Shown here piece by piece: positions 1 through 52,840 of a stretch of DNA of 52,840 bases. The stretch lies in the IMG/VR virus record IMGVR_UViG_3300045988_082043; one strand, given 5' to 3'. The notes beneath the pieces are model-generated. The model was given only the letters and a program-made list of their open reading frames with translations. It had not been told where the DNA came from and made no database searches. Numbering within the stretch: the first letter of the stretch is position 1; each line of letters opens with the position of its first letter. Made by a program: the position numbers and the translations under genes. The stretch is from a virus.

Positions 1-227
1 CCAACAGCGCCGAGGCGAACTACCAGAAGCAGTACGACTATTACAGGAACGGTAATAGCAAGGTCAAGTACCAGCACACGGCGACGACGAGCGCCTGCAG
101 CTGGTGGCTCCGCTCCGTGTATGCGAGCTACACGACCGCCTTCTGCTATGTGTCCACGGACGGGTCTGTGTACTTCAACTCCGCCGCCGGTTCGCTTGGC
201 TTCGCGCCGGGCTTTAAGGTGGCCTAA
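1..227 (+). CDS. 3' end of the DGR-target tail fibre gene (same gene as 51145..52840, joined across the circular contig junction)
   Basis: The open-ended frame at the window end continues here (nt 1-99 = 52742-52840). It ends ...CSWWLRSVYASYTTAFCYVSTDGSVYFNSAAGSLGFAPGFKVA with TAA at 225-227. WWLRS...GFAPGF is a C-type-lectin/DUF6273-like signature. Confidence 0.9.
   Translation, partial: NSAEANYQKQYDYYRNGNSKVKYQHTATTSACSWWLRSVYASYTTAFCYVSTDGSVYFNSAAGSLGFAPGFKVA
92..218 (+). repeat. DGR variable repeat VR1
   Basis: Colinear with TR 883-1009 (offset 791). Of 23 mismatches, 21 are at TR adenines (mostly AAY codons) and 2 are not (TR C960->T, T977->G). The 3' GC-rich block ggcttcgcgccggg is conserved. 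Confidence 0.9.
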
Positions 228-254
228 TCCCAAATCAGGCATCGAAAGTGGAGC

Positions 255-276
255 GGTGGGGGCGCAAGCCCCTACC
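255..276 (+). promoter_or_regulatory. GC-rich hairpin with GCAA tetraloop just downstream of VR1 (DGR target-recognition-type stem-loop)
   Basis: ggtgggggc-gcaa-gcccctacc: 9-bp stem including one G.T, GNRA-type loop at 264-267, 28 nt after the stop codon. Confidence 0.6.
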
Positions 277-386
277 AGCGAAACGCCAAGCACCGAGTAC
301 CCAAATCAGCACAGGCCCCATCCGGCGGGAGCGGCAACGCTCCTGCCGGTGACGGGGGCACCAAAACCGGAAGGGAGAACACCGAA

Positions 387-854
387 ATGGCAGTATACAA
401 ATCGCGGCGCAAGGACGCGGCGGCGCAATTTGTGGCAGACGCGCGAGAGCTGCGGAAGGCCACGGTGCGCATCGCACGGAAGTTTCCGGCCAGCTACAAG
501 TACGTGACCACGGGGCCGCTGCTGCAACTGGCGAGCGAGGTCTACATGAACGCGCTCAAGGGAAACAGCATCTACGTCCACAAGGACATGAGCGAGCGGG
601 ACTACGAGCTGCGGCACCGCTATCTGGCGGCGGCCACGGCCAGCGCCGACGCGCTGCTGGGCGAGATCACCTTCTGCTATGAGCTGGTGGACGACGGCAA
701 CAACTTCTTCCGCAACAAGGAGGAGTACGAGCGGACGTTCCAGACCTGGACGACACTGGCGAACAATGCGCTGTCGCGCCTGCGGGGTGTGATGGACAGC
801 GACAAACGCCGGTGGAATGGGTACATGAGAGACCGGAAAGCAAAAACACTATAA
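387..854 (+). CDS. avd: DGR accessory variability determinant (Avd-like helical bundle protein)
   Basis: 155-aa basic, helical ORF placed between VR1 and the TR, directly upstream of the RT. Both position and size match Avd. Confidence 0.75.
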   Translation: MAVYKSRRKDAAAQFVADARELRKATVRIARKFPASYKYVTTGPLLQLASEVYMNALKGNSIYVHKDMSERDYELRHRYLAAATASADALLGEITFCYELVDDGNNFFRNKEEYERTFQTWTTLANNALSRLRGVMDSDKRRWNGYMRDRKAKTL

Positions 855-882
855 ATCCCCGTAGGGCAAGTTCTGACGGCCA

Positions 883-1010
883 CGCCTGCAACTGGTGGCT
901 CCGCTCCGTGAATGCGAGCAACACGAACAACTTCTGCAATGTGAACACGGACGGGTCTGCGAACAACAACAACGCCTACAATTCGAATGGCTTCGCGCCG
1001 GGATTTAAGA
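883..1010 (+). repeat. DGR template repeat (TR)
   Basis: Non-coding copy of both VRs, with 13 AAY codons in the VR reading frame. It ends ggcttcgcgccggg-A-ttt, where both VRs carry C (TR1003). Followed by a 310-nt GC-rich structured spacer up to the RT start. Confidence 0.9.
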
Positions 1011-1321
1011 ACAACCTGGGGCCTGAACAAGTAGCGAAATGCGAAGCTGTGCCCCAAACCTTAAAGGAGAACTTGACCCTTGGAGACTGGCCCGCCATGC
1101 GCGGGCTTCATTCCTTAAATCACCACTCGATACGGAGGCCCGGACGCTTCTTGCATGGCCGGGGATTTACGGCGGCGTTGCCCCGGCTCCATGAGCAACC
1201 GTTATGCAGCTACTTCAAACCGCTGCGGCAGACGACGCAGGTGCGGGAGGTCATGCGACCCGCAAACCGCGCGCCAGACCGAACGCTGTACGGGTGGGAT
1301 ACTGCATTGGAGGCAACATGA

Positions 1322-2572
1322 TTGAATAGCCAAGAGAGGCACGAGGCCAGATACCAGCGGCGAAAGGCCCGGCGCGAGCAGAGGGCGCGGGAGGCCGGTG
1401 GAGCGAGCTTCGAGGAGGTCATGTCATTCGGGAACATCTGCAAGGCCGGAAAGAGCTGCTGTGACGGAGCGCGGTGGAAGACCTCCACCATCAACTTCGA
1501 GACGAACCTGCTGGGCGAAGCACAGGCGACCTATGACACGCTGCACTACGGAAAGCGCGTGTTCAAGGGCTTCCACAGCTTTGCGACGGTGGAGCACGGG
1601 AAGGTGCGGAACATCGACGCGCTGCCCATCCAGGAGCGGGCCATCCAAAAATGCCTGTGCAAGAACCTCCTGACGGAGGTTTATTCCAGGAGCTTCATCT
1701 ACGACAACAGCGCGAGCCTGAAAGACCGGGGCATGGACTTCCAGCTCCGGCGGCTCAGGAAGCACCTGCAGGACCATTACCGGCGGTATGGGACTGAGGG
1801 CGGTATCTACCAGTTCGACTTCAAGAATTATTTCGGGAGCCTGCCGCACGAGGAGATCAAGCGGCGGGCGCGGAAGAAGATCATGGACGATAAGTTATAC
1901 ACATTGTTCTGCGACTTTGTGGATGATTTCCGGCTGATGAAGACCGCCGACAAGGAAGCACACCGGGGCGTGGGCCTGGGCAGCGAGGTATCGCAGATCA
2001 TCGCCCTTGACTACGCCAGCCCCATCGACCATTACGTGAAGGACGTGCGCGGCATCCACGGGTACGGGCGGTATATGGACGACGGGTATGTGATCAGCAA
2101 TTCCTTGGAGGAACTGGAAGACATCAAGCGCAACCTGTACCGCCTGGCTGAGGCGCTGGGCATCGCCATGAGCGACAAGAAGAACATCATCACGCCGTTC
2201 CGGCACCACAGCTTCACCTTCCTGAAAATGCGGGTGACGCTGACGGAGACGGGCAAGGTGGTGATGAAGCTCAGTCGCAAGAGCATCCGTGCCATGCGGC
2301 GGAAGATGGATATTTTCCGGCGGTGGATGGACGAGGGCCGAATGGGACCGGAGGACGTGTTCCAGTCCTATCAATCGTGGAGAGCGCACGCGAAGCGGTG
2401 CAACAGCTACGACACGCTGCGCGCCATGGACGAGCGCTTCACGCGGATGTTCGCTGAGGAACTGGCCGGGCGGCGGAAGCCGTTCCCGTGCACGATGAAA
2501 GCCACACGGACCGGGTGCGGCTGGATATACCGGCGGCACGGAGCCGTCATTGAGGAGGAAATGTGCGCATGA
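1322..2572 (+). CDS. DGR reverse transcriptase
   Basis: 416-aa ORF with RNIDALPIQERAIQ, SFIYDNSASLKDRG, GVGLGSEVSQ (the [ILV]GxxxSQ motif typical of DGR RTs) and YGRYMDDGYV (YxDD). TTG start at 1322 is assumed; the exact start is uncertain. Confidence 0.9.
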   Translation: MNSQERHEARYQRRKARREQRAREAGGASFEEVMSFGNICKAGKSCCDGARWKTSTINFETNLLGEAQATYDTLHYGKRVFKGFHSFATVEHGKVRNIDALPIQERAIQKCLCKNLLTEVYSRSFIYDNSASLKDRGMDFQLRRLRKHLQDHYRRYGTEGGIYQFDFKNYFGSLPHEEIKRRARKKIMDDKLYTLFCDFVDDFRLMKTADKEAHRGVGLGSEVSQIIALDYASPIDHYVKDVRGIHGYGRYMDDGYVISNSLEELEDIKRNLYRLAEALGIAMSDKKNIITPFRHHSFTFLKMRVTLTETGKVVMKLSRKSIRAMRRKMDIFRRWMDEGRMGPEDVFQSYQSWRAHAKRCNSYDTLRAMDERFTRMFAEELAGRRKPFPCTMKATRTGCGWIYRRHGAVIEEEMCA

Positions 2573-2988
2573 AGTACATCACACACAACAGGTTCAAGAA
2601 GCTGGCCGCCTGCGGCGAGGTGCTGAACATCCCGTATGGTACGGAGATGGAGACGGCGGGCGACTTCATCATCACCCAGGAGGGAAAGCCGATCTGCTAC
2701 GCGACCAGCGAGGCCGCGAAGATGCACTTTGCCCGCAACGACGACGGGCAAGGGCTGGAACGCGGGAAGCTGACCTGGGCCATCGCGTACTCCCAGCGGG
2801 TGCGGACCGGCCCGAACGGACGGCAGCAGCGCTTCACCGAGGAGGAAATCGAGCTGCTGGAACGGAAGTGGGCACATTTCCTGCGGCAGGATGTGGAGGT
2901 CATTCTGTTCAACGAAGACTTTTTCGCGGCGGCGGTGCCGGAGCTGAAAGAGCTTGCGGACGCGCTGCACATCAAAGTGAGGAGGTAA
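2569..2988 (+). CDS. hypothetical protein
   Basis: ATG at 2569 overlaps the RT stop (ATGA). GAGGAGGA RBS at 2552-2559. 139 aa with no recognised motif. Confidence 0.6.
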   Translation: MKYITHNRFKKLAACGEVLNIPYGTEMETAGDFIITQEGKPICYATSEAAKMHFARNDDGQGLERGKLTWAIAYSQRVRTGPNGRQQRFTEEEIELLERKWAHFLRQDVEVILFNEDFFAAAVPELKELADALHIKVRR

Positions 2989-2993
2989 GACCC

Positions 2994-3380
2994 ATGTATG
3001 CAATTATCAGCAAAGGCGAGCTGCTGGCCCTGTGCGAGCGTCCCCGCTATGTGAAGCGGAACGAGGAGACCGGGGCCTATGTGGAGGCGGCGGAGGCTGA
3101 GGCCATCGGCATCGCCGTGGGCGGCGAGGTGTATAACCTGCCCGGCGGCACCGCCATCCCCGACGCGCCGGAGGCGCTGGCACAGGAGGGCGAGGCTGAG
3201 GAGTATGTGTTCCGCAACCACGCCCGCATCATCGAGAACGAGGAGACGACCAACGCCGCCTTCGCCGCCGTGGAGGAAGCCATGTGCGAGCTGGACAGCT
3301 CCTCGGAGGAGCGGCTGACGGCGGTGGAAGAAGCTCTTTGCGAGCTGGACAGCGCTGCAAACGGAGGAGGTGAAAACTGA
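2994..3380 (+). CDS. hypothetical acidic protein
   Basis: ATG 2994 after GGAGG. 128 aa, Glu/Ala-rich with an internal repeat EEAMCELDSS / EEALCELDSA. Confidence 0.55.
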   Translation: MYAIISKGELLALCERPRYVKRNEETGAYVEAAEAEAIGIAVGGEVYNLPGGTAIPDAPEALAQEGEAEEYVFRNHARIIENEETTNAAFAAVEEAMCELDSSSEERLTAVEEALCELDSAANGGGEN

Positions 3381-3550
3381 TGAACGCTATTTGGGCTAAT
3401 CGACTGGTGGCCGGTACGCGCAAGTGGGCCGAGGTGCCTGCTTCCCGCAAGGCTGGCGTCAAGGCGGAGCTGGCGAGCCGCGTGGAGAACGGCAAAATCA
3501 GCGCCGAGCAGTACGAGGAGATCACCGGCGAGGTCTATGCCGGTGAGTAA
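3380..3550 (+). CDS. XkdX-like small phage protein
   Basis: 56-aa ORF below the ORF-track cutoff, ATGA-coupled to the upstream stop. Ends ...GKISAEQYEEITGEVYAGE, like the XkdX family motif kIT.eqY.eITGe. Located between the fibres and the lysis genes. Confidence 0.6.
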   Translation: MNAIWANRLVAGTRKWAEVPASRKAGVKAELASRVENGKISAEQYEEITGEVYAGE

Positions 3551-3740
3551 TCTCAAAATCATTGAGGAGCTGTGCGGCATCTGCGCCGACCTGGCGAAGA
3601 TCGTAACGGAGCAGCAGAAGCTCCTCGCGCAGCACGACGCCGTTGCGCTGGCGGAGGACATCGACCGGGTGAAGGTGCGGTATACCGCGCTGATCGGAAG
3701 CGGAGAATGGCCGGACGAGGCGCTGGGCGAAGAACTATGA
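3537..3740 (+). CDS. hypothetical protein
   Basis: 67-aa ORF overlapping the previous stop; helical. Confidence 0.5.
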   Translation: MPVSNLKIIEELCGICADLAKIVTEQQKLLAQHDAVALAEDIDRVKVRYTALIGSGEWPDEALGEEL

Positions 3741-3814
3741 TCGGCGGGGGCCGGGTGGGATAGCTGCCCGGCCCTCCCCTGTATCGTCAACAACCAGGAA
3801 AGGAGGGTGCCGTT

Positions 3815-4126
3815 ATGGACGACCCCTATATCTCGCGGGCAGAGCACGAGGAGTTCAGCCGCCGTCTGGCGGAGGAGAACAAGAGGCAGGACAAGCGTAT
3901 CGAAATGCTTGAGGAGAACGTGCGCGAAATGCGGGCGCTGACGAACTCGGTGGAGCGGTTGGCGACCAGCGTGGAGGACATGGTCAAGGAGCAGGAGAAG
4001 CAGGGCAAGCGCCTGGAAGCGCTGGAAGGACGGGACGGTGAAATGTGGCGCAAGGTCGTGGGCTACATCATCACCGCCGTTATCGGCATCGTGATCGGCT
4101 TCGTGTTCCATCAAGTCGGTATGTGA
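3815..4126 (+). CDS. xhlA: XhlA-like lysis-associated membrane protein
   Basis: 103 aa: N-terminal coiled coil (EENKRQDKRIEMLEENVREM...) plus a single C-terminal TM (VVGYIITAVIGIVIGFVF). Sits in the lysis cassette. Confidence 0.7.
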   Translation: MDDPYISRAEHEEFSRRLAEENKRQDKRIEMLEENVREMRALTNSVERLATSVEDMVKEQEKQGKRLEALEGRDGEMWRKVVGYIITAVIGIVIGFVFHQVGM

Positions 4127-4138
4127 GGAGGGCGGGCC

Positions 4139-4546
4139 ATGAAGTACGTGTGGGTAGTCATGGCCGCCTTTTTCTTTGGCCTGGGAGCGGGCCTTCTCCT
4201 CTGCAACAGCACGATCAGCCATCTGCGCCGCAGGCTGCGCGCCCTCCGGCTGAATGGCGATCAGGGGAAGAAGACCGAGACCATGAAAAAGGTGGTCTGG
4301 ATATGCCTGGGAAACGGGTTTGCGTGGATATGGTGCAGCTATGTCCTCGCCTACCTGGGACGGGAGCAGATCGCGGAAACGCTGTCGTCGGTGGCCGTGA
4401 AGGAGATCATCGGCGTGGTGCTGGCATACGCCATCAAATCCGTCCTGGAAAACCTGAGCAAGAACAATCACTGGCCGGATAAGCCGGACCCCATCGCCCC
4501 GGCGGCGGAGGAGGAAACGGCGGACCAGCCAAGCAACGACCTGTAA
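4139..4546 (+). CDS. membrane protein of the lysis cassette (holin/antiholin-like, function uncertain)
   Basis: 135 aa with about 3 hydrophobic segments, immediately upstream of the endolysin. Confidence 0.55.
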   Translation: MKYVWVVMAAFFFGLGAGLLLCNSTISHLRRRLRALRLNGDQGKKTETMKKVVWICLGNGFAWIWCSYVLAYLGREQIAETLSSVAVKEIIGVVLAYAIKSVLENLSKNNHWPDKPDPIAPAAEEETADQPSNDL

Positions 4547-4562
4547 GGAGGGCAAAAACGGA

Positions 4563-5519
4563 ATGACTGAAAACCAGTTACGCCAGAAGGTCGTCAAAAT
4601 CGCGGTGAGCTATCTCGGCTGCAAGGAAGCGGACGGGAGCCACCGGAAGATCATCGACCTGTACAACAGCCACAAGCCCCTTGCCAGAGGCTACGCCGTG
4701 AAGTATACGGACGCATGGTGCAGTACCTTTGCTTCCGCCGTCGCCATCGCCGCCGGGCTGACCGACATCATCCCGACGGAGTGCGGGTGCGAGAAGCACA
4801 TCGCCCTGTTCAAGAAGCTGGGCGCGTGGGTGGAGAACGACGCCTATGTGCCGAAGCCGGGCGACTACATCTTCTACGACTGGCAGGACGGCACGAACTA
4901 CGCCACGACGGACAACACCGGCGCGGCGGACCACGTGGGCATCGTGACAGAGGTAAACGGCAGCACCATCACCGTGATCGAGGGCAACATGAGCGACGCC
5001 GTGGGGTATCGCCATATCGCCGTCAATGGCCGGTATATCCGGGGCTATGGCGTGCCGAAGTACGCCAGCAAGGCCACGGGGACCGACGCCGGGACGACCG
5101 GCGGCGAGACCGGCGGGACCGGAAACACCGGCGCGGGCACCTGTAAGGCGGGCGACATCGTGAACTTCACCGGCGGGAAGCACTACACCAACGCGAACGC
5201 GGCCAGCGGCACGGCCTGTAAGCCGGGCAAGGCCAAGGTCACGCAGGTGTACCAGCCGGGCAAGGCGAAGCATCCGTATCACCTTGTCGCCGTGAGCGGC
5301 GGCGGAAGCACCGTGTATGGATGGGTGGACGCGGCGGACATCGGCAGCTCTGCCTCCGGCGGGACGCGCACGCACACCGTCGTTCGTGGGGATACGCTGT
5401 GGGCGCTGGCAAGTACCTATCTCGGAAGCGGGAGCCGCTACAAGGAGATCATGCGCCTGAACGGCCTGACTTCCGAAATCATCCATGTTGGGCAGGTGTT
5501 GAAGATGCCTGCCAAATAA
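4563..5519 (+). CDS. endolysin: CHAP-type amidase/peptidase + SH3b-like + C-terminal LysM
   Basis: N-terminus has DAWCSTFASAV (catalytic Cys) ... DHVGIVTEV...IEGN. Middle ends ...VYGWVDAADIG. C-terminus THTVVRGDTLWALA...YKEIMRLNGL...VGQVLKMP is a LysM. Confidence 0.9.
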   Translation: MTENQLRQKVVKIAVSYLGCKEADGSHRKIIDLYNSHKPLARGYAVKYTDAWCSTFASAVAIAAGLTDIIPTECGCEKHIALFKKLGAWVENDAYVPKPGDYIFYDWQDGTNYATTDNTGAADHVGIVTEVNGSTITVIEGNMSDAVGYRHIAVNGRYIRGYGVPKYASKATGTDAGTTGGETGGTGNTGAGTCKAGDIVNFTGGKHYTNANAASGTACKPGKAKVTQVYQPGKAKHPYHLVAVSGGGSTVYGWVDAADIGSSASGGTRTHTVVRGDTLWALASTYLGSGSRYKEIMRLNGLTSEIIHVGQVLKMPAK

Positions 5520-5534
5520 GAGAGGAAGACGTTT

Positions 5535-5846
5535 ATGGAACTGACGCTCAATATTTCGGCCATCGTCGCCATCATCGGCGCGCTGACCGTACTGACCAAC
5601 ATCATCGTGGAGGTCCTGAAACGGGCAACGTGGGAGAAGATGCCCACGAACCTGCTGGCAATCATCGTCGCCATGGTGCTGACGCTGGTGGCCTTCTTCG
5701 GGTATATGGCCTTCATGGGCTACGCCGTCATGTGGTATTACGTTGCCGCCGCCGTTGTGGTGGGCTTCGCGGTGGCCTACGCTGCCATGTTCGGCTTCGA
5801 CAAGCTGAAAGAAGCGCTCGGTCAGATCAAGAAAAATAACGAATAA
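5535..5846 (+). CDS. holin
   Basis: 103 aa with 3 TM segments and a charged C-terminus (KEALGQIKKNNE), directly after the endolysin. Confidence 0.75.
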   Translation: MELTLNISAIVAIIGALTVLTNIIVEVLKRATWEKMPTNLLAIIVAMVLTLVAFFGYMAFMGYAVMWYYVAAAVVVGFAVAYAAMFGFDKLKEALGQIKKNNE

Positions 5847-5851
5847 GTGAG

Positions 5852-5900
5852 AAATCCCCCGGCGGAGGTCCAGAGAACGGACATCTGCCGGGGGATTTTT
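5852..5900. terminator. bidirectional stem-loop terminator between convergent genes
   Basis: 12-bp perfect stem aaatcccccggc (5852-5863) / gccgggggattt (5887-5898), followed by a T-run on the + strand. Lies between the holin stop (5846) and the stop of the minus-strand gene (5903). Confidence 0.7.
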
Positions 5901-5902
5901 GT

Positions 5903-6853
5903 TTAGGCGCGCCTGCTCAGGTACAGCACGTGCGAGATATAATATTCCAGAGCGAAATCGCTGCCCGCTGCGACGTTCTGCTCCATGGCTTCACGCATCG
6001 CGGCGGCGGTGCTGCCGTCGAAGTCGTCCATGGTGAACAGGTCCACAATGCCGGGGCACACGATCTGCTCCTGGCACACCTCTTTGAAGCGGAAGGCAAG
6101 CTCCGTGCGCTCCTGCTCCCCACGCATCAGCCCGGCGATCAGGCAGGCCCGGAGGGTACGGCGGAAGTCTTCGGAGTTGCACAGCTCACGCATGGGGTAG
6201 CCCGCGAGAAAGTCGAGGCGGCGGAATGGAACATCATAGCTTGCGAAGATGGTGTGGGCTTTGCCGGAGGGGTGAACATAGCCCCACCGGCTGTCATGGT
6301 CGCGGTATGCGGCGACGGCTCCGGGGTAGTCCTGCTCCTTCAAGGCCAGCGTGGCCCGGCGGATAGCCTCGGTCAGGTCGGCACCGTGGGCCGCGATCAG
6401 CGCAGAGCCAGAGGCGGTCAGTTCCAACAGCCTGCGGCTGGGGCTGATACGGAAGCCGTCAGCCAGGAGCCGGGCGGCCTGCTGCTCCTTGGTGCCGCCG
6501 ACCGAAAGGCCGCGCTTGCGCAGAAGCTCCTTCATGGCGTCCTTCGTGTAGAGCACGGAAAGCGGCTGCCCTGCGTCCGCGTTCTGCACGAAGCCACGTC
6601 GGACCAGGACGCGCCGGGCCTCTGCCTTACTGCCGAAGTCTGAGGCGTCCAGCACATCCGGCGTGAATGGGCGTGAGCGCTGTGGGTCCATGAAGCGGAT
6701 GGTGTAGAAAACCGCCCTTGGGTCGCGGTGCTCGCCTGCCGCGATCTCTGAAAAGGCCGGAAGCACGGCGGGATACAGCAGATCGGTGGTGTGTGGGACG
6801 CTGCCGGAGCTGTTGACACGCGCCGGGGGCTTACGAAATGAGAATAGGCCCAT
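5903..6853 (-). CDS. SAP-domain protein of unknown function (accessory 'moron' gene)
   Basis: 316 aa, strong RBS GGAGGGGAG before ATG 6853. Contains MKELLRKRGLSVGGTKEQQAARLLADG (SAP-like helix-extension-helix). It is the only minus-strand gene in this neighbourhood. Confidence 0.75.
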   Translation of the reverse strand: MGLFSFRKPPARVNSSGSVPHTTDLLYPAVLPAFSEIAAGEHRDPRAVFYTIRFMDPQRSRPFTPDVLDASDFGSKAEARRVLVRRGFVQNADAGQPLSVLYTKDAMKELLRKRGLSVGGTKEQQAARLLADGFRISPSRRLLELTASGSALIAAHGADLTEAIRRATLALKEQDYPGAVAAYRDHDSRWGYVHPSGKAHTIFASYDVPFRRLDFLAGYPMRELCNSEDFRRTLRACLIAGLMRGEQERTELAFRFKEVCQEQIVCPGIVDLFTMDDFDGSTAAAMREAMEQNVAAGSDFALEYYISHVLYLSRRA

Positions 6854-6921
6854 GTTCTCCCCTCCACATTTTTTATATTTTTGCGCATTTATGGGATATT
6901 ACCATAAGAATATCAGAGAAT

Positions 6922-7224
6922 ATGGTAAAGTCAAATAAAATATGGGAATATCACATAGCGAGGAGAGGCGAACACTTGAAGATCATCAATCTGGACGGAC
7001 GGCGAAATGTATCTGGCGAGCGGGTCCGGCAAATGAGAACGAAGAAGCGTATGACACAGGCGGACTTGGCGGCGAAGGTGCAGACCACGGGCGTTATCCT
7101 GGAACAGGACGCCATAAGCCGCATCGAAAGTGGGAGCCGCATGGTGCAGGACTACGAGCTGCGCGCCCTGGCGGAGGTGCTGGGCGTCACCTCGGACTGG
7201 TTGATGGACGAGGAAGAAAAATAA
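6922..7224 (+). CDS. XRE-family helix-turn-helix transcriptional regulator
   Basis: GERVRQMRTKKRMTQADLAAKVQTTGVILEQDAISRIESGSRMVQDYELRALAEVLGV is a classic Cro/C1-type HTH. The start is uncertain: ATG 6922, or TTG 6976 which follows AGGAGAGG. Confidence 0.85.
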   Translation: MVKSNKIWEYHIARRGEHLKIINLDGRRNVSGERVRQMRTKKRMTQADLAAKVQTTGVILEQDAISRIESGSRMVQDYELRALAEVLGVTSDWLMDEEEK

Positions 7225-7226
7225 TT

Positions 7227-7262
7227 ATGCCGTAGGCTTAAAGCCTACGGCATTTCTTTTTG
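7227..7262 (+). terminator. rho-independent terminator after the XRE gene
   Basis: Perfect 13-bp stem atgccgtaggctt / aagcctacggcat with a 1-nt centre, followed by ttctttttg. Confidence 0.75.
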
Positions 7263-7277
7263 CGGCGCTCTGAGCGC

Positions 7278-7307
7278 TTGACATTCTGCGCTTTTATGGG
7301 TTATTAT
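7278..7307 (+). promoter_or_regulatory. sigma70-like promoter upstream of the transposase
   Basis: TTGACA (7278-7283), 18 nt, TATTAT (7302-7307). Confidence 0.5.
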
Positions 7308-7334
7308 CCCCGAAAAAAGAAGGGAGTGCCCACA

Positions 7335-8411
7335 ATGAGCAGCGAAAAAGGACGGAGATTTTCCCATCTGCGGTGGAAGGACCGGCTGAAAATTGAAAGA
7401 ATGTTGAAGGAAGGCCACAAGGTAAAGGAGATCGCGGCGGCGCTGCACGTGGACAGCACCACCATCTACCGGGAGATCAAGCGCGGGAAGACGGTCCAGC
7501 GCACAACGGAGCTGATCGACCGGGAAATCTACTGCCCGGATGTGGCGGAGAACAAGTACCGGGCCAACCTCGCGGCCAAGGGTCCGGCGCTGAAACTGGG
7601 CAACGACTACAAGCTGGCGGCATACATCGAGCAGAAGATCGTGGAGGAACGGTATTCGCCGGAGGCGGTCCTGTTGAAGATCAAGGAGGAGCGGCTGACC
7701 TTCTCCGTGACGCTCTCCAAGTGGACGCTGTATTCCTACATCACCAAGGGCGTGTTCCTGGGCGTGACGAACAAGAGCCTGCCGCGCAAGGGGAAGAAGA
7801 AAAACAAGGGGTATCGGAAGGTCCGGGCCGCGCACCTTCCACAGGGCGACAGCATCGAAGACCGCCCGGAGGAGATCGCGGAACGAGCGATGCCCGGAGA
7901 CTGGGAGATGGACACGGTGGTATCCTGCAAGAAGGACGCGGCCCGGCTCCTGGTGCTGACGGAGCGGATGTTCCGCCAAGAGATCATCATAAAAATGCCG
8001 GACGGCACTACTCAGAGCGTCGTCCGGTCGCTGGACAGGCTGGAAAGGAAGCTGGGGTCGCGGCTGTTCCGTCGGATATTCCGCACGATCACCGTGGACA
8101 ATGGCAGCGAGTTCGCAGACTGCGAGGGCATGGAGCGGTCATGCCTGACAAAGCGGGCGCGGACGCACATATACTATTGCCATCCGTACAGCGCCTTCGA
8201 GCGCGGGAGCAACGAGAACGCGAACAGCCTTATCCGGCGGTGGCTCCCGAAGGGGACGAAGCTCTCCGAGGTATCACAGGCGGAGATCAAGCAAATCCAA
8301 ATCTGGATGAACAACTACCCAAGGATGGTTTTAGGCGGGCGCTGTGCGAACACGGCGCTGGCCGAGTGGATGGCGGCGGAGGGCGTGCTGCTCCCGTTCG
8401 TTCATATTTAA
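7335..8411 (+). CDS. IS30-family DDE transposase
   Basis: 358 aa. N-terminal HTH (LKIERMLKEGHKVKEIAAALHVDSTTIYREIKRG), then catalytic region WEMDTV...ITVDNGSEF...YYCHPYSAFERGSNENANSLIRRWLPKG, a typical IS30 DD(E) pattern. Confidence 0.9.
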   Translation: MSSEKGRRFSHLRWKDRLKIERMLKEGHKVKEIAAALHVDSTTIYREIKRGKTVQRTTELIDREIYCPDVAENKYRANLAAKGPALKLGNDYKLAAYIEQKIVEERYSPEAVLLKIKEERLTFSVTLSKWTLYSYITKGVFLGVTNKSLPRKGKKKNKGYRKVRAAHLPQGDSIEDRPEEIAERAMPGDWEMDTVVSCKKDAARLLVLTERMFRQEIIIKMPDGTTQSVVRSLDRLERKLGSRLFRRIFRTITVDNGSEFADCEGMERSCLTKRARTHIYYCHPYSAFERGSNENANSLIRRWLPKGTKLSEVSQAEIKQIQIWMNNYPRMVLGGRCANTALAEWMAAEGVLLPFVHI

Positions 8412-8425
8412 GAGAAAAACGCACG

Positions 8426-8458
8426 CATAACACACGAAAATAACACGGAAATAACACG
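8426..8458 (+). repeat. three direct repeats of ATAACACG (11-12-nt period)
   Basis: cATAACACACG aaaATAACACGg aaATAACACGa immediately after the transposase stop. The same TAACACG half-site occurs in the palindromic operators at 21013, 25334 and 25370. Confidence 0.6.
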
Positions 8459-8565
8459 ATAAAGCATAGGCTACCGGCGGGACTTTGGCGGGTGGCCTTT
8501 TCGTGCTGCCCAAAATGCACAAAATAACGCAGAATAGTTTGTTGAAAAAGCACGGCATTTTTTGC

Positions 8566-8594
8566 TTGACTTTTTCTTGGTCCCATAGTAAATT
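8566..8594 (+). promoter_or_regulatory. sigma70-like promoter for the rightward early operon
   Basis: TTGACT (8566-8571), 17 nt, TAAATT (8589-8594), in an AT-rich patch upstream of 8679. Confidence 0.4.
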
Positions 8595-8595
8595 A

Positions 8596-8638
8596 AATGC
8601 AGAAAAAAGTTTAACGCTTTTTTCTGCATTATTTTTTT
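8596..8638 (+). terminator. AT-rich rho-independent terminator
   Basis: Perfect 14-bp stem aatgcagaaaaaag / cttttttctgcatt, 7-nt loop, then seven T (8632-8638). Confidence 0.7.
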
Positions 8639-8678
8639 ATCTATTTCAGGGCTTGAAATGGGAGAAACGAGGTGACGA

Positions 8679-8960
8679 ATGGTGAAGAAGCTGACGCTTG
8701 AGGACCGCAGAAAGATTGAACAGATGTGGAAGGACAACGCCTCCCCCTTAAAGATCGCCGCCGAGCTGGGTATCAGCCAGTGCACCGTGTACACGGAATT
8801 GAAGCGCGGGCAGGAGACCGACGAGCGGACCGGCGAGATGGTCCTGGACCATAACTTCCGCCCGGAGTACAAGGCCGAGCGGGGCGAAAAGACCTACCAA
8901 AGCAATCTGCGCAAGCGTGGCCGCCGTCCGAAGGCCGCGCCGAGCATGAAAGGAGCCTAA
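8679..8960 (+). CDS. stand-alone IS30-type N-terminal HTH protein (transposase DNA-binding domain only)
   Basis: 93 aa. LTLEDRRKIEQMWKDNASPLKIAAELGISQCTVYTELKRG...YKAERGEKTYQSNLRKRG aligns with residues ~10-95 of the transposase at 7335. No catalytic domain follows. Confidence 0.75.
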   Translation: MVKKLTLEDRRKIEQMWKDNASPLKIAAELGISQCTVYTELKRGQETDERTGEMVLDHNFRPEYKAERGEKTYQSNLRKRGRRPKAAPSMKGA

Positions 8961-8964
8961 AGAA

Positions 8965-9189
8965 ATGACCAACTTTGAAAAGATCACGCAGTCCCCGGAA
9001 GCGCTGGGCGAGTTTCTTTCTTCGCTCCCTATGCTGGAAGGACCGTGGGACGAGGAGTTCCAGAGAAATTATTGCGCTGGATGCGGGCGCGTGAATTGCG
9101 ATGCCGGAAGGGGCTGCCCCTACAAGAAACAGCGGAACAGCCCGGCATGGTGGCTGAGATTGGAGGCGAAGACGGATGCGGGCCAGTAA
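8965..9189 (+). CDS. hypothetical Cys-rich protein
   Basis: 74-aa ORF containing CAGCGRVNCDAGRGCPYKK. Confidence 0.5.
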   Translation: MTNFEKITQSPEALGEFLSSLPMLEGPWDEEFQRNYCAGCGRVNCDAGRGCPYKKQRNSPAWWLRLEAKTDAGQ

Positions 9190-9772
9190 AGCGGACAAGT
9201 TCTATATGGGTATGCTGCTGGCGATCATCTGCTTCTGCTTCGGCCTGCTCCGCATCATGGACGAGGCAGACGCCAGCCGGGCGGCGGAGCGGGAGACGCT
9301 GATCATCGTCGAGCCGCCGACCATTGTGGCCCCAGCCTCCCAGCCGGTCCAGACGGTCTACTTCGAGCCGGACCCGGAGCCGGAGGAACCGGCAGCGGAG
9401 GTGTTCGCGTTCAGAGAGGACGTGCCCCTGAGTGCGGAACTGCAGGAAGTCTTGTGGGACGCCTGCCAGGAACACAAGGTCGAGTACGCGCTGGCCCTGG
9501 GCCTCATTGAAACGGAGAGCAGCTTCAACCCGGAGGCGGTGAGCTGTGTCGGCTGCTACGGCCTGATGCAGCTCAATCCCGACTACTTCCCCGCCGACCT
9601 ATCACCGGCGGAGAACATTCAGCACGGCGTGGCTTTCATCGCTGAAAAGCTGGACCAGTACGCCGGGAACGTCGGCGCGGCCCTGACGGCCTACAACGCC
9701 GGGCACGACACGGGGAACCGCGAGTATGCCGAGAAGGTCATGGCAGCGGCGGAAAGGTGGAGAACAGAATGA
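9176..9772 (+). CDS. membrane-anchored lytic transglycosylase (SLT domain)
   Basis: N-terminal TM (GMLLAIICFCFGLL), then LGLIETESSFNPEAV...GLMQL...TAYNAG, the SLT catalytic motifs. Confidence 0.85.
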   Translation: MRASKADKFYMGMLLAIICFCFGLLRIMDEADASRAAERETLIIVEPPTIVAPASQPVQTVYFEPDPEPEEPAAEVFAFREDVPLSAELQEVLWDACQEHKVEYALALGLIETESSFNPEAVSCVGCYGLMQLNPDYFPADLSPAENIQHGVAFIAEKLDQYAGNVGAALTAYNAGHDTGNREYAEKVMAAAERWRTE

Positions 9773-11208
9773 AACTGCTGATCGGCGGAAGCCCGTGCAC
9801 CCATTGGAGCATCGCACAGACCAAGAACCGCGAGACCGAGGCCAGCGGCATCGGCTGGGAGCTGTTCCTGAATTACCGCATCGCCCGCGATAAGTACCAG
9901 CCGGACTACTTCCTCTACGAGAATAACAAATCCATGTCTCCCGCCATCCGGGCGCAGATCACGGCGGAGCTGGGCGTGGAACCCGTGCTTATCAATTCCG
10001 CGCTGGTGAGCGCGCAGAACCGCCAGCGGCTCTACTGGGCCGGAAAGCGTAACCACGACGGTACATACAGGCAAGTGCCGGTCGAGCTGCCGGAGGACCG
10101 AGGCATCCTGCTCCGGGATATTTTGGAGACCGGCTTCCCGTTGCGCGAGAAAGGCTATGCGCTTCAAACAGGACATGGCGCTACGGCGGAAGACGCTATT
10201 GCACGCAGGCAACGGAACGCCGTGGCAGAGCCTGTTGCCATTAAGCCGCTGACTGAAAAAGAGATGGAATACATGGTGCGCGAGACCAAGGACGGGCGCA
10301 ATCATTTCGGCTTCGATTATTTCCACGACGCCACCAAGGATAAGAGCGCCTGCGTGACAGCGAACACGCACAAGGGCGTCCCCTATAACGTATTGGCGGA
10401 GCCGGTGCGCATCGGCACCATCGAGAATGACGCGAGGAACCAGGACCATGACAGCCAGCAGTACCGCGTCTATTCGCCGGACGGAAAGAGCGTGACACTC
10501 TGCGGAAATGGCGGAGGGCTGGGAGCCAAGACGGGCCTTTATGCAACGCCAATCACTCCTCCCATGCAGGTGAACGAGGCAACAAAGCTGGGATACACAG
10601 TCATTCAGCCGGGCGAGTGTGTGGACCTTGCCATGCCGCAGAGCAAGACGCGGCGGGGCCGGGCCATGAAGGACAAGACCAACTGCCTGACGACCTCGTG
10701 CGAGTTCTACGAATACTGCGGCACAATCGACGCGCCGATCTATCAGGTGCGCGGTGGGATGATCACAGTCAAAGGACAAGAGTACCCTATCAAGCTGAGG
10801 GACGGCTGCTACATCATCCGCAAACTGACGGTCCGCGAGTGTATGCGCCTCCAAACGGTGCCGGAGACCTATGCTTTCCCCGTAAGCCCCAGTCAAGCCT
10901 ACAAGATGCTGGGCAACGGCTGGACCGTAGATGTGATCGCGCACATCATGGGCCACTTTGAGGGGCTGACGGCGGAGCCGGTGGAGGTCCTGTCTATGTA
11001 CGATGGCATGAGCTGTGGGCATATCGCCTTGGGAAAGCTGGGCGCAGAGATCGCCAGCTACCACGCAACAGAGATCGACAAGTTCGCCATTCAGACAACG
11101 CAGGCGAACTTCCCTGATGTGGTGCAGCTCGGAGACGCCTTTCAGGTCCGGGAAGATGGCTGGACCTATGCAGGACTTACCGGCGGGGCCTCGGAGGCGG
11201 CGGAATGA
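9769..11208 (+). CDS. DNA cytosine-5 methyltransferase with circularly permuted motif order
   Basis: Motif IV LLIGGSPC at the extreme N-terminus, then FLYENN (VI), SAQNRQRLYW (VIII), a long TRD, RKLTVRECMRLQTVP (IX), LGNGWTV (X). Only after these come motifs I-III (VLSMYDGMSCGHIALGKLG...ATEIDKFAIQTTQANFPDVVQLGD) at the C-terminus. ATG 9769 overlaps the upstream stop. Confidence 0.85.
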   Translation: MKLLIGGSPCTHWSIAQTKNRETEASGIGWELFLNYRIARDKYQPDYFLYENNKSMSPAIRAQITAELGVEPVLINSALVSAQNRQRLYWAGKRNHDGTYRQVPVELPEDRGILLRDILETGFPLREKGYALQTGHGATAEDAIARRQRNAVAEPVAIKPLTEKEMEYMVRETKDGRNHFGFDYFHDATKDKSACVTANTHKGVPYNVLAEPVRIGTIENDARNQDHDSQQYRVYSPDGKSVTLCGNGGGLGAKTGLYATPITPPMQVNEATKLGYTVIQPGECVDLAMPQSKTRRGRAMKDKTNCLTTSCEFYEYCGTIDAPIYQVRGGMITVKGQEYPIKLRDGCYIIRKLTVRECMRLQTVPETYAFPVSPSQAYKMLGNGWTVDVIAHIMGHFEGLTAEPVEVLSMYDGMSCGHIALGKLGAEIASYHATEIDKFAIQTTQANFPDVVQLGDAFQVREDGWTYAGLTGGASEAAE

Positions 11209-11396
11209 AGCGCACTGTGAAGGCGGACTACTCCCGCACGTGCGAGGGCTGCCGTTTCCTCATAACGGAGCCGTGGCTGAAAGATGTTCAATCCTTCCGC
11301 TGCGGCGCAGATGGACGATGCAAGGGGTACATCGTCGGTATCGAGCGGCTTTTGCCGTATATTCCGGCCTGGTGTCCTGAGCTAAAGGAGAATTAA
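11205..11396 (+). CDS. hypothetical Cys-rich protein
   Basis: 63 aa, ATGA-coupled to the MTase stop. Confidence 0.5.
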   Translation: MKRTVKADYSRTCEGCRFLITEPWLKDVQSFRCGADGRCKGYIVGIERLLPYIPAWCPELKEN

Positions 11397-11399
11397 AGG

Positions 11400-11567
11400 A
11401 TGAAATATGCTGTGATCGTTACTTATACCACCGGAGAGAAGACCGGCGCGACCGTGACGGCGAGCGGGTGCGCTGCCGCCTGGGACAAGGTTTTTGAAGT
11501 GTTCGATAAGGCCGATGTGCGCGGCGTGGAGCTGGCCGCGATCTTGACGCCGGAGAGGAGAAAGTGA
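11400..11567 (+). CDS. hypothetical small protein
   Basis: 55-aa ORF below the track cutoff (MKYAVIVTYTTGEKTGATVTASG...). AGGAG lies 9 nt upstream and the stop overlaps the next start (GTGATGA). Confidence 0.45.
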   Translation: MKYAVIVTYTTGEKTGATVTASGCAAAWDKVFEVFDKADVRGVELAAILTPERRK

Positions 11568-12391
11568 TGAACGTCGTTTCTTTCGGCGGCGGGACCAACA
11601 GCACCGCCATGATCATCGGAATGTACCTGCACAAAATCCCGATAGACCTGATCTTATTCGCCGACACCGGCGGAGAACAGCCGCACACGTATGAGTTCAT
11701 CGAGACCTTCAACGGATGGCTGGAAAAGCATGGGCTTCCGCAGATCACCTCCGTGCAGTATCACGACAAGGACGGCAACCGCCTGACGCTGGAACAGGAG
11801 TGCATCAACAGCGGGACGCTGCCCTCCATCGCCTACGGCTTCAAGCGCTGCTCCCTCAAGCACAAGATCGGGACGCAGGAGAAGTTCTGCAACAACTATC
11901 AACCGTGCAAAGAGGTGTGGGCCAGCGGCCAGCGCGTCCAAAAATACATCGGCTACGATGCCGGGGAGACGCGGCGCATCCAACACGCCGCACCAATCGA
12001 CGAAGCGGACAAAAAGTACGAAAAACATTATCCGCTCTATGAATGGGGATGGACACGCGAGGAGTGCGTGCGCGTGATCGAGCGGGCCGGGCTGCCGAAG
12101 CCGGGAAAAAGCTCGTGTTTCTTCTGCCCTTCCATGAAAAAGAAGGAGATACAAGCCTTGTGGGAGAATTACCCGGACCTGTTTCAGCGCGCAATCGCGC
12201 TTGAACACGGCTCGGTTGCGAGGAATGTAAACGTCAAAGGGCTGGGTCGCAACTGGTCCTGGGAGAGCTACTACAACGAGTTCGTGGAGAACAAAGCGTT
12301 TGAAGACGCGCAGATCACCTTCGATGAATTATTCCCGGACAGTCCCGGCGGATGCCTCTGCGGCGCTCCATGCGGGTGCTACGACGGATAA
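11567..12391 (+). CDS. PAPS-reductase-like / PP-loop ATP pyrophosphatase family protein
   Basis: N-terminal VVSFGGGTNSTAMIIGM (SGGxDS-like PP-loop). About 275 aa with a C-terminal Cys cluster (CFFCP...CLCGAPCGC). Confidence 0.7.
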   Translation: MNVVSFGGGTNSTAMIIGMYLHKIPIDLILFADTGGEQPHTYEFIETFNGWLEKHGLPQITSVQYHDKDGNRLTLEQECINSGTLPSIAYGFKRCSLKHKIGTQEKFCNNYQPCKEVWASGQRVQKYIGYDAGETRRIQHAAPIDEADKKYEKHYPLYEWGWTREECVRVIERAGLPKPGKSSCFFCPSMKKKEIQALWENYPDLFQRAIALEHGSVARNVNVKGLGRNWSWESYYNEFVENKAFEDAQITFDELFPDSPGGCLCGAPCGCYDG

Positions 12392-12401
12392 GGAGGAGCG
12401 C

Positions 12402-12821
12402 ATGGCGATCAAGAATTATACCTCCGGGGTGGATGTGTTCACCAGCCTGGGAGAGATACAGGGCGCGCTCGCCGGGCACGGCGCGCGTCAGATCATGGTG
12501 GAATACGACGAAAAGGGACGCCCGACGGGCGTGACCTTCTCCATTGATACGCCAACTGGGCGGCGGGGCTTCATGCTCCCGGCCAACATCGACGGCGTTT
12601 TGTTCGTATTCAAGCAGCAGAAGCTCAAGGACGACCGCGACCAGGCCGAGCGCACGGGCTGGCGCAACCTGCGGGACTGGGTGCTGGCACAAATGGCGAT
12701 TATCGAGGCTGGGATGGCGAGCGTGGACGAGGTTTTCCTGCCGTATCTGACCGACGGACACGGGAACACGCTGTACACTCTGTATTCCAGCGGAACGCTG
12801 AGACTGGGGGATGGAACATGA
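12402..12821 (+). CDS. hypothetical protein
   Basis: ATG 12402 after AGGAGGAG; 139 aa. Confidence 0.6.
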   Translation: MAIKNYTSGVDVFTSLGEIQGALAGHGARQIMVEYDEKGRPTGVTFSIDTPTGRRGFMLPANIDGVLFVFKQQKLKDDRDQAERTGWRNLRDWVLAQMAIIEAGMASVDEVFLPYLTDGHGNTLYTLYSSGTLRLGDGT

Positions 12822-13393
12822 AAAAGGCTGTGCTTATCAGCATCAGGCCGCAGTGGTGCGCAAAAATTGCGAGCGGTGAGAAAACGATAGAGTTCCGCAA
12901 GAGCAGGCCAGAGCTGAAAAAACCATTCAAATGCTATATCTACTGCACGAAAGCAGATTACTACACTTGGGATTTGCGGGTCTCCAACGTAACGATACCG
13001 TTTGCAGAGAAGTGCTGCGGCAAGGTTATTGGAGAGTTTATCTGCTCCGACTTTGTGCTGTTTAACGGTGGTAAGAAATGGCCGGATTTTAGAGAGAACC
13101 GGGCACAAGCGGAAGCCGCCACGCCGGAAGTCCTCAAAAAGGCTTGCTTGACGGCAAAGGAGCTGTGGGCCTACGAGCCAAAAGGAAACCCTATCGGCTG
13201 GTGCATCTCCGACCTGGTAATCTACGACACGCCGCATGAGCTAAACAGCTTCCGCCGTGTGTGCCCGGAAGAACTGGACTGTGAAAGCTGCGCTATGCAC
13301 AGCGAAAACACCGGGCGCTGCGGGAACGAGGCGCTATACCTGCGCCGCGCCCCGCAGAGCTGGTGCTATGTGGAGGAACGCCATGACTTATGA
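12818..13393 (+). CDS. ASCH-domain protein
   Basis: KAVLISIRPQWCAKIASGEKTIEFRKSRP is typical of an ASCH N-terminus. 191 aa. Confidence 0.65.
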   Translation: MKKAVLISIRPQWCAKIASGEKTIEFRKSRPELKKPFKCYIYCTKADYYTWDLRVSNVTIPFAEKCCGKVIGEFICSDFVLFNGGKKWPDFRENRAQAEAATPEVLKKACLTAKELWAYEPKGNPIGWCISDLVIYDTPHELNSFRRVCPEELDCESCAMHSENTGRCGNEALYLRRAPQSWCYVEERHDL

Positions 13394-14483
13394 ACGAGCT
13401 GCTGAGATTTTGGACCCGGAGCACCGGGAGACATACGAGAGCCTTGAGATCGTGAACGAGGCTTGCCGGATGGGCCGGGCGGCTCTGTTCCGGCGGATGC
13501 CGGAGCCGCCGCACCCGGACGGGGATGAAAGCATCCTGGCCTGCCAGACCTGCGGGAGCGGCGAATATCTCTACAACGAGGACGGGAACCGCTGCTGTTT
13601 CTGCGGCTGGTGCGGACAGGCCATCGACTGGAACGCGGAGACATTCAAGGCGGCAGGCCAGATGAAGCCCGTGCTGAAATATCCGGGGAGCAAATGGCGG
13701 CTGGCGGAATGGATCGTATCCCTCATGCCGCCGCACAAGAGCTATCTGGAACCGTTCTTCGGGAGCGGGGCCGTATTCTTCAAAAAGCCACCGAGCCGTA
13801 TCGAGACCATCAACGACCTGGACGGCGAGATCATCAACCTGTTCCGCTGTATCCGGGAACAGCCGGAGGAGCTGATGCGGGCCGTGGCCTGCACGCCGTA
13901 CAGCCGGGGCGAGTATGAACAGGCGTGGGACCATTTCAAGGCGGGAGGACAGGTCCGACCGGACGGCATCGAAGCCGCCCGGCTGACGCTGGTACGCTAC
14001 TGGCAGGCCCACGGGAGCACCGTTGTTTACAAGGGCGGTTGGAAAAATGACCGCGCCGGGCGGGAGTACGCCTACGATGTGCGCTACTGGCGGCAGCTCC
14101 CGGAGCGTATTGCCGCCGTGGTGGAACGCCTGAAAGATGCGCAAATCGAGCAGGCACCGGCGGTCGATGTGATCAGGCGCTTCTGTCACCCGGACGTGCT
14201 GATCTACGCGGACCCGCCTTATATGCTGCATACGCGCAAGGGCAAGCAATACATCGTGGAGATGGCGGAGGAGGCCCAGCACATCGAGCTTCTGGACGCA
14301 TTGAAGGAGCATCCGGGGCCGGTCATTTTGTCCGGCTATGACAACGACCTGTACAACGAACACCTGCAGGGGTGGAAAAAGCTGCACCGGCGGGCGCAGG
14401 TGGAAGGCGGCGCGGCAAGAACGGAAACGGTGTGGCTGAATTACGTACCGGAAACGGGAGGAAAAGTGTATGAAACTGTGTGA
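13383..14483 (+). CDS. DNA N6-adenine methyltransferase (Dam/D12 class) with an N-terminal Zn-ribbon extension
   Basis: KPVLKYPGSKWRLAEWIVSLMP..YLEPFFGSGAVFF...NDLDGEIINLFR...IYADPPYM (DPPY). The first ~95 aa carry CQTCGSG...CCFCGWCG. The start could also be the internal Met near 13665. Confidence 0.85.
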   Translation: MTYERAAEILDPEHRETYESLEIVNEACRMGRAALFRRMPEPPHPDGDESILACQTCGSGEYLYNEDGNRCCFCGWCGQAIDWNAETFKAAGQMKPVLKYPGSKWRLAEWIVSLMPPHKSYLEPFFGSGAVFFKKPPSRIETINDLDGEIINLFRCIREQPEELMRAVACTPYSRGEYEQAWDHFKAGGQVRPDGIEAARLTLVRYWQAHGSTVVYKGGWKNDRAGREYAYDVRYWRQLPERIAAVVERLKDAQIEQAPAVDVIRRFCHPDVLIYADPPYMLHTRKGKQYIVEMAEEAQHIELLDALKEHPGPVILSGYDNDLYNEHLQGWKKLHRRAQVEGGAARTETVWLNYVPETGGKVYETV

Positions 14484-14733
14484 TAGGTGCCGGGTATCCG
14501 GCTGCCTGCTGACCTACGGCGGGAAAGCCTGTCGGGAGGCCAGAAAGCAGGAGTGCCCGGACGTGGTGTTCACCCGTGCGGACAAGATCAGGGAGATGGA
14601 CGACGAGGAGCTGGCCGTAGTCGTTATGTGCCCGCACGACGGGGACGAGGACGGCTGTAAGGGGTCGCCGGATGCACAGACGTGCATCAAGTGCTGTCTG
14701 GAATGGCTCCGGGAACCGGCGGAGGTGCTGTGA
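14470..14733 (+). CDS. hypothetical Cys-rich protein
   Basis: 87-aa ORF overlapping the neighbouring genes at both ends. Confidence 0.5.
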   Translation: MKLCDRCRVSGCLLTYGGKACREARKQECPDVVFTRADKIREMDDEELAVVVMCPHDGDEDGCKGSPDAQTCIKCCLEWLREPAEVL

Positions 14734-15089
14734 TGGACGAGAAAGTGACCTATTCATGCGTGGACCAAGAGCACAACACCTGGAACTGCCGGGGATGCGG
14801 GTACATCGAGACCTTCGAGGCGGACGGGCCGGTGGAAAACGGCTGGAACTTCTGCCCTGGCTGCGGCCATGAGATCGAGGTGGAAGCGGTCAGCCCGTGT
14901 CCCTTCGACAACGGGAACTGTATGTGCCAGTTTTGCGAGGCTCAGTGCAACAACGGTCTGAACTGCTCGGACTGCCGCTGCGAGGGAAAACCTGTGCACG
15001 ACATCCACCTCTGCACGGGCTTCGTCGGAGACATCACCCAGTACATTCGGAACTGGATGCGCCATCACGGCGGGAAGGCTGATACCTGA
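14733..15089 (+). CDS. hypothetical zinc-ribbon protein
   Basis: ATG 14733 overlaps the upstream TGA. Contains CRGCG...CPGCG plus a further Cys-rich stretch. Confidence 0.55.
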   Translation: MDEKVTYSCVDQEHNTWNCRGCGYIETFEADGPVENGWNFCPGCGHEIEVEAVSPCPFDNGNCMCQFCEAQCNNGLNCSDCRCEGKPVHDIHLCTGFVGDITQYIRNWMRHHGGKADT

Positions 15090-15135
15090 GCGCGTGAGCG
15101 GCACGTACCTATATAAATTAAAGGAGGACAAGCAC

Positions 15136-16023
15136 ATGAGCGAATTGACGCTGCGATTTGGGGAGGCCCGGCTGCACGTGGAGGGCGACGCCGATCTGGT
15201 GGCGCGCGAGCGAGCGGCGTTCCTGGAACACCTGGGCCGACTGGACCGCCAGAGCGAGAAGGCCGGTGAACTGCTGGCCGTGCTGCTCCGGGCCGGGCGC
15301 GCCCCCGAAAAGGCCGAGGAGCCTGTGAGCAAGAAGGCAGAGCCGGAGGAACCGGCGGAGGAAAAGAGTGCGACGCAGGACGACTTATGCAGGCTGCGGA
15401 GCATCCACGTCGGCTTCGTCAGCCCGTCCCAGTTGAAGCGGGCGAAGGCCGAGGGCAAGCTGGACCACCTGCTCGCCCAGCGCGACGAGATCGAGGTGCC
15501 GCTGGATACCGGCGGGACCGTCACCGTGGTCTGCTGCTACGTGACGCCCACTTCGGCCCGCTTCGTCTTCAAAGACTGCTGGGACGAGGGCGTGATGAAC
15601 GACGAGGCGACCAACAAGACCGGGTATTTCAAGAGCAAGGGCCGTCAGCACGTTTTGGAGGACATCTATCCGCACATCGCGGCGGAATGGCGGGAGATCA
15701 TCGTACCCAGGACCTTCGTGGAGACCATCGAGGGCGAGCGGGTGGAGTATTCGGACCCGCTGTGGCTGCCTTCGGCGACGGACGTGTTCGGCACGCCGGA
15801 CGGGGCCTGGTGGAACGACGGAGACGACGACTTCCAGCTCCCGGTTTTCACCTGTGAGCGCGACCGTGTGAAGGAGTGCGGCGACAAAGGAACGTATTTC
15901 TGGTGGCTCCGCTCCGTGTATGCGAGCTACACGACCGACTTCTGCAGTGTGTACACGGACGGGTCTGCGGACACCTCCAGCGCCTACTTTTCGATTGGCT
16001 TCGCGCCGGGCTTTGACATCTGA
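15136..16023 (+). CDS. second DGR target: non-structural protein with C-terminal DUF6273/CLec-like variable domain
   Basis: AAGGAGG lies 8 nt before ATG 15136. 295 aa. The C-terminus ...DPLWLPSATDVFG...TYFWWLRSVYASYTTDFCSVYTDGSADTSSAYFSIGFAPGFDI is homologous to the tail-fibre C-terminus. No signal peptide or TM was seen by eye. Confidence 0.85.
   Translation: MSELTLRFGEARLHVEGDADLVARERAAFLEHLGRLDRQSEKAGELLAVLLRAGRAPEKAEEPVSKKAEPEEPAEEKSATQDDLCRLRSIHVGFVSPSQLKRAKAEGKLDHLLAQRDEIEVPLDTGGTVTVVCCYVTPTSARFVFKDCWDEGVMNDEATNKTGYFKSKGRQHVLEDIYPHIAAEWREIIVPRTFVETIEGERVEYSDPLWLPSATDVFGTPDGAWWNDGDDDFQLPVFTCERDRVKECGDKGTYFWWLRSVYASYTTDFCSVYTDGSADTSSAYFSIGFAPGFDI
15898..16012 (+). repeat. DGR variable repeat VR2 (remote, ~15 kb from the TR)
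   Basis: Colinear with TR 890-1004 (offset 15008). This span has 17 differences and an 18th (TR1007 -> VR2 16015) lies just 3' of it. All 18 are at TR adenines. Same GC-rich 3' block and the same A->C at TR1003 as VR1. Confidence 0.9.
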
Positions 16024-16039
16024 TCGGAAATCGAAAAAA

Positions 16040-16063
16040 TCTCCGGTGCGTAAGCGCCGGAGA
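16040..16063 (+). promoter_or_regulatory. hairpin with GTAA tetraloop just downstream of VR2
   Basis: tctccggtgc-gtaa-gcgccggaga: 10-bp stem (one G.T), starting 17 nt after the stop. Same type and position as the hairpin after VR1. Confidence 0.6.
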
Positions 16064-16078
16064 GCAAAGGAGACAGCC

Positions 16079-16444
16079 ATGGTCACATTCGATATTTGCA
16101 AAGGCAATCCGGGCGCGCTGACGTTCGTGATGCTGGCCTATGAGTACAATCCGTATCGCGCCGAGGCAGCGTTCCGGCGTATGCAGAACAACGGCATCAC
16201 CGGGGACAAGCTGTATATGCTCTGGAATGACTGCTGCGACCGTGATGTGGAGCAGGCATTGGTCAACATGGAGTGCATGAGCATGGAGGAGATCGTGTCC
16301 CACATCAACTACGAAGGCGGACGGGGCATCCCCATTCCGAAGAAAGAAAATCTGTGGTGGCTCCGCTCGCCGTATCCGAGCCAGATGGGCGGTGAGCAGA
16401 TCGACGAGACCGGGCGCATCACAAGAAATCCATATCTGTTCTAA
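16079..16444 (+). CDS. hypothetical protein with a truncated WWLRSP (DUF6273-like) motif
   Basis: 121 aa, ATG 16079 after AAAGGAG. Carries ...KKENLWWLRSPYPSQMGG.... Nt 16355-16368 (tggtggctccgctc) match the TR/VR 5' segment exactly. Confidence 0.6.
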   Translation: MVTFDICKGNPGALTFVMLAYEYNPYRAEAAFRRMQNNGITGDKLYMLWNDCCDRDVEQALVNMECMSMEEIVSHINYEGGRGIPIPKKENLWWLRSPYPSQMGGEQIDETGRITRNPYLF

Positions 16445-16450
16445 AAAACA

Positions 16451-16494
16451 TTCTCCCCCGGCGCTCGCTGTGGGAAGCGAAAACCGGGGGAGAA
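16451..16494 (+). terminator. stem-loop after 16079..16444 (terminator or origin-type hairpin)
   Basis: 11-bp stem ttctcccccgg / ccgggggagaa with a 22-nt loop. No clear T-run. Lies upstream of the Rep-like gene. Confidence 0.4.
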
Positions 16495-16704
16495 ATCTTC
16501 AAGATTTTGCTGTGCGTGGGGTCATTTCCTACTACATATTGTACCACAATGCACGGATAAAGTCAAGATAGCGGCCTCGACGCGGGATGCAGAGAGGCGC
16601 GCCGCAACGCCGCCGGGAGGCGGCGGACGGGCTTGTAATGGGTATTATCCTTCTTGCGAAAAGCATCGAGGAAGGACCCGGAGACGATGCAAAGGGGTAC
16701 ACGG

Positions 16705-17544
16705 ATGATAAACAGGTCTTTCATACGAGAAAAGGTCGTCCACTGTGGGAAGAACTTCCTTTCACCGGAAATCTATCCGTATAGCGGGCAACAGCAGCAG
16801 GCGGTCGGACGAAAGCGCGGGAAGAAGGTCAATGTCTCCGCTCCGAAGCAGAAGAACCTCAATGATCGGAGAGCCAAGCGCTATTTCATCCAGCTTGCCA
16901 ACGGTAACTTCGGTGTGGGCGATCTGGTGGTCCATCTGACCTACGCCCCGGAGTTTCTGCCGGAGAGCGAGGAGGAGGCCGCGAAGATCGTCGCCAAGTA
17001 TCTGCGCCGGGTAGCATACCTGCGGAAGAAGCGGGGCCTGCCCCCTCTCAAGTATCTGCTTGTGACGCAAATCGGACGGAAGAAGGACGGGACCCACCGC
17101 ATCCACCATCACGTTCTGATGAACGGCGGACTGGACCGCGACGAGGTGGAAAACCTGTGGTGGGAGACCAAGGGCACAAAGGACCGGGAGCCGGTCATGT
17201 ACGGATGGGCAAACGCCGACCGCCTGAGACCGAACGCGAAGGGCATCGCCAGCATGGCCGGGTACATGGTCCAGGACAGCGCCGGGAAAAAGCACTGGAC
17301 GCAATCGCAAAATCTGGAAAAGCCGTGGCACCGGGCACCGAACGACCGGAAGTACACGCGCCACCAGTTGGACAAGATCGCCAAGCTGCCGGAGGACAGC
17401 GAGGAGTTCGTGCGTTTTTGGGAAAAGCAGTATCGCGGCTGGGAGCTGGTGGAGTGCGAGAAGTCGTTCAACGAGCAAACAGGATGGTATTTCTACCTGA
17501 CCATGCGGCGAGCGCATAGAAAACAGAACGGAGGGCTGAAATGA
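16705..17544 (+). CDS. HUH-type rolling-circle replication initiator-like protein
   Basis: Rep-like motif order: LVVHLTYAPEF (motif 1), THRIHHHVLMNG (HUH), IASMAGYMVQD (Tyr motif). Alternative starts at ATG 16687 and TTG 16654. Confidence 0.5.
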   Translation: MINRSFIREKVVHCGKNFLSPEIYPYSGQQQQAVGRKRGKKVNVSAPKQKNLNDRRAKRYFIQLANGNFGVGDLVVHLTYAPEFLPESEEEAAKIVAKYLRRVAYLRKKRGLPPLKYLLVTQIGRKKDGTHRIHHHVLMNGGLDRDEVENLWWETKGTKDREPVMYGWANADRLRPNAKGIASMAGYMVQDSAGKKHWTQSQNLEKPWHRAPNDRKYTRHQLDKIAKLPEDSEEFVRFWEKQYRGWELVECEKSFNEQTGWYFYLTMRRAHRKQNGGLK

Positions 17545-18092
17545 CAGGAGAAGAACAGTTCAAAGAGCTTTACCGGCGGTATATCCACCGGGAGGGCGCG
17601 GAGGAGCTTTTGGAATGGATGGAGCGGGAGACGGACTTTTTCACCGCGCCAGCCAGCACGAAGCATCACCTGGCCTACCCCGGCGGACTGGTGGAGCACA
17701 GCGTCAACGTGTTCCGGGAGCTGCGGAAGGTCGTGATCGACAACGAGCCGACGATGGAGGCTGTCGCCATCTGTGCGCTACTCCATGACCTGTGCAAGGC
17801 GAATACATACGTGCGGGAGCATCACGCGGGACCGGGCGAGGTCTATTCCTACGTGAAAAAGGACAGCTTCCCCATGGGACACGGGGAGAAGTCTGCCTAC
17901 CTGATCGCGCGGTTTATGAAGCTGGAAGACGAGGAGGCCCTGGCTATCCGCTGGCACATGGGCGCGTGGGACGATGCTGTGCGCGGCGGGAGCCGTGGCC
18001 TGAATGAGGCGATGAAGCTGCACCGCATCGTGTACGAGCTGCACGCGGCGGATATGCGGGCCACGCATATCGTGGAGGCTGGTATGGCATGA
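17541..18092 (+). CDS. HD-domain phosphohydrolase
   Basis: KHHLAYPGGLVEHSVNV...ALLHDLCK...GHGEKS: His...HD metal-binding pattern. Confidence 0.8.
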   Translation: MTGEEQFKELYRRYIHREGAEELLEWMERETDFFTAPASTKHHLAYPGGLVEHSVNVFRELRKVVIDNEPTMEAVAICALLHDLCKANTYVREHHAGPGEVYSYVKKDSFPMGHGEKSAYLIARFMKLEDEEALAIRWHMGAWDDAVRGGSRGLNEAMKLHRIVYELHAADMRATHIVEAGMA

Positions 18093-18664
18093 AGGGACGA
18101 CGCGGAGCGCTGGGCCAGTACCACGCCAGCATGAGCAACAACCGGGGCCATGATTTCGAGGAGGCCATCCGTCAGGCGTGCCTTCTGTACGCGAGCCAGG
18201 GCCGGGCGAAGGTGGAGAAGACGCCGGAGCCGTTCCGGGTGCTGGAAAAGCGGGAGGGCGGCATTTTCGTGGGCCGCTTCACCGCGCACGCCCAGCCGGA
18301 CTTTCAAGGCACGCTGGACGGCGGGCGAAGCATCATCTTTGAGGCGAAGTATACCACCACGGACGCCATGAAGCGGGACGTGCTGACGGAGACACAGATG
18401 GAGACCTTGGAACGGCACCACCGCTGCGGCGCGCTGGCGGCGGTGTGCGTGGGCATCCAGGACCGCTTTTTCTTCGTGCCGTGGCCGGTGTGGCGGGACA
18501 TGAAGGAAGCCTTTGGGCACATGAGCGTTTCGGCGGCGGAGCTGGAAGACTTCCGCGTACGCTTCACCGGGGCGGTCCTGTTCCTGGACTATGTACACAA
18601 GATCGGGGGCCGGTGGATAACCGGGGCCGACTGTGAAATCGAACGATGGAGAAGGAGTAAATAA
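18089..18664 (+). CDS. recU: RecU-like Holliday junction resolvase
   Basis: GHDFEEAI...LYASQGRAKVEKTPEPFRV...QPDFQGTLDGGRSIIFEAKYT matches the RecU core pattern (..fE..i..Y...a.i.K.PtP...DY.G...G..i.FEAK.T). Confidence 0.7.
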   Translation: MKGRRGALGQYHASMSNNRGHDFEEAIRQACLLYASQGRAKVEKTPEPFRVLEKREGGIFVGRFTAHAQPDFQGTLDGGRSIIFEAKYTTTDAMKRDVLTETQMETLERHHRCGALAAVCVGIQDRFFFVPWPVWRDMKEAFGHMSVSAAELEDFRVRFTGAVLFLDYVHKIGGRWITGADCEIERWRRSK

Positions 18665-18665
18665 C

Positions 18666-18911
18666 ATGAGCATTATGGAGATCATCTTTGCGAACTTCTG
18701 GACCTGGGCGGGCACGGTCGTCCTGGTGGCGACGCTGCTGGACGGCCTGGCGAACGTGATCGCGGCCATGCGCAAGCCGGAGCGCTCCGTGCGCCGGACC
18801 AGCTATTCCGACGGCACCAGCATCGTGCAGATCGACAACGCCACGGCGGCGGATGTGGACCGGGCCGTGCGCGCCATCAACGGAGCGGAAAGCGGGAGGA
18901 CTGGCCGATGA
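18666..18911 (+). CDS. small membrane protein
   Basis: 81 aa with an N-terminal TM (FWTWAGTVVLVATLLDGLANVIA). Confidence 0.5.
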   Translation: MSIMEIIFANFWTWAGTVVLVATLLDGLANVIAAMRKPERSVRRTSYSDGTSIVQIDNATAADVDRAVRAINGAESGRTGR

Positions 18912-19537
18912 AGCTGAAAAAGGTCGCGGCGCTGTGCAACAGCGCAAATGCGTTCTGCCTGTTCGACCGTGTGGACGGCGACGGAGTTGTGACACAGTGG
19001 CTTGGGGACGGGTGCTGCGCCTTTCCTCTCCACGGCCTGCCGGTGCTGTCGGAACCGGAGCTTTACCGGATGTTCGACGTATCGGAGAAGAAGCAGGACA
19101 AGATATATTTCAATCACAGTGCGCTGCCGGAGGGCCTGAACGTGGAGGACTGGTGCCGCTCTGAGGTCCGCGCGGAGGATATGGACGTGACGATCTCCTC
19201 CGGCGGGAAGGTGCTGATGCCGCTGCGCTTCCCCGGCGGGCTGCTGTTCATCCAGAGCAAGTACCTTGGGCCGCTGGAAGATCAGATGGATTTTCTGGAA
19301 CTCTACGTGCGCCGGTCGGACAGCGGCGGGCGTTACGTGGTGGCAAAGACGGGTATGCTGGTCGCGGGCGTGATCTTCCCGGTGCAGGCCGTGAACGAGG
19401 GCTTTTGCGACAAGCTGGAAGAACTGGCGTCGCTGACGCGGCGGGAGCTGGACAGGCATTTGTCCGCGCCGCCGGTGGCTGAGGAGGAAGACAAGGACCA
19501 GGAGAACGTCTTCGGAGGCAGCGATGGGGAAACGTAA
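18908..19537 (+). CDS. hypothetical protein
   Basis: 209-aa ORF, ATGA-coupled to the upstream gene. Confidence 0.6.
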   Translation: MKLKKVAALCNSANAFCLFDRVDGDGVVTQWLGDGCCAFPLHGLPVLSEPELYRMFDVSEKKQDKIYFNHSALPEGLNVEDWCRSEVRAEDMDVTISSGGKVLMPLRFPGGLLFIQSKYLGPLEDQMDFLELYVRRSDSGGRYVVAKTGMLVAGVIFPVQAVNEGFCDKLEELASLTRRELDRHLSAPPVAEEEDKDQENVFGGSDGET

Positions 19538-19703
19538 GCGGCCCATGCCGTCCTTCTACGGAAAGAACATCGCCCAGCACGCCCAGCGGCGATTTTTGGC
19601 CCGGTGGGAAGCAGAGCACCGGAAGAAAAGCGACCGTATCCTGATCGCGGATGAACTGGATAAAGCGCCGGACCGCACACAGGAGGCCCGGCGGGAGGAA
19701 TAA
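19524..19703 (+). CDS. hypothetical small basic protein
   Basis: 59-aa ORF below the track cutoff (MGKRKRPMPSFYGKNIAQHAQRRFLARWEAEHRKK...), overlapping the upstream gene. Confidence 0.4.
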   Translation: MGKRKRPMPSFYGKNIAQHAQRRFLARWEAEHRKKSDRILIADELDKAPDRTQEARREE

Positions 19704-19725
19704 GCAACAGAAACGAGGCTGACAG

Positions 19726-20211
19726 ATGCGCGAGAAAAACGTGAAAGAGATCGTCCGGTATTACTACGAGATACCGGAGATGGTGCGCCTGCTCAAGACG
19801 GAGCAGCGGGAGCGGGAGAGCTTGTACGACACGTTGAAGGGAACCGGCGGCGACGGGATGCCCGGAGGCGGAGGCCCTGGGAAGCCGGTGGAGGCCGCCG
19901 TGATACGGCTGGACGAGCGAGGCGTGTATGAGCGCCTGCAGGAGATACACGTGCGGCTACTGGTTTTGGAGGGCGACGCCGCTGCCGTGCGGGGCTGTTT
20001 GGATGGCCTTTCCGGTAAGTACAGAAGCATCCTTCAACTGCGGCACAAATGTCACCATAGCTGGGCGAATATCTCGGTACGCATGGGCGCGCCGGACAGC
20101 ACCGTGCGGAGCTGGCACGACAAAGCTGTTTTGTGCCTGGGCGAAGCGCTGGACGAGGTGCCCATGGCGGAGGAGCTTTTGGAGCGTGCTTCACGCGCGC
20201 GTACATATTAA
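19726..20211 (+). CDS. sigma-70 region-4-like / ArpU-RinA-type late transcription regulator
   Basis: 161 aa, the last gene of the rightward operon. The C-terminus KYRSILQLRHKCHHSWANISVRMGAPDSTVRSWHDKAVLCLGEAL resembles a sigma region-4 HTH. Confidence 0.5.
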   Translation: MREKNVKEIVRYYYEIPEMVRLLKTEQRERESLYDTLKGTGGDGMPGGGGPGKPVEAAVIRLDERGVYERLQEIHVRLLVLEGDAAAVRGCLDGLSGKYRSILQLRHKCHHSWANISVRMGAPDSTVRSWHDKAVLCLGEALDEVPMAEELLERASRARTY

Positions 20212-20395
20212 GCGCCGAAAAAATCGAGGGCTGGCGGGAGCTGCTTTTTCACCTGACTTTTGGTGAGGGCGGCGGCCCGGCGGCTGTGGGACGAGCTGTT
20301 TCAATTTCCTGTGTTTTTCTGTCAGTGAAATCGCGTGCGCAAAGACTGTTTCCGGCGGGAACGAATGGCCCGTGGGAAAACAATTTGCGAATGGC

Positions 20396-20452
20396 ATAAA
20401 AAGCACCCCGGCGGGCTGTTGGTCGCAGCCTGTCGGGGTGGCGTTCGTTTTA
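20396..20452. terminator. bidirectional terminator between the convergent rightward and leftward operons
   Basis: 15-bp stem caccccggcgggctg / cagcctgtcggggtg (20404-20440). It has two G.T pairs on the + strand, which become C.A mismatches on the - strand. Flanked by a run of A upstream (T-run for the - strand) and ttcgtttta downstream. Confidence 0.6.
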
Positions 20453-20499
20453 TGGCGGTTTTTGTGATCAAGACCGCCGATTTTGTGATCATGGGCGGC

Positions 20500-20724
20500 T
20501 TATTTGTTATCAGCGGGAGGGTCAAGCGTGAGCGGCTGGCCCTCGCGGGTCATGCGCTCAGTGCAGGCTTGGAGCACATACGCCTGGACGCTCTGCCCGG
20601 CGGCTTTTGCGGCGGCGCGGATGGCGTTGCCGACGGGCTTGACGGGCCGGGCACTGATGCGGTCGCATTTGGCGTTGTAGATGTCGTTGTTGCGGCGCTT
20701 GCTTTCGGGAATGGGCACGGTCAT
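20500..20724 (-). CDS. small DNA-binding-like protein (possible ribbon-helix-helix), last gene of the leftward operon
   Basis: 74 aa from ATG 20724, with GGAGGA RBS and ATGA coupling. MTVPIPESKRRNNDIYNAKCDRISARPVKPVGNAIRAAAKAAGQSVQAYVLQACTERM. The fold assignment is tentative. Confidence 0.45.
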   Translation of the reverse strand: MTVPIPESKRRNNDIYNAKCDRISARPVKPVGNAIRAAAKAAGQSVQAYVLQACTERMTREGQPLTLDPPADNK

Positions 20725-20981
20725 TCCTCCTTTTCGTGGTAGTCCGTCAGGTCGATCATGTTGATCGTCGGCGGCGGGGGCGTGAGCTTGTAGAAATGGC
20801 CGTTTTCGTAGTGCTGGTCGGTCACGCCGTCGTACCAGCAAATGTCCCCGTGGAGCGCCTGCGCGGCCTCCATGCGGGTCTGTGCCTGCTGCTCGGTCAG
20901 GCCGTCGAAGGTGAGGCGCTGGCCGTCGGCGAACTGGGCCACAAGACGGTAGGCGGGGAAAATGTCGGCGTTTTGGTCCAT
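20721..20981 (-). CDS. hypothetical protein
   Basis: 86 aa from ATG 20981, preceded by AAAGGAGG. Confidence 0.6.
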   Translation of the reverse strand: MDQNADIFPAYRLVAQFADGQRLTFDGLTEQQAQTRMEAAQALHGDICWYDGVTDQHYENGHFYKLTPPPPTINMIDLTDYHEKEE

Positions 20982-21006
20982 GGGAGCCTCCTTTGGATTT
21001 GGGTGC

Positions 21007-21035
21007 ATTATAACACGCTTGCGTGTATAAGTCTA
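21007..21035 (-). promoter_or_regulatory. internal leftward promoter with palindromic operator O3 in the spacer
   Basis: On the minus strand: TAGACT (21030-21035), 17 nt, TATAAT (21007-21012). The spacer begins with ACACGCTTGCGTGT (21013-21026), abutting the -10. Confidence 0.6.
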
Positions 21036-21039
21036 TGGG

Positions 21040-21306
21040 TTATTTTGCGTTGGAGCGGGCTTTGATGGCATCGCGGGCCGCAATCAGCAAGGCTAACTCC
21101 TGCCGGTTTTCTGTGCGCTGATGGTTTTGGACATAGCGCTCGGCGGTTTTGTACAGGCCAGCAAGGTTCATGCCGGGGCGGTCCGCCGCTTCCTGCAAAC
21201 AGGCTGCCAGGTGAAGAATGTGCTTGCGCTCGATCTCCTGCGCGGGTTCACTTTGGTCGCCCGCGATATAGGCGCGGGCCTGAGCATCGTTCAGCTTGGC
21301 TTTCAT
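21040..21306 (-). CDS. hypothetical protein
   Basis: 88-aa helical ORF in the operon. Confidence 0.6.
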   Translation of the reverse strand: MKAKLNDAQARAYIAGDQSEPAQEIERKHILHLAACLQEAADRPGMNLAGLYKTAERYVQNHQRTENRQELALLIAARDAIKARSNAK

Positions 21307-21351
21307 AAGGTCCCTTTCTCCCCGTATGCCCGGTAGGACAGGCGCATTTCG

Positions 21352-21501
21352 TTATCCGGCGTAGGTCAACTGTTCTTTCAGGTGCTCGATCTCGTGCTGC
21401 CAGGCCGGGGCCATGGGGCTGTCGGGGAAACGGTCAAGCGCTTCGTAAAGCTCGTCGAGGCGGGTGATGATGGCGTTTTCACTGGGGATGTTCCATTCCA
21501 T
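21352..21501 (-). CDS. hypothetical small protein
   Basis: 49 aa from ATG 21501 (MEWNIPSENAIITRLDELYEALDRF...), with AGGAG RBS. The upstream part of the track ORF looks spurious. Confidence 0.45.
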   Translation of the reverse strand: MEWNIPSENAIITRLDELYEALDRFPDSPMAPAWQHEIEHLKEQLTYAG

Positions 21502-21548
21502 TTTGTGCTCCTTCTGCCCTCGTGACCTCCGGGGCGGGATTTGGTTTG

Positions 21549-22517
21549 TTATTCGGTAAGGCCCAGGGCGCGGCGGGCGGCGGCTTCGGCGTTGGGGGTA
21601 AGCTGGCGCTGCCATGCGCTGTACTGGGGGGACCAGCGGAAGCCGTTTTGTTTCAGAGCGGCGCGGGTGTCCTCGTCGGGCTTTTCGTCAAAGAGGATTT
21701 GGAGACGGTCCGCTTCCAGGTTGCGGACGATCTCGCCGCCGGGGAACTTTGTACTGTCGGCGGGCTGTTCGGCCTGCTGGGCGCGCTTGTCCAGCTCGTT
21801 GAGGCGGGCCTGGACCCGCTTGATCTTGCCGCGAAGGCTGGTCAATTCGTAGTCGGGGACGGGAGACTTGACCCAGGGGCAGCGTTCCTTCGTGTCGGCA
21901 AAGCTGGCGGTGAGCTTGGCGGCGGCCTCGGCGGTCAGGCCGGGGAAGCCGTCGAAGGATTTGTGCTTGCGGTAGAAGGCGTTCAGGGCCTTGCTTTCGT
22001 CGAGCTTGTTTTGGAGCTTTTGGAGCTGGTCGGCGAGTATTTCGCGGGCGTGAGGGTCGGCCAGATCGACCGGGCCGGAGCCGACGGCCTCGATCTTGGT
22101 CAAGATGGCCTTGATCTCGTCGTACTCGTTCCAGAGGGTGCCTTCACGGGACATCTGCTTTTCGTGCTTGCGCATATTGTAGCCGCCTGCGCCGGAAATG
22201 AACTGGCTGGGATAGCTGGCCTGGTTGCGGTTGTAGTCGTTGGTCCACTCAGCAAGGCGGCGGGCGTAGCAGTCAAGAAGCGTGTCGAGCTTGTCGTGGT
22301 AGAAGGGGCTGACGCGGGCCTTTTTGGCATCCACCAGGGCGGCGGCCTTGTCTACGGCGCGGCGGTATTCCGCCGTTGCGCTGCCGGGCTTGTAGTCGCT
22401 CATGTGGACGCAGTAGTGAGCGTTGCGGGCCGTCTCCTCGTTGATCTCGTAGTAGCGGGCGGCGGGCGCGGGCGCTTCGGCGGTCTGCGGGCCGATCATG
22501 CTTGTTTGTTCGTACAT
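21549..22517 (-). CDS. DUF3560-like protein
   Basis: 322 aa. The C-terminus RLQILFDEKPDEDTRAALKQNGFRWSPQYSAWQRQLT matches, from memory, the DUF3560 C-terminal module common in conjugative-element leading regions. Confidence 0.6.
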   Translation of the reverse strand: MYEQTSMIGPQTAEAPAPAARYYEINEETARNAHYCVHMSDYKPGSATAEYRRAVDKAAALVDAKKARVSPFYHDKLDTLLDCYARRLAEWTNDYNRNQASYPSQFISGAGGYNMRKHEKQMSREGTLWNEYDEIKAILTKIEAVGSGPVDLADPHAREILADQLQKLQNKLDESKALNAFYRKHKSFDGFPGLTAEAAAKLTASFADTKERCPWVKSPVPDYELTSLRGKIKRVQARLNELDKRAQQAEQPADSTKFPGGEIVRNLEADRLQILFDEKPDEDTRAALKQNGFRWSPQYSAWQRQLTPNAEAAARRALGLTE

Positions 22518-22611
22518 TTTGTGTACCTCCGTTTTGTGTTTTGGGGTTTCGCTTATGGGGTCGGGTCGCTTTGTTGTCCGGTGCGGCCCGCGAAGGTGTC
22601 CGGCGGCGGGG
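22518..22611 (-). repeat. intergenic repeat module R1 (structured core + CA-rich leader/RBS)
   Basis: Fills the whole gap between two genes. The 57-nt core 22555-22611 is identical to 23527-23583. The leader reads ...CCCCAAAACACAAAACGGAGGTACACAAAATG on the coding strand. Confidence 0.8.
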
Positions 22612-23094
22612 TCAGATCGTGCCCCATGGGGCGGCGTTGTAGTCGGCGGTGTTGGAAACGAGGAAATGTGTGTAGACGCGGGAGAAGTCGATCAGGGCCA
22701 GGAGCAGCGGGTCTTTTCTGGTGGCGTCCTCGCTGGCCTGGTATATCTCGCAGTCGATCAGCTTGGCGAGCTTGTAGTGCCAGGGCAACAGCTTTTCGTG
22801 CTGGTCCTCGCGCTCCCGCTCCTGTACCAGCGGGAGAACGCTGGGCATCTCCGGCGGCGTGGTGTCGGCATCGGTTTTGTAGCGCCCGGCATAGGCGCGG
22901 CTGTTCAGGTCGTACAGGCGGCGGAAGATCAGGCCGGAGCAGTAGAAGCCGTAGCGGTCGCGGCAGTCGCTCAGGGCCTTGTAAAGGCTGTCGGGAGCGT
23001 CGAAGCCGAAGCGATTGAAGCCGCTGTTGAGGATGTATTCCAGGGTGTTCGCGGTGGCGGCGTGGGCCTGGTCGGACATGATGAAGCAAGACAT
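22612..23094 (-). CDS. hypothetical protein
   Basis: 160 aa, preceded by the conserved leader CCAAAACCACAAAACGGAGGTACACAAAATG. Confidence 0.65.
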   Translation of the reverse strand: MSCFIMSDQAHAATANTLEYILNSGFNRFGFDAPDSLYKALSDCRDRYGFYCSGLIFRRLYDLNSRAYAGRYKTDADTTPPEMPSVLPLVQEREREDQHEKLLPWHYKLAKLIDCEIYQASEDATRKDPLLLALIDFSRVYTHFLVSNTADYNAAPWGTI

Positions 23095-23122
23095 TTTGTG
23101 TACCTCCGTTTTGTGGTTTTGG

Positions 23123-23488
23123 TTAGTGGGTGGGACACTGGAACAGGACGCAAAGATCAGCCTTGCGGGCGATCTCGTTGATGCGCTGGGCGGTCGTACT
23201 GCCGAGGGAAAAGACGGCGATAAAATTCACGTGGCAGTCGTCCGGGGTGAAGATCGGCTTGCACTCGACGCCCAGGGCGCGAAGATGCGTTGTGATGTTG
23301 GCGGCCTCCGTGACCTCGTGCAGCGCGTCGGCGTAGCACTCGCGGTAAAGGTCCACGCCGTATTTGTCGCGGATGGCGTCGAGCTGGTCCACGTCGAAAA
23401 GCTCGGTGAACGGCTCGTATTTGTGCGGGGTGGACAGGTGCGCGGCGATGATCTCGTTTCTGCAAGACCAGTATCCGGCGGTTTTCAT
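23123..23488 (-). CDS. hypothetical protein
   Basis: 121 aa, preceded by repeat R2 and its leader. Confidence 0.65.
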   Translation of the reverse strand: MKTAGYWSCRNEIIAAHLSTPHKYEPFTELFDVDQLDAIRDKYGVDLYRECYADALHEVTEAANITTHLRALGVECKPIFTPDDCHVNFIAVFSLGSTTAQRINEIARKADLCVLFQCPTH

Positions 23489-23585
23489 TTTGTGTTCCTC
23501 CTGTGTTTTAGTTTTGGGTTTTGCTCATGGGGTCGGGTCGCTTTGTTGTCCGGTGCGGCCCGCGAAGGTGTCCGGCGGCGGGGGA
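23489..23585 (-). repeat. intergenic repeat module R2
   Basis: Same organisation as R1, with an identical 57-nt core at 23527-23583. Confidence 0.8.
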
Positions 23586-23756
23586 TTACTCGGCTGGGCT
23601 GTAAATGCTGTAATCGAGCGGAGCGCCGCAGCAAGGGCAGGTATCCGGCATATCGCCGTTGTCGTCGCAGAACAGAGCCGCGCAGCATACGCCACAACGG
23701 GTGTTTCCGTGCCGGTCCTCGTAGACGAGGCACTTTCCATCTTTCCATTCACTCAT
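23586..23756 (-). CDS. small zinc-ribbon protein
   Basis: 56 aa from ATG 23756 (MSEWKDGKCLVYEDRHGNTRCGVCCAALFCDDNGDMPDTCPCCGAPL...), with the conserved AGGAGGAACAAAACATG leader. Confidence 0.55.
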   Translation of the reverse strand: MSEWKDGKCLVYEDRHGNTRCGVCCAALFCDDNGDMPDTCPCCGAPLDYSIYSPAE

Positions 23757-23870
23757 GTTTTGTTCCTCCTGTGTTTTGGCTTTGGGTTTACCCATGAGCG
23801 CCCGCCCCGGCGGGGGCGGCTGGACTTGCACCAGCGGCGGCGGGGTGCCGTCGGCCTTGCGGGTTTTGGG

Positions 23871-24791
23871 TCAGGCGACGCGGAAATAATAGGCGTTCTT
23901 TTTGCCACTCCACTTGCCACCGGCGGCCTCGATTTCTTTTTCGTGGGGCTTTGTGTCTCCGGCGAGCCAGACCACCGGCGCGGCGGTCGTTGCGCCCTTG
24001 ATGGTGGCGGTCAGGCCGTCCACCTCGGCCCAGCGGGCCGCGATGATCTCGGCGGCGGTTTTGGGTTCGGGCTTCTGCTCGGCGGGCTGTTCCGTCTTGG
24101 TTTCGTGCAGCTCGGCCAGCTTGGCTTTCAGCTCGTCGATCTCGTTGGCTGCCCGGTACAGATCGCCGCGCAGGGCGGCGGCTTCTTCCTGAGCCTGGGC
24201 CAATTCGGCGCGGAGCTTGTCGGCCTCGCCGGTTTTGATGTTGTCCTCGGCGGCCTCGGTGAAAAATGCCTTGATGGCGCGTGCCGCGTTCGGCTCGGCC
24301 CTGATGGGCATGACCACGGCGAACGGCTCGTCGTTGATGTAGGCCAGGGCGGCGGAGATCGCGGACGTGGTGCGGAGCTGGGCGGCGGGGTGAAGCGCGT
24401 CAATGAACTTTGTGTCATAGATCGCGGCGAAATCGGCGTCGGCGTTGTAGTAGCAGGCGGCGGGGGCCTTCTTCGCCTGGACCGTGAATGGGGCGCGGGC
24501 CAGCGGCGCGGCGTCGGCGGTGTCGCGGACGGTATCGGCGAACAGCTTGACCAGATCGAGCTTGTGCGCGTCGTCCTCGTGCTTGCCGTCCTTGTCGAAG
24601 GTCCACGCGCCCGGCTCACAGCAGGTCAACGGCTGGACCGTGGCGGCGTACTCCGGCGCGTTCATGGTGCAGAGAAGATAGCCGTTGCAAACGTAGATTG
24701 TGCCGTCCTCGGAGACCTGGCAAAAGATACGCTCGGAGCCTTTCAGGGCCTTCGCGGTGTTGGTGGTGTAACGTCCGGTAAACTTTTTCAT
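23871..24791 (-). CDS. hypothetical protein with coiled-coil and a C-terminal K..AGGKWS..K.AYYF module
   Basis: 306 aa. The C-terminal ~35 aa (VVWLAGDTKPHEKEIEAAGGKWSGKKNAYYFRV) resemble the C-terminal module of the DUF3560-like protein. Confidence 0.65.
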   Translation of the reverse strand: MKKFTGRYTTNTAKALKGSERIFCQVSEDGTIYVCNGYLLCTMNAPEYAATVQPLTCCEPGAWTFDKDGKHEDDAHKLDLVKLFADTVRDTADAAPLARAPFTVQAKKAPAACYYNADADFAAIYDTKFIDALHPAAQLRTTSAISAALAYINDEPFAVVMPIRAEPNAARAIKAFFTEAAEDNIKTGEADKLRAELAQAQEEAAALRGDLYRAANEIDELKAKLAELHETKTEQPAEQKPEPKTAAEIIAARWAEVDGLTATIKGATTAAPVVWLAGDTKPHEKEIEAAGGKWSGKKNAYYFRVA

Positions 24792-24887
24792 GGGGTGTTC
24801 CTCCTGTTGTGTTGTTTTGGGGCTTGCTGTATGGGGCTGGGTTGCTTTGTGCGGTGCAGCCCTGCTAAAGTGTCCGCTTGTGCTGGG
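24792..24887 (-). repeat. intergenic repeat module R3 (diverged copy)
   Basis: The 60-nt core 24831-24890 aligns with R1 and R2 at about 70% identity, including two compensatory pair changes. Same leader type: ACAACAGGAGGAACACCCCATG. Confidence 0.7.
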
Positions 24888-25301
24888 TCAACGCTTGGAC
24901 TTCTCGACCTGCAAGGCGTGGAAAAGATGGGCTTTCGTCATGTAGAAATGCGGGTCGGTTTCGGGGGTGTCCTGACCTGCCGCCTCGGCGGCCTCGCGGG
25001 CGGCCTTGCCGGGCTTGTCGGTGTACTTCCAGAGCTGGCAGGTGAGCGCGGCGTGCTGGCCCTTCTTCACGCTGTACCCCATGCGCTTCCACTCGGAGAA
25101 GGTGTGGAACGTGTCGGCGGCCAGCATGGCGGAGAAGATGTTATCGGCGCTCTCAGCGCTGCCCTCGTCAACGGTGATCGTGACGGCGGCGCGGCGGGCG
25201 GCGATCTGCTCGGCGGTGTAGGTGGCCTGCACCAGCTCGGCGAGCTGGGCGGGGGTGAAGGTGTTGCGGACGGTCTCGAAGATGATCTCGTTGTTAGTCA
25301 T
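24888..25301 (-). CDS. ArdC-N-terminal-like ssDNA-binding protein (first gene of the leftward operon)
   Basis: 137 aa. ...FHTFSEWKRMGYSVKKGQHAALTCQLWKY... resembles the ArdC_N/DUF1738 core (tf..Wk..G..VkkGek). Confidence 0.5.
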   Translation of the reverse strand: MTNNEIIFETVRNTFTPAQLAELVQATYTAEQIAARRAAVTITVDEGSAESADNIFSAMLAADTFHTFSEWKRMGYSVKKGQHAALTCQLWKYTDKPGKAAREAAEAAGQDTPETDPHFYMTKAHLFHALQVEKSKR

Positions 25302-25333
25302 GGCGTTTTTCCTTTCCGGCCTGTTCGGCCTTT

Positions 25334-25392
25334 ACACGGTGTCGTGTTGTTTGCTGTGGCTCGAATGTAACACGGTGCCGTGTATTTGTCAA
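25334..25392 (-). promoter_or_regulatory. main leftward promoter with two palindromic operators (O1, O2)
   Basis: On the minus strand: TTGACA (25387-25392), 17 nt, TACATT (25364-25369). O1 ACACGGTGCCGTGT (25370-25383) lies in the spacer abutting the -10. O2 ACACGGTGTCGTGT (25334-25347) lies in the 5' UTR, 36 bp centre-to-centre from O1. Confidence 0.7.
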
Positions 25393-25416
25393 GCGGTTTT
25401 TTTCGGCGGCTGGGTG

Positions 25417-25441
25417 TTCCCCCTACGGGGGAAATTTTTTT
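25417..25441 (+). terminator. orphan plus-strand rho-independent terminator
   Basis: ttccccc-tac-gggggaa followed by seven T (25435-25441). No plus-strand gene ends here. Confidence 0.5.
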
Positions 25442-25576
25442 CAGCGGCCCCGGCGGCGTTGCTTTTTCCGTGCGGGTGTGCTATGCTTTACCCGTGGCCG
25501 GACGGCGGCGAACTCGCCGCCCGTGCCGGATTGTTAAGCGTCGGGGGGATGTCGTGGAGGACTGGCCCCCGGCGCT

Positions 25577-25714
25577 TTACTTGTTCACCAGGTCGCGGAG
25601 CCGCTGGCGGAACTCCTCGATGGTCTTGCACTCGTCAGCGAGTATCAAGAGCCGGAGCCGTTCGGCCTCCTGGGCCTGCTGTACAAGCAATTCGCCTGTG
25701 TTCGGCGTGGTCAT
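25577..25714 (-). CDS. small helical protein (45 aa), unknown function
   Basis: Below the track cutoff. MTTPNTGELLVQQAQEAERLRLLILADECKTIEEFRQRLRDLVNK. Strong RBS AAAGGGGAGGTGAAC-ATG and its own promoter upstream. Confidence 0.55.
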   Translation of the reverse strand: MTTPNTGELLVQQAQEAERLRLLILADECKTIEEFRQRLRDLVNK

Positions 25715-25789
25715 GTTCACCTCCCCTTTCTGGTCGCCGTTGTCGGCGGTTCGCTGGGCGGTGGCCGCTGGGCCGTCCGCTTGCCCCGG

Positions 25790-25818
25790 ATGATAGCGGC
25801 GATTTTTTGCGCCGTCAA
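25790..25818 (-). promoter_or_regulatory. sigma70-like promoter for the 45-aa ORF
   Basis: On the minus strand: TTGACG (25813-25818), 17 nt, TATCAT (25790-25795). Confidence 0.55.
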
Positions 25819-25839
25819 TAGGCCGAAATCCCTTCCCAC

Positions 25840-25872
25840 GGCCCCCCTTTAGGGGGCCTGGGAATTATTTTT
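25840..25872 (+). terminator. GC hairpin, weak terminator candidate
   Basis: ggccccc-cttta-gggggcc (25840-25858). The T-run starts only at 25868. Confidence 0.3.
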
Positions 25873-26549
25873 GCACAAAAATCCGTGGCGGTTTTCTGTG
25901 CAGATTGCACAGGCTGGGGGACTATAGGGGGCATATTAGCATAGCTTACCAGGAGACGAGACCGGGCGCGGTAAATACCCTCGGCGGCGGGCCGTGGCCG
26001 TTTTCGGCGGGCCGTCCGGCGATGGCGGAGCCGGGGCGCGGCGGCATGATGGGCAGGCCATCACCGGAGCCGGGGCCAGCCGTGGCGGAGTGGGCCGTGT
26101 GTGCCTGCTGGGATAGCTGACCGGCGGCGGAGCATACCGGCCCGGCGCAGGCCGGAGCCGCCAGCCGATGAACAGCGCCAGCACCAACGCCAGCGAGCCA
26201 AGCAAACGCGCCCGCCCACCCATGCGCAAGGCAGGCAGCAGACCGCCAGCACCGCCAGCCAGGCAGAGGCCAGGCACCGCCCCGCCAGCGCCGCCAGCAC
26301 CAGCAGAGCGCCAGCCAAGCAAACACGCCCACCCGCGAAGATACCAAACGCGCGAGACTTCTCCTCACCGCCATTGATAGCAATACACCCCCTCCTATAC
26401 CCTCCCCCGGCCCGGCGGCGGGTCCTCCCGGCGCAGACGAGGACCTTTGCGGGTTCGAGAGCGCAAAAATTGATTAGGTGCGATGCATTTTTTTCATTTC
26501 CGGCGGGTCCGGGCGAAAAAATGGAGGGGGGTCAAAAAATATGGAACGC

Positions 26550-26701
26550 GCACGCGGGCGGGGGCGCGCGAGGGAAAAGGAACGCGGGCGGGCGTGAGAT
26601 CGGGACGGGTATCATTTTCGCGGCGTCACGAAAATGGTGGAAGGAGCTGGCGCGGCGGAAGCTGCTGGGGCGCACGGATGGACCGCACGCGGGCGGGGGC
26701 G
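26550..26701 (+). repeat. G-rich direct repeats in the non-coding region upstream of the terminase genes (candidate cos/pac or iteron sites)
   Basis: gcacgcgggcgggggcg occurs at 26550-26566 and identically at 26685-26701, with a partial copy acgcgggcgggcg at 26582-26594. An 8-bp inverted repeat cattttcg/cgaaaatg lies at 26613-26636. Confidence 0.45.
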
Positions 26702-27164
26702 TTACGCCGGGGTGGTGATCTGGTACGCGGCGGGGCGTTTTGTTCCGGCGGGTTGGGCTTTTGGTACGCCTGGGAAAAATATTTTTCGGAGTTAGCAACT
26801 TTCGCAGGTTTTCCGTGTTACATTGATATTGTGCAGTAATGGCTCATGGAGAAATCCATGGGCCTTTTTCATTGGCGGGGGCCGCTGTGGTCGTGGAAAA
26901 CCAGGCGGGTTTCGCATCCTTTACCGCTGAAAGGGTCAGGGTTCAAGTCCCCTCTGGCCGCAGGCGGCACCGAATGGAAAACGTCCTGCTGCCGCCGAAG
27001 GTCTGCGCTCATGCGCGGAAGTATCCGCTGCGCGGCGGAGGTAGGCGGAGCGGGACACGCTGCATACCGGGACGGGAGGAGCTGCGAGGCAGCCCGCCCC
27101 GGTCCCGGAACTATTACAGGGACGCGGAGGCGAAAGGATACCGGATAGACAGGGGTGAGAGCAA

Positions 27165-27962
27165 ATGCCGAAGCGGAGTGAGAAACGGGACGCCGCAAAG
27201 GCTGAATACCTCGCCCGGAAAGGCCGGGGCGAACTGGTAGACCTCCGGGAGCTTGCGGAGGGCCTGGGCGTCAACTATCAGACCTTGCGCAACTGGAAGT
27301 CGGCGGATGAATGGGAAAAGGCGGAGCCGAAGAAGAAACGCGGCGGCCAGCCTGGGAACCGGAACAGCGCCGGACATAAAAACGCCGCCGGGAGCCACAA
27401 GGGCGCACCGGCGGGCAATCACAACGCAGAGAAAGATGGGGCTTACAGCACCATCTTTTTTGATACGCTGAGCGAAGCCGAGCGGGAGCTGGTGATGAAT
27501 ACGCCGGTGGGGAGCCGGGCGGCGCTGGAACACGAGATGCAGATACTCAAGTTCCGAGAGCACCGGATACTCACCAAGATCATCGAATATGAGAAGGCCC
27601 CGGAGGACGAGCTGTATTTGAACAGCGTGCTGGATATGCGCCAGCCTGCGGGCCGGGGCGACAAGAAGATAGACGGTGCCAGACAGCAGATGGGAATGTA
27701 CAGCAAGGACAGCGCCTTTGCACGGGTGCTGAAATTGCAGGATGCCCTCTACAAGGTGCAGGGCCGCATCGCAAAGATCGCGGACAGCCTGCGGGCTTTG
27801 GAGGAGAACGAGAAGCGCCTGGAACTGGAAAAGAAGCGGCTGGAAATCCTGCGTATGCGGGCGACGGGCGTGGTGGAGACGCCGGACCCGGAGACCGGCG
27901 AGGACGCGGCGGAGCTTTGGCCCGATGGAACGGAGGATGCAGATGGACCCGAAACGGTTTGA
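27165..27962 (+). CDS. terminase small-subunit-like HTH protein
   Basis: N-terminal HTH (LRELAEGLGVNYQTLRNWK), then GGQPGNRNSAGHKNAAGSHKGAPAGNHNAEKDGAY (the GNxNA/KHGxY repeats typical of Firmicutes phage TerS) and a coiled-coil C-terminus. Confidence 0.7.
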   Translation: MPKRSEKRDAAKAEYLARKGRGELVDLRELAEGLGVNYQTLRNWKSADEWEKAEPKKKRGGQPGNRNSAGHKNAAGSHKGAPAGNHNAEKDGAYSTIFFDTLSEAERELVMNTPVGSRAALEHEMQILKFREHRILTKIIEYEKAPEDELYLNSVLDMRQPAGRGDKKIDGARQQMGMYSKDSAFARVLKLQDALYKVQGRIAKIADSLRALEENEKRLELEKKRLEILRMRATGVVETPDPETGEDAAELWPDGTEDADGPETV

Positions 27963-28152
27963 AAACACGTACACCTATCACGCGCCGAAGGGCGACCAGG
28001 CGGCGCGCTATGAAAAGCTGAGAGCTAAGGCGCGGGAGCTGGCGGAGCTGATCGAGGCGTGCTGCCCGGACAGCCGGGAAAAGAGCTTGGCGCACACGAA
28101 GGTGGAGGAAGCGACTATGTGGGCCAACGCCGCCATCGCAAGAAACGAGTGA
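27943..28152 (+). CDS. hypothetical small helical protein
   Basis: 69 aa from ATG 27943 (MDPKRFENTYTYHAPKGDQAARYEKLR...EEATMWANAAIARNE), with GGAGG 7 nt upstream. Confidence 0.55.
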   Translation: MDPKRFENTYTYHAPKGDQAARYEKLRAKARELAELIEACCPDSREKSLAHTKVEEATMWANAAIARNE

Positions 28153-28156
28153 CGCC

Positions 28157-28630
28157 ATGCGCCTGTACACGAGCAAGGTGATCGCCGACTGGCTGGGCCT
28201 GACGGAGCGGCGGGTGCGCCAGCTCCGGGACGAGGGCATCATCGAGGAGCAGGCACCGGGCCTCTATGACCTGCGCGCCACTACGCGGCGGTACATCTCC
28301 TACCTGCGGAGCGGGAGCCTTGCCGACGAGCGGGCGGGCCTGACCCGCGCCAAGCGGGAGGCGGCGGAGATGGAAAACGCGCTGCGGCGCGGTGAGCTGC
28401 ACCGGACGGAGGAGATCGAGAGCGGCATCAAGACGATGCTTTTGAATATTCGCGGGCGGTTCCTCTCCCTGCCTGCGAAGCTGTCCCCGGCGCTGGCGGC
28501 CATGGGCGGAGACCAGGCCAGCATCTTCGACGAGCTGAAACACGCCATTGACGAGACGCTTGAGGAGCTGCGGGACTTCAACGTGGCCTTTGCACAAGAG
28601 GAGGACGGGGATGGAGAAAAAGAAGAATAA
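28157..28630 (+). CDS. Nu1-like terminase small subunit / DNA-packaging HTH protein
   Basis: N-terminal winged-HTH-like KVIADWLGLTERRVRQLRDEGII..., then RAKREAAEMENALRRGELHR, the Nu1-type pattern. Immediately upstream of the GpA-type large subunit. Confidence 0.6.
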   Translation: MRLYTSKVIADWLGLTERRVRQLRDEGIIEEQAPGLYDLRATTRRYISYLRSGSLADERAGLTRAKREAAEMENALRRGELHRTEEIESGIKTMLLNIRGRFLSLPAKLSPALAAMGGDQASIFDELKHAIDETLEELRDFNVAFAQEEDGDGEKEE

Positions 28631-28781
28631 GGACCCGTGCGCGGGCTGCGTGTGGAAGCTGTGGACAGGCACGAGCGAGAAGGTGCTGTGCTCCCTCCCT
28701 GTATGCAAGCGCGCCGAGTATGAGCGGATGATGCGGGGCGAGAAGGAGCCGGACCATGAAGAAAAAGCGCCGGACGATTGA
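28611..28781 (+). CDS. small Cys-rich protein
   Basis: 56-aa ORF (MEKKKNKDPCAGCVWKLW...CSLPVCKRAEYERMM...) overlapping both neighbours. Confidence 0.4.
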   Translation: MEKKKNKDPCAGCVWKLWTGTSEKVLCSLPVCKRAEYERMMRGEKEPDHEEKAPDD

Positions 28782-30606
28782 GCTTGCCCCGCAGACGGCG
28801 GAGATGTTCGCCCGCTGTGTGGCGGTGCTGAAACCGCCGCCTGAGCTGACGCTATCCCAGTGGGCGGACACCTACCGGATGCTGAGTGCGGAGAACAGCG
28901 CCACGCCGGGCCGGTGGCATACGGACAACGCGCCGTATCAGCGGGAGATCATGGACGCCATCGGCGACCAGCACGTGCGCAAGGTCGTGGTCATGTCCGC
29001 CGCGCAGATCGGCAAGACAGCCATGCTGATGAATATGCTCGGCTACTATATGCACTACTATCCCGCGCCGGTGCTGGTGATGCAGCCGACCCTCGAAATG
29101 GGCCAGACGTTCAGCAAGGACTTCCTGGCTCCCATGATACGGGATACGCCGGTGCTGCGGGTGCTGGTAGACACCAAGAGCCGCTATTCCGGCAACACGA
29201 TCTTGAAGAAGAACTTTCCGGGCGGACACGTGACGATCATCGGCGCGAACAGCCCGGCGAGCCTTGCCAGCCGACCGATCAAGGTGCTGCTGTGCGACGA
29301 GGTGGACCGCTACCCGGCCAGCGCCGGAACAGAGGGCGACCCGCTGCTCCTGGCGCAGAAGCGCCAAACGACCTTTTGGGACAAGAAGACCGTTATCGTA
29401 TCGACACCGACCATCAAGGGAAGCAGCCGCATCGAGACGGAGTTCCAGGAGACGACGCGGGAGGAATGGAACGTACCGTGCCCGAAGTGCGGGCATTATC
29501 AGCCCCTTCGTTGGGCCAACATCGTATTCGACCGGCACGACCTGAAAAAGGGCGTGCGCCACAAGTGCGAGCGCTGCGGGCGCGAAAGCAGTGAATACGC
29601 CTGGAAGGCCCAGGAGATCAAGGGGCATTTCGTGGCGGCAAATCCGGGCGCGGCGGCGCGGGGCTTCCACCTGAACACGCTGGCCTCCACCTTCTGCGGG
29701 TGGCAGGAGGTCGTGGAGAAGTTCCTGCTTGCCAAGGAGATGCTGGACCAGGGCGACCCGGAGAAGATGAAAACGTGGGTGAACACAGAGCTGGGCGAGA
29801 CCTGGGAGGAGCCTGGCGAGCGGCTGGAAGACACCGAACTGGTGAACCGCCGCGAGGTATACGACGCCCAGGTGCCGGAGGATGTGCTGGTGCTGACGGC
29901 AGGCGTGGACGTTCAGGACGACCGCTTCGAGGTGGAAGTCGTGGGCTGGGGCGTCGGCAAGGAGAGCTGGGGCATCCGCTACCAGAAGATATACGGCGAT
30001 ATGCTCAAGGAACAGGTGTGGCGCGATCTGGACGCCTTCCTGACAGCGACGTTCAGTAAGAAGGACGGGACGCAGCTCCCTATCCTCTGCACCTGCATCG
30101 ACAGCGGCGGCCACCACACCGATCAGGTCTACCGCTTCACCAAGGAGCGCTACGAGCGGCGCATCTTTGCCATCAAGGGCAAGGGCGGCCAGGAGGTGCC
30201 ATATATCCGCAACCCGTCCACGAACAACCGCGTGAAGACACCGCTGTTCGTTTTGGGCGTAGACGCGGGCAAGGCGCTGGTGTATCAGCGCCTCAAGCAC
30301 GAGCCGCCGGAGCGGAAGGGGCCGAACTACTGCCACTTCCCGCTGAACGAGGAGGCCGGATACGACGAGCAATACTTCCGGGGCCTGACCAGCGAGAAGG
30401 CCGTGGTACGGTTCCGCAAGGGGCGGAGCGTGACGGTGTGGGAGATCAAGGACGCGAGCTACAAGCGAAACGAGCCGCTTGACCTGCGCAACTACGCCAC
30501 CGCTGCCTTAGAGATCGCAAACCCGGTGCTGAAAGGACCGGAGGAGACGGAGACAGAGCGGCGGCAGAGGGCAACCGGAAGACGCCGCCTGAGTGGAGGT
30601 ATTTAA
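28756..30606 (+). CDS. terminase large subunit, GpA (lambda) family
   Basis: 616 aa. LSQWADTYRMLSAENSATPGRWHTDNAPYQREIMDAIGD...VVVMSAAQIGKT (Walker A-like), LLCDEVD, and a Zn-ribbon CPKCGHYQ...CERCG. Confidence 0.9.
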   Translation: MKKKRRTIELAPQTAEMFARCVAVLKPPPELTLSQWADTYRMLSAENSATPGRWHTDNAPYQREIMDAIGDQHVRKVVVMSAAQIGKTAMLMNMLGYYMHYYPAPVLVMQPTLEMGQTFSKDFLAPMIRDTPVLRVLVDTKSRYSGNTILKKNFPGGHVTIIGANSPASLASRPIKVLLCDEVDRYPASAGTEGDPLLLAQKRQTTFWDKKTVIVSTPTIKGSSRIETEFQETTREEWNVPCPKCGHYQPLRWANIVFDRHDLKKGVRHKCERCGRESSEYAWKAQEIKGHFVAANPGAAARGFHLNTLASTFCGWQEVVEKFLLAKEMLDQGDPEKMKTWVNTELGETWEEPGERLEDTELVNRREVYDAQVPEDVLVLTAGVDVQDDRFEVEVVGWGVGKESWGIRYQKIYGDMLKEQVWRDLDAFLTATFSKKDGTQLPILCTCIDSGGHHTDQVYRFTKERYERRIFAIKGKGGQEVPYIRNPSTNNRVKTPLFVLGVDAGKALVYQRLKHEPPERKGPNYCHFPLNEEAGYDEQYFRGLTSEKAVVRFRKGRSVTVWEIKDASYKRNEPLDLRNYATAALEIANPVLKGPEETETERRQRATGRRRLSGGI

Positions 30607-30607
30607 C

Positions 30608-30844
30608 ATGGCAGTTTTCAGCAAGGAGCTGTGCTCCAAGAAACTGAATACATGGCTGGCGGCGGAGGAAGCCGTGGCGACCGGCCAGAGCTATCAGATC
30701 GGGACCCGTATGCTGACGAGAGCCGACCTGAAACAAATCCGGGCGCAAATGGAATACTGGGCGGCGAAGCTGGCAGAGGCCGAAGCCGCTGAGACGACCG
30801 GCGGCAGAAACCGCCTGTACCATTTCGTACCCCGTGATGTGTGA
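30608..30844 (+). CDS. gpW-like head-tail joining protein
   Basis: 78 aa between the terminase and portal genes, as in lambda. ...AEEAVATGQSYQIGTRMLTRADLKQIRAQMEYW. Confidence 0.65.
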   Translation: MAVFSKELCSKKLNTWLAAEEAVATGQSYQIGTRMLTRADLKQIRAQMEYWAAKLAEAEAAETTGGRNRLYHFVPRDV

Positions 30845-30855
30845 GGAGGGCGGCC

Positions 30856-32457
30856 ATGGCAAGGAACTTTATTGACCGCTGCTTCGAGGCCGTGGCCCCG
30901 GTCCATGCGGTGCGCAGGAGCGCCGCGCGGACGGCACTGCAATTTCTGAACAGCGGATACGGCAACTACGGCGCGAACCTGACAAAAAAGAGTATGCGCG
31001 GATGGGAATACCACGGCGGCAGCTCCAAGGAGGACATCGAGGACAACATCGACGTGCTGCGCCAGAGGAGCCGCGACGCCTACATGGGCGTGCCGGTGGC
31101 AGCCTCGGCCCTGAAAACGCTGCGCACGAACGTGGTGGCGGGCGGCCTGATGCCTGCGCCGCAGATCGACGGCACGTTTTTGGGCCTGTCGGCAGAGCAG
31201 ACGGAGGAGCTGCAGGAGAAGATCATCCGGGAGTTCTCCTTGTGGGCGGACACGCCGGAGTGCGACATGGACGGGCTGGGCAATTTCTACAAGCTGCAAC
31301 AGCTTGCCTACCTGGGATACCTGATGAATGGCGACGCATTCGCGGCGTTGCCTATGTGCGAGCAAGTCGGCCAGCCCTACGGCCTGCGTGTGCGCGTGAT
31401 GGAGGCGGACCGTATTTGCAGCCCGGACGGCTACGACCGGCTGGCTCCGTGCACGGTGCGAGGCTATGAGGTCCACAACATCGTACAGGGCGTGGAGACC
31501 AATGCGGAGGGCCGCGTGGTGGCCTACTGGGTGTGCAACCGGCATCCCCTTTCCGACACATCCATGCTGGGCAGCGGCCTGGAATGGACGCGCGTGGAGG
31601 CGCGCGGCGAGCTGACCGGACGGCGGAACATCGTCCATGTGATCACACGGGAGCGAGCGGGCCAGCTACGCGGCGTGCCTGTTCTGGCCCCGGTGCTGGA
31701 AGCACTCAAGCAGTTGGGACGGTACACGGAGGCGGAGATCAACGCGGCGGTCATTTCCGCCATGTTCACGGTGTTCGTGCAGCCCGCCACGGCGACGGAT
31801 GATCGCCCGTTCGGCGAGATGCTGCCGGAGAATATGCTGATCGACGCAGAGGACCAGGGCAGTGTGGAGCTGGGCAACGGCGCTATCGTGGGATTGAACC
31901 CCGGCGAAACCGTATCCTTCGCGGACCCGAAGCACCCAAACGCCGGATACGACAAGTTCACGGAGGCCATGATCAAGCAGATCGGCGCGGCGCTGGAAAT
32001 CCCGCCGGAGGTCATTTCCAAGCAGTTCTCCACCAGCTACAGCGCGGCGCGCGGTGCCCTGAATGAGTTCTGGCGCTCCTGCGATGTGCAGCGCGACGAC
32101 TTTGTGGACAGTTTTTGTCAGCCAATCTATGAGGAGTGGCTGGCGGAGGCCGTGGCGCGGAACCGCATCAAGGCTCCGGGCTTCTTCCAGGACCCGGCCA
32201 TCCGCAAGGCTTATAGCGGGTGCGCGTGGCCCGGCCCGGCCAGAACGAGCCTGAACCCTGTGCAGGAGATCAGCGCGGCGACGAAGCGCGTGGAGGCCGG
32301 TTTCTCCACCGCGCAGGAGGAGACCGCGCAAATGACCGGCGGAAATTATAACCGCAACATCCGCCAGAGAGTGGCGGAGGCCAAGAGAAAGCGGGAGGTG
32401 GACGAGATCGTGGACCCGTCCAGCGCCGCGAGCGAAGGAGGAAATGGAAATGCCTAA
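30856..32457 (+). CDS. portal protein, lambda family
   Basis: About 533 aa directly after gpW. Contains conserved ...TSYSAARGALNEFWR.... Confidence 0.85.
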   Translation: MARNFIDRCFEAVAPVHAVRRSAARTALQFLNSGYGNYGANLTKKSMRGWEYHGGSSKEDIEDNIDVLRQRSRDAYMGVPVAASALKTLRTNVVAGGLMPAPQIDGTFLGLSAEQTEELQEKIIREFSLWADTPECDMDGLGNFYKLQQLAYLGYLMNGDAFAALPMCEQVGQPYGLRVRVMEADRICSPDGYDRLAPCTVRGYEVHNIVQGVETNAEGRVVAYWVCNRHPLSDTSMLGSGLEWTRVEARGELTGRRNIVHVITRERAGQLRGVPVLAPVLEALKQLGRYTEAEINAAVISAMFTVFVQPATATDDRPFGEMLPENMLIDAEDQGSVELGNGAIVGLNPGETVSFADPKHPNAGYDKFTEAMIKQIGAALEIPPEVISKQFSTSYSAARGALNEFWRSCDVQRDDFVDSFCQPIYEEWLAEAVARNRIKAPGFFQDPAIRKAYSGCAWPGPARTSLNPVQEISAATKRVEAGFSTAQEETAQMTGGNYNRNIRQRVAEAKRKREVDEIVDPSSAASEGGNGNA

Positions 32458-33556
32458 ACCGTTTTGGAAGTTTCAGAATGTGGCCGGAGGCAGAGCGGAG
32501 CTGCTGCTGTACGGCGACATTTCAGACAGTACGTGGTGGGGCGACGAGGTAACGCCCAAGCAGTTCGCGGAGGACCTGGACAAGCTGGGAGCCGTGAGCG
32601 AGATCACGGTGCGCATCAACAGCGGCGGCGGAGACGTTTTTGCCGCGCAGACCATCGGCAATCTGCTCGAACAGCACCCTGCGAACGTGGTGGCCCACAT
32701 CGACGGGCTGTGCGCCAGTTCCGCGACCATCGTGGCCTGCCACTGTGACCGCGTTGTGGCGGCCAACGACAGCACCTACATGGTCCACCCGGTACGGCTG
32801 GGCCTGCTGGGCTACTACGACGCCACGACCATGCAGCAGTATTTGAACGCGCTGGACACCATCAAGGAGAACATCATCAGCCTGTACGCGAAGAAGACGG
32901 GCCGGGACAAGGAAGAAGTGACCGGCTGGATGGACGCGACGAGCTGGTGGACAGGCCAGGAGGCCAAGGACAACGGCTTTGTGGACGAGCTTGTGGAGGA
33001 TGTGGAAACGCCGGTGGTGGAAAACCGCGACGGCGTTTTGTTCGTGAACAGCGTGGATATGCACCTGCCTTTCGATAAGGCACCCACCTTCATGCAGAAC
33101 AGTTTGGCAGCACCCACCGCCGCCGGACGTTTTGTAAATAAACCCGGAGCCATGAAACCGGGAGTACAACACGAGGAGGTACAGAACATGGAAATCAAGA
33201 CTGCGGACGACCTGCGCCAGGCTTATCCTGCGCTGGTTGACCAAATCGAGCAGGCGGCGGCTGATCGTGCGACCAACGAGGAGCGCGAGCGCATCCGCGA
33301 CATCGAGGAGATGGCTCTGCCGGGCAGCGAGGAGATCACCGCCGAGGCGAAGTTCACCAAGCCCGTCAGCGCCAGCGACTACGCCAAGGCCGCCATGAAG
33401 CGCGCCAAGGAGCAGGGCAGCGAGTATCTGAACAACGCGAAGGCTGACGCCAAGAACAGCGGCGCGGGCACTGTGGAGAACACGCCCCCTGCCGGTAAGA
33501 CAGACGAGTTCCTGGACGCCATCAAGAGCGTGGGCCAGAACGCGCAGAAGAAGTAA
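32444..33556 (+). CDS. head maturation protease (ClpP/S49-like) fused to a scaffold-like C-terminus
   Basis: AELLLYGDISDSTWWGDEVTPKQFAEDL...ITVRINSGGGDVFAAQTIGNLL...IDGLCASSATIVA, then an acidic, helical C-terminal half. Confidence 0.85.
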   Translation: MEMPKPFWKFQNVAGGRAELLLYGDISDSTWWGDEVTPKQFAEDLDKLGAVSEITVRINSGGGDVFAAQTIGNLLEQHPANVVAHIDGLCASSATIVACHCDRVVAANDSTYMVHPVRLGLLGYYDATTMQQYLNALDTIKENIISLYAKKTGRDKEEVTGWMDATSWWTGQEAKDNGFVDELVEDVETPVVENRDGVLFVNSVDMHLPFDKAPTFMQNSLAAPTAAGRFVNKPGAMKPGVQHEEVQNMEIKTADDLRQAYPALVDQIEQAAADRATNEERERIRDIEEMALPGSEEITAEAKFTKPVSASDYAKAAMKRAKEQGSEYLNNAKADAKNSGAGTVENTPPAGKTDEFLDAIKSVGQNAQKK

Positions 33557-33570
33557 GGGAGGGCAACAGC

Positions 33571-33906
33571 ATGAGCATGGATTTAGCGAGAAAGACTTTT
33601 TCCTGCGAGCCTGAGTATTTCATCGCAGGCACCAACATCCGCATCGCCACGGCGGTGAAGGAAGCGGGCGCTGACCTGAGCGCCCATACCCCCGTCCTTC
33701 TGGCGGAGGGCAAGGTCACTCCCGTGGCTGAGGCTGCGAAGCTGACCGGCCTGTACGGCGTGACCGCCGAAGCCGCCAAGAGCGGCGAGGACGCCATCAT
33801 CTACCTTTCCGGCGAGTTCTTCGCTGATGCGCTGGTCCTGCCTGCGGGCATGACTGCCGCTGATGTGGAGGTCCCGCTGCGCAACCTCGGCATCTACTTG
33901 AAGTAA
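33571..33906 (+). CDS. head decoration protein (gpD-like)
   Basis: 111 aa between the protease and the capsid gene. Contains ...GLYGVTAEAAKSGEDAIIYLSGEFFADAL.... Confidence 0.7.
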   Translation: MSMDLARKTFSCEPEYFIAGTNIRIATAVKEAGADLSAHTPVLLAEGKVTPVAEAAKLTGLYGVTAEAAKSGEDAIIYLSGEFFADALVLPAGMTAADVEVPLRNLGIYLK

Positions 33907-33921
33907 GGAGGAAACAGAGAT

Positions 33922-34974
33922 ATGCCTAACGAAGTGAATATCTATACCCCCCGCTATCTGGCGGAGGTCGTGAGACAGGCACCGCCTATCCACACTTATT
34001 TCCGCGACACCTTTTTCACCAACATCAAGACCTTCTCCACCGAGCGCGTGGACATCGACCTGGTGAAGGGCGACCGCCGCATGGCCGCCTTCGTGCATCC
34101 CCGCGTCGGCGGGCAGGTGCTCAAGGCCAACGGCTTTAGCACCGAGAGCTACAAGCCGCCCCTGATTAACCCCTACGACGTGACCACGGCGGACCAGCAC
34201 ATGACCCGCCTGCCCGGCGAGGACCTGTACAGCGGCATGACCCCGGCCCAGCGCGCGGCCCGCAAGCTGATGGACGAGTACAACCGCCTGAACGACGCCA
34301 CCACGCGCCGCGAGGAGTGGATGTGCGTGCAGGCCGTCGTCACCGGCCAAATCCCCATCGTCGGCCCCGGCGTGAACGAGGTGATCGACTTCGGCTTCAC
34401 CAACAAGATCAAGCTGGACGGCACGAAACAGTGGGGCAAGACCGCTGCCAAGCCCATCGAGGACCTGGAAGACTGGACCGAGAAGGTGCTGACCGGCGGC
34501 TTCACCAACGTGGACCGCGTGATCATGGGCAAGGCTGCTCTGCGCGCCTTCATCAACGACGAGAAGGTGCAGAAGCTCCTCGACAACCGCCGCATCAACA
34601 TCGGCGGCTATGACCCCCGCGACCTGCCTAACGGCGTGAAGTATTACGGCCACCTGACCAGCCCGAACATCGACCTGTATACCTACGGCGAGGTGTATCT
34701 GGACGACTGGACCGACCCTGAGACCCCGGCTGTGAAGCCCCTGGTCCCGGAGAACGTGGTCATTCTGATCTCCGGCCAGTCCAACTTCATGCTGGCCTAC
34801 GGCGCGTGCACCTACATCGAGGACAGCACGCAGCAGTGGGTGACGGCGGAGACCAGCCGCCTGCTGCGCAGCTATGTGGAGCATCACCCCGACCGCCGCA
34901 TGGTGGAGCTGCAGGCCCATCCACTGCCTATCCCCGACAAGGTGGATAGCTGGCTGGTGGCCGAAGTGTGCTGA
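33922..34974 (+). CDS. major capsid protein, gpE (lambda) family
   Basis: 350 aa. IYTPRYLAEVVRQAPPIHTYFRDTFFTN...ERVDIDLVKGDRRMAAFVHPRVGG matches the capsid-E family N-terminus. Confidence 0.85.
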   Translation: MPNEVNIYTPRYLAEVVRQAPPIHTYFRDTFFTNIKTFSTERVDIDLVKGDRRMAAFVHPRVGGQVLKANGFSTESYKPPLINPYDVTTADQHMTRLPGEDLYSGMTPAQRAARKLMDEYNRLNDATTRREEWMCVQAVVTGQIPIVGPGVNEVIDFGFTNKIKLDGTKQWGKTAAKPIEDLEDWTEKVLTGGFTNVDRVIMGKAALRAFINDEKVQKLLDNRRINIGGYDPRDLPNGVKYYGHLTSPNIDLYTYGEVYLDDWTDPETPAVKPLVPENVVILISGQSNFMLAYGACTYIEDSTQQWVTAETSRLLRSYVEHHPDRRMVELQAHPLPIPDKVDSWLVAEVC

Positions 34975-34975
34975 G

Positions 34976-35389
34976 ATGGCACTGTTCGAGCTGAAACAGG
35001 ACTATGGGAATGAGGCGGAGGGGCTGCCCCCTCCGCCTACGTTCAAGGACTGCGCGGCGGCGGACATCGACACCGTGTTCTTCAACGGCAACGAGCACGC
35101 CGACCGGCACATCATCGACGGCAAGGACGTTCTTGTGGTGATCGTGGAAGGCGGAACACGGGAGCACAATTCACACTGGGAGGCGGGAGCCAAGCAGAAC
35201 TTCGACACCGGACTGTACAAGGCGCACACCATCCTGTATATCCGCACGGAGGACTACGGGCCGAAGCCGAAGGTAGGAAAGCCGCTGGTGATGGACGCCG
35301 GGACGGACCATAAGCGCACCTTCGACATTATGAAGTGCGAGGAGGAGTGCGGGGTCTTCCGCATGACGTTACAGAGGACGAGACAATGA
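34976..35389 (+). CDS. head-tail connector/completion protein (unassigned family)
   Basis: 137 aa at a position typical for head-closure genes. Confidence 0.5.
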   Translation: MALFELKQDYGNEAEGLPPPPTFKDCAAADIDTVFFNGNEHADRHIIDGKDVLVVIVEGGTREHNSHWEAGAKQNFDTGLYKAHTILYIRTEDYGPKPKVGKPLVMDAGTDHKRTFDIMKCEEECGVFRMTLQRTRQ

Positions 35390-36060
35390 GCAACGTGCGA
35401 TATAACGCGGGGACTATGACCATCGAGGTCGATGGCCTGGACGATGTGAGCGCGGTGCTGGGCGACCTGCGGAAGAAGACCCCGGCGGTGGCGAAGGTCG
35501 CCATCAACGCCACGGCCCGGCAGGCCCGCAAGCTGATGATCGCGGAGGCGAAGGCCCGGTACGCGGTGAACAGCGCGGGCAAGCGGCACCTGAGCGACCT
35601 GGTGCAGCGCAAGAAGGCCAGCAACAGCAGTCTGAGCGCGGAGCTGCGCATCGCCAGCTACCGCAACGACCTGGGCTATTTCCAGACCAGGCCCAACCGC
35701 CCCTTCATGGGGCATGACGTGGCGCTGGCCCCGGAATATTTCACGGCCCGCGTGCTGAAAACATCCCCCATGAAACCGCTGACCGGCAAGGGCCGGTTAA
35801 GCAAGGGCTTCCTGGTGGAGTTCAAGAGCGGCCACGTGGGCATGGTGCAGCGCATCGTGGGCACGGGGCGGTTCCACTACACCGTGCGCAGCGGCGCACC
35901 GAGCACCAGCGACAAGATGCAGACCATGGGCAGCCCCAGCGCGGCGGCGATGCACTCGACCATCTGGCCGGAAGTGGAGCCGGAGGTGGAGCTGTTCCTG
36001 GCGGCAAAGCTGACCGAGCGGGCCGAGCAGGTCTTGGCACGAGCAAAGAGAAAGGCGTGA
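35386..36060 (+). CDS. HK97 gp10-like head-tail/tail-completion protein
   Basis: 224 aa, ATGA-coupled. N-terminal ...LDDVSAVLGDLRKKTPAVAKVAINATARQARKLMIAEAK... has the gp10-family pattern. Confidence 0.55.
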   Translation: MSNVRYNAGTMTIEVDGLDDVSAVLGDLRKKTPAVAKVAINATARQARKLMIAEAKARYAVNSAGKRHLSDLVQRKKASNSSLSAELRIASYRNDLGYFQTRPNRPFMGHDVALAPEYFTARVLKTSPMKPLTGKGRLSKGFLVEFKSGHVGMVQRIVGTGRFHYTVRSGAPSTSDKMQTMGSPSAAAMHSTIWPEVEPEVELFLAAKLTERAEQVLARAKRKA

Positions 36061-36064
36061 GGAC

Positions 36065-36580
36065 ATGAAAGAGACGATGAAAGTGGGCATCGGCCAAACG
36101 CCGCAGCTCTGCCAGGACGCATTGATCGAGATGCTGCGCGAGCTGTTCGCCGGGAAGAAGTACAACGGCCAGGAGGGGCGGAAGCCGCTTGCGTTCTTCA
36201 AGCAGGACCTTCCCATCCCGGAGGAGAACGATGTGGACGCCGACACCGACGTGGCGCACGCGCCCTACATCGTGGTACGCATGACCGGCGGAGAGATCGC
36301 GGACGATAAAAGCCCGCAGACGGTGGAGTTCAGCCTGATCATCTGCGCCTATGACACCGGCATCGAGCGGGCGGGCTTTCAGGATGTCGCCAACATCAAG
36401 GAGGACATCGTGCAGAGAGCGTGCACCGCGCCGTACTTCGGCGGGGCCTTCACCATCCTAAAGCCTATCGCCTGGGCCTTGCAGCAGGACGACACGGCCC
36501 CGTACTACTACGGAGCCGTGACCATGAACTGTACAGCTCCGGCCATGACCCAAGACACCGAATTGGAGGGACTGCTATGA
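36065..36580 (+). CDS. tail completion / sheath-terminator-like protein
   Basis: 171 aa upstream of the sheath gene. Confidence 0.45.
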   Translation: MKETMKVGIGQTPQLCQDALIEMLRELFAGKKYNGQEGRKPLAFFKQDLPIPEENDVDADTDVAHAPYIVVRMTGGEIADDKSPQTVEFSLIICAYDTGIERAGFQDVANIKEDIVQRACTAPYFGGAFTILKPIAWALQQDDTAPYYYGAVTMNCTAPAMTQDTELEGLL

Positions 36581-36909
36581 GCAAGAGAACAGAACCCCGC
36601 GCGGCGGATATGGCCGCGCCCATGAGCGAAGCCGCTGCGGCGGCGGAGGCCAAGACTGCCGCTCCCGTGGAGCAGGAAGCGAAGACCGGCCCCGTTGTCT
36701 ACTGCGGCCCCAGCGTGCGCGGCGTCGCCAGACAGTACACCGTGTACGCGGGCACCATTCCTGCCGCGCTGGCAGACTTCATTCAGGCCCATCCGGCGGC
36801 CAAGGGGCTGCTGGTGAGCGTGGGCCGTTTCGCTCAGGTGAGAAGCAACCTGGGCAGGAGCGGGACGGCGGAGGCCATCCTGTTCCAGAAAATCAAATCC
36901 GAATTGTAA
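36577..36909 (+). CDS. hypothetical structural-module protein
   Basis: 110 aa from ATG 36577, ATGA-coupled. Confidence 0.5.
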   Translation: MSKRTEPRAADMAAPMSEAAAAAEAKTAAPVEQEAKTGPVVYCGPSVRGVARQYTVYAGTIPAALADFIQAHPAAKGLLVSVGRFAQVRSNLGRSGTAEAILFQKIKSEL

Positions 36910-36926
36910 GAAGGAGGAAAGAACGT

Positions 36927-38369
36927 ATGTATCGACATGGCATTTACGTCAGCGAGCAGGAAACCAGCATGATCGCTCCGCTGAACGGAACAGCCGGTTT
37001 GCAGGTCGTGATCGGGACTGCCCCGGTGCATCTGCTGGCGGACCCGGCTGCGGCCATCAATAAGCCTCTGCTGGTATACAGCAAGGCGGAAGCCATCGCT
37101 GCCGTTGGGTACAGCGACGACTTTGCGAGCTTCACCCTCTGCGAAGCGATCTCCGCATCGTTCGCGGTGGTGAACGTGGCTCCCCTGGTGCTGATCAATG
37201 TGCTGGACCCGGCCAAGCACTCCGCCGAGATGGAGGAGAAGACCGTGCAGATCAACAGCGGCATGGCCGTTGTTGAGGAGACGGGCGTGCTCCTGAGCGC
37301 TCTGGTGGTGAAAAACGGCGAGGAGACGCTGACCGCCGAGGAGGACTACACCGCCGTCTATAACTCCGACGGCACTGTGAGCATCGTCCTGATCGAGGGC
37401 GGCAAGACCGACGGCGCGACCAACCTGACCGTTTCCGGCAAGAAGGTGGACGCCAGCAAAGTGACCGCTGCCGACATCGTGGGCGGCGTGGACGCGGCCA
37501 CCGGCACGGAGACCGGCCTGGAAGTCGTGCGCCAGGTCTACCCCAAGCTGGGTATGACCCCCGGCATCCTGACGGCTCCCCGTTTCAGCGCCAACGCGAC
37601 CGTGAGCGCGGCCCTGCAGGCGAAGACGAAGGAGATCAACGGCGTATTCAAGTGCGTGTGCATCGCGGACGTGGACAGCGGCGCGGACGGCGCGCGCAAG
37701 TACGCGGACGTGAAGGAGCAGAAGGAGCGCCAGGCTTTGACCGACCCGAACGCCTACGGCGTGTGGGGATACGGCAAGGTGGGCGACGTGATGTACAGCG
37801 GCTCCGCCCTGGCCTCCGCCCTGACCGCCTACACCGACGCGGCCAACGACGACATCCCCAGCAACCCCAGCAATAAGACCATTGCCATCAGCGCCATGTG
37901 CCTTGCCGACGGCACCGAGGTCCTGCTGGACCAGGACCAGGCCAACGTGGTCAACAGCTACGGCGTGGCGACCTGGCTGAACATGAACGGCTTCCGCCTG
38001 TGGGGCAACCGCACCTGCGCCTACCCCGGCAACACGGACCCGAAGGACAGCTTTTTCTCCTGCCGCCGCTACATGAGCTGGCGCGCCAACAGCTTCATCC
38101 TGACGTATTTCCAGAAGGTGGACAGCCCTCTGAACAAGCGCCTGATCGAAGCCATCGTGGACAGCGAGAACGTGCGCGGCAACGGGTATGTCGCCATGGG
38201 CGTCGCCGCAAGGGACGAGATCGTGTACAACGAGGACGAGAACCCCGTCACCGACCTGATGAACGGCAAGATCACCTTCCACCAGTACATGACCCCGTAC
38301 ACCCCGGCGGAGGACATCGAGGACATCATCGAGTTCGACCCCGACGCGCTGGTAAGCGCACTGAGCTGA
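36927..38369 (+). CDS. contractile tail sheath protein
   Basis: 480 aa. N-terminus YRHGIYVSEQETSMIAPLNGTAGLQVVIGTAPVH is typical of sheath proteins. Followed by the tube gene. Confidence 0.9.
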   Translation: MYRHGIYVSEQETSMIAPLNGTAGLQVVIGTAPVHLLADPAAAINKPLLVYSKAEAIAAVGYSDDFASFTLCEAISASFAVVNVAPLVLINVLDPAKHSAEMEEKTVQINSGMAVVEETGVLLSALVVKNGEETLTAEEDYTAVYNSDGTVSIVLIEGGKTDGATNLTVSGKKVDASKVTAADIVGGVDAATGTETGLEVVRQVYPKLGMTPGILTAPRFSANATVSAALQAKTKEINGVFKCVCIADVDSGADGARKYADVKEQKERQALTDPNAYGVWGYGKVGDVMYSGSALASALTAYTDAANDDIPSNPSNKTIAISAMCLADGTEVLLDQDQANVVNSYGVATWLNMNGFRLWGNRTCAYPGNTDPKDSFFSCRRYMSWRANSFILTYFQKVDSPLNKRLIEAIVDSENVRGNGYVAMGVAARDEIVYNEDENPVTDLMNGKITFHQYMTPYTPAEDIEDIIEFDPDALVSALS

Positions 38370-38387
38370 TAAGGGAGGTACGAAAAC

Positions 38388-38915
38388 ATGAGCATCAGCA
38401 ACAACTACATCCCTGAGAAGATCAACGACTTCAACACCTATCTGGACGGTAACAAGATGATCGGCGTGGCCGCGTCTGTTACGCTGCCGGAGGTGAAGAT
38501 GAAGACCAGCACCGTCTCCGGCGCTGGCATCAACGGCGAGATCGACAGCCCCACCATCGGCCAGTTCGAGAGCATGGAGCAGGAGATCGACTTCAATGTG
38601 CTGTACAGCAGCGCCATGGATATGCTTTCTCCCCTCTCCGTGGTAAACCTGACGCTGCGCGCCGCCCAGCAGGTCTATGATAAGACCGGCGGCTACGCCT
38701 TCAAGGGCCTGCGCGTGGTGGAGATGGGCCGCGTGAAGACCTTCAACCCCGGAAAGGTGGAGAAGGGCGAAGGCATGGAGGCCAAGGTGACGCTTGAGCT
38801 GACCTATCTGCTGGTGGAGAACGACGGCTCCCCGCTGCTGGAAGTGGACAAGCTGAACGGCGTCTACAAGGTCAACGGCGTGGATATGCTGGCGGGCATC
38901 TCCGAGCTGACCTGA
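38388..38915 (+). CDS. tail tube protein (P2 FII-like)
   Basis: 175 aa. IPEKINDFNTYLDGNKMIGVAASVTLPEVKMKTSTVSGAG... Confidence 0.85.
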   Translation: MSISNNYIPEKINDFNTYLDGNKMIGVAASVTLPEVKMKTSTVSGAGINGEIDSPTIGQFESMEQEIDFNVLYSSAMDMLSPLSVVNLTLRAAQQVYDKTGGYAFKGLRVVEMGRVKTFNPGKVEKGEGMEAKVTLELTYLLVENDGSPLLEVDKLNGVYKVNGVDMLAGISELT

Positions 38916-38943
38916 TAAGGCCAGAAAGTCAAAGATGAAACGA

Positions 38944-38983
38944 GCAGGCTCTACTCTCTGCACCGGCGGAGGGTAGGGCCTGC
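38944..38983 (+). promoter_or_regulatory. 15-bp stem-loop between the tube and chaperone genes
   Basis: gcaggctctactctc / ggagggtagggcctgc with two G.T pairs (specific to the + strand). No T-run, so probably an mRNA stability or attenuation element. Confidence 0.4.
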
Positions 38984-39014
38984 GCCATATTCAAAAATCG
39001 AAAGGAGCAGCACT

Positions 39015-39662
39015 ATGAGCGAAGAAAAGAACATGATGGCGGAGGCCAACGAGGAAACCGCGCAGACCACGCAGAGCGAGCGCGTGATCGACCTGGGCAA
39101 GCCCTACAAGTTCGAGGGCACGGAATACACTTCCATCGACCTGAGCGGACTGGATAAGCTGACGGTGAAGGACGCCATCGACGCCCAGCGCCAGCTTTTC
39201 AACGAGCGGGAGGTGGCCGCCGCCATGCTGTGCGAGACCACGACCGCGTTTGCAAGGGCCATCGCCGCGAAGGCGGCGGAGCTGCCCATCGAGTTTTTCA
39301 AGCTGATGCCGCGCGGGGCCAGCCGCAGAGTGGCCGGTGTCGTGCGCAACTACATGAACGTGGATGCCGCGACGGAGAACCACGTGATGCAGCTTGAGGA
39401 GCCGTATCACTTCAAGGGCCAGACCTACACGGAGGTGGACCTGAACGGCATCGCGGACCTGAACAGCATGAACGAGAGCGAGGCAGAGAACCGGCTGGCA
39501 CGCGCTGGCTTTATGGTGACGGAGACCTCCTTCAACTACCTGTTCGCCTGCATCCTTGCGAGCATGGCGACGGGACTGCCGGAGGAGTTCTTCACGGGAC
39601 TGCCGCTGCGCGAGGTGCTGAAACTGAAAAACGCGGTGAACGACAGCGGTTTTTTCGAGTAA
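39015..39662 (+). CDS. tail assembly chaperone (gpE/G-like), zero-frame product
   Basis: 215 aa with an internal duplication (GKPYKFEGTEYTSIDLSGLDKL / EEPYHFKGQTYTEVDLNGIADL). Directly upstream of the tape measure gene. Confidence 0.8.
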   Translation: MSEEKNMMAEANEETAQTTQSERVIDLGKPYKFEGTEYTSIDLSGLDKLTVKDAIDAQRQLFNEREVAAAMLCETTTAFARAIAAKAAELPIEFFKLMPRGASRRVAGVVRNYMNVDAATENHVMQLEEPYHFKGQTYTEVDLNGIADLNSMNESEAENRLARAGFMVTETSFNYLFACILASMATGLPEEFFTGLPLREVLKLKNAVNDSGFFE

Positions 39663-39811
39663 AGGGCGGGGCGAAAGCCTTACGCCAAGCGGCCATCCGC
39701 CTGTCAGCGGTCACGAGAACGGGCGTGGACTTCTACCTGAAACTGCCCGTCGAGGAGTTTATCGCGCTGAATAACGAGGTGGCGGAGGAATGGCACAGAA
39801 CAAAACATTAG
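39650..39811 (+). CDS. -1 frameshift extension of the tail chaperone (gpE'/GT-like)
   Basis: Slippery heptamer T_TTT_TTC at 39650-39656, 4 nt before the zero-frame TAA. The -1 frame stays open for 51 further codons (...VDFYLKLPVEEFIALNNEVAEEWHRTKH) to TAG 39809-39811, overlapping the tape-measure start. Confidence 0.75.
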   Translation, partial: FFRVKGGAKALRQAAIRLSAVTRTGVDFYLKLPVEEFIALNNEVAEEWHRTKH

Positions 39812-42800
39812 AGTTAAGCATCAAGATCGCCGGTAAGGTAGACAAAAGCCTGACGACGGCGATCAACCAGACAAATACCCTGATGGGGAGCCTGACCACC
39901 ACCATGAGCAAGGTGGGCACGGCGGGGCTTGCGGCCATGGGGGCGCTGGCGACGGCGACCGCAGCCGGACTTGCCAAGTGCACCTCCGAGGCCGCGAAGC
40001 TGGAAAACAATATGTCTGCGATGGTGCGCTACGTGGACGGGCTGACGGAAAGCGCGACCACCAGCACCGAGCAGGCACAAAGCAACCTGAAAGCCATGAG
40101 GACCTATATCCAGGACCTCAGCACGCAGATACCCAGGACCACCGAACAAATCTCCAAGATGTCGGCGGCCCTGGGCCAGTCGGGCATCGGCGCGGACCGG
40201 CAAATGAGCACGGGCATCCTGCGGGATACCGCCGTTGCCGCGACCGCCATGGACCTTGAAGACGACACGGCGGGCAACTACATGGCGAAGTGGGAGGCTG
40301 CCTTCAACTTCAACCATGACCAGGTAATGACGCTGATGGACCAGATCAACTACCTGGGCGCGAACAATGCCACGACGGCGGCGGAGATCGCGCAGAGCGT
40401 GAACCAGGCCGCGTCCATGGGCCAGATCGCGGGCGTTGACCCGTCGGCCACGGCGGCCATCGCCACGGCCATGCAGGCGACCGGCGTTGCGACGGACCGC
40501 GTAGGCACCAGCATTTCACGTATCTACACGAACATCAGCAAGGGGTCCAACGCCACAAAGGCACAGAAAGCCATGTGGGAGGAGCTGGGCTTCACCGCTG
40601 AGGGCATCGCAAGGTCCATGCAGAGCGACGGCATCGGGACGCTGAAATCGGTGTTCCAGGCCATCAACAATATGCCGGACGAGCGCAAGGTGGCGGCGCT
40701 GAACACCTTGTTTGGTCAGTGGGCAATCGAAGGCGGCGCGAAGATCACGCAGAACCTCGCGCTGCTTGAGAAGACGCTGGGCGAGGTCAACGACCCAGGC
40801 CTCTATACGGGCAGTATGGAGCGGGAGTTCCTGATCGAAGCGAGCACGCCGGAAGCGGTCGATCTAATGCTGTCGAACGCGAAGGCGGCGCTGATGCAGG
40901 ACATCGGCCAAGCGTTCCTTCCGGCAAAGAAGGAGTTCAGCCTGTCGATGATCGACTTCCTGAACCAGATCAGGAAGAATATGCCGGAGCTGACGACGCT
41001 GGCGAACTCGCTGGGAAAGATCGCAAGCGACGGCGTGGAGCGCCTGGGCGACGCTATGGAGCGGGCGCTGCCCTACATCCAGAGAGGGCTTGACTACCTG
41101 GCGAACAACGGGCCGCAGGTGGCCTCGACGCTGGGCAAGCTGGCGGCGGTGTTCGTGGGCATGAAGTTCGCGCCAGGCATCGAAAGCCTTTTGAGCGGCG
41201 CGGGGAACCTGCTGCTGGGAAGCTCTGTCGGCGGCAGCGGAAAACGCACCGGCGGTCTGCTGGGCGGCATCAAGAGCCTGTTCCGGGGCGGACAGAAGGC
41301 GGCGGGCACGGCTGGCGGCTTCCTCTCCACCTTCGGCGGCGCGGCCAGCGGAAACGGCTTTTTCCAAACGCTGGGGAGCGTGGCATCCAGCCTGATCTCC
41401 GGCAACGGCATCAAGGGCACGGCGGGGCTGCTGGAAGCGGCAGCGGGAACGCCGGGCCTCTTATCCGGTTACCAGGGCGCGGGAAGCGCACTGAAAAACA
41501 GAATTGCAGGAAGCGGCATCGGGCAGTATTTCGGCAGCGTGTTCTCCTCCCTGGGGAACTTCGGGAGCACGCTGGGGAACACGAAGACCGGCGGCTTCCT
41601 TTCGGGTCTGCTGGGCAAGGCGGGCGGCGCGCTGGGCAACCTGACCATGCCGCTGCGCCAGGGTATCGCAGGTATCGGTGCTGCGGCGACCATTCAAGGC
41701 AGCATCATCCAACAGAACCTATCCGGCCTGCTGGGTAAGGCGGGCGGCTTTGTGAGCGGCATCGCCAACTCCGGCGCGGGAAAAGCCATCGGCGGCGTGC
41801 TGGGGACCGTGTGGGGTCCCATCGCCTCCGGCTTCGGAAGCATCTTCGCGGGAGCTGCGCCGGTGATCGGCGTGATCTCCTCCATCATCGCCGTGGTGAG
41901 CATCCTGGGCGACCACCTGGAAGACATCCGGGGCATCATCCAGAACGTATTCGGCGATACCGGCGTGGCCGTGTTCGACAAGTTCATGGGCGTGCTGCAA
42001 AACGTGGGCAGCTTCATCACGGGACTGTTTGCGGACGGCGGCGTGGCAAATGCGCTGGCCCCGCTGCGGGAGACCATCACGAACCTGTTCGGAGAGGATG
42101 CGGGCGCGGCCTTCGACGGGCTGACGACCATCCTGCAATCGGTGATGGGCGTGGTCGGGCAGATCGTGAGCTTTGCACAGACGACCGTGAAGCCGATCAT
42201 CCAGGACATTTTCAATTTCCTGACGGGAACCGTGGTGCCCATCATCCTGCAAACCTTCACAGCGGCGGCTCCGTCTATCGCTGGCATCATCAGCGGCCTC
42301 GGCTCCGCCATTATGACGGCTATGCAGATCATCGGCTCGGCCATCCAGGCAGTCATGCCTATCGTGCAGAGCATCATCACCGTCATTATGAGCATCGCTT
42401 CCGTCGTGGTGCCCGCTGTGCTGGCGGGTATCTCGGCACTGGCGCAGGGCATCGGCCCCATCCTGGAAGGTATCAAGACCGTATTCGACGGGCTGATCGC
42501 TTTCATCACGTGCGTATTCACCGGGAACTGGTCCCAGGCATGGGAAGGCGTAAAGCAGATATTCGGCGGCGCGTTCGACGCGCTGGTGGGCCTGCTGAAA
42601 ACGCCGGTGAACGCGGTGATCGCGCTGATCAACAAGGCCATCTCCGGCATCAATGGACTGGGCCTGGACATCCCGGACTGGGTGCCCATCATCGGCGGCA
42701 AGAGCTTCCACATCAGCATCCCGGAGATACCGATGCTGGCAAAGGGCGGCTTCACCGACGGCGTGAGCATCGCGGGCGAAGCCGGGCGCGAGGCTGTGAT

Positions 42801-43092
42801 CAGCTTCCAGCGCGGCGTGCGGGCACAGAACATCGCCACCTGGGCACAGGCGGGCCGGATGCTGGGCGTGAGCGCCGAGCAGGCGTTGAGCGCGGCGGAC
42901 GGCGCAGAGCTGAAACCCATCGACCCCGGCGAGGGCGGCGGAGGCGGAGGCAGCTTCACCTTCGCGCCGAACATCGTCATTCAGGGCAACGCCGACGCGG
43001 ACGTGCTTGAGGAAGCGCTGCGGCGGGCCAAGGAGGAGTTTGAGGCATGGTACGAGCAGATGATGCGCAAGCGTGCCCGGACGGCCTATTGA
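39790..43092 (+). CDS. tail tape measure protein
   Basis: 1100 aa, Gly/Ala-rich with hydrophobic repeats, at the canonical position. Confidence 0.9.
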   Translation: MAQNKTLELSIKIAGKVDKSLTTAINQTNTLMGSLTTTMSKVGTAGLAAMGALATATAAGLAKCTSEAAKLENNMSAMVRYVDGLTESATTSTEQAQSNLKAMRTYIQDLSTQIPRTTEQISKMSAALGQSGIGADRQMSTGILRDTAVAATAMDLEDDTAGNYMAKWEAAFNFNHDQVMTLMDQINYLGANNATTAAEIAQSVNQAASMGQIAGVDPSATAAIATAMQATGVATDRVGTSISRIYTNISKGSNATKAQKAMWEELGFTAEGIARSMQSDGIGTLKSVFQAINNMPDERKVAALNTLFGQWAIEGGAKITQNLALLEKTLGEVNDPGLYTGSMEREFLIEASTPEAVDLMLSNAKAALMQDIGQAFLPAKKEFSLSMIDFLNQIRKNMPELTTLANSLGKIASDGVERLGDAMERALPYIQRGLDYLANNGPQVASTLGKLAAVFVGMKFAPGIESLLSGAGNLLLGSSVGGSGKRTGGLLGGIKSLFRGGQKAAGTAGGFLSTFGGAASGNGFFQTLGSVASSLISGNGIKGTAGLLEAAAGTPGLLSGYQGAGSALKNRIAGSGIGQYFGSVFSSLGNFGSTLGNTKTGGFLSGLLGKAGGALGNLTMPLRQGIAGIGAAATIQGSIIQQNLSGLLGKAGGFVSGIANSGAGKAIGGVLGTVWGPIASGFGSIFAGAAPVIGVISSIIAVVSILGDHLEDIRGIIQNVFGDTGVAVFDKFMGVLQNVGSFITGLFADGGVANALAPLRETITNLFGEDAGAAFDGLTTILQSVMGVVGQIVSFAQTTVKPIIQDIFNFLTGTVVPIILQTFTAAAPSIAGIISGLGSAIMTAMQIIGSAIQAVMPIVQSIITVIMSIASVVVPAVLAGISALAQGIGPILEGIKTVFDGLIAFITCVFTGNWSQAWEGVKQIFGGAFDALVGLLKTPVNAVIALINKAISGINGLGLDIPDWVPIIGGKSFHISIPEIPMLAKGGFTDGVSIAGEAGREAVISFQRGVRAQNIATWAQAGRMLGVSAEQALSAADGAELKPIDPGEGGGGGGSFTFAPNIVIQGNADADVLEEALRRAKEEFEAWYEQMMRKRARTAY

Positions 43093-43104
43093 TGGGAGGA
43101 AGCT

Positions 43105-43314
43105 ATGTACACGACAAAGAGCGGCGACACCTGGGACGTGATCGCCAAGGAAGTCTATGGCAGCGAATACCACGCGGACGCGCTGATGGCGGCCAACCCG
43201 GAGCACATCGACACCTTCCGCTTTTCCGCCGGGGTCGTTTTGAAGACGCCAACGGTGGAGGACGCGCGAGCGGGCACGCTGCCGCCATGGAAATACGAGG
43301 CGCAGTATGAATAA
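43105..43314 (+). CDS. LysM-like tail protein (P2 gpX / XkdP-like)
   Basis: 69 aa. YTTKSGDTWDVIAKEVYGSEYHADALMAANP... Confidence 0.75.
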   Translation: MYTTKSGDTWDVIAKEVYGSEYHADALMAANPEHIDTFRFSAGVVLKTPTVEDARAGTLPPWKYEAQYE

Positions 43315-45097
43315 GGCAAGAAGCATCGGACTTGCGGTGCAGTACCGCAGCACCCCGTATTCCGCACAGGTGCAGGCGAGCGCCCAGGTGGACGCGGCGG
43401 AGGGCGGCGGGAGCGCTGCTTCCTCCGCCAGCTCCGGCTCCGGCGCGGCGGCGGGACAGGCCGTAACGCTGAACAACACGCCCCTCTACGTGAGCAGCGT
43501 GGCAAAGAACCCGGCGACCCACAAGACGGGCGTGTATTACTTCTACGACGGCATTTTGATACGCGGGCGATACCGCATCACCAACACCCCGTCGAGAGTG
43601 GGCAAGACCCCGGTGGGCCAGAACGTGACCGGCTGGGCGGACGCGGCGGACTGCGGCGCGGTGAGTAGCGCCAAGGCCACGCCGAAGAAAGAGACCTCCG
43701 GACAGGAGAACGCGACGCTGGGCGCGGGCACGGGAACGGACATCGGCCTTTCCATCGAGAGCCTGACCTATGTGGACAACGCGGCGGACGACAGCGACAG
43801 CATCGACCTGACGCTGGACGCGCAGGACAGCAAGTGGCTGTGGGGCTGGATGCCGCAGAAGGGCGCGACGCTTTATCCCCGCCTGCTGGGCCACGACTGG
43901 GAGCGGCCCGGCGACGAGCGGGCCATGGACTGCGGCCTTTTCGTAGTGGACGACGTGAACTACTCGGACACGCCGACCACCTTGCAGCTCGGCGGCGTGA
44001 GCAAGCCGAGCGACAGCAATTTCAGCGAGACAGATCGAAAAGTGACGTGGAAGAACACCTCCATCAAGCGCATCGGCCAGACCATCGCGGCGCGCTACGG
44101 ACTGGGCTTCACCTATGACGCTGAGGACTACGACATCGAGTGCGACGAACAGGACGGAGCGGACAGCAGCTACTACAATACGCTGTGCCAGAACTACGGC
44201 CTGGTGCTCAAGGTGTACGCCCGGCGGCTGTGGGTCTATGACCGGGAGGCATACAAGGCCAAGCGGGCGGTGCGGACCTTCGACCGGACGGACATCATCC
44301 GAGGGAGCCTGAGCTGGACCACCACCCTTTCCGGGACCTACACCGGCGGGACCTTCGACTACACCGACGCGGACAAGGACTGCGACATCTCCTGCAAGGT
44401 GGGCGGCGGGACGCACATCAAGAGCGTGAACCGCAGGGCCACCAGCGTGCAGGATGCGGCGGTCCAGCTCTGCGCGGAGCTGAACCGGGCCAACCACGGC
44501 ACGATCAAGCTGCGCTTCACCGTTCCGGGAGACTGGACCGTGAGCGCGGGCAACACGATCAACATTACCGGCTACGGCGGCGGTCCCTCCGGCGGAGAGG
44601 GCGGCATCAACGGCAAGTATTTCGTGGACAAGGTAACGCACAAATACACCAAGAGCGGCGGATTTACCACGGCCTTCGAGTGCAGCGGCGTCCGGGAGGG
44701 CTTCCACCCCTACGAGGTGGGCGGCTCCATCCAGTACAACACGGAGGGGTCCGACACCAGCGACACGAATTACAGCAGCTCCTACGAGACGAGCACGGCG
44801 GCCAGCGCCGCCAGCGCGGCGGCGGGCGCTGAGGCCGGGGCGGCGGTGACGTTGACCAACGCCCCCTTCTACTACACCAGCGTGGCACCAAATCCGAGCT
44901 GCTACAAAAGCGGCGTGTTCTACTTCTACGACGGCATCCTGGTCAACGGGCGCTACCGCATCACCAACGCAGCCTCCCGCTGCGGGAAGCTGCCGGTGGG
45001 GCAGAACGTGACGGGCTGGGTGCCCGCGAGCTACTGCGGCGTGGACACGAGCACAGGCGGCGGAGGCGGCACGAAGGCCACCATGGAGGTGAAGTAG
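43307..45097 (+). CDS. gpD/XkdQ-like baseplate hub protein flanked by two SH3b-like repeats
   Basis: 596 aa. A late-control-D-like core, plus paralogous ~65-aa domains at the N-terminus (VTLNNTPLYVSS...GWADAADCG) and C-terminus (VTLTNAPFYYTS...GWVPASYCG). Confidence 0.75.
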   Translation: MNKARSIGLAVQYRSTPYSAQVQASAQVDAAEGGGSAASSASSGSGAAAGQAVTLNNTPLYVSSVAKNPATHKTGVYYFYDGILIRGRYRITNTPSRVGKTPVGQNVTGWADAADCGAVSSAKATPKKETSGQENATLGAGTGTDIGLSIESLTYVDNAADDSDSIDLTLDAQDSKWLWGWMPQKGATLYPRLLGHDWERPGDERAMDCGLFVVDDVNYSDTPTTLQLGGVSKPSDSNFSETDRKVTWKNTSIKRIGQTIAARYGLGFTYDAEDYDIECDEQDGADSSYYNTLCQNYGLVLKVYARRLWVYDREAYKAKRAVRTFDRTDIIRGSLSWTTTLSGTYTGGTFDYTDADKDCDISCKVGGGTHIKSVNRRATSVQDAAVQLCAELNRANHGTIKLRFTVPGDWTVSAGNTINITGYGGGPSGGEGGINGKYFVDKVTHKYTKSGGFTTAFECSGVREGFHPYEVGGSIQYNTEGSDTSDTNYSSSYETSTAASAASAAAGAEAGAAVTLTNAPFYYTSVAPNPSCYKSGVFYFYDGILVNGRYRITNAASRCGKLPVGQNVTGWVPASYCGVDTSTGGGGGTKATMEVK

Positions 45098-45099
45098 CG

Positions 45100-45888
45100 A
45101 TGGCAGGGACGAACCGGGTCGGACGGGTCAGCTCCATCGACTATGAGAGCGGGACCTATGAGGTGACGTATGCGGACCAGGGCCGGAGGGTCACGGCCCG
45201 CATCAACGCCATGAGCAACGGCGAATACAAAATGCCGAGGGTGGGCCAGATCGTGAGCGTGACGCACACGAGCAACGGCACGGCGGCGGCCACCACCAGC
45301 GGCACCGTATGGAACCGGAGCAACCGCCCGGCGGAGGGCTTCGCCGGGCTTTACCGCAAGGAATACGGCGAGAAGGCCGGGCAGGCTTTTGAGCGCTACG
45401 ACGCCAACACGGGCATCTACACCCAGTTCACCGACGTGCGGACCGGGCGCAACTGCAACGGCGACATCTTCGACGAGGCCAAGGGCACCATCAGCCTGAT
45501 CGCGGAGAAGCTGGTGCAGATCACGAGCAAGATCAAAAGCGTGAGCATCCACGGCAAGGAAGGCGTGGGCATCGGCGCGGAGAAAAGCGTGACCATCGAC
45601 GCCGGGGAGAACATCAACCTGGAAGCCGAGGGCGACCTGGACGAGGGCGCAGGCGGCGACCGGGCGCTGACCGTGGGCGGAAAGAACACCGAGCTATACA
45701 AGGGCGAGGTGGAGCGGGAGTTTCAGGGAGGCATCCGCGACACCGTGACCGGCGAGGTGACGCTGACGATCAACGGCGTGACCATCACCATCAGCGAGGG
45801 CGGCGATGTCTCCATCCAGACCGCCGGAAAAATCAGCATGAAGGCACAGCAAATCGACCTGCAGGGCGGGTCCTCCCTGGTGCTGTAA
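45100..45888 (+). CDS. baseplate spike / gpV-like protein
   Basis: 262 aa. RVGRVSSIDYESGTYEVTYADQGRRVTARINAMSNGEYKMPRVGQIVSV is an OB-fold gpV pattern. Confidence 0.7.
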   Translation: MAGTNRVGRVSSIDYESGTYEVTYADQGRRVTARINAMSNGEYKMPRVGQIVSVTHTSNGTAAATTSGTVWNRSNRPAEGFAGLYRKEYGEKAGQAFERYDANTGIYTQFTDVRTGRNCNGDIFDEAKGTISLIAEKLVQITSKIKSVSIHGKEGVGIGAEKSVTIDAGENINLEAEGDLDEGAGGDRALTVGGKNTELYKGEVEREFQGGIRDTVTGEVTLTINGVTITISEGGDVSIQTAGKISMKAQQIDLQGGSSLVL

Positions 45889-45915
45889 AAAACGAACAGC
45901 GAGGAGGAACGGAAA

Positions 45916-46305
45916 ATGGTGGGCAGTTACATGGGCCGGGTGTTCACGGTGAGCAGCCAGAGGATATTGACACCGAGCAATCTGAAAGGCAGCGCCGGAA
46001 GCGACTGGGCAAACCATGAGATCATCGGCAAGAAGGCGCGGAGCCAGTGGGTAGGCCCGAAGCTCAAGAGTTACACCATGGACATCCTTCTGCGAGCGCA
46101 GGACGGCGTAAGCCCCCGGTCCACGCTGGACTACTTCCAGCGGGCGGCGGAAAGCCAGATGGTCGATTGGTTCATCATCGGCGGGCGACCGATCTCTGAC
46201 AACCCCTTCAAGCTGGTGAGCGTGAGCGACGAGTGGGACACGGTGCTGGGCGGCGGCGCGCTGATCGAGTGCCGGGTGAGCCTGACCATCGAGGAATACA
46301 CGTAA
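45916..46305 (+). CDS. phage tail protein (P2 GpU-like, tentative)
   Basis: 129 aa. ...WANHEIIGKKARSQWVGPKLKSYTMDILL... Confidence 0.45.
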   Translation: MVGSYMGRVFTVSSQRILTPSNLKGSAGSDWANHEIIGKKARSQWVGPKLKSYTMDILLRAQDGVSPRSTLDYFQRAAESQMVDWFIIGGRPISDNPFKLVSVSDEWDTVLGGGALIECRVSLTIEEYT

Positions 46306-46318
46306 GGGAGGGCAAGCC

Positions 46319-46633
46319 GTGATCTACATTGAGGATACCATCGTCGAGATCGAGGCCGGGACCGTGGACGACCGGACGGCACAGGAGGTTTACCGAAATC
46401 TGCAGGTACTCTACGGCACGGAGACGGGAGAACAGGCCCTCGACCGCGAGTTCGGCATCGACATCAACATTCTGGACAATCCGCAGGAGGCGGCGAAGGC
46501 GCTGCTGACGGCGGAGTTCGTGCGGAAAACAAAACAGTATGAGCCACGGGTCCGGGTCATGCGTGTGGAATGGACCCAAAATCATGCCAGGGACGGCGGC
46601 ATCGTCCCGAAGGTGGTGGTGAGCTTTGTCTAA
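46319..46633 (+). CDS. baseplate wedge protein (gp25/GPW-like)
   Basis: 104 aa, GTG start after GGGAGGG. ...ALDREFGIDINILDNPQ...FVRKTKQYEPRVRV... Confidence 0.7.
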   Translation: MIYIEDTIVEIEAGTVDDRTAQEVYRNLQVLYGTETGEQALDREFGIDINILDNPQEAAKALLTAEFVRKTKQYEPRVRVMRVEWTQNHARDGGIVPKVVVSFV

Positions 46634-47774
46634 TATCAAAGAGCTGGCAAATGTGCCGGAGATCAGCTTCATCGAAAACATGAGCCTGCAGGAGACGGAG
46701 GAGCTTGTGCGGGCAAACTACACGCGCATCTTCAAGGAGCTTACCGGGCAGGACGCGGAGCTGGGCGAAGCGGACGCGAAGAACCTGATCATCAAATCGT
46801 TCAGCCTTGTGCTCTACCAGGTGATGCAATATGTGGAGGCCAAGGGACGGGCGGAGCTTTTGAAGACTTCGACCGGCGACGCGCTGGACGCGCTGGCGGC
46901 CCTGTTCGGCATCACACGGCAGGAGGCCCGGCGGGCCACGTGCATCGTGCGCTTCACCTTGTCCGACCGGCGGAGCGAGCCAGCGGCCATTCCGGCGGGT
47001 ACGCGGGTGAAGACCCAGGACGGGAAATACTTCAACACTGTGGACTATGCAGAGGTCGCGGCGGGCGAGCTGACCGTGGACGTGGATGTGCAGGCGGAGG
47101 AAGCCGGAGCGGAGAGCAGCGGCATCGCCGCCGGAGAGATCGACACGCTGGTGGACCCCATCCCCTACGTTGCGAGCGTGGAGAGCATCGAGGCGAGCAC
47201 GGGCGGGCTGGACATCGAGGACGACGACGGCCTGACGGAACGGGTGTGGCTGGCCCCCAGCAAATACTCCTGCGCCGGGCCGCGAGACGCCTATGCCTAC
47301 TACGTGAAGGAATGGCGGACGGACGTGGACGACGTGCAGATCGTCAGCCCGGAGCCGTGCGTGGTGCACGTCTATGTGGTGCTGGACGGCGGCGTGCTGC
47401 CCACGGAGACGGAGCGGGAGGAACTGGCCGCCTACCTCAACGGCGACACCATCCGCCCGCTGACGGACATCGTGAGCTGCCCGGCGGCGGAGGAGGTCCC
47501 TTACGACATCAGCCTGACCTACTGGATCGCCAGCAGCGACCAAAAGAGCGCGGGCACCATTCAGGCCCAGGTGGAGGCGGCGGTAGACGCCTATGAGAGC
47601 TGGCAACGCAAGATGGGCCGGGACATCAACCCGACCGAGCTTGTGTGCCGGGTCCGCGCGGCGGGGGCCAAGCGCGTAAAGCTGGCGGCCCCGGCGGACA
47701 TCGTGATCGAAAAAACGCAGCTCCCGAAGCGGAACACGCGCACCGTGACCTACGGAGGGCTTGAGGATGATTAA
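46626..47774 (+). CDS. baseplate J-like protein
   Basis: 382 aa, follows gp25-like as in P2, Mu and PBSX. Confidence 0.8.
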   Translation: MSNIKELANVPEISFIENMSLQETEELVRANYTRIFKELTGQDAELGEADAKNLIIKSFSLVLYQVMQYVEAKGRAELLKTSTGDALDALAALFGITRQEARRATCIVRFTLSDRRSEPAAIPAGTRVKTQDGKYFNTVDYAEVAAGELTVDVDVQAEEAGAESSGIAAGEIDTLVDPIPYVASVESIEASTGGLDIEDDDGLTERVWLAPSKYSCAGPRDAYAYYVKEWRTDVDDVQIVSPEPCVVHVYVVLDGGVLPTETEREELAAYLNGDTIRPLTDIVSCPAAEEVPYDISLTYWIASSDQKSAGTIQAQVEAAVDAYESWQRKMGRDINPTELVCRVRAAGAKRVKLAAPADIVIEKTQLPKRNTRTVTYGGLEDD

Positions 47775-48681
47775 AAGTCTGCGTCAAGCCCGCATTACAG
47801 ACGGCCTTCCGAGGGTGTTGGCGAGACAGGAATGGGTGATCGCCCTGTCCGAGGCCCTGGGGCTGGCCCTGGGGAAGACGCTGGACTACACCGACGAGAG
47901 CCAAATCTACACACGGCTGGACACCGCGCCGGAGACGGTGCTGGATGTGCTGGCCGTGGACTGGAAGATCGACTGGTACGACACGGAACTGACGGTGGAG
48001 CAGAAGCGCCGCATCGTGAAGACGGCGCTGACGGTCCGGCGGCTGATGGGCACAGCGGCGGCGGTGAAGCTGCAGGTGCACGCCATCTACCCGGAGGCCA
48101 CCGTGACGGAGTGGTTCCAGTACGACGGGAGGCCTGGATGCTTCCGGGTGAGCCTGCCGCTGCCGAAGGAAGGCATCACGGCGGCGGAATACCGGCGGCT
48201 CAAGACCGGCATCCTGACCACGAAGAACGAGCGCAGCCACCTGGACGTGATCGACATTCAGCACGAGTGCGAGGCCATGGTGATCACAGGCGGGTGCTGC
48301 TCCATGAGCCAGATCATCGAGGTCTGGCCGGAGCTTGTGAGCGAGCTGGAAGTGACAAGCGAGCGCATCGCAGGCGGCGCGGCCAGCATGAGCCAAACGG
48401 CGGAGGTCTGGCCGGAGCTGACGGAGGCGCTGGAAATCCTGGCATACCGGCACACCGGCGGAGCCGTGAGCACCGCGCAGGCCGTGGAGGTCTGGCCGGA
48501 GCTGGCGGCGGTGGTAGAGATCACCGTGACGCGGAACACCGGCGGCGCGGCGCACACGGACCAGGCGCTTGAGGTATGGCCGGAGCTGACAGAGCAAATC
48601 GAAGCAACGACGGAGCTGGACCGGGGCGGCGGGACCGCTGCGAGCCAGGTCGTTGAAATATACCCGGAAGGGGGAGGATGA
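47767..48681 (+). CDS. tail protein I-like (P2 gpI / XkdU-like) with C-terminal 28-aa tandem repeats
   Basis: ...ETVLDVLAVDWKIDWYD..LTVEQKRRIVKTALTVRRLMGTAAAV..., then 5 repeats of (..EVWPEL....E.......GGA.S). Confidence 0.75.
   Translation: MIKSLRQARITDGLPRVLARQEWVIALSEALGLALGKTLDYTDESQIYTRLDTAPETVLDVLAVDWKIDWYDTELTVEQKRRIVKTALTVRRLMGTAAAVKLQVHAIYPEATVTEWFQYDGRPGCFRVSLPLPKEGITAAEYRRLKTGILTTKNERSHLDVIDIQHECEAMVITGGCCSMSQIIEVWPELVSELEVTSERIAGGAASMSQTAEVWPELTEALEILAYRHTGGAVSTAQAVEVWPELAAVVEITVTRNTGGAAHTDQALEVWPELTEQIEATTELDRGGGTAASQVVEIYPEGGG
48290..48680 (+). repeat. 84-bp in-frame tandem repeats (~5 copies) inside the gpI-like gene
   Basis: gaggtctggccggagct recurs at 48319, 48403 and 48487, with gaggtatggccggagct at 48571 and a degenerate copy at 48655. 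The period is exactly 84 nt. Confidence 0.85.
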
Positions 48682-48682
48682 A

Positions 48683-49627
48683 ATGGACACTGAAAACGTA
48701 GTTGTCACCAAACAGGACCGAAAGTACAAGACCCTCGTGACCGACATCGGCAACAAGAAAATGACCAACGCCATTCTGAACGGCAAGAAGGTCAACGTCG
48801 TCATGGCGGCGGTGGGCGACGGCGGCGGAAGCTACTACCTGCCCACGGCGGATATGACCGCGCTTGTGCATGAGGTATGGCGCGGGGCCATCGCCAGCAA
48901 AGAGATCAACAGCAAATCCTCTAACATGGTGGACGTGAAGTTCGTGCTGCCGGGGACCGTGGGCGGCTTCACCGCGCGCGAAGCTGCCCTGATCGACGAC
49001 GAGGGCGACATGATCGCCGTGTGCAACCTGCCGGACACGGAGAAGGCAGCCATCGAGGACGGCATCGCCGCTGCGCTGACCATTCTCATGCACATCGTTA
49101 TGACCAACAGCGACGCGCTGACCTTCACGCTGGACCCCACCACCGACACGGCGAGCGCCGTGTGCGTGGCCTTTACCATCCCACACGAGGCATGGCAGAG
49201 CACGACCGGCGCGGAGGACGACGAGAGCGGCGGCACCTACCCGTGCCGGGCTGATGTGGTGTGCGACGAGGCGACCGCCATGCACACGCCCATCGCAACG
49301 CTGGACAAGGCGTGCCTGGCGGCGGCCAAGGCATGCGAGCTGTGCCCCACGGTGGAGACTGCAAGCGGAGTGCTGCGCTTTTGGGCGATGAAGGTGCCGG
49401 ACGGCGAGCTGACCGGAAGCGTACTGCTGGTCGGCCAGGGCGGCGGAGGCAAGAGCGGCGACGGGAGCTACACCCTGCCGACGGCAACCCCCTTCCGCCT
49501 GGGCGGCGTGAAGGTGGGCGACGGCCTGACCGTGGACAACGAGGGCAAGCTGTCGGTCGATGCGGCCAACACTGAGGAGACCACCGGCGCGCTGAACGAA
49601 GTGTTCGGCGCAGAGGACGGCAAATAA
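48683..49627 (+). CDS. tail fibre protein with a P2 gpH-like N-terminal (tail-collar) domain
   Basis: VVVTKQDRKYKTLVTDIGNKKMTNAILNGKKVNVVMAAVGDGGGSYYLPTADMTALVHEVWRG is the typical fibre N-terminal attachment domain. Confidence 0.75.
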   Translation: MDTENVVVTKQDRKYKTLVTDIGNKKMTNAILNGKKVNVVMAAVGDGGGSYYLPTADMTALVHEVWRGAIASKEINSKSSNMVDVKFVLPGTVGGFTAREAALIDDEGDMIAVCNLPDTEKAAIEDGIAAALTILMHIVMTNSDALTFTLDPTTDTASAVCVAFTIPHEAWQSTTGAEDDESGGTYPCRADVVCDEATAMHTPIATLDKACLAAAKACELCPTVETASGVLRFWAMKVPDGELTGSVLLVGQGGGGKSGDGSYTLPTATPFRLGGVKVGDGLTVDNEGKLSVDAANTEETTGALNEVFGAEDGK

Positions 49628-49648
49628 GCCGCCCCACAATCCCATAGC

Positions 49649-49675
49649 ACCGTCGCTTGAAGCGGCGGTATTTTT
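49649..49675 (+). terminator. rho-independent terminator after the fibre gene
   Basis: accgtcgc-ttgaa-gcggcggt followed by atttttA. A second hairpin (49684-49703) and T-run follow. Confidence 0.65.
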
Positions 49676-49731
49676 ATCGACAATTCCGGGGGCATCCCCG
49701 AAATTGAATATTTTTTAAGGAGGACAAAAAC

Positions 49732-50667
49732 ATGTCCAAATTCGTAAATCTCGAACAGATCAAGGTGCTTGCCAACAAGGTCAAGTCCGAAGACGCCGCC
49801 CTGGGTACTAAGCTGGAAACGGTCACCACCAAGGTCGATAACCTGGTCGCCGCTGGCGGCGAGGCCAACATCCTCGAAGGCGTCAAGGTCAACGGCGCTG
49901 CCCTGGCTATCTCCGACAAGATGGTTGACATCCTGATCGCCTCCGGCGAGGAGAACGGCACCATCTCCGTCAACGGCGCTGCTGTTGCCATCAAGGGCCT
50001 GGCCGCTCTGGCCTACAAGTCCGAGATCACCGAGGACGAGCTGGGCGAGGCCCTGAAAGCCTCTATCGCCGCGAAGGCCACCAAGGCCGATCTGGACGCT
50101 CTGACCGTCCGCGTGGGCGACATCGAGAAGGCTGGTTATCAGACCGCCGAGCAGGTCCAGGCCGCTATCGCTGCCTCCGGCCACGCTCATTTCGAGGTCG
50201 CTGAGACCGACCCCACCGCTGAGGGCTTCGAGGCTCAGGCCAACGTCATGTACCTGTACATGAACAGCAAGACCAAGCACTATGACATCTACGCCAAGGT
50301 CGGCGAGAGCGTCGTCCTGCTGGATGATACCACCGTCGATCTGAGCGAGTACGCCAAGACAGCCGACGTGACCTCTGCCATCAGCACCGCTATCGCCGCG
50401 CTGAACATCGACCAGTACGCCACCGACGAGGACCTGACCGCCGCCGTTGCGCGTGTGACCGCCCTTGAGACCGCTGTTGCCAACGTCTACACCAAGAAGG
50501 AAGTGGACGACAAGCTGGCGGCCAAGATGGATAAGGCCGACATGGACGCCTACGCCACCGACGAGGAGGCCCAGCAGGCCGCCGCCACCGCCGTTGCCGG
50601 TGCTCAGGCCAGCGACACCGAGTTCAACGCCGCCATGAATGAGGTCTGGACCCCCACCGAGGGCTAA
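49732..50667 (+). CDS. fibrous structural protein (coiled-coil / fibre-like)
   Basis: 311 aa, strong RBS AAGGAGGA, Ala/Thr/Asp-rich with heptad-like segments. Bounded by hairpins on both sides. Confidence 0.6.
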   Translation: MSKFVNLEQIKVLANKVKSEDAALGTKLETVTTKVDNLVAAGGEANILEGVKVNGAALAISDKMVDILIASGEENGTISVNGAAVAIKGLAALAYKSEITEDELGEALKASIAAKATKADLDALTVRVGDIEKAGYQTAEQVQAAIAASGHAHFEVAETDPTAEGFEAQANVMYLYMNSKTKHYDIYAKVGESVVLLDDTTVDLSEYAKTADVTSAISTAIAALNIDQYATDEDLTAAVARVTALETAVANVYTKKEVDDKLAAKMDKADMDAYATDEEAQQAAATAVAGAQASDTEFNAAMNEVWTPTEG

Positions 50668-50745
50668 GGCACCTCCTCGCGTCAGAAACAAATACCAGGG
50701 CCGGGGCGAAATGCCCCGGCTCGCTTATCAGGAGGTGAAACCCAG

Positions 50746-51141
50746 TTGGCTGACGAGAAGAACGTAACTCTGGAACAGTTCAAAGGCTTTATGACCAAGG
50801 CCGACGAGCGGCTGGACAAGTTGGAAGTCGGCAAGGAAAACAAGGTTTCGCCCGTCAGTATCACTATTCCGACGGAGGGGTGGGCCTCCGAGGAGATCGG
50901 GGAGACCGACGAGGAAGGAACCGAGGCATCCTATCCCTTCTACTACGACATCGCGGCGGCGGACGTGACCGCAAAGCACCGGGCGGACGTGACGATCAGC
51001 CGCGAAAGCCTGGATGCGGCGACGGTGTGCGGCCTGTGCCCGACCAGCGAGACGACAGAGGGGAAGATCAGGCTGCGCGCTATGAAGGCACCGACGGAGG
51101 CCATTACGGCGGAATACTGGCTGCGCAGCGGGAAGGAGTAA
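50746..51141 (+). CDS. fibre-associated protein homologous to the C-terminus of 48683..49627
   Basis: 131 aa, TTG start. ITIPTEGWASEE...VCGLCPTSETTEGKIRLRAMKAP parallels FTIPHEAWQSTT...ACELCPTVETASGVLRFWAMKVP. Confidence 0.55.
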   Translation: MADEKNVTLEQFKGFMTKADERLDKLEVGKENKVSPVSITIPTEGWASEEIGETDEEGTEASYPFYYDIAAADVTAKHRADVTISRESLDAATVCGLCPTSETTEGKIRLRAMKAPTEAITAEYWLRSGKE

Positions 51142-51144
51142 TAC

Positions 51145-52840
51145 ATGGCATTAGGACAAGTGAATGTTCCCGGCGCTGCCGGGATGGACGCCGTAGAGGC
51201 GAAGCAGGCCGCTCAGGCGGCCAAGGAAGCGGCTGAGGCCGCCCAGCGCACCGCAGAGAGCGCCGGGAAAACGGCGGACGCCGCCATGCAGAAGGCTGCT
51301 GACGCCGAGACGGCGGCGGGCAACGCGGACAGCAAGGCGGACGCGGCCCTGGATGCGGCCAACACCGCCGCCGGTGCCGCGACGGCTGCCGCCAGCGCCG
51401 CCAGTGCCGCCGAGGAGAGCGCGAACAGCGCCAACACGGCGGCCAACGAGGCCAAGACTGCGGCGAGCAACGCGCAGAAGGCGGCGAACGACGCGCTGGA
51501 AGCCGTGACCAAGCTGACCAGCGTAATCAACAGCGTACCCACCCAGGCGGGCATCTTGACGTACACGGGCGCGGCACAGTCCCCATCGTGGAACGGGTAC
51601 GACACGGAGAAGCTGACCATCGGCGGAACGACCAGCGGCACCAACGCAGGCAGCTACGTTGCGACCTTCACGCCAAAGGAGGGCTACGAGTGGGCCGACG
51701 GCACCAAGACCGCCAAGAGCGTGACCTGGACGATCAGCAAGGCCAGCCTGTCCGTACCCGCGCAGAGCGGGACGCTGACCTACACGGGAAGCGCACAGTC
51801 TCCCCAGTGGAGCAACTACGACAGCAATAAGCTGACCATCGGCGGGACGAGCACCGCCACCAACGCGGGAAGCTATGCCGCGACCTTCACGCCGAAGGCC
51901 AACTACCAGTGGTCCGACGGCAGCACCAGCGCCAAGAGCGTGACCTGGGCCATCGGCAAGGCGGCGGGTAGTTTGACGCTGGCGAAGAGCAGCGTGACGC
52001 TGAACATCTCCTCGCTGACGGAGAGCGTGGCCGTGACCCGCGCGGGCGACGGCGTGATCAGCGCCACGTCCAGCAACACCGCCACGGCAAGGGTGGAGGT
52101 GAGCGGCACCAGCGTGAAGATCACCGGCCTCAAGGCGGGCACCGCTAAGATCACTGTGAAGGTGGCGGCGGGCACCAACCACACCGCGCCCAGCGACAAG
52201 ACCATCAACGTGACGGTCAGCCTGCCCGACACGAGCCTGGCAAACAACACGCCGGACATCATCGCGGCGGCGGCCAAGTCCGGCCAGGCGGCGAACTATT
52301 GGAGCGTGGGCGACAAGGTGGGTATCGCGGTCAATGGCTCTTTCGGAGGACTGAGCTATAACAACACCGTGTACGCCTTCATCCTGGGCTTCAACCACAA
52401 CAGCAGCGTGGAGGGCGGAAACAGCATCCACTTCCAGTTCGGCAAGACGGCGGCTGGTGTGGACATCGCGTTCGTGAACAGCTACGGCTCGACCAGCACG
52501 GGCTTCTGCATGAACACCAGCAACACCAACTCCGGCGGATGGAACAACAGCTATATGCGCAAGACCATCTGCCCGGCGTTCCTGGCGGCCCTGCCGACGG
52601 CCTGGCAGAACATCATCGCGGCCTGCACGAAGTACAGCGACAACACGGGCGGCGGCTCCAACACCGCGAGCTACGTGACAGCGACCTCGGACAAAATCTG
52701 GCTGCTGAGTGAGATGGAGGTCCAGGGTACGAGAAGCTACGCCAACAGCGCCGAGGCGAACTACCAGAAGCAGTACGACTATTACAGGAACGGTAATAGC
52801 AAGGTCAAGTACCAGCACACGGCGACGACGAGCGCCTGCA
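51145..52840 (+). CDS. DGR-target tail fibre (5' part; continues at 1..227, about 607 aa in total)
   Basis: ATG 51145 after GGAAGGAG. No in-frame stop to the window end (checked codon by codon). Ala-rich coiled coil, two ~65-aa tandem Ig-like repeats (LTYTG.AQSP.W...TNAGSY.ATFTPK), a BIG2-like segment, then the DUF6273-like domain leading into VR1. Confidence 0.9.
   Translation, partial: MALGQVNVPGAAGMDAVEAKQAAQAAKEAAEAAQRTAESAGKTADAAMQKAADAETAAGNADSKADAALDAANTAAGAATAAASAASAAEESANSANTAANEAKTAASNAQKAANDALEAVTKLTSVINSVPTQAGILTYTGAAQSPSWNGYDTEKLTIGGTTSGTNAGSYVATFTPKEGYEWADGTKTAKSVTWTISKASLSVPAQSGTLTYTGSAQSPQWSNYDSNKLTIGGTSTATNAGSYAATFTPKANYQWSDGSTSAKSVTWAIGKAAGSLTLAKSSVTLNISSLTESVAVTRAGDGVISATSSNTATARVEVSGTSVKITGLKAGTAKITVKVAAGTNHTAPSDKTINVTVSLPDTSLANNTPDIIAAAAKSGQAANYWSVGDKVGIAVNGSFGGLSYNNTVYAFILGFNHNSSVEGGNSIHFQFGKTAAGVDIAFVNSYGSTSTGFCMNTSNTNSGGWNNSYMRKTICPAFLAALPTAWQNIIAACTKYSDNTGGGSNTASYVTATSDKIWLLSEMEVQGTRSYANSAEANYQKQYDYYRNGNSKVKYQHTATTSAC
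52742..52840 (+). repeat. terminal overlap of the circularised contig
   Basis: 99 nt identical to nt 1-99. Confidence 0.95.

Follow-up and report, generated by a model that had tools for sequence, protein, structure and literature searches.

A probable diversity-generating retroelement with two lectin-like targets and an RT-2 spacer RNA in a gut phage or prophage of Oscillospiraceae

The window analysed here, the whole stretch of 52,840 nucleotides, very probably carries a complete diversity-generating retroelement (DGR) of BPP-1 architecture (target-avd-TR-RT) in a phage or prophage of Oscillospiraceae. As judged from sequence comparison, the element apparently alters two lectin-like proteins at their tips, in positions that correspond to adenines of its template. 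We describe its anatomy, the adenine specificity of the changes, a template repeat (TR) that is invariant across assemblies together with variable repeats (VRs) that are not, and the signature of the reverse transcriptase (RT). The cassette is a well-built case of a known system type and leaves the understanding of DGRs unchanged; in fact, the literature already has DGRs with two DUF6273 targets from phages of gut Clostridia.

Positions 1-99 of the window recur unchanged at 52742-52840, which makes the contig a circle of 52,741 bp. This 52.7-kb genome is that of a contractile-tailed phage or prophage from the gut, with a host of the Oscillibacter/Oscillospiraceae lineage. An earlier reading made from the sequence alone (the sequence-only reading) had placed the cassette across the contig junction and in the gene order of BPP-1. 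Both points hold, since target gene 1 wraps across the circular junction and the order mtd-avd-TR-brt is found here too (Table 1). The cassette DNA had no DNA-level match among 50,697 phage records. The phage seems to be common in gut metagenomes, one neighbouring protein being indexed in more than 5,000 collection blocks and a single 90%-identity cluster of target 2 containing over 10,000 different sequences.

Table 1. Positions of the features of the cassette and its targets in the window.
Feature	Position	Strand	Description
Target gene 1, 5' part	51145..52741, duplicated end to 52840	+	607-aa ORF, continues at 1..227
Target gene 1, 3' end	1..227	+	stop codon TAA at 225-227
VR1	92-218	+	3' end of target gene 1; mutable tract 99-196 corresponds to TR 890-987
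GC block and fixed C in VR1	198..212	+	GGCTTCGCGCCGGG followed by C (212); IMH-like
Hairpin after VR1	255..276	+	GGTGGGGGC-GCAA-GCCCCTACC; GNRA loop, no T-run
Accessory gene	387..854	+	155 aa, predicted basic four-helix bundle, Avd-like by fold
Template repeat (TR)	883-1009	+	127 nt, between the 155-aa ORF and the RT ORF
Structured spacer RNA, Rfam RT-2 (RF03077)	1017..1317	+	immediately 3' of the TR, ends at the RT ribosome-binding site
DGR reverse transcriptase	1322..2572	+	416 aa, TTG start, GGAGG 8 nt upstream
Target gene 2	15136..16023	+	295 aa from ATG, 309 aa from GTG at 15094; C-terminal DUF6273
VR2	about 15900-16014	+	TR homology from TR892
Hairpin after VR2	16040..16063	+	TCTCCGGTGC-GTAA-GCGCCGGAGA; GNRA loop

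The TR lies in a non-coding position outside any long ORF. It contains 34 adenines, 31 of which are within the transferred tract (890-987). TR and VR1 are colinear and gap-free at the positions that the sequence-only reading had given, and its 13 AAY codons were found again as 13 in-frame codons of the TR. That reading had counted 23 mismatches between the two repeats, 21 of them at TR adenines; our recount gave 22 and 20, which leaves the adenine bias in place and corrects the numbers. The other two mismatches are a C (TR960) and a T (TR977). When the alignment was sorted into per-base mismatch classes, the changes proved adenine-specific, with 20/34 adenines mismatched vs 2/93 of the other bases (Fisher p = 2.4e-12), and 18 of the 20 adenine mismatches lie within AAY codons. 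Diversification would reach 18 codons, 13 of them AAY; no stop codon is possible, and about 2e18 protein variants of the DUF6273 lectin-like domain are. We rejected an extension of the TR by two AAC codons at 1010-1015, because VR1 would need a C-to-G change there and the positions are constant between samples.

In target gene 2, 15 kb from the cassette, VR2 shows the same bias: 16 of its 17 mismatches to the TR are at A, that is, 16/32 adenines vs 1/86 non-A bases (p = 3.7e-10). VR1 and VR2 both end 6-9 nt before the stop codon, inside DUF6273, a domain called C-lec-like in PMC10743442. A DUF6273-type target had been expected from the sequence alone, and Pfam finds the domain in both proteins, at aa 458-604 of target 1 (E = 5e-18) and in target 2 (E = 8e-13). 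PDB profile search and hhalign vs Mtd gave no match for the targets. The AF2 model of target 2 has a mean pLDDT of 61, and <50 across the VR, and Foldseek vs the PDB returned only noise. A further 'WWLRS' copy at 16350-16381 was considered as VR3 and discarded: it has 79/127 mismatches to the TR, is not colinear with it, contains no GC block and does not vary from sample to sample.

The GC-rich, IMH-like block GGCTTCGCGCCGGG is found only in the TR (989-1002), VR1 and VR2 (15997-16010), and the last mutable A is just 5' of it. The sequence-only reading had noticed that this shared block is followed by A in the TR and by C in the VR, which is confirmed at TR1003 and VR1 212; VR2 likewise has C (16011). 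The IMH*-type A is replaced by C in 19/19 VR alleles, a synonymous change, and since the difference is fixed it marks the 3' limit of transfer. The block and the fixed C may well have the function of IMH/IMH*. Downstream of each VR is a hairpin with a stem of 9-10 bp (36 nt after VR1, 22 nt after VR2) that no T-run follows, and compensatory changes in it were seen in two relatives (L024 and L025). A promoter and terminator scan of 1-3000 found no sigma-70-like sites, and its sole terminator-like site (1972-1959) belongs to the minus strand, so the VR1 hairpin is not a terminator. A GC-rich hairpin or cruciform with a short loop downstream of the VR is a DGR feature (PMC3240598), and by analogy the hairpins here may take part in targeting.

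The RT ORF contains both GVGLGSEVSQ and YMDD, as had been claimed for it. Its LGSEVSQ (aa 219-225) fits the [I/V/L]GxxxSQ signature that DGR RTs have in motif 4, where group II intron RTs have QGxxxSP (PMC7826257). The protein matches RVT_1 (Pfam), and its best PDB relative is bRT of BPP-1 (8ub7, E = 3e-11), colinear over 31-373 vs 10-323 with 24% identity and with R96 aligned to bRT R74; a group II RT ranks behind it (E = 4.5e-6). The assignment to the DGR type thus stands. The ORF at 2563-2988, which overlaps the RT stop, was tried as a conserved DGR accessory gene and set aside, as it has no similarity to the equivalent ORF of Faecalibacterium phage Roos.

The 155-aa ORF that ends 28 nt before the TR had been taken for an Avd-like helical protein. 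Fold, charge, position and homology to an annotated 'Avd' agree with this, but Avd sequence models do not recognise the protein. Its AF2 model (pLDDT 91) has four helices; the best PDB folds are 2gsc and 2rld (TM 0.8 on target length), and the best viral (BFVD) folds include six named Avd-like. Its pI is 9.7 (family mean 9.57), and that of Avd was reported as 9.5 (PMC5758913). By hhalign it is related to the protein annotated 'Avd' in Roseburia phage Shimadzu (79% probability) and to the equivalent ORF of Roos (97%), and in the relative L030 the ORF in the corresponding place is a homologue. However, no Avd match was found in Pfam, NCBIfam, PDB phmmer or PDB profile search, hhalign vs bAvd gave a probability of 0.5%, and bAvd is absent from the 50 best fold matches. 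Taken together, the predicted fold, charge, position and Shimadzu homology support a putative Avd-like protein. Current Avd profiles miss this family, so that DGR finders would call the cassette accessory-less.

In the TR-RT interval, the covariance model of RT-2 matches the spacer over its full length (1-222) with 91.9 bits, vs a gathering cut-off of 40. Within positions 1-3000 at E <= 1 it is the sole Rfam match, with no RF03022 and no intron or retron RNA; among the spacers compared, RF03022 (Phage_DGR) was found in BPP-1 only. Six relatives, whose RTs are 100% to 41% identical to the one here, also have RT-2 between TR and RT, and 71/73 TR/VR mismatches are at adenines in the four relatives checked (L024, L025, L028 and L030). 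Moreover, the TR-RT spacers of Roos, Pioen and Shimadzu score 145-175 bits. RT-2 abuts or precedes a DGR-type RT in 10/10 instances, and begins 2-44 nt after the TR in the five checked. The MAFFT alignment of seven RT-2 instances was poor and RNAalifold recovered only part of a structure from it, so the RT-2 call rests on the Rfam covariance-model scores. The paper that originally described the RT motifs (Weinberg et al. 2017) tied only RT-10 to a DGR (that of BPP-1), and speculated on DGRs or retrons for the others (PMC5737381); in the literature that we searched, RT-2 and DGRs are nowhere mentioned together. We consider it likely that RT-2 is the cis-acting DGR RNA, primer and scaffold, of a broad clade of Clostridia-phage DGRs, with the function that the spacer RNA has in BPP-1 but with another fold, and that it has co-evolved with the Avd-like family that Avd models miss.

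Variation was assessed between independent assemblies that carry the same RT, i.e. between samples. The RT protein is identical in ten assemblies. Of the nine loci that contain the TR, eight have it in identical form, and L007 has a single altered base. The eight VR1 alleles (the window and seven loci) differ at 31 columns, 28 of which are TR adenines; each has 16-22 mismatches to the TR over the 127 nt, and no two are alike. The 300 nt upstream of VR1 have only 2-4 differences between assemblies, so change in the VR has far outpaced background divergence. Eleven VR2 alleles vary at 32 columns, of which 31 are TR adenines and the other (TR883) is outside the VR2 homology; for VR2 loci L011-L020, their own TR was assumed to be identical to that of the window. 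From an invariant TR, VRs that vary almost only at TR-adenine columns and near-identical flanks, the element appears to be active now or to have been so recently. The allele differences could also stem from earlier activity, if a DGR that is now silent had left inherited alleles in separate lineages, and DGR phages such as Lelie give no VR signal in sequencing reads (PMC11792537). Such a fossil is improbable to a high degree: besides the allele series, the near-constant flanks and TR and the identical RT protein, there is an undamaged RT ORF that retains the catalytic YMDD, the mutable tract's edges are exactly where contigs from three samples break, and as many as 10,526 distinct sequences fall into one 90%-identity cluster of target 2. 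Practically negligible is the chance that there is no DGR here, and that the RT belongs to a group II intron, a retron or DRT/Abi while the repeats are paralogous lectin segments under diversifying selection or gene conversion. NCBIfam does return a group II intron RT (64 bits vs 300), Drt3a and a retron RT, all of them sub-threshold matches. But the TR is non-coding yet invariant, the substitutions are adenine-specific and directional, the RT motif and the nearest solved relative are of the DGR kind, the adjoining RNA is RT-2 with no intron or retron RNA found, and relatives keep the whole cassette with the same pattern.

What the diversified proteins do allows more than one answer. Target 1 had been called a tail-fibre gene. 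Its position supports this, as it is the last gene of the baseplate/tail-fibre block, directly after tail-fibre-like genes and in the same place as Mtd of BPP-1; its only strong family match does not, being phrog_37900, a PHROG of unknown function, over the full length (E = 3.6e-184). Weaker PHROG matches are to a Hoc-like head decoration protein (4.5e-10) and a tail fibre (3.8e-6). The N-terminus of target 1 is rich in Ala; it is followed by two Ig-like repeats in tandem, each of 219 nt (51534-51962), that match He_PIG, and then by DUF6273. A separate tail-fibre gene with a collar domain is located upstream (48653-49627), and Hoc-like and tentaclin proteins are among the DUF6273 targets described in the literature (PMC10743442; bioRxiv 10.64898/2026.05.08.723808). 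Given these weaker matches, the Ig-like repeats, the other tail-fibre gene and the published targets, target 1 may be a Hoc-like or 'tentaclin'-type surface adhesin (a capsid or tail decoration or a secreted lectin) that serves adherence to mucus or carbohydrate and not host range. We hold this only tentatively against a receptor-binding tail fibre, which the position at the end of the tail block favours. Target 2, which lies within the replication/methylase (early) module, might be a non-virion protein, possibly made in lysogens, a suggestion we find less likely than the proposed role of RT-2. If so, the DGR would diversify a host-facing or secreted lectin besides a virion protein.

For the cassette as a whole, we propose the following mechanism. 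By analogy with BPP-1 (PMC6182149, PMC3240598), the RT, in complex with the Avd-like protein, would bind a transcript that spans the TR and the RT-2 RNA. Synthesis of cDNA would be primed from the spacer RNA and would copy the TR, with random nucleotides inserted opposite the 31 adenines of TR 890-987. The cDNA would then replace the homologous tract of VR1 (99-196) and that of VR2, and on the 3' side transfer would end within the GC block that the repeats share. The block, the fixed C after it and the GNRA-loop hairpin 22-36 nt downstream of each VR may together provide targeting. The outcome would be 18 rewritten codons in the C-terminal DUF6273 of two proteins, one of 607 aa, whose gene is the last of the tail module, and one of 295 aa from the replication module. 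Priming as in BPP-1 is carried over only as an analogy, because the spacer RNA is not of the BPP-1 type; the RT-Avd complex and the biological role of both targets are likewise presumed.

The association of RT-2 with DGRs gives an uncharacterised Rfam family a likely role. If it is true, RT-2 would be a testable second model for template choice and priming by DGR RT-Avd complexes and, with the accessory family, a new marker for DGR finders. Two lectin-like targets served by one template also make a natural allele series.

The cassette resembles that of BPP-1 in gene order and strand arrangement, in full-length homology of the RTs, both with [I/V/L]GxxxSQ and YMDD, in the GC-rich block that TR and VR both have at their 3' end and that a TR/VR difference immediately follows, in the GC-rich hairpin that lies downstream of the VR and has a 4-nt loop (PMC3240598), and in a structured non-coding RNA between TR and RT (PMC6182149; Rfam RF03022). 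The differences are also clear. The RT here is 24% identical, 88 aa longer and has an Arg-rich N-terminal extension, and the accessory protein is without detectable sequence similarity to bAvd. The spacer RNA is RT-2 of about 300 nt instead of Phage_DGR of 133 nt, and the distinction of IMH and IMH* is a single fixed base. Moreover, the targets are DUF6273 proteins with no detectable similarity to Mtd, and there are two of them, one 15 kb from the cassette.

Closer in their targets are the Faecalibacterium phages Lelie and CP11 (PMC11792537) and phages nd4 and nd12 (PMC10743442), which have, as here, one TR with a large and a small target. Both targets are DUF6273 proteins in which the domain has the VR at its C-terminal end, the phages are temperate phages of gut Firmicutes, and the studies likewise took adenine-specific variation between cognate genomes as evidence of activity. 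However, RT identity is about 30% for Lelie and about 32% for nd12, the spacers of these two have no RT-2 match, and one VR of nd4 and of nd12 is located close to its gene's 5' end, but both VRs are 3' here. The Oscillibacter/Oscillospiraceae host lineage is also unlike theirs. Three further phages, Roos and Pioen of Faecalibacterium and Shimadzu of Roseburia, have RT-2 between TR and RT as our cassette does, and they encode upstream of the TR a homologue of its accessory protein, which in Shimadzu bears the annotation 'Avd'. Their RTs are 33-36% identical to the one here and their phage backbones differ. For Roos and Pioen a single VR was reported, vs two here. DUF6273 targets were reported for them as well, and heterogeneity of the VR in reads was shown experimentally (PMC11792537).

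The cassette is a diversity-generating retroelement (DGR) with the common avd-TR-RT architecture, and its anatomy was observed directly. The sequence-only reading, which had placed a complete DGR at 1-2572 across the contig junction, is correct and well-formed, and the finding is ordinary for the field. All of the features it listed, namely the template repeat (TR), the variable repeat of target 1 (VR1), the 155-aa ORF and the RT ORF with its motifs, are found in the window. The contig is circular: bases 1-99 are the same as 52742-52840, and the unit is 52,741 bp.

Coordinates of the DGR features in the window
Feature	Position	Length	Remarks
VR1	92-218		3' end of the 607-aa target 1 ORF
Hairpin after VR1	255-276		GGTGGGGGC-GCAA-GCCCCTACC
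Accessory ORF	387-854	155 aa	between VR1 and TR
TR	883-1009	127 nt	gap-free colinear with VR1
TR-RT spacer		312 nt
RT-2 RNA	1017-1317		Rfam RF03077, whole-model match
RT ORF	1322-2572	416 aa	TTG start, GGAGG 8 nt upstream; GVGLGSEVSQ and YMDD
Target 2 ORF	15136 or 15094 to 16023	295 or 309 aa
Hairpin after VR2	16040-16063		TCTCCGGTGC-GTAA-GCGCCGGAGA
Target 1 ORF	51145, over the junction, to stop at 225-227	607 aa	ATG after GGGAAGGAG

The RT matches RVT_1 and phrog_1423. Its best solved relative is the RT of Bordetella phage BPP-1 (bRT; 8ub7, E = 3e-11, colinear over 31-373 versus 10-323), with a pairwise identity of 24%, while a group II intron RT comes behind it at E = 4.5e-6. In NCBIfam, the group II, Drt and retron models were matched far below threshold only. 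Moreover, LGSEVSQ fits the DGR signature [I/V/L]GxxxSQ, in place of which group II and retroviral RTs carry QGxxxSP, and R96 aligns with R74 of bRT, one of two residues with a demonstrated role in promoting adenine mutagenesis (PMC7826257). Unlike bRT, the window RT has an Arg/Lys-rich N-terminal extension (MNSQERHEARYQRRKARREQRAREAGG; aa 1-30, 1322-1410) and about 40 more C-terminal residues, and these could be additional RNA-binding surfaces for the larger RT-2 RNA. Its identity to the RTs of phage records is at most 40%.

Adenine specificity was observed directly. TR and VR1 show 22 differences, 20 at TR adenines and one each at C960 and T977, so that the mismatch rate is 20/34 for adenines and 2/93 for other bases (Fisher p = 2.4e-12). 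Inside in-frame AAY codons lie 18 of the 20 adenine mismatches; the sequence-only reading had counted these 13 codons correctly, while its 23 differences and 21 adenines were each one too high. A further repeat copy, VR2, is located 15 kb from the cassette at the target 2 ORF's 3' end. Its homology to TR begins at TR892, and 16 of its 17 mismatches are at adenines (p = 3.7e-10). TR, VR1 and VR2 have in common a 14-nt GC-rich block, GGCTTCGCGCCGGG, with no other occurrence in the window. Both target proteins match DUF6273 (Pfam), a domain whose C-terminal end holds the VR in each; by their design, 18 codons can give about 2e18 protein variants and never a stop. Target 1 also contains two 219-nt tandem repeats (51534-51962, + strand), 77% identical and encoding Ig-like (He_PIG-like) modules, a duplication that L024 and L025, two relatives with diverged RT, have as well. 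Some homologues of target 2 are about 430 aa long, with an additional N-terminal extension.

A 'WWLRS' fragment at 16350-16381 was considered as an extra target and rejected, as it has no TR colinearity and no GC block and does not vary. The fragment closes a 121-aa ORF (16079-16444, + strand) directly after target 2 and corresponds to a degenerate part of the DUF6273 C-terminus, 'WWLRSPYPS'; this ORF is possibly a decayed former target. The exact 121-aa protein is indexed in 5,217 collection blocks, on contigs up to 765 kb, and therefore the phage is also found integrated. The ORF marks a very prevalent prophage.

Variation in the population was also observed directly, with activity judged by comparison of independent assemblies, i.e. 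between samples. An RT protein identical to that of the window is encoded on 21 contigs, from which ten places were retrieved. Nine of them include the TR, which is identical to that of the window in eight and differs by one base in locus L007. In VR1, seven loci and the window represent eight alleles with 31 variable columns, 28 of which are TR adenines, and just 2-4 positions differ among the alleles in the 300 nt upstream. For VR2, ten loci were retrieved via the invariant neighbouring 121-aa protein and, together with the window, gave eleven alleles. Here 31 of the 32 variable columns are TR adenines, and the remaining one is TR883, outside the VR2 homology to TR. At 90% identity, target 2 forms clusters of up to 10,526 distinct members (P0128). 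In the alignment of its homologues the scaffold WWLRSV.A....FC.V.T.GSA....AY.S.GFAPGFDI is invariant, and the free residues are exactly at AAY positions.

Although GGA and GGC are synonymous, A1003 of TR is C in 19/19 VR alleles, and the last mutable adenines, TR986/987, are directly 5' of the GC block. Because of these two observations, the 3' limit of the transfer is placed within or at the GC block, as it likewise is in BPP-1, and they support the proposal, made before any search, that this end carries IMH in VR and IMH* in TR. In three assemblies the break falls at an edge of the mutable tract or of the TR/VR repeat: in the window, base 99, which is the first mutable adenine, closes the terminal overlap; L007 starts at window 197, one base past the last mutable adenine; and L009, another locus of the same element, starts at window 893 (TR893), inside TR. 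These breaks fit either within-sample VR heterogeneity or TR/VR repeats disrupting assembly graphs, and they are suggestive rather than proof.

The 155-aa protein had been called Avd-like. It is so by fold, charge, position and co-conservation, and by annotated homologues, but not by sequence-family membership. Searches of Pfam, NCBIfam and PDB by sequence and profile gave no match, hhalign gave no signal against bAvd, the BPP-1 accessory protein, and its family consists of members of about 155 aa without annotation. AlphaFold2 on a 44-sequence alignment predicted a confident four-helix bundle (pLDDT 91). The best PDB folds, 2gsc and 2rld (TM ~0.8 on target length, rmsd 2-3 Å), are clearly above generic bundles and presumably share the four-helix-bundle family with which Avd has been compared, and the best viral fold matches include six named Avd-like. 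The pI of 9.7 (family mean 9.57 ± 0.17) agrees with the value of 9.5 ± 0.7 reported for Avd, unlike the acidic CH1 accessory class (PMC5758913). The protein is homologous to one of Roseburia phage Shimadzu annotated 'Avd' (hhalign 79%), to the equivalent ORF of Faecalibacterium phage Roos (hhalign 97%) and to the same-position ORF in L030, a relative with diverged RT.

Downstream of VR1 as well as of VR2 lies a GC-rich hairpin that has a GNRA tetraloop and lacks a T-run, and in L024 and L025 the stem sequences are altered with pairing kept. The RT-2 match in the spacer scores 91.9 bits against a cut-off of 40. RT-2 is found in the same TR-RT spacer of phages Roos and Pioen (175 bits) and Shimadzu (145 bits), whereas the BPP-1 spacer matches RF03022 'Phage_DGR', a different family. 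Among the RT motifs, the study defining them connected RT-10 alone to the BPP-1 DGR and offered speculation on the rest (PMC5737381), and our literature search for an RT-2/DGR link found no paper. This link and an Avd-like family invisible to Avd profiles are modestly new. No Rfam matches were found upstream of the RT in the DGR phages Lelie, nd12 and FP_Brigit, and more DGR spacer RNA classes, so far undescribed, probably exist. L030, a contig of a related Clostridiales MAG, has a type II hammerhead ribozyme match (RF02276, 42.5 bits with the cut-off at 37) at 7535-7599 (+), about 3 kb downstream of the DGR RT.

In BPP-1, a noncoding stretch that lies downstream of TR is bound by Avd and enables bRT-Avd to make cDNA processively in a template-primed reaction (PMC6182149), and the target is defined by the IMH and a downstream hairpin (PMC3240598). 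Because of this analogy, a three-step scheme may be suggested. The RT and the Avd-like protein would assemble on the TR and RT-2 RNA, TR would be copied with random insertion opposite 31 transferable adenines, and the cDNA would replace VR1 and VR2, with the GC block, the fixed C and the hairpin guiding it. In this scheme, priming, assembly of the complex and the role of the hairpin would follow those of BPP-1.

Upstream of target 1, PHROG matches include terminase, portal, major head, tail sheath, tape measure, baseplate and tail-fibre genes; a CHAP/LysM lysin is downstream of the RT, and the neighbours of target 2 are methyltransferase, replication-initiator, HD and RecU genes. Within a baseplate/tail protein gene (47761-48681), an 84-nt (28-aa) unit whose conserved core is GAGGTCTGGCCGGAGCT occurs in four tandem copies (48289-48606, +). 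Another repeat, 81 nt long, direct and 91% identical, occupies 22531-22611 and 23503-23583, with related 38-44-nt copies at 23482-23525, 23750-23793 and 24785-24828. These repeats are G/T-rich on the + strand, each adjoins the start of a minus-strand ORF, e.g. 21549-22517 (primase) and 23871-24791, and they have the look of regulatory or leader regions present in several copies. At 99-100% identity, the same RT occurs on contigs labelled Oscillibacter sp. and on one MAG that carries a Desulfovibrio label, and RT relatives at 55-88% identity are in Oscillospiraceae MAGs, a Eubacteriales MAG and Flintibacter muris.

A DNA-level search of the element against the phage collection gave no match. 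Four relatives with diverged RT (L024, 88% identity; L025, 85%; L028, 55%; L030, 41%) are all arranged as target(VR)-accessory ORF-TR-RT-2 RNA-RT, with RT-2 starting 2-44 nt after TR and adenine at 71 of the 73 TR/VR mismatches. VR heterogeneity in sequencing reads has been reported for phages Roos and Pioen (PMC11792537), and remote DGR targets are already known (PMC5758913). In its large and small DUF6273 targets on one TR, the DGR of the window is like those of Faecalibacterium phages Lelie and CP11 (PMC11792537) and of nd4 and nd12 (PMC10743442).

Follow-up and report, generated by a model that had tools for sequence, protein, structure and literature searches.

We found that a gut phage directs its single diversity-generating retroelement (DGR) at two genes: a fibre-like gene beside the cassette, which carries the first variable region (VR1), and a small gene lying some 15 kb away in an operon of replication and DNA-modification genes, which carries the second (VR2). 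We put at roughly 85% the probability of the reading as a whole, namely that VR2 is an active second target of this one DGR, that it is rewritten from the same template repeat (TR), and that its protein is most likely a binder acting off the virion.

The window, that is the whole stretch of DNA that was analysed (52,840 nt, IMG/VR record IMGVR_UViG_3300045988_082043), has an exact 99-bp direct repeat at both ends and thus represents a circular assembly of 52,741 bp. PHROG and Pfam scans placed the terminase, portal, capsid, sheath, tape measure and baseplate/tail genes at 28.7-52.8 kb; the VR1 target gene wraps the junction and ends at 227, and the DGR cassette occupies 0.4-2.6 kb. Further along lie an endolysin gene (4563-5519), one minus-strand gene (5903-6853) and an IS30-like transposase gene (7260-8411). 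Relatives found in metagenome-assembled genomes (MAGs) are assigned to Oscillibacter and Oscillospiraceae, and the phage is a gut Oscillospiraceae phage with an Oscillibacter-like host. In one 131-kb scaffold, phage genes adjoin bacterial glnA, pyrG and guaA, which indicates that the phage is temperate.

The VR2 target belongs to a putatively early replication and DNA-modification operon on the plus strand (8566-20440). The first genes of this operon encode an HTH protein, an SLT transglycosylase, a C5 methyltransferase, a PAPS-reductase/SspD-like protein, a D12 N6-adenine methyltransferase and two small ORFs; the remaining ones are the VR2 target, a 121-aa ORF, Rep (phrog_3584), HD, RecU and, as the last gene, a sigma/antiterminator-like gene, so that the VR2 gene lies upstream of the latter. 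A strong terminator with a 16-bp stem (20404-20440) marks the operon end. AT skew is negative over 20-26 kb, and this block is therefore read from the minus strand; two plus-strand ORFs within it (21522-23018 and 23364-25370) were ruled out as genes, having no PHROG match and a negative AT skew. The PHROG/Pfam map, the terminator and the AT skew together show that the VR2 target is embedded in the replication/DNA-modification operon, distant from the head and tail genes. An earlier note, made from the letters alone, had located this ORF in an early-type operon about 15 kb off and outside the tail module, a placement borne out by the map and by the synteny in five lineages described below.

Judged by its sequence, the cassette is a complete DGR. 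Its components follow the 3' end of the VR1 gene in the order Avd-like ORF, TR, RT-2 spacer and reverse transcriptase (RT). The Avd-like accessory gene (387-854, plus strand, 155 aa) occupies the canonical position between target gene and TR and matches phrog_30516 at 1.6e-9; its sole named match, phrog_3206 'Avd protein of DGR', is weak (E = 0.002), and a Pfam scan gave no match. The TR (883-1009, plus strand) contains 13 AAY codons (9 AAC, 4 AAT). When TR 890-987 is read in the VR frame, its adenines fall 16 times at codon position 1, 15 times at position 2 and 0 times at position 3, a codon design that gives maximal amino-acid diversity without new stop codons. The RT gene begins 313 nt after the TR, and the gap between them is a structured spacer of about 300 nt, the RT-2 RNA motif (Rfam RF03077; 1017-1317, plus strand), detected at 91.9 bits against a gathering score of 40. 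The RT gene (1322-2572, plus strand, 416 aa, RVT_1) matches phrog_1423 at 3.7e-72, and the protein bears the hallmarks LGSEVSQ (of the LGxxxSQ type) at residue 219 and YMDD at residue 251.

The VR1 target gene has its 5' part at 51145-52840 and its 3' end at 1-227 (plus strand), the ORF being continuous over the circular junction. The whole product, of 607 aa, is Ala-rich at its N-terminus, contains repeat domains and carries DUF6273 at its C-terminus; the gene matches phrog_37900 and, weakly, tail-fibre PHROGs. VR1 itself (about 92-218, plus strand) consists of an adenine-mutable part at about 99-196 and then the GC block and IMH-like end. Searched against the whole window by BLAST, the TR returned only two copies besides itself, VR1 at 92-218 and VR2 at 15900-16014; a third VR was thereby ruled out.

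VR2 (15898-16015, plus strand) forms the 3' end of ORF 15136-16023 and pairs with TR 890-1007; because the molecule is circular, with the VR1 gene wrapping from 51145 to 227, VR2 comes some 15 kb after the TR. In an ungapped comparison over 33 A and 85 non-A positions, all 18 mismatches between VR2 and the TR fell at TR adenines (hypergeometric P = 1.3e-12), exactly as the earlier note had read the alignment. The note had also counted two non-adenine mismatches in VR1 and none in VR2, and indeed VR1 carries C960>T and T977>G. It had taken this to suggest a rewriting of VR2 'at least as recently' as that of VR1; two mismatches in one genome give the argument little weight.

After the adenine-mutable part of VR2 (15898-15995) come the GC block and the IMH-like end (15996-16015). 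A 14-nt G+C block, GGCTTCGCGCCGGG, is common to TR, VR1 and VR2, and both VRs have a C opposite TR A1003; the ungapped comparison agrees with the earlier reading that the IMH-like block and the A1003->C change are common to both VRs. The position opposite TR 1003 was invariant in 12/12 VR2 and 11/11 VR1 copies and that opposite TR 1007 in 12/12 VR2 copies, which puts the boundary of homing on the 3' side within the GC block. The VR 3' end is thus IMH-like and differs from its TR counterpart; that it acts as an IMH is assumed from Bordetella phage BPP-1. A GC-rich hairpin (16040-16063, plus strand, 10 bp, GTAA loop) stands 25 nt past VR2, and another (255-276, plus strand, 9 bp, GCAA loop) stands downstream of VR1, so that each VR has a GNRA-loop hairpin on its 3' side and the TR has none. 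Likewise, both VRs of Dulem virus 34 are followed by a hairpin with a GAAA loop. The evidence for these hairpins consists of local stems, the z-scores of whole-segment folds not being significant. By analogy with BPP-1, the VR2 hairpin is a candidate target-recognition hairpin. A role as intrinsic terminator was ruled out: the hairpin is followed by no T-run and the terminator scan made no call.

The second target gene (15136-16023, plus strand) has AAAGGAGG 8 nt upstream of its ATG and encodes an acidic protein of 295 aa (pI 4.7), in which an orphan N-terminal stretch of about 55 aa is joined by a Pro/Glu-rich linker to a DUF6273 domain. The domain (PF19789) covers residues 148-286 at 7.3e-13 and 49.2 bits against a cut-off of 23.5, with VR2 at its C-terminal end; the protein falls in phrog_21980. 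Sequence inspection of the whole protein found no signal-like N-terminus and no hydrophobic or membrane segment (maximum Kyte-Doolittle 1.16 over 19 residues), in line with the absence of signal peptide and transmembrane segment noted by eye before. When the N-terminal 119 aa were compared exhaustively with 1.8 billion representatives by phmmer, only the protein's own family and its fragments came up. PADLOC found no match in the target or in its small neighbours, and a search of PDB sequences with a profile of the family gave nothing relevant. Immediately downstream lies a conserved ORF (16079-16444, plus strand, 121 aa), for which Pfam, PHROG and PADLOC gave no match; in assembled variants with a -1 frameshift it appears fused to the VR2 target. 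Single-base deletions at adenines also occur and may be a by-product of the DGR.

A full-length AlphaFold model built from 64 homologues reached a pLDDT of 59.7 and had no meaningful PDB matches; a BFVD search with it returned only other DUF6273 proteins, at low TM-score. It was superseded by a model of the domain only (residues 83-295, 142 diverse homologues), with a pLDDT of 78.9 and a pTM of 0.80, in which the VR is modelled as beta-strands of lower confidence. The sole significant PDB match of this model was 9qa6, the Thomasclavelia ramosa IgA peptidase (E = 2.5e-4, TM 0.57), an enzyme whose N-terminal domain is the one solved DUF6273 (PMC12402451). As to the C-type-lectin-like (C-lec) fold that the earlier note expected from structure prediction, the DUF6273 match was obtained, but the canonical C-type lectins CD23 and CD94 matched the domain model weakly; the C-lec assignment draws its support from the literature.

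The same arrangement recurs in other phages. The order of methyltransferase and small ORFs, target, and Rep-HD-RecU is kept in contigs L001-L004, and contigs with this gene order include ones 60% and 78% identical to the window. Among GenBank phages, a tblastn search with the target found only Dulem virus 34, from lemur gut (45% identity), whose gene at 35648-36313 comes directly after an adenine methyltransferase gene and before Rep and has 15/16 mismatches to its own TR at adenines. Four further small targets have the same bias and comparable surroundings: gp24 of FP_Toutatis (11505-12152, between methyltransferases and the replication initiator; 13/14 mismatches at adenines), orf58 of Lelie (early region, about 16 kb from the TR; 15/17), orf43 of Roseburia phage Shimadzu (after a methyltransferase and before Erf/SSB/Rep; 15/15) and tgt2 of nd12 (14 kb from the TR; 13/13). 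All five are DUF6273 proteins of PHROGs 21980 or 9958. Synteny in related phages had been named as a check on the first reading, and a small remote target was found at the same kind of place in Dulem 34, Toutatis/Lelie, Shimadzu and nd12.

The arrangement itself has already been described, as small targets in Toutatisvirus, Lelie/CP11, nd4/nd12 and Shimadzu and as a structural plus non-structural pair in Quimbyvirus. Toutatis and Lelie resemble the window most closely in layout: one Avd-TR-RT cassette stands at the end of the tail module with a large DUF6273 target adjoining it, and the early region, at a distance of about 16-17.5 kb, contains a small DUF6273 target (215 aa). Their small target, however, belongs to PHROG 9958 and the window protein to PHROG 21980; similarity between the Toutatis target and the window protein is detectable across the VR only (hhalign probability 80%), and the Toutatis VR is followed by about 38 more residues, whereas VR2 ends its protein. 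The hosts differ as well, Faecalibacterium for Toutatisvirus and Oscillibacter-like for the window phage. The second VR gene of Toutatisvirus, at 17,480 nt from its TR, was reported to belong to the core genes and to have no known function (Egorov et al. 2024, bioRxiv 10.1101/2024.10.15.618418). Both VRs of a Toutatisvirus-type system are reported to vary (PMC11792537), and for Lelie and CP11 DUF6273 targets of two kinds, 'large and small', were distinguished by Gulyaeva et al. 2024. The Shimadzu and Dulem 34 targets are small DUF6273 proteins (209-221 aa), related to the window protein through phrog_21980 or at 45% identity, but they lack its N-terminal extension of about 110 aa. Unlike the window protein, nd12 tgt2 has an N-terminal DUF3310 (SaV-like) domain; the tgt2 of nd4/nd12 was counted in the 'cassette', modelled as C-lec-like and proposed to bind receptors in the manner of Mtd (Baykov et al. 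2023, PMC10743442).

The single DGR of Quimbyvirus also has two targets: one VR is in a gene adjoining the tail fibres, and the other lies far from the structural module, beside DNA-modification and counter-defence genes, a neighbourhood comparable with that in the window. Its second target was read as non-structural and engaged in phage-host conflict (Benler et al. 2021, PMC8008677), and the same authors set it against the structural targets known before. Quimbyvirus is nevertheless a Bacteroides phage unrelated in sequence to the window, its RT is encoded in three frames, and its second target lies on the opposite strand in a defence island, whereas the window target shares strand and operon with the replication genes. 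BPP-1 differs from all of these in having a single target adjoining the cassette, the tail-fibre tip protein Mtd, and the window protein gave no match to Mtd by sequence or structure. The survey of Roux et al. 2021 was by its own account blind to remote targets (PMC8144416).

What such a protein might do is suggested by fusions among its relatives. In a sister lineage, the small target has an N-terminal DUF4406 domain (phrog_355, nucleoside 2-deoxyribosyltransferase; E = 5e-26) and its gene follows SLT and precedes helicase and primase genes; VR-type variation persists between DUF4406-fused targets that are otherwise near-identical. The DUF3310 domain seen in nd12 tgt2 also occurs in PHROGs annotated as nucleotide kinases, and is the domain of the SaV protein of a lactococcal phage, which is early, toxic to the host and sets AbiV sensitivity (PMC8306868). 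Neither DUF4406 nor DUF3310 is a virion module. These partner domains, the conserved position of the gene and the lack of an export signal in the protein favour an off-virion role, which we consider somewhat likelier than a role as second adhesin. Of the earlier claim that one TR and RT serve both a fibre and a non-virion protein, the second target with a shared TR and RT stands, and it is the non-virion part that we infer.

The alternative with the best standing, fairly unlikely in our judgement, is that the VR2 protein forms part of the virion even though its gene lies outside the structural module. It would then be a second subunit for receptor binding or decoration, and the DGR would diversify two adhesins. 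Such a two-adhesin scheme has been proposed before for Lagaffe, nd4/nd12 and Toutatisvirus, and the Toutatis and nd12 papers propose receptor binding for the small targets. DUF6273/C-lec VR domains are moreover the usual adhesin module among gut-phage DGR targets, and the VR region of the VR2 protein matches a PHROG annotated 'Hoc-like head decoration'. The orphan N-terminus might be a docking peptide; having no relative outside the family, the N-terminal 119 aa could form a virion-docking module. SLT lytic transglycosylases are often virion enzymes, and the presence of such a gene means that the operon is perhaps not purely intracellular. Yet in five lineages the gene lies among methyltransferase, Rep and recombination genes and never in a head or tail cluster, and in the window it precedes the sigma/antiterminator-like gene that closes the early operon. 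Furthermore, the domains to which relatives are fused, nucleoside-deoxyribosyltransferase-like and SaV-like, are foreign to virions, and the VR2 protein has no trimerisation or fibre-like region.

Retaining the off-virion binder as our preferred reading, we propose the following sequence of events for the window phage, modelled on retrohoming in BPP-1. The TR (883-1009) would be transcribed jointly with the RT-2 spacer and copied into cDNA by an RT/Avd complex that misincorporates opposite adenines. The cDNA would then replace either VR1, in the fibre-like gene at the end of the tail module, or VR2, 15 kb off. Homing would be guided by the shared GC block and the IMH-like end, and probably by the GNRA-loop hairpin after each VR; the two regions would be rewritten independently of each other. 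The VR2 product would be a small acidic soluble DUF6273 binder co-transcribed with the methyltransferase, Rep, HD and RecU genes, and presumably made early. Most likely it acts off the virion as a hypervariable ligand binder in phage-host conflict, inside the infected or lysogenic cell or, once released, after lysis.

Phage DGRs are usually explained by receptor switching. In at least five lineages of phages of gut Clostridia, however, a second target keeps a fixed place amid genes for anti-restriction and replication, and more than 10,000 natural variants occur in one 90% cluster; this suggests that the DGR machinery serves another interaction too. To the systems already described the window adds a well-sampled lineage, with an invariant TR and very deep protein diversity, together with comparative pointers away from the virion: the conserved synteny and the fusions to nucleotide-metabolism and SaV-like domains. 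Going further, and only tentatively, for we hold it at less than even odds, the small DUF6273 targets might constitute a class of early intracellular hypervariable binders, 'antibody-like', directed against host defence or takeover targets. The proposed class would comprise the window protein, the targets of Dulem 34, Shimadzu (orf43), Toutatis/Lelie (gp24/orf58) and nd12 (tgt2), and the DUF4406 and DUF3310 fusions. If so, the same retroelement would diversify intracellular binders and retarget a virion adhesin, and the class would mirror, on the phage side, the intracellular sensors that DGRs are proposed to diversify in bacteria. As cultivable relatives exist (Lelie, Toutatis, Shimadzu), the role of the small target is directly testable.

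That VR2 is diversified in nature is evident from comparison of its homologous sequences. No two of the 12 VR2 copies available, from the window and 11 related IMG/VR or MAG contigs, were the same; together they had 224 substitutions opposite TR adenines and 5 elsewhere. The TR was identical over the repeat in 9 related contigs, and the VR1s of those contigs all differed. In the databases, 677 relatives of the target protein were found, those nearest to it being 87-95% identical, and the 90%-identity clusters of the closest relatives hold up to 10,526, 1,558 and 916 distinct sequences. Across the 44 closest proteins, each AAY-templated codon encoded 6-14 residue types, and the scaffold WWLRSV..A.S..FC.V..DGSA....AY.S.GFAPGF was almost invariant. 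Finally, a unique VR was present in 26/26 sampled members of two clusters, which differed on average by 12.0 per 33 VR residues versus 5.7 per 254 other residues. The earlier note had allowed that VR2 might prove invariant across relatives, or that the adenine bias might disappear once more homologues were aligned; instead, all 12 related VR2s differ and the bias holds.

These data also bear on whether VR2 could be a relic, left by an old duplication of the VR1 domain or by a past homing event after which rewriting ceased. The DUF6273 domains of the VR1 and VR2 proteins are only distantly alike outside the VR, so their paralogy is old, as such an origin would have it. The relic explanation is nonetheless very improbable: VR2 differs, at TR adenines, in every related contig and sampled cluster member, it varies while the TR and the VR2 flanks are conserved, and contigs L022 and L024 break within it. 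More improbable still is that the TR-like stretch at 15898-16015 arose as a chimera of assembly through the repeat. Some short low-coverage contigs (P0015, P0016 and P0018) do join the target body to an unmutated TR, but dozens of assemblies made independently, among them 50-kb contigs of circular size and prophages in 130-kb scaffolds, show the target together with its own conserved 3' flank, the hairpin and the ORF downstream.

Contig ends were themselves met at both variable regions. The IMG/VR contigs L022 and L024 end 21 and 45 nt into VR2, and the terminal repeat of the window stops exactly where VR1 begins; contig ends at VR1 and VR2 are an expected assembly effect of hypervariable sites.

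Both hypervariable sites of the window, VR1 in the tail-end fibre-like gene and VR2 at the 3' end of the DUF6273 target gene, are points where assemblies break. The circular assembly overlaps itself by 99 bp at its termini (window 1-99 = 52742-52840), and this overlap stops precisely at the 5' boundary of VR1; two IMG/VR contigs of related phages, L022 and L024, terminate within VR2, 21 and 45 nt in, respectively. In further contigs (L102, L103; target proteins P0015, P0016 and P0018), the body of the target gene was joined to unmutated template repeat (TR) sequence and continued into the spacer and the start of the reverse transcriptase (RT) gene. Contigs with this junction are 1.6-1.8 kb long, with 1.9x coverage for one of them, and the crossover point varies from contig to contig. 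They are either assembly chimeras or genuine VR2 x TR recombinants; such recombination, if real, would lead to excision or deletion of the 15 kb that separate the direct repeats.

Altered target forms were also found among the 44 closest protein clusters: 17 of them, L099 (P0023) and 16 others, encode a 435-aa form in which a single-base deletion in the variable region fuses the target to the 121-aa ORF lying downstream (16079-16444). In L099, the deleted base is the last adenine in the AACAACAACAAC-templated stretch (window 15970-15985). Each 435-aa cluster holds only 1-23 members, whereas in-frame clusters hold thousands. The single-base deletions could reflect rare deletions made by the RT at adenines, or they could stem from misassembly of a hypervariable repeat.

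Between the TR and the RT gene, a match to the RT-2 RNA motif of Rfam spans the full length of the spacer (window 1017-1317, plus strand). This match links RT-2, an orphan Rfam motif, to the TR-spacer RNA of the diversity-generating retroelement in the phage group of the window.

The site that holds a serine- or tyrosine-type integrase in relatives is taken in the window by an IS30-like DDE transposase (7260-8411), which matches phrog_4646 at 4.8e-126, together with a related HTH protein (8679-8960). In a related 131-kb scaffold (L003, 1-4852), bacterial glnA, pyrG and guaA adjoin phage genes right at the HTH_38 gene. The phage of the window may integrate by means of a transposase-type enzyme.

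A cell-wall lytic domain is kept within the early DNA-modification operon, an unusual location for such an enzyme, in the window (9176-9772) and in four other phages (L013, 32828-33745; L014, 7828-8358; L096, 30548-31264; L100, 8421-9185). Its type varies by phage (SLT, 3D domain or an annotated 'cell wall hydrolase'), and in all five the small DGR target sits a few genes downstream. Between the two methyltransferases of the operon lie a PAPS-reductase-like gene (11564-12391) matching SspD in PADLOC (4.6e-20) and, as the next ORF, a gene (12818-13393) with a match to PDC-M11B, a candidate defence family (1.5e-10); the two may be genes for DNA modification or anti-restriction.

Finally, ribozyme-type RNAs are densely clustered in the minus-strand gene block at 20-26 kb, an accessory region. 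Its intergenic regions contain three RAGATH-5 motifs and a self-cleaving ribozyme of the Twister-sister type, which scores 83.8 bits. The four lie, in order of position, at 22549-22603, 23521-23575, 23785-23867 and 24825-24877, all on the minus strand, and all four matches exceed the Rfam gathering scores.
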